Assembly (NCBI GenBank): GCA_963796685.1
Contig: CAWCMR010000002.1
Coordinates: forward strand, 1 to 22,434
Origin: an uncultured delta proteobacterium
GTDB lineage: Bacteria > Myxococcota_A > Polyangia > Fen-1088
DNA length: 22,434 nucleotides
Direction of reading: 5' to 3'
Shown here: piece after piece, positions 1 through 22,434 of the stretch
Position numbering within the stretch: position 1 is the stretch's first letter
Layout of the letters: each line of letters begins with the position of its first letter
Position numbers and translations under genes: made by a program
Notes under the pieces: model-generated
What the model was told of the DNA's origin: nothing
The model's database searches: none
The model's input: only the letters and a program-made list of their open reading frames with translations

Positions 1-331
1 CGCCACCGGCACCCACAGCCTGCGCCGCAGCATGCGGTGACTCTGCGTGGCCCGGGTCCATGGCGCCCAATATCGACATCGCGCTTCCGTACGGGGCGTG
101 CGCGCTGATACCCCCGCATGCTCGACACTCGCAAGCGTCCCTTGTGTCTGTGGACCCGGTAGCGGGCCAACGGACGCTTTCAACTGTAGCTGCGAGGGTG
201 GCACCTGGATCTGTCGCATTCGCTCTCTGGGAACAGCGCTCTGCATGCCGTGTCCCGACGCCAACGTGAGCCAGATAGACCAGTCACCCGTCAGTGACGG
301 CCCACAAAACGCAGAGGTTGCGAATCAGTGA
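1..331 (+). CDS. 3' part of a Cys-rich lipoprotein, duplicate of the 6415-7202 cassette gene; 1-bp deletion at 103/104
   Basis: Bases 1-409 match 6871-7280 except one missing A (cgc-gctgata vs cgcagctgata). Same C-terminus ...PQNAEVANQ*. Confidence 0.8.
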
Positions 332-342
332 CCGTTTCCGAC

Positions 343-413
343 GTCGAACAAGGCGTTGCACCTGACGGTCGGCCGCGGACGGCCGCCCGCAGGTGAACGC
401 CATAGCGTTGGGC
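343..413 (+). repeat. attC site (71 bp)
   Basis: R'' GTCGAAC, L'' GTTGCACCTG, central GGCCG..CGGCC stem, L' CAGGTGAAC (one unpaired base in L''), R' GTTGGGC. Confidence 0.9.
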
Positions 414-635
414 AGGCATGAATGCAAAAGGAACCCTCGCTGGAGTCTCTCAGACCGCAGACTCCTCGCGATCAGAACGGATCCGCCTCAAAAGGAGCGT
501 CCATCAATGCGAGCAATTCGACGTGTGGTACTTCTTGTGTTCGTCGTGGCATCTGCGGGTTGCGGCAGTGGCTCGCAGGTAGACAGTGGCCTTCCTGCCG
601 CCGCTAGGGACGCCAGCTCAGGGGCAGACAATTCA

Positions 636-2045
636 GGCTCTCCTGACATCTTCGTAAGGGGAAATATCGTAGGTGCGACGCACGTCGCCGACGGAGATGT
701 GGGCGGCATGAGTTTCGGGTGAGGTGGAGACGAAGTGCGCACGGGCACCTGGGGTATCGTGTGGCTTGTCTAGAACCCACAAGCCCAGGAGCCCATGCGC
801 GCAACCACCCTATTCCGAAACCTACTCCAATTTCCACATACCCGTGTCCTGGCGGTCGAATTCGATCTGCTTGGCATATTGGTGCACGTGGCGCCAACGA
901 CGACCGTTCCCTACTGCTCAGGCTGCGGATGTCGGGTCCATGACGTGTTCGATGCTCGGGCTCGGAACTGGCGGCATCTGGACGCGTGCGGGATGGAGGT
1001 TCTTCTGCGCTACACCCTGCGCAGGGTTGACTGTCCTCGGTGCGGCGTGGTCATCGAGATGGTCCCTTGGGCCGAGCCGAAGGTCGGCTTCACGCGTGAC
1101 TTCGAGGACCACGTGGCCTATCTGGCCCAACAAGCAAGCCAGACGATGGTGGCCGAAACCATGCGCATCGCGTGGCGCACCGTCGGCGCCATCATCCAGC
1201 GGGTGGTGCCGCGGCACCGAATCCTAGCCTTCTCCTCGAGGACCTCGAACACATCGGCGTCGACGAGTTGTCGTACCGGCGGCACCATGAGTACGTCACC
1301 GTCGTTGTCGACCACGTCTCGCAGCGGGTCGTCTGGGCCCACGAGGGCAAGAACGCTGCGACGCTCGGCTGCTTCTTCGACGCTCTCGGCCCGGAACGAA
1401 CCAGCAAGCTCAAGACCGTCACCATCGACATGTCCGCGGCCTACATCGACGCGGTCACCTCGCGAGCGCCACAAGCGCAGATCGTCTTCGACCGCTTCCA
1501 CGTTCAGAGACTCGTGCAGGAAGCACTCGACGAGCTCCGGCGTGCGGAGGTCCGACTCCTGGAGGACACCGACGAACGCGGGCAACTGAAGAAGACCAAG
1601 TACCTTCTGCTCAAGAATCCGTGGAACCTATCCAGGGCCGAGTCTGAGAGGCTGTCGACCCTCCCGAAGACCAATGCCCGACTCTATCGCGGCTACCTGC
1701 TCAAGATCGCCATCTGCGACATCCTCGGTCGTCGCCAGGTCAACGTCGTCAAACAGAAGCTCGAAGAATGGATCAGTTGGGCCAGGCGATCCAGACTACC
1801 TTCCTTCAAGAAGGTCGCCGCGACCATCAAGAAATACCTGGACGGCATCGTGGCCATTGTCGCCACAGGGCTCAATAACGGAAGAACCGAGGGCCTTAAT
1901 GGCAAGATCAGGGTCATCACCCGCAGGGCCTATGGCTTCCACAACGCTCAAGCCCTCATTGGCTTCATCTTCCTCTGCTGCTCAGGCGTTGTCCTTCATC
2001 CCGTCTTCAAGGTGCCCGCGCTTCCATGAAGATGTCAGGAGAGCC
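636..2045 (+). mobile_element. ISL3-family insertion sequence, copy 1 (1410 bp)
   Basis: 18-bp perfect terminal IR GGCTCTCCTGACATCTTC; 8-bp direct repeat ACAATTCA at 628-635 and 2046-2053; ISL3-type transposase inside. Confidence 0.95.
795..2029 (+). pseudogene. ISL3-family transposase, frameshifted at ~1220
   Basis: Zinc finger CSGCG...CPRCG, GVDE, TIDMS, FDRFH and EGLNGKIR motifs. One G is missing relative to copy 2 (caccga-atcc vs caccgagatcc). Confidence 0.9.
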
Positions 2046-2053
2046 ACAATTCA

Positions 2054-3463
2054 GGCTCTCCTGACATCTTCGTAAGGGGAGATCTCGTAGGTGCGACGCA
2101 CGTCGTCGACGGAGATGTGGGCGGCATGAGTTTCGGGTGAGGTGGAGACGAAGTGCGCACGGGCACCTGGGGTATCGTGTGGCTTGTCTAGAACCCACAA
2201 GCCCAGGAGCCCATGCGCGCAACCACCCTATTCCGAAACCTACTCCAATTTCCACATACCCGTGTCCTGGCGGTCGAATTCGATCTGCTTGGCATATTGG
2301 TGTACGTGGCGCCAACGACGACCGTTCCCTACTGCTCAGGCTGCGGATGTCGGGTCCATGACGTGTTCGATGCTCGGGCTCGGAACTGGCGGCATCTGGA
2401 CGCGTGCGGGATGGAGGTTCTTCTGCGCTACACCCTGCGCAGGGTTGACTGTCCTCGGTGCGGCGTGGTCATCGAGATGGTCCCTTGGGCCGAGCCGAAG
2501 GTCGGCTTCACGCGTGACTTCGAGGACCATGTGGCCTATCTGGCCCAACAAGCAAGCCAGACGATGGTGGCCGAAACCATGCGCATCGCGTGGCGCACCG
2601 TCGGCGCCATCATCCAGCGGGTGGTGCCGCGGCACCGAGATCCTAGCCTTCTCCTCGAGGACCTCGAACACATCGGCGTCGACGAGTTGTCGTACCGGCG
2701 GCACCATGAGTACGTCACCGTCGTTGTCGACCACGTCTCGCAGCGGGTCGTCTGGGCCCACGAGGGCAAGAACGCTGCGACGCTCGGCTGCTTCTTCGAC
2801 GCTCTCGGCCCGGAACGAACCAGCAAGCTCAAGACCGTCACCATCGACATGTCCGCGGCCTACATCGACGCGGTCACCTCGCGAGCGCCACAAGCGCAGA
2901 TCGTCTTCGACCGCTTCCACGTTCAGAGACTCGTGCAGGAAGCACTCGACGAGTCCGGCATGCGGAGGTCCGACTCCTGGAGGACACCGACGAACGCGGG
3001 CAACTGAAGAAGACCAAGTACCTTCTGCTCAAGAATCCGTGGAACCTATCCAGGGCCGAGTCTGAGAGGCTTTCGACCCTCCCGAAGACCAATGCCCGAC
3101 TCTATCGCGGCTACCTGCTCAAGATCGCCATCTGCGACATCCTCGGTCGTCGCCAGGTCAACGTCGTCAAACAGAAGCTCGAAGAATGGATCAGTTGGGC
3201 CAGGCGATCCAGACTACCTTCCTTCAAGAAGGTCGCCGCGACCATCAAGAAATACCTGGACGGCATCGTGGCCATTGTCGCCACAGGGCTCAATAACGGA
3301 AGAACCGAGGGCCTTAATGGCAAAATCAGGGTCATCACCCGCAGGGCCTATGGCTTCCACAACGCTCAAGCCCTCATTGGCTTCATCTTCCTCTGCTGCT
3401 CAGGCGTTGTCCTTCATCCCGTCTTCAAGGTGCCCGCGCTTCCATGAAGATGTCAGGAGAGCC
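2054..3463 (+). mobile_element. ISL3-family insertion sequence, copy 2 (1410 bp)
   Basis: Same IRs; flanked by ACAATTCA at 2046-2053 and 3464-3471. Confidence 0.95.
2213..3447 (+). pseudogene. ISL3-family transposase, frameshifted at ~2953
   Basis: Near-identical to copy 1. One C is missing (gag-tccgg vs gagctccgg). TGA overlaps the right IR. Confidence 0.9.
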
Positions 3464-3928
3464 ACAATTCAGGCGGCTCGGCCGACGCAGTCTTCGCGTC
3501 CGATGAAGCTGTCTACGACATCGACAGCCGAGCCGGTGGTCAGTCCAAGACCGACGCACCGCTGTCGCATGGCTGCGCCGATCCTGAGTCGCTTGCACGC
3601 CACGCGGCTTGTGTGTTGGCCCAGGATGAGCCGTCCTGCTTCGACAGCGGTGGATACTGGATTTGGCTGGGCTGCATGGACTGTGGTGGCACATGCGAAT
3701 GTCGTACCTTTGATGATTCTGACTGCGTCTGTACGCAAGCGAGCGACTGCTTCAACTATTGCCTGTGGAGTCCGGCCGATCCGCTGCTGACGCTGGATCT
3801 TGCAGCTTGCACAAAAATTGCCCAAGGCAGGTGCGATGCGTGGCCGGACGTGAACGGGTGGATTATGATCGACACGCCGGGCACCTGCGTGGCCAGTCCG
3901 GTCCGAGACCACTAGATTCGAGGTAGCT

Positions 3929-4033
3929 GCCCAACAAGCCGTTGCAGCGGACGCAGTCGCCGCAGGGAAATTGGAGTAACATCAACGAACCGCTCGTGCG
4001 GCGCCCGCGCCGCTGAACGGCAAGGCGTTCGGC
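3929..4033 (+). repeat. attC site (105 bp)
   Basis: R'' GCCCAAC, L'' GTTGCAGCGG / L' CCGCTGAAC, R' GTTCGGC. CTGCCCAAC is the reverse complement of GTTGGGCAG at 407, the start of this cassette. Confidence 0.9.
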
Positions 4034-4078
4034 GGACAAAGTTCGGAGACTACACGACGGTCTGGTCAGAGGTTCGGC

Positions 4079-4505
4079 CTATGGCCCGATATCCGGAACG
4101 AGCGTGCACCCAAGGCAATAGGAGAGAGCCCAGGTCAGCGGCCGCACTGCGCATGGTGGAATGCTGATGTCGCCCGAATAGTTATCGCCGCAGTCGCACT
4201 CCTCCTGTCCGTTGAGGATGCCATCGCCACAGCGATTGACTCTGCATCGGGTGCTGCATCCGCCGTAGTTCGTGTCGCTGTTCGCGGTACCGTTGTCACA
4301 CTCCTCAGCGCCGGAGATGATGCCGTCGCCGCAGTAGGGGGCTATGTTCGCGTTGTCTCCACCGCTATCGATGGAAGCCTCTTGGAGGTTGGCATCGGAG
4401 ATCGGATCCGAGGCTGCGATAAAGTCCAGCACCCCGGTCGCATCGGGCGGCAGCTCTGGGGCTGAGAAGAGGTCAGGGTTCCTAGCCTCATCCCTAGGCG
4501 TGGCT
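4079..4505 (-). pseudogene. Myxococcus cysteine-rich repeat (DUF4215-like) protein, 5'-truncated at the IS4 end
   Basis: Two CGDG-x(6)-ECD repeats (CGDGIISGAEECDNG, CGDGILNGQEECDCG). The frame stays open up to the IS boundary at 4505/4506 and no signal peptide remains. Confidence 0.75.
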
Positions 4506-5961
4506 CATAGGTAGGATCTTAATTCCTCAATGAAATCGATCACTTACTGAACGGATGTTCAAGGTAGTTGCAGAAGACACAGGAATCCTCCTACACATTC
4601 GTTTGCGAAGACAAACGCGAGGAGGTTCCCTGTGCCCAAGAGAGACATTGCCACAATCGAGGCGGAGACACTCAGCCAAAAGCTACAGCAGGTTCTCAGC
4701 GATGCCGAGGTGGAGAAGGTGGCTCGCCGGTGTGGCTTTCTTCGACGGCGCCGTGAAATCGCCCCGGCCGCGCTTCTTATAGCCTGCATCTCGGCATTGG
4801 GGGCAGGCACGGCTGCGTGGCTCGCGGACATCCTGCGCGCCTTCAACGCGTTCACCGGCAAGGCTGTTCGCTACAAGCCTTTCCACAACCAACTGAGCAA
4901 ACGGCGATTCCCCATCTTCATGCACGCCATTCTCGAACAGGCGCTCGCGAAGCTGACGGCACCTGTGCTTGAGAGTTTGCCCAAGGGCAAGCTGGCTCAG
5001 TTCTCGGAGATCCTGTGCCATGACGGCACCTCGTTTGCGCTCAAAGACACTCTGGCCAGAAAGTGGCCCGGCCGCTTCACGAAGGTGACCCCAGCGGCAG
5101 TGGAGCTCCACGTAACCATGAGCGTCTTGAGGGACAATCCCGTCGCCATTACGCTGGCCCCTGACAAGGAAAGCGAACGCCCATTCGCCCCCAAAGCGGC
5201 GTCTCTCAAAAATCGCCTGGTCCTCGAGGACCGTGGATTCGAGGATCGCGTTGTCTTTGCAGACACTCTCGACGCCGGAGGATTCTTCATCGTTCGCGGC
5301 AAAAAGAACAGCCGACCAATCATCCGAAGTGCTCGCGACAAGAATGGCAGGCGTATCCCTCGTCTCGAGGGCAAGCGACTCAAGTGGCGTGTACTGCCTC
5401 GTCATACGGTCGACCTAGAAATCGAGTGGAAGATCAACGCCCGCAGGACCTACTGTGGTCGTCTCGTTGCCATCTACATCGAAGGAAAACGCAACAAGAA
5501 GGGCTACACCTATCTGCACACGAATCTGTCGAGAGCGACCTTCACCGCTCACGAAGTAGGCAGAGTCTACAGACTCAGATGGCAGATTGAGCTCCTCTTC
5601 AAGGAATGGAAGTCCTACGCAAATCTCCACAAATTCGACACGGCCAAGTCACCCATCGCCGAGGGCCTGATCTGGGCAAGCCTGCTTGCCGCGACCATCA
5701 AACGAGCGCTCACCCACGCCGCAGAACACGCATGCGGTATTCCACTGTCCACCCAGCGCGCAGCCTGCTCTGCCAAGCATTTCCTCGACGCGATCCTGCT
5801 ATCCATCCTCGAATCTGCCGCGCAGCTCCTGTCGCATATCCGTTCTGCCTTCACTTTCCTCGCGGAAAACGCACCTCGTGCGCATCCCAAACGCGATCAG
5901 GGAATGGGGCGCCTTGCGATGGGATTACGCCATTCCGCCACCGCTTAAGTACCTACCTATG
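4506..5961 (+). mobile_element. IS4-family insertion sequence (1456 bp), no target-site duplication
   Basis: 17-bp IR CATAGGTAGGATCTTAA / TTAAGTACCTACCTATG (2 mismatches) with 5'-CAT ends; flanks ...GCGTGGCT and TACTTCGA... are unrelated. Confidence 0.88.
4632..5948 (+). CDS. IS4-family DDE transposase (438 aa)
   Basis: HDGTS, EDRGF and YRLRWQIELLFKEWKS (YREK signature) motifs; GGAGG before the GTG start. Confidence 0.92.
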   Translation: MPKRDIATIEAETLSQKLQQVLSDAEVEKVARRCGFLRRRREIAPAALLIACISALGAGTAAWLADILRAFNAFTGKAVRYKPFHNQLSKRRFPIFMHAILEQALAKLTAPVLESLPKGKLAQFSEILCHDGTSFALKDTLARKWPGRFTKVTPAAVELHVTMSVLRDNPVAITLAPDKESERPFAPKAASLKNRLVLEDRGFEDRVVFADTLDAGGFFIVRGKKNSRPIIRSARDKNGRRIPRLEGKRLKWRVLPRHTVDLEIEWKINARRTYCGRLVAIYIEGKRNKKGYTYLHTNLSRATFTAHEVGRVYRLRWQIELLFKEWKSYANLHKFDTAKSPIAEGLIWASLLAATIKRALTHAAEHACGIPLSTQRAACSAKHFLDAILLSILESAAQLLSHIRSAFTFLAENAPRAHPKRDQGMGRLAMGLRHSATA

Positions 5962-6216
5962 TACTTCGATTACCTGCCAACCATCGATTTGATTCCGGAC
6001 AGTTTCAAGTCACATGCATTCCAGATGGTGTTGCGGACTTGTCTGGACCGTATTGGGCGACACGATTGGTCGAGTTCGTCTCATCCGTTTCATGGAGCAG
6101 CCCTGGCCGGCTTTGGCGAAATTCCCTCGGCTTGCAAGTACGACTTCTCCCCGCGCACGACCGCGTCTGCCCTTCGGAATGGTGATGAGCACGAGGATCA
6201 CAGTGACGGCGCCTAA
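5962..6216 (+). pseudogene. 3' remnant of a cassette ORF, 5' end lost at the IS4 boundary
   Basis: Open frame from the IS end to a TAA lying inside the R'' box (GCCTAAC), the usual position for a cassette gene stop. Confidence 0.45.
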
Positions 6217-6315
6217 CAAGCCGTTGCAGCTGACAATCCCGCCGCAGGGACATCGGTGTAGAATCGAGACGCCGACGCGGCGGCGGGCTTGCTGCTGAAC
6301 GGCAAGGCGTTCGAC
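6211..6315 (+). repeat. attC site (105 bp)
   Basis: R'' GCCTAAC, L'' GTTGCAGC / L' GCTGAAC, inner CCCGCCGC/GCGGCGGG stem, R' GTTCGAC. Confidence 0.9.
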
Positions 6316-6384
6316 GGACGACGCCAGGTAGGGCGCTAATGACACGGCGATACGCAAGGGGACCTTGAAATTTCTACGCATCTA

Positions 6385-6400
6385 CGGCACACCACTTGCT
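6385..6400 (+). promoter_or_regulatory. Putative sigma54 (-24/-12) promoter inside a cassette
   Basis: CGGCACACCACTTGCT fits the GGCAC-N5-TTGCW consensus with GG-N10-GC spacing, just upstream of ATG6415. Confidence 0.5.
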
Positions 6401-6414
6401 ACGTTGGCTTACTT

Positions 6415-7202
6415 ATGACAAAGACCCTAGTCTTCTGCGAAAAAGCGCACTCCAAACGCGACATTGCGATCACGGTTTCGTTTGCGTCGGCGCTCTTTTT
6501 GTCGGCCTGTGGATCGTCGGGGGGAATTCGGACGGCGGCCCATGTCCAGCTGGGCAGGTCCTTCGCTATGAATCGCCGGGTTGTGGTGCTGCCGCAACAC
6601 CAGTCTGTGGATCAAGTGAGCAGGACGCTTGCTATCGAGCTGTGTGCGGTTGCCAGGGACAAACCATTTCTCGCTGTGATTACGCCCCTGAGCCGTTCTC
6701 TGCTTTCGGTGCATGTCCGATGCCCGACGCCGGCGTGGATCTGGCAGTGGACCGGGCCAATGACATCGGCATCGACGAGCAAGACGTTGGGGTCGACGGA
6801 CCGATCGTATGTCGAGGACCGTCACCCTACTATGGGCCGACGTCCGTCTTTTCAGTCCTTCCCAATGATACGCCACCGGCACCCACAGCCTGCGCCGCAG
6901 CATGCGGTGACTCTGCGTGGCCCGGGTCCATGGCGCCCAATATCGACATCGCGCTTCCGTACGGGGCGTGCGCAGCTGATACCCCCGCATGCTCGACACT
7001 CGCAAGCGTCCCTTGTGTCTGTGGACCCGGTAGCGGGCCAACGGACGCTTTCAACTGTAGCTGCGAGGGTGGCACCTGGATCTGTCGCATTCGCTCTCTG
7101 GGAACAGCGCTCTGCATGCCGTGTCCCGACGCCAACGTGAGCCAGATAGACCAGTCACCCGTCAGTGACGGCCCACAAAACGCAGAGGTTGCGAATCAGT
7201 GA
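6415..7202 (+). CDS. Cys-rich lipoprotein (~262 aa if the G6 run at 6519-6524 is G7); apparent frameshift
   Basis: The 6415 frame gives a signal peptide and lipobox (...SFASALFLSA-C-GSSGG). The 6396 frame gives the Cys-rich body (NSDGGPCPAGQ...VCGCQGQT...CSCEGGTWIC). One extra G joins the two. Confidence 0.75.
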
Positions 7203-7213
7203 CCGTTTCCGAC

Positions 7214-7284
7214 GTCGAACAAGGCGTTGCACCTGACGGTCGGCCGCGGACGGCCGCCCGCAGGTGAACGCCATAGCGTTCGGC
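7214..7284 (+). repeat. attC site (71 bp), identical to 343-409 up to GTT
   Basis: R'' GTCGAAC complements GTTCGAC at 6309; R' GTTCGGC. Confidence 0.9.
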
Positions 7285-7313
7285 AGACTCGACCACCATT
7301 TCAGGAGGATTCG

Positions 7314-7985
7314 ATGGGATTCTTTTCGCGACTCTTCGGGAAGGCAGAGAATCCGCAGACTGATGTGGCCTGGGTTCCAGTGGTCACATCGAGCTCCGAT
7401 GTACAGACCTACTTCGGGCTTCTCGATCGGATTCGCAGCAGGCAGTCTGCGCACGACTACCTTCGGATGTTGGAGTGCTGCGCACAAAGCCTTCCGTTCT
7501 TGCCTTCGCTCGTGTCCGACACCAAGAAACAGTTCGGTGAGTTTGACATCTGCTCCATCCCCGCGATCGAAGTCGGGTGTAGGTACTGGGCTGCCCTGCA
7601 AGACGGCGCGAAACTGCGACAAGTAGCTGAGGTTGTGAAGCGCGTTCCTGCCCTGAAGGAGGGCTGGGGCGACATCGTCGACGACGCCTTCGCTGACATG
7701 GCGCTCGCAGCGCAGATAGAGACCTGCATCGCGCAGAACCCTGGTCTGCTCCAGACGAAGCTGGGTAAGGCTGTCGGCGCGCCCGGCAGGGACACGTCAC
7801 GCATCGTTGCCACCCTCGAGAATCTCGGCCGCCTCGTGCGAAGGCGCGCGGGAAAGACCTCCGAGCTTCGAGTCGCAAGCAGCGAAGCCCAGTCGGGTTC
7901 CGTATCGCCCGGGCCCAGCGAAGGAGCTGCCCAACAAGGCGTTGCACCTGACGGTCGGTCGCCTGCGGCTCCCGCCCGCAGGTGA
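7314..7985 (+). CDS. Hypothetical protein (223 aa) with probable C-terminal winged-helix domain
   Basis: AGGAGG SD before ATG7314. The segment IAQNPGLLQTKLGKAVG...TSRIVATLENLGRLVRRRAGKTSEL resembles a wHTH. The ORF stops inside attC. Confidence 0.75.
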   Translation: MGFFSRLFGKAENPQTDVAWVPVVTSSSDVQTYFGLLDRIRSRQSAHDYLRMLECCAQSLPFLPSLVSDTKKQFGEFDICSIPAIEVGCRYWAALQDGAKLRQVAEVVKRVPALKEGWGDIVDDAFADMALAAQIETCIAQNPGLLQTKLGKAVGAPGRDTSRIVATLENLGRLVRRRAGKTSELRVASSEAQSGSVSPGPSEGAAQQGVAPDGRSPAAPARR

Positions 7986-8002
7986 ACGCCAAACCGTTCG
8001 AC
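7929..8002 (+). repeat. attC site (74 bp)
   Basis: R'' GCCCAAC, L'' GTTGCACCTG / L' CAGGTGAAC, R' GTTCGAC; same subfamily as the sites at 343 and 7214. Confidence 0.9.
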
Positions 8003-8369
8003 AATCATCCTGCCGTAGTTTGAGGAAACTGAGTGCTGGCGGTGAAGTGGCAGCGGCTCTTGGCAGTGGTGTCAGTTCACGGCGTGCTGGCGTTGGCGGC
8101 GAAGTTCACGTCAACAGCGGCGACTGCGCTGGCGCCGACTTGCCGCTGGCGGAAATCGTCGCGGCTTTGGTTGGACCATCTGCGCTCGGTTGGTTGATCT
8201 CACGGGCGGGCCACCGGGAGGTGCGAGGTTCATCTCTTGGCCGGCGGAAATTTGCAACCATCCGAGGCCGTTCGAGCACGACCATCGTCTCGTCGGCCGC
8301 GAAAGCACGGTGACCGAGATCGTCTTGCTGGCCGAGGGCAGCGAAGGCTTCGCAAGGCGGCTTGATGTT

Positions 8370-8432
8370 GTCGAACATGCCGATGAAGCTGACGAAGGCC
8401 TGTCAACTCTTCTGCGGCGATCGCGTAGCCGG
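8370..8432 (+). repeat. Truncated attC (left half only)
   Basis: GTCGAAC-ATGCC-GATGAAGCTGAC. TTGTCGAAC is the reverse complement of GTTCGACAA at 7996. No L'/R' follows. Confidence 0.65.
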
Positions 8433-8479
8433 GGCCGCGCGGCTTTTGAGATGAACGAAAAGCCGGTGGACCAGTAACA

Positions 8480-8764
8480 ATGCAGCAGCACTGTATGAAT
8501 ACTCTCGGACAGCTCCCACAAGGCATGCCCCCCCAACAGCTTGCAGGGCTAGTTTTCGAGTACAACCCGAGAAACCTCCCGCCCCTGGATCTCTCGAAGA
8601 TAACGCGCGATGCGCAAGGGAATGTCGAGCTTCCGAAGGACTGCTATCAGCCTCTTCCCATTCGAATCGATGGGGAGACGTACTTCGTCGAGATGCTCGC
8701 GCTTGATGCGGATGACACGGAGGAAGATCCAGACATTGACGTCGACGAACTACTCAGCGAGTGA
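8480..8764 (+). CDS. Small acidic hypothetical protein (cassette gene; true start may be ATG8451 with a 1-bp deletion at ~8471)
   Basis: 94-aa ORF with natural-looking composition and an acidic tail, ending 18 bp before the next R'' box. Confidence 0.65.
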   Translation: MQQHCMNTLGQLPQGMPPQQLAGLVFEYNPRNLPPLDLSKITRDAQGNVELPKDCYQPLPIRIDGETYFVEMLALDADDTEEDPDIDVDELLSE

Positions 8765-8782
8765 CTACTATCCGGCGATGCG

Positions 8783-8815
8783 GCCTAACAAGCCGTTGAA
8801 GCCGACCTCTCCCGC
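8783..8815 (+). repeat. Truncated attC (left half only)
   Basis: GCCTAAC-AAGCC-GTTGAAGCCGAC runs directly into the stop codon of the reverse-strand gene; no L'/R' is present. Confidence 0.65.
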
Positions 8816-9334
8816 TCAAATGCAAGGCTCCTTCACGCTGCTCTCGTCTTCATCGTCGATAACTTCAATTTCCCAAAGGTCGTTTTCGACAAGCGTGCGA
8901 ACCACGTATTCATGGCCAGGTTTCCCTCGGAAGCAGATCGTAAGCGGATCGTAGCTGACGGAAGGCCTCGCACCTCCGGCGGCGGTTCCAGCCGCCCCGG
9001 CTGCAGCGCCAATGATCGCGCCACCGAGCAATCCCACCCCGAAAGGAACAGGAATAAACATCATTTGAGACTTTTCCTTGGCTTTACTTTCAACCTTCAC
9101 GCTGTGGCGTCCTGGGAGGATCTCGTATCGACCATCGCTGACCTTGCTGCCATCGATCTGAATGATCTTCGTTCTACAATACGTGGGACTTGGCCCGTCG
9201 CTGGCGCTCAGGAGCGCTACCTCGTTGGAAGCCCGCCTTGGCCCGCTGTACATGACCGCTGCGCAGGAGATGTTCCAGAATGAAAGGCAGATTCCCCAAT
9301 ACATCAAGCTTCGCGGTCGAGAGATTCGTCGCAT
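8816..9334 (-). CDS. Hypothetical lipoprotein with Gly/Ala-rich hydrophobic segment (172 aa), antisense to the array
   Basis: Basic N-terminus, hydrophobic stretch and NIS-C lipobox-like site; LPGRHSVKV and FRGKPGHEY beta-sandwich-like motifs; glycine-zipper-like GLLGGAIIGAAAGAAG. Confidence 0.75.
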   Translation of the reverse strand: MRRISRPRSLMYWGICLSFWNISCAAVMYSGPRRASNEVALLSASDGPSPTYCRTKIIQIDGSKVSDGRYEILPGRHSVKVESKAKEKSQMMFIPVPFGVGLLGGAIIGAAAGAAGTAAGGARPSVSYDPLTICFRGKPGHEYVVRTLVENDLWEIEVIDDEDESSVKEPCI

Positions 9335-9343
9335 TTGTGCTCG

Positions 9344-9372
9344 AATCTAGACGCGATGCTCACGGGGCGCAA
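9344..9372 (-). promoter_or_regulatory. Putative sigma70 promoter for the antisense cassette gene
   Basis: Minus-strand TTGCGC-N17-TAGATT ending 9 nt before ATG9334. Confidence 0.4.
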
Positions 9373-9440
9373 GAGTTTTGATGGGGCAGGTGATTGACAA
9401 CGACGTCCTTGGCGAGGCAGATCCTACGAGCAACGAGGCT

Positions 9441-9544
9441 GTCCAACAAGCCGTTGCAGCTGTCAATCCCGCCGCAGGGAGATCGTGTAGAATCGAGGCG
9501 CCGACTCGGCGGCGGGCTTGCTGCTGAACGGCAAGGCGCTCGAC
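9441..9544 (+). repeat. attC site (104 bp) with mutated R' core (GCTCGAC)
   Basis: Close relative of attC 6211-6315; R'' GTCCAAC; GTT is replaced by GCT at 9538-9540. Confidence 0.85.
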
Positions 9545-9632
9545 CGACCGGCGATGGCTCGTCTAAGCTTGACAGCGGCAACCAGGCTCGTCGATGCTCG
9601 GGCTGAAACCATTTCAGGAGTTTGGAGGAACA

Positions 9633-9983
9633 ATGGTCAAAAAGACTTCTACTGCAAGACCGGCGATCTCAATTCGTAGCTTTCCAGGCGCTGGTACCAA
9701 GGTCTCCGCGGCGGCTGTGTGCCTGGCGGTCTTTGTTGGATGCGCGCCTACGATTGGGCAGCACTTCAGGGAACGTGCCCTCGAGAGAGTGGCGTTTGAG
9801 ACAAAATGCCCGAAGGACCAGATCGAGTTGGTGCCGCTTGACTTGCCCCTCGATCATCCGATGCGCTCTGGCGTGCACTTGGGCGTGAAGGCTTGTAGCC
9901 AGCAAGCCGTATACGTCTTCACGAATCAATTGGGTTGGGTCATGAACACGGACAGCTCGGCACCCAATCCGCCCAAGAACTGA
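9633..9983 (+). CDS. Small lipoprotein (116 aa), cassette gene
   Basis: GGAGG SD before ATG9633; lipobox LAVFVG-C; RVAFETKCP...GVKACSQQAVYV with a cysteine pair. Confidence 0.78.
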   Translation: MVKKTSTARPAISIRSFPGAGTKVSAAAVCLAVFVGCAPTIGQHFRERALERVAFETKCPKDQIELVPLDLPLDHPMRSGVHLGVKACSQQAVYVFTNQLGWVMNTDSSAPNPPKN

Positions 9984-10013
9984 GCTTGCATTCATCGTGT
10001 CGTGTCTACCGCG

Positions 10014-10107
10014 GCCCAACCAATAGGCGTTTGAGCCGTCCGCGGAAATAGCTGCGCCATGGTCTTGCAGAGTCGGCGCAGCGGACAGCCCAAACGACGT
10101 GTTGAAC
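10014..10107. repeat. Degenerate, possibly inverted attC-like palindrome (94 bp)
   Basis: GCCCAAC...CGTTTGAGCCGTCC..GCTGCGCC / GGCGCAGC GGACAGCCCAAACG...GTTGAAC. Confidence 0.5.
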
Positions 10108-10239
10108 AAAACCGCGGGTTCGAGAGGTGATCGCCTGTCCCGACGACATCAATCAGCGTCGCCGACGCGTCTTCTTGCTCCTCCGTTTTGCGGGCGAACA
10201 CCCGAATGCTGGCCGCGCGTGTGGTAGACTCTACGCATC

Positions 10240-11091
10240 GTGCGGACATCTAGCATCCGGCATTCCTCGAGAAAGCCTCCAGTTCGGCTGGGGGGTGACT
10301 GGTGTTGCCTGAGCTGGGCTCTCCTTCTCATGCCAGCTTCCATTGCCGTGGGCGCTCCGTGCGAGAATATCTCACTCGTGTTTTACGACAACATGCCTGC
10401 GAGAGCGCTCTTCGTGCAGCCCGCCGAGACACCACAGCGAGTCTCCGCTCAAATGCAGATGTCGATAGATGGCACCAGATCGATGCAAAGTCCTCATTGG
10501 GGGCTTGGCTACCGCGTTCTGCCTTCAAGCTCAGACTCCCGCAATATCACCGGCGAAGTCTACTGGCCTGTCGGGGCTGATTCACCCTCGCTGGAGAGCG
10601 ATTTCCGGCGTGACTCCTGGGGGCGGATCTCCAGAGAAATCTTGCGCAGCCTCCCGTCTCGCAACTCAGCCTCGCTGGAAACCGCGCGCAAGATCCTTGG
10701 ATGGTATGAGTACGTTCGCAACGATGACGGTCGGCTCTACGAGATCGTGTACCATTCTTCCGCCGGGCCCGATGGCGTGTGGCTGACCGACGATGACACC
10801 GTACTGAGCCGAGTGGACATCGACTACGGGTTGGACAGCGCGAGCCCGCAAGGCGCGACAATCCTATATACGCTTGGCGAGCGCGTTGCTGTCCATTTCG
10901 ACTACGACACCGGTGGTCGACTGCTCGGCGGATCCCGAGAGGGGGTCTCCGCAAGCGCCTTCGCTCTCACCAGTGGTCCGTGTGCAACAGTGCCTGAACG
11001 GCTATTCGTCTTGCTTCTAGGTCCACATGGAGGCCCGTGGCATCCCATCAATGCAGGCCGCGGCGGTGTTCGGCCAGCCAGTCCACGGTGA
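10240..11091 (+). CDS. Hypothetical exported protein with YD-like strands (start uncertain)
   Basis: 283-aa ORF with a hydrophobic N-terminal segment; FRRDSWGRI, YVRNDDGRL and FDYDTGGRL turns; GPDGVWLTDDD motif. Extended -10-like TGGTAGACT at 10222-10230. Confidence 0.6.
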   Translation: MRTSSIRHSSRKPPVRLGGDWCCLSWALLLMPASIAVGAPCENISLVFYDNMPARALFVQPAETPQRVSAQMQMSIDGTRSMQSPHWGLGYRVLPSSSDSRNITGEVYWPVGADSPSLESDFRRDSWGRISREILRSLPSRNSASLETARKILGWYEYVRNDDGRLYEIVYHSSAGPDGVWLTDDDTVLSRVDIDYGLDSASPQGATILYTLGERVAVHFDYDTGGRLLGGSREGVSASAFALTSGPCATVPERLFVLLLGPHGGPWHPINAGRGGVRPASPR

Positions 11092-11140
11092 CCAGCCCGT
11101 TCCTACCGGAACGGTTCGGCCATGCGAGAGAGTGCGCTGG

Positions 11141-11182
11141 CCCCTCACCCTAGCCCTCTCCCCGCTGCGCGGGGCGAGGGGA
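11141..11182. repeat. REP-like intergenic palindrome (CCCTCACCC...CCCTCTCCC/GGGCGAGGG type)
   Basis: Stem CCCTCTCCCCGC-TGC-GCGGGGCGAGGG (1 mismatch) preceded by CCCCTCACCC. Confidence 0.6.
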
Positions 11183-11429
11183 TCGGAGCGCGCACGTGCG
11201 TAGCGACTTCTTGAATTCTCGGCACTTTCAACCCGTTCGGTGCTCTAGAGCACACGCTGCCCGCGGCTTCGCCGCGGCTCCCTCCGCCAAGCCACGTCGC
11301 AGCCGCGTGGCTCCACGCCACGAACCGCACGCAACCGTGTCGGTGCTAGCTCGGCATGCGACCTTGGTCCAGCGCGCCGAAAGTGGAAATTCCCTGGCCT
11401 TTGTGCTCGGGCTGGCTTCTACTGCACGC

Positions 11430-12170
11430 GTGCGCTTGGGCCCCCACTGCTACGCTCTTGCTGGATTTGCCTACCTGCCTCCGTGGTCGGTCAACGCAGG
11501 CTTTGTCTGCGGCGAGCGGCTGACTTTGATTGTCGATACCGGTCCCACGGCACACGCGGCAGCTACCATTCTCGGTTACGCGCAAGCGGCACGGCCGGGC
11601 AATACCGTGCTGGCGGTCAACACCGAGCTGCACCTCGATCATCTGGCCGGCAATTCCCTTCTGCGCGACCAAGGCATCGATGTGTATGGGCATCCTTCCA
11701 TCGCGCGTACCGACGCCGATCTTCTGGCAGACGTGACCGAGTACGCGGAAAGCGTGGTCGACCGAGATAGGCGCGATGAAGCTCGATTGCCCTTTCTGGG
11801 CACGCGCATCGCGAACCCGAACAAGGTTGTGGATCGCGACCAGTCTTTGGACCTCGAAGGCGTGACCGCGGAGCTATTGTCGGTTCCCGGCCATACCACG
11901 GCGAATCTGGCGGTGTGGGTTGCTCAGGATCGTGTCCTCTACGCGGGCGATACGGTGGTCAGCGACTATCGCCCCAACCTGGCGTCGGGTACGCCGCCCG
12001 ACTGGCATCGTTGGCTAGAGTCGCTGCACCGCCTCGAGTCTCTGCATGCCGAGGTCTTGGTCCCGGGTCACGGTCGGCTCCTGCGAGGACCAGAGGTCAC
12101 CGCCGAGATCGCACGTATTCGGGCCAGTCTGCTGCGAGCGCTGTCGGACACCGAGACGACGCTTCGGTGA
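11430..12170 (+). CDS. MBL-fold metallo-hydrolase (cyclase-like subgroup)
   Basis: VDTG, NTELHLDHLAGN, PGHT, YAGD and VPGHG motifs. GTG11430 is preferred over 11196 because the upstream extension is low-complexity. Confidence 0.85.
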   Translation: MRLGPHCYALAGFAYLPPWSVNAGFVCGERLTLIVDTGPTAHAAATILGYAQAARPGNTVLAVNTELHLDHLAGNSLLRDQGIDVYGHPSIARTDADLLADVTEYAESVVDRDRRDEARLPFLGTRIANPNKVVDRDQSLDLEGVTAELLSVPGHTTANLAVWVAQDRVLYAGDTVVSDYRPNLASGTPPDWHRWLESLHRLESLHAEVLVPGHGRLLRGPEVTAEIARIRASLLRALSDTETTLR

Positions 12171-12217
12171 CACTTCTCGCGTGGTCTTGACAGTGCTCGA
12201 TTAGCCTACGTGGAGCT

Positions 12218-13090
12218 TTAGCCCTCCTCCGGCGCCACGTCGACGGAGACTTCCAGATCGTGTCGGCCGCCGCCCAGGACCACCCCGCGCAAGGGGGTTA
12301 CGTCGCCGAAATCGCGTCCCACGGCCAGGGTGATGTGCTGGTCGCCCACGAAGATGTTGTTGGTGGGATCCACGTCGACGAAACCGAAGCGCGGCGAGAA
12401 GACCGAGAGCCAGGCGTGCGAGGCATCGGCGCCGACGAGGCGAGGTTTGCCAGGCGGTGGCGTGGTGACGAGGTAGCCGCTGACATAGCGGGCGGCCAGA
12501 CCCAGGCTGCGCAGGCACGCGATCATCAGATGCGAGAAGTCCTGGCACACGCCCCGACGATTGTCGAACACTTCGTCGAGCGGGGTGGCGATGGTCGTGG
12601 CCTTGACGTCGTAGGTGAAATCGTCGTACACGCGCGCCATGAGGGAGAGACAACCGGCGAGCACCGGTTGCCCGGCGGGGAAGGCTTGCAGCGCGTAGGT
12701 GCGCAGGTGGTTCCACGGAACGATGTACGGCGAGGGGAAGGTCATTTCCAACACCCGCGGGTGGTTGCGGTCATGCGTGATTTCCTCGACCGCCGATTCC
12801 CAAGGCACATCCTGTTCGGGCAGGCCGACCGCCGGCACCGTGACCTCCACGCGACTGTGGGCCACGACCGACAGCTCCGCGTGGGGGGACGCAAGCACCA
12901 TGTGGGTCGCCCGATTGCCGAAGTAGTCCTTGCGCTCTTCGCACACGCTGGGCGCCGGCCTTGTCTCCAGCTCCGACCACAGACAGCGCTGGTGGGGCAG
13001 GTCGCGCGGCAGGAGGTGCAGGTCGTGCTGCGAGCTCGTCACCGACTCGCTGTAGCGATAGCGGGTGAGATGACGGATGCGATATCTCAC
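12218..13090 (-). CDS. Transglutaminase-like protein (Bact_transglu_N + core)
   Basis: YRIRHLTRYRY N-terminus; GVCQDFSH, ASHAW and VDPTN catalytic triad motifs; GTGA overlap with the upstream stop. Confidence 0.92.
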   Translation of the reverse strand: MRYRIRHLTRYRYSESVTSSQHDLHLLPRDLPHQRCLWSELETRPAPSVCEERKDYFGNRATHMVLASPHAELSVVAHSRVEVTVPAVGLPEQDVPWESAVEEITHDRNHPRVLEMTFPSPYIVPWNHLRTYALQAFPAGQPVLAGCLSLMARVYDDFTYDVKATTIATPLDEVFDNRRGVCQDFSHLMIACLRSLGLAARYVSGYLVTTPPPGKPRLVGADASHAWLSVFSPRFGFVDVDPTNNIFVGDQHITLAVGRDFGDVTPLRGVVLGGGRHDLEVSVDVAPEEG

Positions 13091-15624
13091 ACCGGACCTT
13101 TCGCGGGCAGGGCGCTGGCCAGGGGCCGAGCCAAGAGCGCGTGGTTGAGGTAGCCGCTGCACAACTGCTCGGAGAGCAGCGACAGATCGCTCTCGATCTC
13201 GCCCAGGATCCCGTGCAACGCGGGACGCTCGCCTTCGGAGGGCGGCAGACAGGCGGGAACCAGGTCCAGCAGTTGCAGTCGGGCCAGCGCTCCCAAGGCC
13301 AGCCGCTCTTCCGGCCGCAGTCGGGCCTGGCTGGCGTCGCGCGGAAGGTGCAGCAAGTGCTCGCGCAAGGCCACGATTTGAAAGAGCACCGAGCGTGGGT
13401 TGCTGTCGTCCACCAGCAGAAGATCCGCCACCGCGGCCGGGTGCAGGCCGGCCAGGTAGCGGCGCCGGTAGGTGATGCTGCTGTCGGCGACGGCGAGCAG
13501 GGTTTCCAGCAGCGCGCCCTCGTGCTCGGCGCCCGAGGCGAAGGCCGCGCGCAACAGCGACACCAACTGCAGGGCGCGTTCGAGGCGCCGGCCCATGTCG
13601 AGAAAGCGCCAGCCGTGGCCGCGGGTCATGCTCTCCATGGCCAAGCCCGAGAGCGCGGACAAGCTGGTGATCACCCGATCGAGGAGGGCCGTGAAGGTAC
13701 CGATGGATTGGGACGTGGCCAGTCTCTCCGCGCGCATGGCCTCGTCACCCAATCCGCCGAGCACGCGAAAGGTGTCGGCGGACAGGCGATCGCGAACCGA
13801 GGCCGCGGCCCGCAGCGCCGCACGGATGGTGTTGTGCAAGGAGCCTGCCGGATCCGACGAGCAGAGCGCACGCACCAACCAAGGAACAGGCTGCGTCTGC
13901 CCCAGCGGTTCGCTCTCGGTCTCGGTGGCCAGGACCGCGAACAAGATGGGCAAAGCGGGCGAGGTGAAAAGACGCGCGTCCCGCTCTTCGGCCAGGCGCC
14001 CGAGCAGGTGGCGGGAAAGGCGGGCCAAGAATTCGGCACGCTCGGCATAGCGGCCGAGCCAAAACAGGTTGTCGGCGCTGCGGCTGGGCAGGTCGGCCCC
14101 CTCGCGCGATAGCTCGACCGGCCGGGTGGCGGGCGGCAGCAGACTGAAATTCACGACCGGACGCTCGCTGCGCACCCACAGGTCCTTGGCCAGGGCTCCC
14201 GCCGCGATGGCGATGAAGGGATCCTTGTCGCTGGACGAGACCAGGGACAGTCCGCCCGGCATGACCTGGTAGTCGTCCCCGAAAAGCACGGCATAGCCCC
14301 GCAGCAGGGAGGCGCGCGAGGAAAGCTCCACACCGGAAAGCACGGGGGCGTGGGCGGGTTCGACCTTCTCCTGGGCCACGAACTGCTCGGGATGGGCGTG
14401 CAAATCGCGCAGAAAGGTTTCCCGGCTCTCGCCCGTCAGCTCTTCGCCGACGACCAGCCCCGAGCCTGCGCCCGACCAGGCGGGCCTGACGACCATCTTG
14501 TCGAGACTGGCTTCCACGTGCGCAAGGGACGCGGCGTCGCCACACCAAAACGAGGGGGGGCTGTCGAGCAGAAGCTCTTCGCCGAAGAAGGTGCGCGCCA
14601 GGGCCGGCAGGAACGCCAGGAACGCGGGCGACTGCGCCAGCCCCGTGCCGAGCGCGTTGGCCACCGCCACCTGACCGGCGCGCACGGCCTCGACCAGGCC
14701 GGGCACGCCCAGGCGGGAATCGGGACGCAGCTCGAGCGGATCGCAGTAGTCGTCTTCGGGATGGCGGAAGATCACGTCGACGGGAAAGAGCCCGCCCAGG
14801 GTCTTCAGGAACACGCGACGATCGCGGACGGTCAGGTCTCCACCCTCGACCAGGGGATAGCCGAGGTACTGCGCCAAAAAGGCTTGCTCGAAATAGGTCG
14901 GGCTCCATGCGCCCGAGCTCTGCAAGACCACGCGCGGATGCTCGCGGGGCATGGGTGCAAGAGATGCTAGGGTCTCGCGCAAGGTGCGAAAGAACGGCGC
15001 CAGCCGGTGCACGTTGCTTTGCCGGAACGGCTCCTCGAATACCTGGGACATGACCAGGCGGTTTTCCAGCGCATAGCCCGCGCCGGTGGGCGCCTGCGTG
15101 CGATCGCGCAAAACACAGAATCCGCCCGAGGATGTGCGCACGACATCCGCGGCGTACAGGTGCAGACGGTGGCGAAGGTCGAGACCATGGCAGGGCCGCA
15201 GAAAGCCCGGGTTGCCCAGCACCAGCCGCGTGGGCAGAAATCCGTCGCGCAGAAGTTGCTGGGGACCGTAGAGATCGGCCAGCACCTTGTCGAGCAGCCG
15301 CGCGCGCTGGGCCAGGCCCGCTTCGAGCTTCGCGAATTCTTCGGGCGCCAGCAGCGAGGGGATCGCATCCAGGCACCAGGGACGCTCGCCCGCCTGCGCG
15401 TCGCCGGGCACGCTGTAGGTGACGCCGTGGTCGCGCACGAGCTGGCGTACCTGTTCGGCCCGTTGGCGAAGGCCGGAGGCGCCGAGGCCGTCCAGGAACG
15501 TGGTCAAGGGCCCCACCGCTGCGCGCGGCCTGCCGGCCTGGTCCACGAATTCGTCCCACGGGCCAAGGGCGGGCCGATAGCGCTGTTCGAAGCTGGGAAG
15601 TGGCGACGGCGTGGTTTCTTGCAT
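13087..15624 (-). CDS. Circularly permuted type 2 ATP-grasp protein fused to an alpha-E domain (845 aa)
   Basis: DRTQAPTGAGYALENR, YFEQAFLAQYLG, DPLELRPDSRLGVPGL and MPGGL motifs, then NLFWLGRYAERAE and FLDMGRRLERA alpha-E motifs. Confidence 0.92.
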   Translation of the reverse strand: MQETTPSPLPSFEQRYRPALGPWDEFVDQAGRPRAAVGPLTTFLDGLGASGLRQRAEQVRQLVRDHGVTYSVPGDAQAGERPWCLDAIPSLLAPEEFAKLEAGLAQRARLLDKVLADLYGPQQLLRDGFLPTRLVLGNPGFLRPCHGLDLRHRLHLYAADVVRTSSGGFCVLRDRTQAPTGAGYALENRLVMSQVFEEPFRQSNVHRLAPFFRTLRETLASLAPMPREHPRVVLQSSGAWSPTYFEQAFLAQYLGYPLVEGGDLTVRDRRVFLKTLGGLFPVDVIFRHPEDDYCDPLELRPDSRLGVPGLVEAVRAGQVAVANALGTGLAQSPAFLAFLPALARTFFGEELLLDSPPSFWCGDAASLAHVEASLDKMVVRPAWSGAGSGLVVGEELTGESRETFLRDLHAHPEQFVAQEKVEPAHAPVLSGVELSSRASLLRGYAVLFGDDYQVMPGGLSLVSSSDKDPFIAIAAGALAKDLWVRSERPVVNFSLLPPATRPVELSREGADLPSRSADNLFWLGRYAERAEFLARLSRHLLGRLAEERDARLFTSPALPILFAVLATETESEPLGQTQPVPWLVRALCSSDPAGSLHNTIRAALRAAASVRDRLSADTFRVLGGLGDEAMRAERLATSQSIGTFTALLDRVITSLSALSGLAMESMTRGHGWRFLDMGRRLERALQLVSLLRAAFASGAEHEGALLETLLAVADSSITYRRRYLAGLHPAAVADLLLVDDSNPRSVLFQIVALREHLLHLPRDASQARLRPEERLALGALARLQLLDLVPACLPPSEGERPALHGILGEIESDLSLLSEQLCSGYLNHALLARPLASALPAKGPV

Positions 15625-15644
15625 GGAGGCTGAGAGAGACTAGC

Positions 15645-18600
15645 TCATCGGCGCAGATCCAAGGTCAGGGGAAACAGTGGATGGGGACTCTCCTCTTTTA
15701 CGCTGCCCGGCCCCGGCCTGTGACCGAAGGGCTGAAAGCGCGCCTTGCGCCGGCTCTCGGCCACCAGGGCGTTGCTCGGTCGCGTGTCGAACGACAGGCC
15801 GCCGGGGTGCGACACGTGGTAGGTGCATCCACCCACGGCGCGTCCGCTCCAGGTGTCGAAGACGTCGAACACCAGCGGCGCGTGCACGCCGATGTTGGGA
15901 TGCAGGCACTCGGGGGGCTGCCAGGCGCGGAAGCGCACACCGGCGACGAATTCGCCCGGCGTCCCCGTCGAGGTCATGGGCAAGGGTCGCCCGTTGCACA
16001 GGATCACGTGGCGGCCGTCGGTCAGGTTGCGCGCTTGCACCTGCAATCGCTCCAGCGAGGAATCCACGTAGCGCGCGGTGCCGCCGGCCGCGCCCTGCTC
16101 GCCCAGGACGTGCCACGGTTCGAGCGCGCGGCGCAGCTCGACCTCGATCGAGCGCACCTGGACCCTACCGATGAAGGGGAAACGAAACTCGAAGTGCGGC
16201 CGAAACCAGTCTTCCTCGAAGCCGAAACCGGCGGTCACGAGATCCGCGACGACGTCGTGCAGATCTTCGCGCACGAAGTGCGGCAGCATGAAACGGTCGT
16301 GCAAGGCGGTTCCCCAGCGCACCAGACGATGTCGGTAGGGCGTCCGCCAAACCATGGCCACCAGGGCGCGCACCAAGAGCTGTTGCGCCAGGCTCATGCG
16401 CGCGTGCGGCGGCATCTCGAAATTGCGCAGTTCCAGGATCCCCTGGCGCCCGGACGCCACCTCGGGGTTGTACAGCTTGTCGATGCAGAATTCGGCGCGG
16501 TGGGTGTTGCCGGTTACGTCGATGAGCAGGTGGCGAAACAGGCGATCCACCAACCACGGGGCGCAGGCCTTGCCGGGCTCGACTTGCCGAAACGCCAGCT
16601 CCAGCTCGGCCAGGGCGTCCTGGCGGGCTTCGTCCACGCGCGGGGCCTGGCTGGTCGGGCCGATGAACGCGCTCGAGAACAGATAGGACAGCGACGGGTG
16701 ATTGTTCCAGTACCCGAGCAGGCTGCGCAACAGATCCGGCCGCCGCAACAGCGGGCTGTCCGCCGGCGTGCGCCCACCGAGGGTGATGTGATTGCCCCCG
16801 CCGGTCCCGCTGTGGCGACCGTCGAGGTCGAATTTCTCCGTCGCCAGCCCCACCTGCCGCGCGTGCTCGTACAGCACCGTGGTGAGCTCGCCGAGCGACC
16901 GCCACGAGGTCGTGGGTTGGACGTTCACTTCCAGCACGCCCGGGTCGGGCGTCAGCTCGAATTTCATCAGGCGCGGGTCGGAAAGCGGCGGGTAACCTTC
17001 CAGGCGAACCGGCTGCGCCAGGGCCTCGGCCGTGCCCTCCACCGCGCTCACCAGCTCGAGGTAGGCTTCGAGCGTCGTCAAGGGCGGCAAGAACACGTTC
17101 AGCACGCCTTGGCGAGGCTCCACACAAAGCGCCGTGCGCGCCAACCCGGTCGCGGAGGCGCCCTTGTCCGGGGGAACCTCGCCGCCCTTTTCCAGCGTCG
17201 ACGGCGCCGCCTGCAGCAGAACCCGCGCCGGCAACGTCGGGCGCTCGGCCAGCGGATCCGGATCGGCAACGACCTCGCGCTCGTCCGGCGCCACCCAGGG
17301 CAACGAATCGAGCGGCAGGCGGAGGCCCATGGGCGAATCGCCGGGCAGCAGGAACAGGTGCTCCCGCCGCAGGTGCCAGGGGCCGCTGCGCCAACCCGCC
17401 TCGGCGTCGCGCACGAGCGGCAAGGCATACCCCACCACCGCACCGAGGCCGCGTTCGAAGAGCCGGGCCAGACGCTTGCGCTCGAGCTCGCTTTCCAAGC
17501 GCGAATCGCGGGGGTCGACATTCACCGGTAACGTTCGCTCGCGCCACAGGTAGTAGAAGACGTCTTCGTGGCCGGGAAGGAGATGCTTGGTCTCCACGCC
17601 CAGCCGCTTGGCCAGCTCGGCGACGAAGACCTCGGCCTCGTGCCCCCCCAGCGGCTGGTGCTGGCCGCTCTCGGGCGTCAGCAAGTCCGCGTTGTCCCAA
17701 ATGGGAACGCCGTCGGTTCGGTAATAGCAACCGATGGACCAGCGGGGCAGCACCTCGCCGGGATACCATTTGCCCTGACCATGATGAAGCACGCCGCCCG
17801 GCGCGAACTGGTAGCGCAGGCGGCGCGCCAAGGTGTCCGCCAAGCGGAACTTCGAACCGCCGACCGCGGCCGTGTTCCACTCGGACGCGTCCGGCTCGTC
17901 GCTGGAGACGAAGGTCGGCTCTCCGCCCATGGACAAACGCACATCCTCGGCCTCGAGCACGCGGTCCACGTCGTGGCCGACTCCGTCGATCTTCGACCAG
18001 ACCTCCTCGCTGTAGGGCTTGGTGCTGCGCGGGGCCTCGGCCACACGCGCCACCGACATGGTGAAGGAAAACGTTTCTTCCACCTTGTCGTCGTCACTCC
18101 GCTTTTGCCAAGAGTAGGAACCGGTGACGGGCGCCGCCGAGCCGGGCTCGGGCGTGCAGGCCAGCGGGATGTGCCCCTCGCCTGCCATCAGACCGCTGGT
18201 GGCGTCGAGCCCAATCCAGCCCGCGCCGGGCAGGAAGACCTCGGTCCAGGCGTGCAGATCGGCCACGTCCTGGGCGACGCCGGCGGGCCCTTGCACCGGC
18301 TTCTCGTCGGGCTTGAGCTGAATCGAATAGCCGGAGGCGAAGCGGGTGGCGAAGCCCAGGTGCCGGAGCACCTGGCACTGCAGCCAAGCAAAGTCACGGC
18401 ACGAGCCATGGCCGAGGGTCAGGGTCTTCTCGGGCGAAAAGACCCCCGGCTCCATGCGGATGTCGTACTTGAGCAGGCGCTGGATGTGCTGGTTGATGTC
18501 CACCAGGACGTCCATGGTGCGCCGGCCGTCGCGGGCATAGCTCGTGCGACACAGCTCGACCAGATTCGCCAGCCGCGCTTCCACCGGCACAGGGTCGAGG

Positions 18601-18944
18601 TACGGCCGCAGCTCGCGGTGCAGATCGGGCTCGTAGCGCAGCGGGAGTCTTTCGGCCGATTCCTCGAGGAAGAAATCGAATGGGTTGATGGCGACGAGAT
18701 CCGCGACCAGATCCACGGTGATGTCGATGCGGGTGGCGGGCTCGGTGAACACCAGTCGTGCCTGGAAATTGCCGAACGGATCTTGCTGCCAGTTCAGGAA
18801 ATGGCTGTCGGGCGCCACCAGCAAGGAGTACGACTCGATGAAGGTCCGGGTGTGGGGAGCCGGTCGCAAGCGCACCACGTGCGGAGAAAGAGAAACCGGC
18901 CGGTCGTAGCCATAGTGGGTGGAGTGGTGCAGGGAGACGCGCAC
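15645..18944 (-). CDS. Transglutaminase domain + DUF2126 (putative amidoligase) protein (1099 aa)
   Basis: GSCRDFAW, DLHAWTEV and GLDATSG triad motifs; MGGEPTFVS, GKWYPGE, TPDPGVLEVN, GTGGGNHITLGG and GNTHRAEFCIDK motifs typical of DUF2126. Confidence 0.92.
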   Translation of the reverse strand: MRVSLHHSTHYGYDRPVSLSPHVVRLRPAPHTRTFIESYSLLVAPDSHFLNWQQDPFGNFQARLVFTEPATRIDITVDLVADLVAINPFDFFLEESAERLPLRYEPDLHRELRPYLDPVPVEARLANLVELCRTSYARDGRRTMDVLVDINQHIQRLLKYDIRMEPGVFSPEKTLTLGHGSCRDFAWLQCQVLRHLGFATRFASGYSIQLKPDEKPVQGPAGVAQDVADLHAWTEVFLPGAGWIGLDATSGLMAGEGHIPLACTPEPGSAAPVTGSYSWQKRSDDDKVEETFSFTMSVARVAEAPRSTKPYSEEVWSKIDGVGHDVDRVLEAEDVRLSMGGEPTFVSSDEPDASEWNTAAVGGSKFRLADTLARRLRYQFAPGGVLHHGQGKWYPGEVLPRWSIGCYYRTDGVPIWDNADLLTPESGQHQPLGGHEAEVFVAELAKRLGVETKHLLPGHEDVFYYLWRERTLPVNVDPRDSRLESELERKRLARLFERGLGAVVGYALPLVRDAEAGWRSGPWHLRREHLFLLPGDSPMGLRLPLDSLPWVAPDEREVVADPDPLAERPTLPARVLLQAAPSTLEKGGEVPPDKGASATGLARTALCVEPRQGVLNVFLPPLTTLEAYLELVSAVEGTAEALAQPVRLEGYPPLSDPRLMKFELTPDPGVLEVNVQPTTSWRSLGELTTVLYEHARQVGLATEKFDLDGRHSGTGGGNHITLGGRTPADSPLLRRPDLLRSLLGYWNNHPSLSYLFSSAFIGPTSQAPRVDEARQDALAELELAFRQVEPGKACAPWLVDRLFRHLLIDVTGNTHRAEFCIDKLYNPEVASGRQGILELRNFEMPPHARMSLAQQLLVRALVAMVWRTPYRHRLVRWGTALHDRFMLPHFVREDLHDVVADLVTAGFGFEEDWFRPHFEFRFPFIGRVQVRSIEVELRRALEPWHVLGEQGAAGGTARYVDSSLERLQVQARNLTDGRHVILCNGRPLPMTSTGTPGEFVAGVRFRAWQPPECLHPNIGVHAPLVFDVFDTWSGRAVGGCTYHVSHPGGLSFDTRPSNALVAESRRKARFQPFGHRPGPGSVKEESPHPLFPLTLDLRR

Positions 18945-19139
18945 AGTCCCAAGCTAACCTCGCCTTGGTTTCCGGACTGTTTCCAGCGGGTATGTTCGCG
19001 CCACAACTGCACGAAAGCCGTCACGCGCCAGATCGGGGATGGAACCGGGAAGTAACGATTTACCGATTCTTCGCTGTGGCGAAACACCCGCGCAATGTAC
19101 GCGCGCTAGGATAATCAGGAGCCATTAGGTCTAAATTCA

Positions 19140-20594
19140 ATGACGACGCCCTTTCTGGATGAGATGTACGGCCCCTGCTCGCTGGAAGACTTCGACCAGC
19201 AACGCGAAAAGGGCCACGTGCGCGCCCCCTACCGGCCTATCGACGAATGGTTGCGCTCGACCGACAGGGCCGTGTTCGCCAGCAAGCGCGAGGAGGCGGA
19301 TCTCATCTTCCGCCGCGTGGGCATCACTTTCAACGTCTACGGCGATCAGGCCGGCACGGAAAGGCTGATTCCCTTCGACATCATTCCCCGCGTGCTCTCC
19401 GCCCTCGAGTGGGAGCGCCTGGCCGCGGGTCTCGTGCAGCGGGTGAAGGCGCTGAACATGTTCCTGCACGATATCTACCACGGGCAAGAGGTGGTTCGCG
19501 CGGGCGTGGTTCCCGAGGCGCATCTTTTGCGCAATTCGCTGTTCCGGCCCGAAATGAAGGGCGTGGACCTTCCCGGCGGCGTCTACGTGCACATCGCCGG
19601 CATCGATATCGTGCGCGTCGAGGAAGGCACCTTCTACGTGCTGGAGGACAACCTGCGCACGCCGTCCGGGGTTTCGTACATGCTGCAGAACCGGGCGGTG
19701 ATGATGCGGCTGTTCCCCCAAGTCTTCGCCAAGGCCCACGTCGCGCCGGTGGATCACTATTCGCAAGAGTTGCTGCGCAGTCTCCGCTCGGTGGCGCCGG
19801 CCACCACCGAGGGCGAGCCCACCGTGGTGGTCATGACACCGGGGCCCCACAACAGCGCCTATTTCGAGCACACCTTCCTGGCCGAGCAGATGGGCGTGGA
19901 GCTGGCCGAGGGCCAGGACCTCTTCGTGCGCGACAACGCGGTCTACATGCGAACCACCCAGGGGCCGCGCCGGGTGGACGTCATCTATCGCCGCATCGAC
20001 GACGATAGCCTGGATCCCCTCGCCTTCCGCCCCGACAGCATGCTGGGCGTGCCGGGTCTGCTCAGCGTGTACCGCAACGGCGGCGTCACCCTGGCCAACG
20101 CCATCGGAACCGGCGTGGCCGACGACAAGTCGAGCTATCCCTACGTGCCCGACCTGATCCAATTCTACCTGGGCGAGACGCCGATTCTCGGCAATGTCCC
20201 CACCTATCGCTGCTCCCTCGACAGCGATCGCGCCTATGTCCTGGAACACCTTCCCGAGCTAGTCATCAAGCAGACCCAGGGCTCGGGCGGCTACGGCATG
20301 CTCATCGGGCCGCGCAGCACGCGCGAGGAGCAGGCCAAGTTCCGCGAGCTCATCTCTGCCCATCCCGAGGGCTACATCGCCCAGCCGACGCTGGCGCTTT
20401 CGTCGTGCCCGACCTTCGTGGACGAAGGCATCGCCCCGCGACACATCGATTTGCGGCCCTTCATCTTGACCGGCCTGCACGGCAGCGTGGTGGTGCCGGG
20501 CGGGCTGACCCGCGTGGCCCTGACCCGCGGGTCGCTGGTGGTCAACTCTTCGCAAGGTGGTGGAACGAAGGACACCTGGGTGCTGCGCACCTGA
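19140..20594 (+). CDS. Circularly permuted type 2 ATP-grasp protein (484 aa)
   Basis: GITFNVYG, ERLIPFDIIPR, VLEDNLRTPSGVSYM, SAYFEH, GSGGYGMLIGP and VVNSSQGGGTKDTWV motifs. Confidence 0.95.
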   Translation: MTTPFLDEMYGPCSLEDFDQQREKGHVRAPYRPIDEWLRSTDRAVFASKREEADLIFRRVGITFNVYGDQAGTERLIPFDIIPRVLSALEWERLAAGLVQRVKALNMFLHDIYHGQEVVRAGVVPEAHLLRNSLFRPEMKGVDLPGGVYVHIAGIDIVRVEEGTFYVLEDNLRTPSGVSYMLQNRAVMMRLFPQVFAKAHVAPVDHYSQELLRSLRSVAPATTEGEPTVVVMTPGPHNSAYFEHTFLAEQMGVELAEGQDLFVRDNAVYMRTTQGPRRVDVIYRRIDDDSLDPLAFRPDSMLGVPGLLSVYRNGGVTLANAIGTGVADDKSSYPYVPDLIQFYLGETPILGNVPTYRCSLDSDRAYVLEHLPELVIKQTQGSGGYGMLIGPRSTREEQAKFRELISAHPEGYIAQPTLALSSCPTFVDEGIAPRHIDLRPFILTGLHGSVVVPGGLTRVALTRGSLVVNSSQGGGTKDTWVLRT

Positions 20595-20613
20595 ACGGGA
20601 AACGAACATGGTC

Positions 20614-21552
20614 ATGCTCAGTCGAACCGCCGAAAACTTGTACTGGACAGGACGCTACATCGAACGCGCCGAGAACCTGGCCCGCGTGCTCGACGTCAGC
20701 CACCGCAATGCCCTGCTCGACCTGCCCGGCTCGTCCGCCGAATCCGAGTGGAAGGACGCCCTGGCCAGCCTCGGCAGCCCGCCCCAGTTCGCCGAGCACG
20801 AGCACAAGCTGGATGAGGCCCACGTCACGCGCTTTTTCACCGTCGACACCGATAGCCCGTGCAGCATCAAGTTCTGCGTACGCGCTGCCCGGGAAAACGC
20901 ACGCGCTTTGCGCACGGTGATCTCGACCGAGATGTGGGAGAGCATCAACACCACGTGGTTGGCGGTGCGCGACTTGGACGAAGCGGGTCTGCGCACCCGC
21001 GGTCTGCGCGAGTTTTTGGATTGGGTCAAGGATCGCTCGCACCTGTTCCGGGGCATTTCGCACAGCACGACCTTGCACAACGACGCCTTTCACTTTCTGC
21101 GCCTGGGGACCTTCCTCGAACGCGCGGACAGCACGGCAAGGCTGCTCGACACCAAGTACCAATCGCTGGCCGGCATGGACGCCGAGGCATCCGGGACGAT
21201 CTACTACGCGTGGGGGGCGGTCTTGCGCCAGGCCAGCGCCTTTCGCGCCTACCACCAGACCTACCACGATGTCATCACGCCCCCGCGGGTCGCGGAGCTG
21301 CTGATCATGCGGCTGGAAATGCCGCGCAGTCTGCGCTTCTGTGCTAGCCAGGTGGTCGAGCACCTGGACGCGCTGGCCGGCACCCGCGATTTGGAAGCCC
21401 AGCGGCTGGCCGGCGAGCTGCACGCGCGGCTGCGCTTTGCCCGCATCGATCGCGTGCTCAGCCGCGGCATCCACGATTTTCTCGCCGAAATCATCCGACG
21501 TCTCGCCGAGCTGTCGGCGCAAATGGCCCAAGACTTCCTCATGACGGTTTGA
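20614..21552 (+). CDS. Alpha-E domain protein (DUF403)
   Basis: MLSRTAENLYWTGRYIERAEN and FLRLGTFLERADSTAR motifs, MPRSL; start at ATG20614 or 20608. Confidence 0.92.
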   Translation: MLSRTAENLYWTGRYIERAENLARVLDVSHRNALLDLPGSSAESEWKDALASLGSPPQFAEHEHKLDEAHVTRFFTVDTDSPCSIKFCVRAARENARALRTVISTEMWESINTTWLAVRDLDEAGLRTRGLREFLDWVKDRSHLFRGISHSTTLHNDAFHFLRLGTFLERADSTARLLDTKYQSLAGMDAEASGTIYYAWGAVLRQASAFRAYHQTYHDVITPPRVAELLIMRLEMPRSLRFCASQVVEHLDALAGTRDLEAQRLAGELHARLRFARIDRVLSRGIHDFLAEIIRRLAELSAQMAQDFLMTV

Positions 21553-21565
21553 AGGGGGTTCTCTC

Positions 21566-22434
21566 ATGCGACTATCCATCATCCACGAAACCAAGTACCG
21601 CTACACCAGCCCGGCCAACTACACGATCCAGTATCTGCGCCTATCGCCGCAATCGACGCTTCAGCAAAAGGTTCTCAGTTGGCGCCTGGACTTGCCCGGA
21701 CCCGCCCGGCCCTTCGTCGACGGCTTCGGCAACGCCGCCCACGTCCTGGTCATCGACAAGCCCCATCAAGAAATACGCATTCGCGCACGAGGCGAGGTCG
21801 AGGTGGCCGACGCGCCCTTGACCCTACCCGACAGTGGCCCGCACCGGCCGGACCTGTACATGCGTTCCACCGAGCTGACCGCCCAAGACCAGGCGCTGCT
21901 CGAGTTCACCGAGGCCTTCCGCCGTCAGACCGCGAACAGCGGCACAGCCGCCCTCGAGTCGCTCATGCTGGCCGTGCGCGAAAGGGTCGACTACCAACCG
22001 GGCGTGACCCACGTGAAGACGTCCGCCGCCCAGGCCTTCGCCCGCGGCGCCGGCGTTTGCCAGGATCACGCCCATGTCTTCGTTTCCTGTTGCCGACAAC
22101 TGAGCATCCCCGCCCGCTACGTCAGCGGCTATCTGGCCCCCGAGGGCGTGCCGACCAACGGAAACGGAACGGAGTCCGAGATGGCCAGCCATGCCTGGGC
22201 CGAGGCGTGGATCGACGGCCTGGGTTGGCAGGGTTTCGACGTGGCCAATCGGGTGCGCGCGCACGGGCGGCACGTGCGCCTGGCGGTCGGCCTCGACTAC
22301 CTGGACGCGTGTCCCGTGCGCGGGTTCCACCGCGGGGGCAGCGGAGAATCCCTGGGCGTGGAGGTTCACGTCGACGAAACCCTCTACCGACAAAAGGACA
22401 ACGCGGGCTCCGACGACGGCGCCGCTCAGCAGTA
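21566..22434 (+). CDS. Transglutaminase-like protein (absent from the ORF track; the window ends in a probable stop codon)
   Basis: Hand translation from ATG21566: MRLSIIHETKYRY...GVCQDHAH...ARYVSGY...ASHAWAE...GFDVAN...LAVGLDYLDACPVRG...GAAQQ, then TA at the window edge. Confidence 0.9.
   Translation, partial: MRLSIIHETKYRYTSPANYTIQYLRLSPQSTLQQKVLSWRLDLPGPARPFVDGFGNAAHVLVIDKPHQEIRIRARGEVEVADAPLTLPDSGPHRPDLYMRSTELTAQDQALLEFTEAFRRQTANSGTAALESLMLAVRERVDYQPGVTHVKTSAAQAFARGAGVCQDHAHVFVSCCRQLSIPARYVSGYLAPEGVPTNGNGTESEMASHAWAEAWIDGLGWQGFDVANRVRAHGRHVRLAVGLDYLDACPVRGFHRGGSGESLGVEVHVDETLYRQKDNAGSDDGAAQQ

Follow-up and report, generated by a model that had tools for sequence, protein, structure and literature searches.

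The copying of a cassette to attI by an integrase is a textbook mechanism for mobile resistance integrons, where it has mostly been shown in the laboratory. Passages of Loot et al. (2012, PMC3458562) propose replicative resolution to explain duplication at attI, and name duplicated cassettes in the Vibrio cholerae superintegron. A section of a 2021 study (PMC8024014) reports that duplicate insertion in the first position by attI x attC recombination was seen experimentally: a downstream cassette was duplicated at attI and the original was kept, giving the order X-...-X. The locus analysed here resembles the latter in this order, and the former in that excision and re-integration at attI, as described there, duplicates a cassette. 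It differs from the part of the 2012 work cited, which addresses the mechanism in E. coli assays, in being a sequence footprint only. Compared with the experiment described in the 2021 section, the integron here is a natural one, on the chromosome of an uncultured soil bacterium and under no known selection regime; its cassette has no family match, and its intI is co-directional with the cassettes. The IntegronFinder 2.0 paper (PMC9024848) mentions neither cassette duplication nor Myxococcales. The case adds a natural instance of a process already known and leaves the understanding of integrons unchanged. It offers a clean natural footprint, with exact GTT-to-GTT identity and one copy at attI, which locates, without experiment, both attI and the crossover point in an integron type that has been little studied. 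It also offers concrete attI/attC/IntI sets for work on cross-recognition and on the role of intI-less clusters.

The window, meaning the whole stretch of DNA analysed, comprises 22,434 nt and is the entire contig C2 of a metagenome bin (completeness 88.6%, contamination 6.48%, 26 contigs). The truncation of the first copy of the duplicated cassette X (copy A) is therefore due to the contig end and has no biological cause. Its last 409 bp lie at 1-409 (plus strand), and a second contig, C6, which shares C2:1-744, has the 971-bp cassette in full directly after attI (C6:1306-336, minus strand). The other copy (copy B) is present in full at 6309-7280 (plus strand, GTT to GTT). Positions 1-103 were 100% identical to 6871-6973 and positions 104-403 to 6975-7274, with one 1-base indel between the blocks (GCGC-GCTG at about 103/104 versus GCGCAGCTG at 6970-6978). 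BLAST of C2:1-409 against the full cassette gave 410 columns with 0 mismatches and 1 gap (E 3.1e-211). The original observation, that 1-409 equals 6871-7280 apart from one indel, thus held, but C6 contradicts the indel. Copy A in C6 carries the A absent from C2:1-409, so the indel separates two assemblies of a single copy, and is probably contig-end or assembly noise. The whole overlap of C6 with C2:1-744, two assemblies of the copy A region, contains 3 differences (2 mismatches and 1 gap). Alignment of copy A in full with copy B (6311-7280) gave 971 columns, 0 mismatches and 1 gap, the sole difference being a G-run with 7 G in C6 and 6 G in the window (6519-6524). The predicted recent integrase activity fits these 0 substitutions over 971 bp.

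We then compared the boundaries of the two copies. On the right, copy A reads ...CATAGCGTT|GGGC and copy B ...CATAGCGTT|CGGC; past the shared ...CATAGCGTT, the copies continue as GGGCAGGCATG (from 410) and CGGCAGACTCG (from 7281), followed by unrelated sequence. The identity ends, as had been proposed, at the crossover core, the GTT of the attC R' box, and different cassettes follow, c2 after copy A and c5 after copy B. On the left, C6 reads ...GGCGTAGAATATGA|GTTCGACGG and the window ...GAACGGCAAGGC|GTTCGACGG. The start of identity anticipated at a GTTCGAC about 560 bp upstream was found in C6. The identical region is exactly one cassette unit, GTT to GTT, with both edges at G/TT crossover cores. 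With C6 joined on the left, the order is intI - attI (about 200 bp) - X - c2 - c3 - X - c5 - further cassettes - core genes. Re-insertion nearer attI, also predicted, was supported, copy A even being the first cassette, directly behind attI and intI; copy B is the fourth. The X|c2 junction occurs in two contigs (C6 and C2), and C2 alone contains part of copy A and all of copy B, 6.9 kb apart.

The cassettes and attC sites of the window lie on the plus strand. The attC of copy A (343-413) extends from R'' GTCGAAC (343-349) to R' GTTGGGC (407-413), its identity with copy B ending at GTT 407-409. Cassette c2 (410-4029) contains a lipoprotein-like ORF that starts at ATG 507 and is broken by two ISL3 copies, without which the reading frame extends to a stop codon at 3913-3915 (190 aa); its attC, of the long class, lies at 3929-4033 (R'' GCCCAAC to R' GTTCGGC). 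Cassette c3 (4030-6311) encodes an IS4-family transposase (4632-5948) and, on the minus strand, has a DUF4215 ORF (4079-4432); the R' GTTCGAC (6309-6315) of its attC (6211-6315) is the left boundary of copy B. The attC of copy B (7214-7284) runs from R'' GTCGAAC to R' GTTCGGC, and its right neighbour c5 (7281-7998) has an attC at 7929-8002. The last recognisable attC (9441-9544) has a degenerate R' (GCTCGAC), and core genes start at about 11196, after the array.

The ORF of cassette X (6415-7202, plus strand) is intact in the C6 copy with 7 G (262 aa) and frameshifted in the window at the 6-G run. Its product is Cys-rich with a lipoprotein-like signal; a Pfam and NCBIfam search gave no match, and all 36 homologues were unnamed or 'hypothetical'. 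None of the 40 relatives searched contained a near-identical X cassette, the best matches showing 74-76% identity over the 3' half only, in two genomes (G010 and G005), so the ancestral array order is not readable from kin. Short-read contigs of an independent soil run contained X over 6351-7262 with 0 mismatches in the 7-G form, and also X followed, past ...GTTCG, by one or more other right-hand contexts, indicating that the X cassette circulates in the habitat.

Two elements within c2 are ISL3-family insertion sequences. Copy 1 (636-2045, plus strand, 1410 bp) has inverted repeats GGCTCTCCTGACATCTTC and is flanked by the 8-bp target copy ACAATTCA at 628-635 and 2046-2053; copy 2 (2054-3463, plus strand) is 99.3% identical to it and is followed by ACAATTCA again at 3464-3471, the tandem copies thus having this repeat in common in three occurrences. 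Their transposase is split over two frames and contains PF13542, PF14690 and PF01610. NF033550 matched the C-terminal ORF at 237.2 bits (cut-off 180) and the N-terminal ORF at 74.7 bits, under the cut-off. The genome contains 14 full ISL3 copies with 18-bp inverted repeats throughout. Matching 8-bp direct repeats surround 10 of 12 single copies, and those in C16 and C10 differ at 2-3 of 8 positions.

The two further integrons in this genome show the same signature. In all three, the first cassette is a 99.9-100% copy of a cassette located behind an attC elsewhere. The first cassette in C9 (568 bp; contig of 424,923 bp) is 100% identical to C8:661283-661850, and the first (739 bp) and second (1246 bp) cassettes in C22 (240,456 bp) match cassettes in C25 at 100% identity; an attI or attC GTT and the R' GTT delimit each pair. 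The genome holds complete integrons as well as attC clusters without a nearby intI, and the matching copies in C8 and C25 lie in such clusters. Both ends could be defined for 46 cassettes, of which 8 occur a second time at full length (at least 97% identity), namely 3/3 in first position and 5/43 elsewhere. Finding this pattern at all three integrons suggests that cassettes are still moving between arrays. The exact copies of C9 and C22 first cassettes in intI-less clusters resemble the integron-CALIN exchange on which a passage of Cury et al. (2016, PMC4889954) speculates; here there is a footprint, in a bin, with an inferred direction.

Taken together, the results indicate, with a probability of about 0.8, that cassette X was duplicated by integrase-mediated 'copy and paste' (attI x attC). 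The direct evidence is that two copies are limited exactly to one cassette unit and that one of them lies at attI. Through attC x attC recombination between folded bottom strands, an integron integrase would release X from position 4; replication would resolve the excision, so that one daughter molecule would keep the array intact. The free X circle would then integrate, by attI x attC recombination, at the attI of a molecule still holding X. We infer this excision-reinsertion pathway, the younger age of the attI copy and the identity of the acting integrase. Under the general integron model, the copy beside attI would be the likeliest to be expressed, and this copy has the intact 262-aa ORF.

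Cut-and-paste combined with a strain mixture is the rival that survives best, and we consider it unlikely. X would lie at attI in some cells and at position 4 in others, and the alleles would have been stitched together by the assembler or binner. The 6.48% contamination of the metagenome bin, the contig break inside copy A and the 3 disagreements between the overlapping contig ends are consistent with such a mixture. However, the X|c2 and c3|X|c5 junctions, separated by 6.9 kb, both lie in the single contig C2, and the experimental system gave only copy-and-paste products in the section cited (PMC8024014). The mixture would itself still be integrase-mediated movement to attI. Sequencing runs matching the window (16 runs from 10 studies, all as Logan contigs) had a best share of 0.68. 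The short Logan contigs of four soil runs included no piece that spans the stretch and no junction bridge with at least 31 bases on each side, a point in favour of the mixture; against it, no Logan contig, at thin cover, joined c3 straight to c5. In the Logan contigs of the same four runs, c5 (7316-7955) had zero cover, so these runs neither confirm nor refute the c3-X-c5 context. A Logan 'joint' 6230>7974, considered as an excision product, was rejected since it is another attC of the same class.

An assembly artefact is highly improbable. In this case, a mis-joined repeat would make up the first 409 bp of C2 or the end of C6 and only one X would exist, which agrees with the location of copy A at two contig ends and with the indel disagreements among C6, C2:1-409 and C2:6871-7280. 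Against this, two left flanks (attI and attC) and two right flanks (c2 and c5) are all present in contigs, which requires two copies or two alleles, and an artefact would not put the boundaries at GTT cores. It also leaves unexplained the same pattern within the long contigs C9 and C22 (partners C8 and C25).

An equally slight chance is assigned to a second capture, in which copy A came from an identical cassette of another cell, for instance through transformation, before integrating at attI. The 0-mismatch X with another right-hand context in the independent soil run is compatible with this origin, and transformation-driven cassette shuffling is named in an excerpt of PMC12614218. Against it, a donor copy lies 6.9 kb off in the same array, and the donors of the other two integrons are also in the genome. 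As an observation on the two origins, the sequence fits within-chromosome copying as well as second capture. Integrase-free duplication by unequal homologous recombination, replication slippage or IS-mediated rearrangement is the least probable of all, since both ends of the unit are recombination cores, the new copy lies at attI and no IS end or target duplication adjoins either X copy, even though active IS occur in the array, where two of the genome's 14 full ISL3 copies lie between the X copies and an IS4 is also present.

Returning to copy and paste by the integrase, we examined the region upstream of copy A. In C6, the intI stop is at 1515 and the cassette starts at 1308; no attC precedes copy A there, only 207 bp followed by the integron-integrase gene. 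A consensus scan of C6:300-1700 found 0 sigma-70-like sites in the attI region, and a TAGAAT hexamer just before the crossover, spotted by eye, was not counted as promoter evidence. The adjacent IntI matched TIGR02249 at 408.5 bits (cut-off 265) and aligned end-to-end with VchIntIA (IntI4) of Vibrio cholerae (PDB 2a3v) at E 3e-77; the alignment covers residues 135-447 of the 447-aa frame and takes in the IntI-specific insert or additional domain with ALPGALDRRAPNAPYAWTLQWVFP. It shows the catalytic R, K, R, H and Y in this IntI, where, unlike in VchIntIA, the HxxR His is replaced by Tyr. Among 32 loci examined, 7 had no motif match; in the remaining 25 family IntI motifs the Tyr is unique, with His in 24. 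At columns that are otherwise invariant, the protein also has 6 changes of its own, more than any other of the 25 sequences (others 0-3). Its closest relatives are from MAGs labelled Myxococcales (65-78% identity). Classical integrons have intI oriented opposite to the cassettes; the orientation here is the reverse of that, and a group of integrons with inverted intI orientation is known.

The genome also encodes two canonical paralogue IntIs. IntIs are reported in a passage of PMC2095811 to be strictly specific for their own attI, so help from these paralogues is not assured. A wider reading of the three integrons, to which we give slightly less than even odds, is that all of them have just loaded their attI-proximal slots (1, 1 and 1+2) with exact copies of cassettes kept elsewhere, either in the own array or in two intI-less attC clusters. 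If the bin is one organism, copy-and-paste rather than cut-and-paste would be dominant in the wild, the intI-less clusters would act as donors in trans, and the His-to-Tyr IntI would work or would have done so until very recently.

The window contains 6 regex-defined and 2 degenerate attC on the plus strand. An Rfam scan of 1-11500 found no family at E <= 0.1, and the sites were therefore assessed by folding and by our own covariation count. The bottom strand of the copy B attC folds as a hairpin (-29.8 kcal/mol, z -5.5); of the two X sites this one was folded, and the copy A attC equals it up to the GTT. Of six window attC folded, four gave z values from -3.3 to -5.5, and the two degenerate distal sites gave -1.6 and -0.9. 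Across 30 distinct short-class attC, 568/589 cells were paired, and 12 of 20 pairs showed compensatory (double-sided) changes. These results demonstrated that the attC sites are genuine, with inverted R''/R' and L''/L' boxes and an imperfect bottom-strand hairpin whose structure is kept while the sequence varies. The unpaired L-box base, usually G, is C in these attC.

The repeat search showed that window 1-103 equals 6871-6973 and 104-403 equals 6975-7274, each at 100%; together they form one repeat, interrupted by an indel of 1 base. BLAST aligned C2:1-409 (copy A) with the full integron cassette X over 410 columns, finding no mismatches and a single gap (E 3.1e-211). Both results confirmed the original observation that 1-409 equals 6871-7280 except for one indel. 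The two copies share ...GAACGCCATAGCGTT, after which copy A continues with GGGCAGGCATGAATG... (from 410) and copy B with CGGCAGACTCGACC... (from 7281); the flanks are unrelated beyond these points, so different cassettes follow the shared end, as had been claimed. Because the identity traverses the whole attC and halts at the right-hand GTT, R' lies on the right and the cassette orientation is +.

The assembly of the metagenome-bin genome G000 comprises 26 contigs and 7.31 Mb (88.6% complete, 6.48% contamination), and since the window is all of contig C2, copy A is truncated where the contig begins. When reversed, the start of another contig, C6, matched C2:1-744 at 99.6% (2 mismatches, 1 gap). 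This contig contains a complete X: C6:1306-336 aligned with copy B (window 6311-7280) over 971 columns, free of mismatches apart from 1 gap. We assigned the C6 copy to copy A because its right-hand neighbour is the same as window 410-744. On the left, C6 reads ...GGCGTAGAATATGA and the window, at 6309, reads ...GCTGAACGGCAAGGC, both followed by GTTCGACGGACG, where the identity of the copies starts. The GTTCGAC core on C6 lies 561 bp ahead of the position equivalent to window base 1, where a left boundary about 560 bp upstream had been predicted. No attC was found upstream of copy A on C6, and 207 bp separate the copy from the stop of the upstream ORF. Copy A is the first cassette of the array, directly at attI, which supports the proposed integrase-mediated re-insertion toward attI.

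We then compared the versions of X. The C6 form has a run of 7 G, the A at the position of 6974 and an intact ORF of 262 aa, which is Cys-rich with a lipoprotein-like signal. Copy B has 6 G at 6519-6524 and retains the A at 6974, and its ORF is shifted after the signal peptide. In C2:1-409, the G-run falls outside the covered part and the A equivalent to 6974 is missing. Since C6 and C2:1-409 are one physical copy, the two contigs were assembled differently at this A, most likely through contig-end noise; the single indel originally described is thus present in the window, but not in the C6 version of the same copy. Copies A and B show no substitutions in 971 bp and differ by at most one homopolymer length. 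In an independent soil run, a short-read contig of 913 nt covered 6351-7262 with 0 mismatches, 7 G and the A, and 7 G occurred in a second run too, so copies A and B may in fact have the same sequence throughout. Another contig of 553 nt (run X1, an independent soil run) shares the end of the X attC through ...GTTCG (window 7240-7282) and continues with sequence unlike the following cassettes c2 and c5, indicating that the habitat contains the attC or cassette of X in a further context as well.

The array order is intI, attI, X, c2, c3, X, c5 and further cassettes, followed by core genes from about 11196. By regex, attC sites on the + strand were located at 343-413 (X copy A), 3929-4033 (c2), 6211-6315 (c3), 7214-7284 (X copy B) and 7929-8002 (c5). 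Further along the + strand were a degenerate attC at about 8367-8482, a 5' half-site only at 8783-8810, followed by a minus-strand ORF (8816-9334), and a degenerate attC at 9441-9544 whose R' reads GCT; among the decayed sites at this distal end, GGT in one and GCT in another replace the R' GTT. The bottom strand of the X attC folds as an imperfect hairpin (-29.8 kcal/mol, z -5.5), as do three other attC bottom strands of the window (z -3.3 to -4.1), and the two degenerate sites folded no better than shuffles. Genome-wide, the regex gave 72 attC sites. In 30 distinct short-class sites, 568 of 589 cells were paired, and 12 of the 20 pairs had changed on both sides; the sites were chosen by conserved flanks, so pairs within the flanks are not independent and those of the inner stem are. 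No Rfam family matched window 1-11500 at E <= 0.1. Throughout this attC class (the window sites and 30 short-class sites genome-wide), C is the base left unpaired in the L box when the bottom strand folds; in canonical attC sites it is G.

The integrase gene beside copy A (C6:1515-2858, minus strand of C6, the cassette strand; TIGR02249, PF13495, PF00589) scored 408.5 bits against TIGR02249 (cut-off 265), and its product aligned with VchIntIA (PDB 2a3v) over residues 135-447 (E 3e-77), including the IntI-specific insert ALPGALDRRAPNAPYAWTLQWVFP. The gene is directed toward the cassettes, a known minority type. Its closest relatives are in MAGs labelled Myxococcales (65-78% identity). About 1.5 kb upstream of the frame (C6:2858 to 4387), a minus-strand gene (4387-7170) encodes a secreted protein of 927 aa that contains numerous Cys-rich repeats of the CxNGxDDDxDGxxDC type.

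The IntI beside copy A, at C6:1515-2579 on the minus strand, has an open reading frame and retains the Tyr nucleophile; it reads PYTLRHSFATH where both paralogues, 67-73% identical, read PHTLRHSFATH. The HxxR box has His in 24 of 25 motifs and Tyr in this IntI only (32 IntI loci of the family were scanned, and 25 gave a match to the motif regex). Among 25 near-full-length sequences, it has the most private changes at otherwise invariant columns (six: S>G, Y>F, K>R, D>E, H>Y and V>A), with 0-3 in the others. In other tyrosine recombinases, the His of this box is not fully essential. IntIs reportedly recognise only their cognate attI (PMC2095811). Together with the H>Y change, this leaves three options for the acting enzyme: either the IntI of C6 is active in spite of this substitution, or the substitution arose after the insertion, or the paralogues cross-recognise this attI.

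Three full intI genes of the genome scored above the family cut-off, on contigs C9 (474.1 bits), C22 (461.8 bits) and C6 (410.1 bits), besides one partial gene, and in 3 of 3 integrons the GTTCGAC boundary lies about 200 bp past the intI stop. The first cassette of C9 (33327-32760, 568 bp) was 100% identical to C8:661283-661850. That of C22 (233690-234428, 739 bp) was 100% identical to C25:1566967-1566229 and 99.7% to C10:2333-3064, and its second cassette (1246 bp; the two span 233690-235671) was 100% identical to C25:1563073-1561828. In each C9 or C22 pair, identity extends from the GTT (attI on one side, attC on the other) to the R' GTT. Among the 46 cassettes with both boundaries given by regex, which omits those with degenerate attC sites, 8 had a second full-length copy at at least 97% (3 of 3 in first position, 5 of 43 elsewhere). 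The chance of all three first cassettes being among the 8 is 56/15180 = 0.004, for counts that are not independent. Each of the 4 duplicate families is represented at position 1 or 2.

No IntI match was found near the donor arrays on C8 and C25 (1551-1567 kb), which qualify as integrase-less attC clusters as understood by Cury et al. 2016 (PMC4889954); there, re-insertion of such cassettes at attI is raised as speculation. ISL3 copies >99% identical are common to C2, C6, C8, C10 and C25, indicating that these contigs belong to one genome; none ties in C9 or C22.

As assembled, the X array contains two copies of the cassette, a footprint that fits the prediction of the replicative model, given by Loot et al. 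2012 as an explanation for duplicated cassettes (PMC3458562). [quoted passage not shown] Souque et al. 2021 report that aadB-blaVEB-1-dfrA5-aadB arrays arose via attI x attC, describing "copy and paste" products only (PMC8024014), a result restated in a review (PMC8618304). Copy A is located at a contig break, and the assembly may mix two alleles, with X moved in some cells only; against this, contig C2 contains the X-c2 junction and c3-X-c5 together. Among Logan contigs from four soil metagenomes, all of a single study, none spans a junction by the 31-base rule, which asks for at least 31 bases on each side, and c5 is uncovered. Copy-and-paste at attI is a known process, here probably at work in a new host and integron, and the added value is that the duplication pattern recurs at 3 of 3 integrons of G000.

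Cassette c2 carries two ISL3 copies head to tail (636-2045 and 2054-3463, each 1410 bp with 18-bp inverted repeats), 99.3% identical (8 mismatches, 2 gaps), with the 8 bp ACAATTCA before, between and after them (628-3471). The simplest reading is that the element inserted twice, each time at this octamer, and was not recently duplicated in tandem. In both copies, the transposase is divided between two frames (795-1589, 1172-2029). This IS is present in G000 as 14 full copies. Cassette c3 contains an IS4-family transposase gene (NF033592, 207.9 bits) and a DUF4215 Cys-rich ORF (4079-4432, minus strand). After the array, an MBL-fold hydrolase gene precedes transglutaminase, circularly permuted ATP-grasp and alpha-E gene sets; window 11196-22434 holds two adjacent such sets plus a 1099-aa DUF2126 protein, at a G+C of 0.66-0.69 versus 0.56-0.65 in the cassette array.

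Follow-up and report, generated by a model that had tools for sequence, protein, structure and literature searches.

Gene content of the locus

The DNA analysed here, hereafter the window, is one entire contig of 22,434 bases, the length recorded for the contig of its own protein P0050. Its left end falls inside a series of gene cassettes that extends to position 10107. The GC content of this array is 0.57-0.62, versus 0.65-0.70 in the flank that follows. Seven distinct cassettes are present, within which two genes lie on the reverse strand, and three of the seven encode predicted lipoproteins.

Lipoboxes were assessed by a PROSITE-like rule together with conservation in homologues. The genes starting at 507, 6415 and 9633 each combine a basic N-terminus, a hydrophobic stretch and a lipobox that conforms to the rule and whose Cys residue is kept in homologues; the first-pass annotation had noted a clear lipobox in each. 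The first of them (507-3915, + strand; lipobox VASAGC, Cys-rich mature part) is split by a pair of insertion sequences (IS) into two pieces, 507-635 and 3472-3915, which are in frame with each other as judged by eye from the sequence and from the translations; its intact homologues include P0047 (175 aa, starting with MRAIRR, lipobox ALASC) and P0048. The second (6415-7202, + strand; lipobox LSAC) carries a 1-nt deletion in a G5A2 run at 6520-6526, which moves the mature part into the frame of the ORF 6396-7202. The intact form of this family, P0001 (262 aa), is present on other contigs, and an alignment of its 40 homologues, read by eye, places a lipobox in most of those that retain the N-terminus. 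The family is modular, two Cys-rich modules being repeated and recombined among the 40 homologues. The third gene (9633-9983, + strand; lipobox VFVGC) is small, and its lipobox Cys is kept in 5 of 6 database homologues, P0044 being the one that lacks it, and in a related cassette ORF at locus L023 that sits after an attC site (alignment A4). The Cys-rich repeat models TIGR02232 and DUF4215 gave no match in these three lipoprotein families.

The remaining cassettes are of other kinds. A Cys-rich acidic repeat ORF lies on the reverse strand at 4079-4432 (TIGR02232, 6.5e-10; DUF4215, 4.8e-08), in agreement with the Myxococcus-type Cys-rich repeat protein noticed earlier; it is devoid of a signal peptide and may be truncated, since it abuts an IS4-like element. 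The gene 7314-7985 (+ strand) encodes a cytoplasmic protein that combines a helical domain with a winged helix at the C-terminus, and whose family comprises 297 representative clusters. Its predicted model reaches a pLDDT of 97-98 over residues 30-190, Foldseek returned weak matches to ArsR/MarR winged helices (best E 0.016, over approximately 57 residues), and its disordered tail and stop codon fall within the attC site at 7929-8002. Two small neighbouring ORFs on the forward strand, 8190-8477 and 8480-8764 (together 8190-8764), belong to no known family, with no Pfam, NCBIfam, PADLOC or PDB match and Atlas scores below 0.85. The reverse ORF 8816-9334 apparently encodes a membrane protein, to judge by eye from a hydrophobic segment rich in glycine, and yielded Atlas leads only. 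The weaker lipobox attributed to this gene, read by eye, departs from the rule; three lipoprotein families thus stand, and the fourth does not. Likewise, the earlier description of the array as stocked mainly with lipoproteins overstated its content, as three of the seven distinct cassettes are of this type, two of those three genes are broken, and one cassette encodes a cytoplasmic protein. Resistance, toxin-antitoxin and defence families were searched for among the cassette ORFs scanned and none was recognised, which bears out the reported lack of resistance and toxin-antitoxin genes.

Two tandem IS of the ISL3 family, 636-2045 and 2054-3463 (628-3471 with their flanking repeats, + strand), interrupt the gene 507. 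Family membership rests on their transposase domains (Zn_ribbon_ISL3, HTH_Tnp_ISL3 and DDE_Tnp_ISL3 in Pfam), terminal inverted repeats and 8-bp target duplication, the octanucleotide ACAATTCA standing before, between and after the two copies. These differ from each other by 8 substitutions and 2 indels, and both transposase genes are frameshifted, at different points (1221 and 2954). An IS4-like element (4506-5961, + strand; transposase 4632-5948, DDE_Tnp_1 3e-21), bounded by terminal inverted repeats of 17 nt (4506-4522 and 5945-5961), lies inside the cassette 4028-6309.

The contig opens with a second copy of the 3' part of the cassette 6310-7278: positions 1-409 (+ strand) equal 6871-7280 except for a 1-nt indel after position 103, which causes a frameshift. 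The identity between the copies stops exactly after the GTT of the attC site, and they diverge from the very next base, which argues for recombination at the level of the cassette.

The chromosomal flank (10108-22434, assigned with Pfam) begins with a variable part (10240-12170) that holds an uncharacterised ORF and an MBL-fold protein, followed from 12218 by a conserved part with transglutaminase, CP-ATP-grasp, Alpha-E and DUF2126 genes. In the closest genome found, a MAG labelled 'delta proteobacterium', the 6.8 kb corresponding to 12236-18994 are 85.7% identical (L021/L022). Upstream of the shared flank, this relative has a reverse hicAB cassette, whose HicB scores slightly below the Pfam threshold, and three attC sites, one of them degenerate; trigger factor and other genes precede them.

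The attC sites

The sites were sought with a covariance model, R1, made of 29 attC sites that lie next to a bona fide integron integrase in a single related MAG; it contains zero window sequence and is a one-lineage model, not the published IntegronFinder attC model. In the alignment of these 29 sites, 95.6% of the cells are paired and 12 pairs are changed on both sides, values attained by 0 of 500 shuffles, while slid controls pair at 25-49%. The second helix (L''/L') is 99.8% paired, with 9 of its 15 pairs changed on both sides. This stem is conserved in structure, not in sequence, and the short and long classes of the window show the same swaps.

Between 343 and 9544, R1 matched six sites, all on the + strand, with 56-122 bits and E values from 1.6e-13 to 4.7e-32; leaving out opposite-strand shadows and the hairpin at 10014-10107, the next match scored 12.2 bits (E 0.26). 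The check by covariance model that had been called for, run with this lineage model, confirmed the attC sites, in the two length classes previously noted (71-74 and 104-105 bp). The short class comprises 343-413 (71 nt; 61.8 bits, E 3.3e-15; bottom-strand folding z -5.0), 7214-7284 (71 nt; 64.4 bits, z -6.6) and 7929-8002 (74 nt; 55.8 bits), and the long class 3929-4033 (105 nt; 122 bits, E 4.7e-32; sharing 99% identity with attC sites in the related MAG), 6211-6315 (105 nt; 101.5 bits) and 9441-9544 (104 nt; 93.4 bits). The last of these has a mismatch in the alignment, its R' core having changed from GTT to GCT (9538-9540). The inverted core AAC (R'') / GTT (R') is found in the other five of the six R1 sites. 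Bottom strands fold with bulges, 9441-9544 with a z of -1.7 and the other five sites with z from -2.8 to -6.6, and all six have two single-base bulges on the R''-L'' arm. Of the two bulged bases, the proximal one reads C on the bottom strand, whereas in textbook attC sites it is G. For the VCR, one study reports minor effects of a G-to-C change (PMC2727003). The window sites gave no match in Rfam.

Two further features complete the series. The 5' motif occurs seven times as an exact match, always on the + strand, versus 0.09 expected in the window; one of these matches, 8783-8808 (+), is an attC 5' half (R'' + L'') that does not fold (z 0.3), and a search for its 3' partner found none. At the end of the array, 10014-10107 is a divergent attC-like hairpin of ambiguous strand (26.3 bits with R1 on the - strand, 9.6 on the +). 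It forms a strong hairpin (z -3.5) and is the window's only strict RYYYAAC...GTTRRRY pair, with the consensus at both ends; it belongs to another sequence family than the six R1 sites, its stem has no bulged bases, and no relative was found among the loci compared. Six R1 matches, one half-site and one divergent hairpin thus make eight sites on the contig, where 'about nine' had been counted.

Near-identical attC sites occur elsewhere, for the most part in MAGs that bear the label delta proteobacterium or Myxococcales, with one in a MAG labelled Planctomycetota, and R1 matches many sites in 29 loci picked for their Myxococcota or delta-proteobacterium label. Together with the closest flank, these labels support the host suggested at first: it is myxobacterium-like.

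Nature and state of the array

Taken together, these data identify positions 1-10107, with a probability of about 0.9, as the distal portion of an integron cassette array on the chromosome of an uncultured myxobacterium-like bacterium. The R1 matches in the window, the stem covariation in the relative and the end of the duplicate's identity at GTT all uphold the integron-type array first proposed. It is an ordinary new case of a type of element already known, either a chromosomal integron array or a CALIN (cluster of attC sites lacking an integron integrase). Every unit terminates in an attC site whose bottom strand, here the - strand of the window, folds into a hairpin in which an unpaired spacer separates the R-box stem from the L-box stem, the latter with two bulged bases, followed by a variable loop. 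According to the general scheme, IntI would recognise the folded hairpin, cut the R' core (top strand G|TT), excise cassettes as circles and re-insert them.

The array is partly decayed: it contains IS elements in three copies, its cassette and IS genes carry three frameshifts, with one more in the duplicate copy 1-409, and it has one half attC and one mutated R' core. The single-gene units described earlier are indeed delimited by attC sites, but not all are intact, 507 being split, 6415 and the copy at 1-409 frameshifted, and 4028-6309 invaded by the IS4-like element. Some of the frameshifts may be assembly errors in repeats and not decay, in which case the array would be healthier than described.

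Is there an integrase?

Neither intI nor attI and Pc, which would be expected beside it, was found on the contig, whose left end lies inside the array; the upstream check suggested by the first-pass annotation thus yielded none of them. In the window, tblastn with two IntI proteins returned no significant match (best E 0.34), and no integrase family was recognised among the ORFs scanned. The genome probably encodes an integrase; the window sites share up to 99% identity with the attC sites of a relative whose genome does encode IntI. In this relative, the ORF 8071-9114 of locus L028 scores 450.7 bits on TIGR02249 (cut-off 265), is oriented the same way as its cassettes, and is followed within L028 by 16 attC sites detected in the scan. 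Among the 129 loci examined, 19, representing 16 contigs, have IntI homologues.

In the defining paper, a CALIN comprises two or more attC sites in the absence of a nearby intI, 83% of CALIN contain under six attC sites, and a sedentary chromosomal integron has more than 19 or is found in all genomes of a species (PMC4889954). Here, six to eight sites are seen with no intI in the 12.3 kb rightward, and the contig ends leftward; the eight sites visible on the contig compare with the sedentary threshold of more than 19. A credible second reading, to which we give somewhat less weight, is that the array is the far end of a complete, large sedentary chromosomal integron whose intI, attI and Pc lie beyond the left end, the assembly having broken in a repeated cassette. 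The contig does begin within a duplicated cassette, the attC sites are homogeneous like those of large chromosomal integrons, and in the relative an integrase is followed by an array whose matching sites extend over more than 30 kb. However, that large integron is on another contig than L021/L022, and the neighbourhood that matches our flank has three attC sites and no IntI match within 10 kb, a locus that itself corresponds to the definition of a CALIN. We therefore infer that the array is more likely a CALIN served in trans than the tail of a complete integron.

A shuffled repertoire of surface proteins?

It had also been suggested that the cassettes may supply disulfide-rich lipoproteins of the cell surface, shuffled as a working set that would serve in adhesion, in the recognition of kin or prey, or in phage-receptor variation. 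The conserved lipoboxes in three of the seven distinct cassettes, the recombining modules of the 6415 family and the lipoboxes in 3 of 14 ORFs of at least 50 aa in the relative's main array would fit such a role, as would the enrichment of signal peptides in cassette proteins generally, reported as 16.1% versus 6.8% (PMC10661359). Against it, two of the three lipoprotein genes are broken, the remaining cassettes are cytoplasmic or without assignment, and none of the three families has a known function. Among 66 cassettes from related arrays, lipobox ORFs numbered 6 on the forward strand versus 4 on the control strand, and thus are not general in these arrays; a promoter scan of 1-12300 found 2 sites versus 2.9 expected. 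The IS insertions, the frameshifts, the half attC and the GCT core at 9538-9540 weaken the idea further, which makes a functional repertoire at this locus unlikely; the cassette genes are probably mostly silent stock and not a working surface-protein set. The broader proposal, that the lineage's arrays may be enriched in lineage-specific modular disulfide-rich lipoproteins that an integrase would shuffle as a surface repertoire for social or predatory interactions, seems to us just as doubtful; if true, its clearest example would be the 6415 family, in which two Cys-rich modules recombine.

The weakest alternative, that the repeats are of another palindromic type (REP or MITE-like) and the units ordinary chromosomal genes, draws on the lack of an integrase on the contig and on the frequency of palindromic repeats in GC-rich genomes, but is contradicted by the single orientation and AAC/GTT core common to the sites (with the GCT exception), the covarying stem and conserved bulges, the R1 matches, the same site family behind a TIGR02249 integrase in the relative and the end of the duplicate at GTT, and is thus extremely improbable.

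Comparison with known systems

Myxococcota integrons received passing mentions only in the literature searched. One paper mentions bacterial attC sites from Myxococcota that match archaeal ones (PMC9668308), and another reports that IntegronFinder detected no cassettes in cultured Myxococcaceae (PMC13616975). The present locus documents a cassette array in a myxobacterium-like genome and leaves the understanding of integrons unchanged; its three lipoprotein families, so far uncharacterised, and its winged-helix family are open to expression and testing.

Sedentary chromosomal integrons, of which the Vibrio cholerae superintegron is an example, are located on the chromosome and have duplicated cassettes, mostly unknown genes and attC sites that are very similar within a lineage; the array shares all of these traits. 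Reverse-strand toxin-antitoxin cassettes, another sedentary trait, are seen in the relative (hicAB, PIN). In contrast, none was recognised in the window, the host is myxobacterium-like, the relative's intI points the way of the cassettes, and the proximal bulge on the bottom strand is C, not G. Class 1 mobile integrons carry resistance genes and diverse attC sites in the setting of Tn402 or a plasmid. Their attC logic and their chemistry of recombination would be expected here too, whereas this array is chromosomal, with homogeneous attC sites and without resistance genes or a Tn402 or plasmid context. As for the Myxococcus Cys-rich acidic repeat proteins (TIGR02232, DUF4215), the ORF 4079-4432 carries their repeat, but it is short, on the reverse strand of its cassette and without a signal peptide; a gene beside the relative's array carries the related NF033662 repeat.

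The array is also close to CALIN as described in PMC4889954. It differs from them in that the absence of intI is seen rightward only, the contig ending leftward, and in that, with eight sites, it is larger than most. It resembles them in having more than one attC site without a neighbouring intI, cassettes of mostly unknown function without resistance genes, and IS elements, and in that its sites could still be used by an integrase encoded at another place in the genome (PMC4889954).

The attC sites

The array at 1-10107 is a real cassette array, of a kind already known. On reading the sequence, it contains repeated units with an ..AAC start, a GTT.. end and complementary arms. Their 5' motif, AACAAGSCGTTGMASC, has seven exact matches in the window, all on the + strand, against an expected 0.09. 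When genomes were scanned with this motif, one per species, at least 130 stretches were matched, and 129 loci were fetched, 80 of them with flanking DNA. Among the matches listed, the motif is present in MAGs of many phyla, and the closest genome is a MAG labelled 'uncultured delta proteobacterium' (hereafter the relative), whose contig 18 is 85.7% identical to 12236-18994.

An attC alignment (A1) and the covariance model R1 were built from 29 sites of the relative only (loci L021, L028, L030, L040, L072 and L080), and the test is thus independent of the window sequence. In these 29 sites the proposed attC pairing holds for 95.6% of the cells, and in 12 pairs both partners vary; no shuffle out of 500 reached the observed values, and slid controls paired at 25-49%. 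R1 matched six sites in the window, all on the + strand, with E values of 4.7e-32 to 1.6e-13. Three of them are long, at 3929-4033 (105 nt, 122 bits), 6211-6315 (105 nt, 101.5 bits) and 9441-9544 (104 nt, 93.4 bits), the last with its GTT core changed to GCT, and three are short, at 7214-7284 (71 nt, 64.4 bits), 343-413 (71 nt, 61.8 bits) and 7929-8002 (74 nt, 55.8 bits). Matches to a model that had seen nothing of the window bear out the first-pass annotation, which had taken the repeats for attC sites. Elsewhere in the window, with opposite-strand shadows and the pair at 10014-10107 set aside, R1 found nothing below E 0.26. Short and long classes are also mixed in the relative's array. A scan of the window at Rfam gathering thresholds returned no RNA family and no attC match.

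That the repeats are REP or MITE elements was rejected, given their single orientation, AAC/GTT core, covarying stem, the integrase beside the same site family in the relative, and a duplicate that ends at GTT.

The bottom strands of the attC sites fold with two single-base bulges. Without exception among the six window sites and the 29 aligned ones, the bulge adjoining the L-box AAC is a G on the top strand, hence a C on the bottom one; in the textbook examples, VCR and aadA7, the bottom-strand base is a G.

Two further sites are incomplete or unusual. At 8783-8808 there is a clean attC 5' half for which no 3' half was found. The pair at 10014-10107, the only one in the window to fit a strict RYYYAAC...GTTRRRY, forms a strong hairpin (z -3.5) with a stem devoid of bulges, and no relative of it was found among the fetched loci. 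It scored better with R1 on the - strand than on the + strand (26.3 vs 9.6 bits), so either orientation is possible.

Duplication and possible movement or sharing of cassettes

Positions 1-409 are identical to 6871-7280 save for one indel, and the two copies diverge at the first base past GTT. It is established that integron integrases join cassettes at that very point (PMC2727003). The site at 3929-4033 shares as much as 99% identity with attC sites in the relative, and the adjoining cassettes differ. In a locus from a MAG labelled Planctomycetota (L101), an attC matches window 6204-6312 with 89% identity over 110 nt; either cassettes are shared between phyla or the sequence was wrongly binned.

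Cassette contents

With boundaries set at G|TT, the cassette at 408-4027 holds a lipoprotein gene (507-635 and 3472-3915) that is split by two tandem ISL3 copies and has intact homologues in the databases (P0047, P0048). The next cassette (4028-6309) carries a reverse Cys-rich repeat ORF (TIGR02232) and an IS4-like element. Between that element and the following attC, at 5962-6216, lies the end of a short + strand ORF with its stop codon in the R'' box; this cassette may consist of two fused units or include a truncated second gene. At 6310-7278 a modular Cys-rich lipoprotein is encoded by a gene that has lost 1 nt at 6520-6526; the intact form of the protein, P0001, is present elsewhere, on contigs as long as 325 kb, and two Cys-rich modules have been recombined among 40 homologues of the family. 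Structure prediction for P0001 with 39 sequences (mean pLDDT 52.0, pTM 0.31) was too poor for a fold search. Kinship between the two Cys-rich lipoproteins was rejected (E 0.53).

The cassette at 7279-7996 encodes a cytoplasmic protein (7314-7985). Its family, which is unnamed and comprises 297 representative clusters, spans about 160 residues with a winged helix at the C-terminal end. Fusions to DnaJ (8), RNase_T (3), HIRAN (2) and VRR-NUC (1) among 50 members scanned hint that the family might have a nucleic-acid-related role. Two small ORFs, the half attC and a reverse ORF for an apparent membrane protein make up 7997-9538. The last cassette (9539-10101) encodes a small lipoprotein whose lipobox is kept in five of six database homologues, and a relative of it was found in a cassette of another Myxococcales MAG.

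PADLOC gave no match for 10 proteins, and a PDB sequence search gave none for the P0001 family profile or the ORF at 8480-8764 and only noise for 9633-9983 (E 0.85). Atlas searches with 8816-9334 and 8480-8764 returned leads only, none with a common family at >=0.85. When the cassette proteins were compared with the 129 fetched loci, the only hits, translated attC matches aside, were a short one in the DUF4215 repeat and a weak one for the gene at 9633. A promoter and terminator scan stayed at chance level.

Insertion sequences and frameshifts

The two ISL3 copies lie head to tail at 628-3471, and the 8-bp ACAATTCA recurs at both outer ends and at the junction. The copies are distinguished by 8 substitutions and 2 indels, and each is frameshifted at a position of its own; the pair may represent a tandem IS dimer or may have arisen in the assembly. 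Against plasmids, the element gave only matches of 69-72%, to actinobacterial ISL3 transposases. The four frameshifts (100-110, 1215-1225, 2950-2960 and 6515-6530) all fall in repeated DNA, namely the two IS copies and the family of the duplicated cassette, and the flank's long ORFs, of 845, 1099 and 484 aa, have no break. This pattern is compatible with relaxed selection, were the cassettes silent, and equally with misassembly of the repeats.

The flank and the integrase

The G+C content is 57-62% over 1-10107 and 65-70% beyond. Genes in the flank code for an MBL-fold protein and, beyond it, for transglutaminase, circularly permuted ATP-grasp, Alpha-E and DUF2126 proteins. The MBL-fold protein (11196-12170) lies about 1 kb beyond the last attC-like site. 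Its scores are far below what the class B beta-lactamase models require (57 bits for subclass B1, with a cut-off of 200), and no attC comes after it; both its assignment as a called beta-lactamase and its inclusion as a cassette were therefore rejected. The stretch 12218-22434 has transglutaminase-like, circularly permuted ATP-grasp and Alpha-E genes twice over, with a gene for a 1099-aa DUF2126 protein, on opposite strands; in the relative it is conserved as far as 18994. A tRNA search found none.

An integron integrase gene (intI) beside the array, for which the first-pass annotation would have looked upstream, did not turn up: tblastn with two IntI proteins gave no significant match anywhere on the contig (best E 0.34). 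The window, of 22,434 bases, is the whole contig, since its protein P0050 (9594-9983) is on record for a contig of exactly that length, and it begins inside the array. An IntI homologue occurs in 19 of the 129 fetched loci, on 16 contigs. On contig 15 of the relative, an ORF (L028, 8071-9114) reached 450.7 bits with TIGR02249, the model for integron integrases (cut-off 265); a site scan within this locus found 16 attC sites downstream of it, and further matching sites on this contig lie more than 30 kb downstream. There (L028/L030), intI and the cassettes point the same way, and whole cassettes are repeated, with two 213-aa ORFs and two PIN ORFs.

That the window array is the tail of a complete integron is about as likely as the reading toward which we lean, a cluster of attC sites served in trans. 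The lean comes from locus L021, in the relative's counterpart of the array-flank neighbourhood, where no IntI was found within 10 kb. The order there runs from trigger factor and further genes to a reverse hicAB cassette (with a clear HicA and a HicB slightly below the Pfam cut-off), then a pair of attC sites, an ORF with a signal-peptide-like hydrophobic N-terminal stretch as read by eye, and a degenerate attC. Routes to clusters served in trans include cassette insertion at secondary genomic sites, according to PMC4889954 and bioRxiv 10.1101/2022.09.11.507474.

Lipoproteins among the cassettes

The description of the array as stocked mainly with lipoproteins is not supported: three of the seven distinct cassettes encode lipoproteins, and two of those three genes are broken. 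Among 21 cassettes sampled from the relative's main array, seven are of about 200 bp with no sizeable ORF, and a lipobox is found in 3 of the 14 ORFs of at least 50 aa. Applied to 66 cassettes from 23 related sources, the lipobox rule gave 6 hits on the forward strand vs 4 on the reverse control strand. A lipoprotein enrichment in the array would be suggestive at best, since signal peptides have already been reported to be enriched among cassette proteins (16.1% vs 6.8%, PMC10661359).
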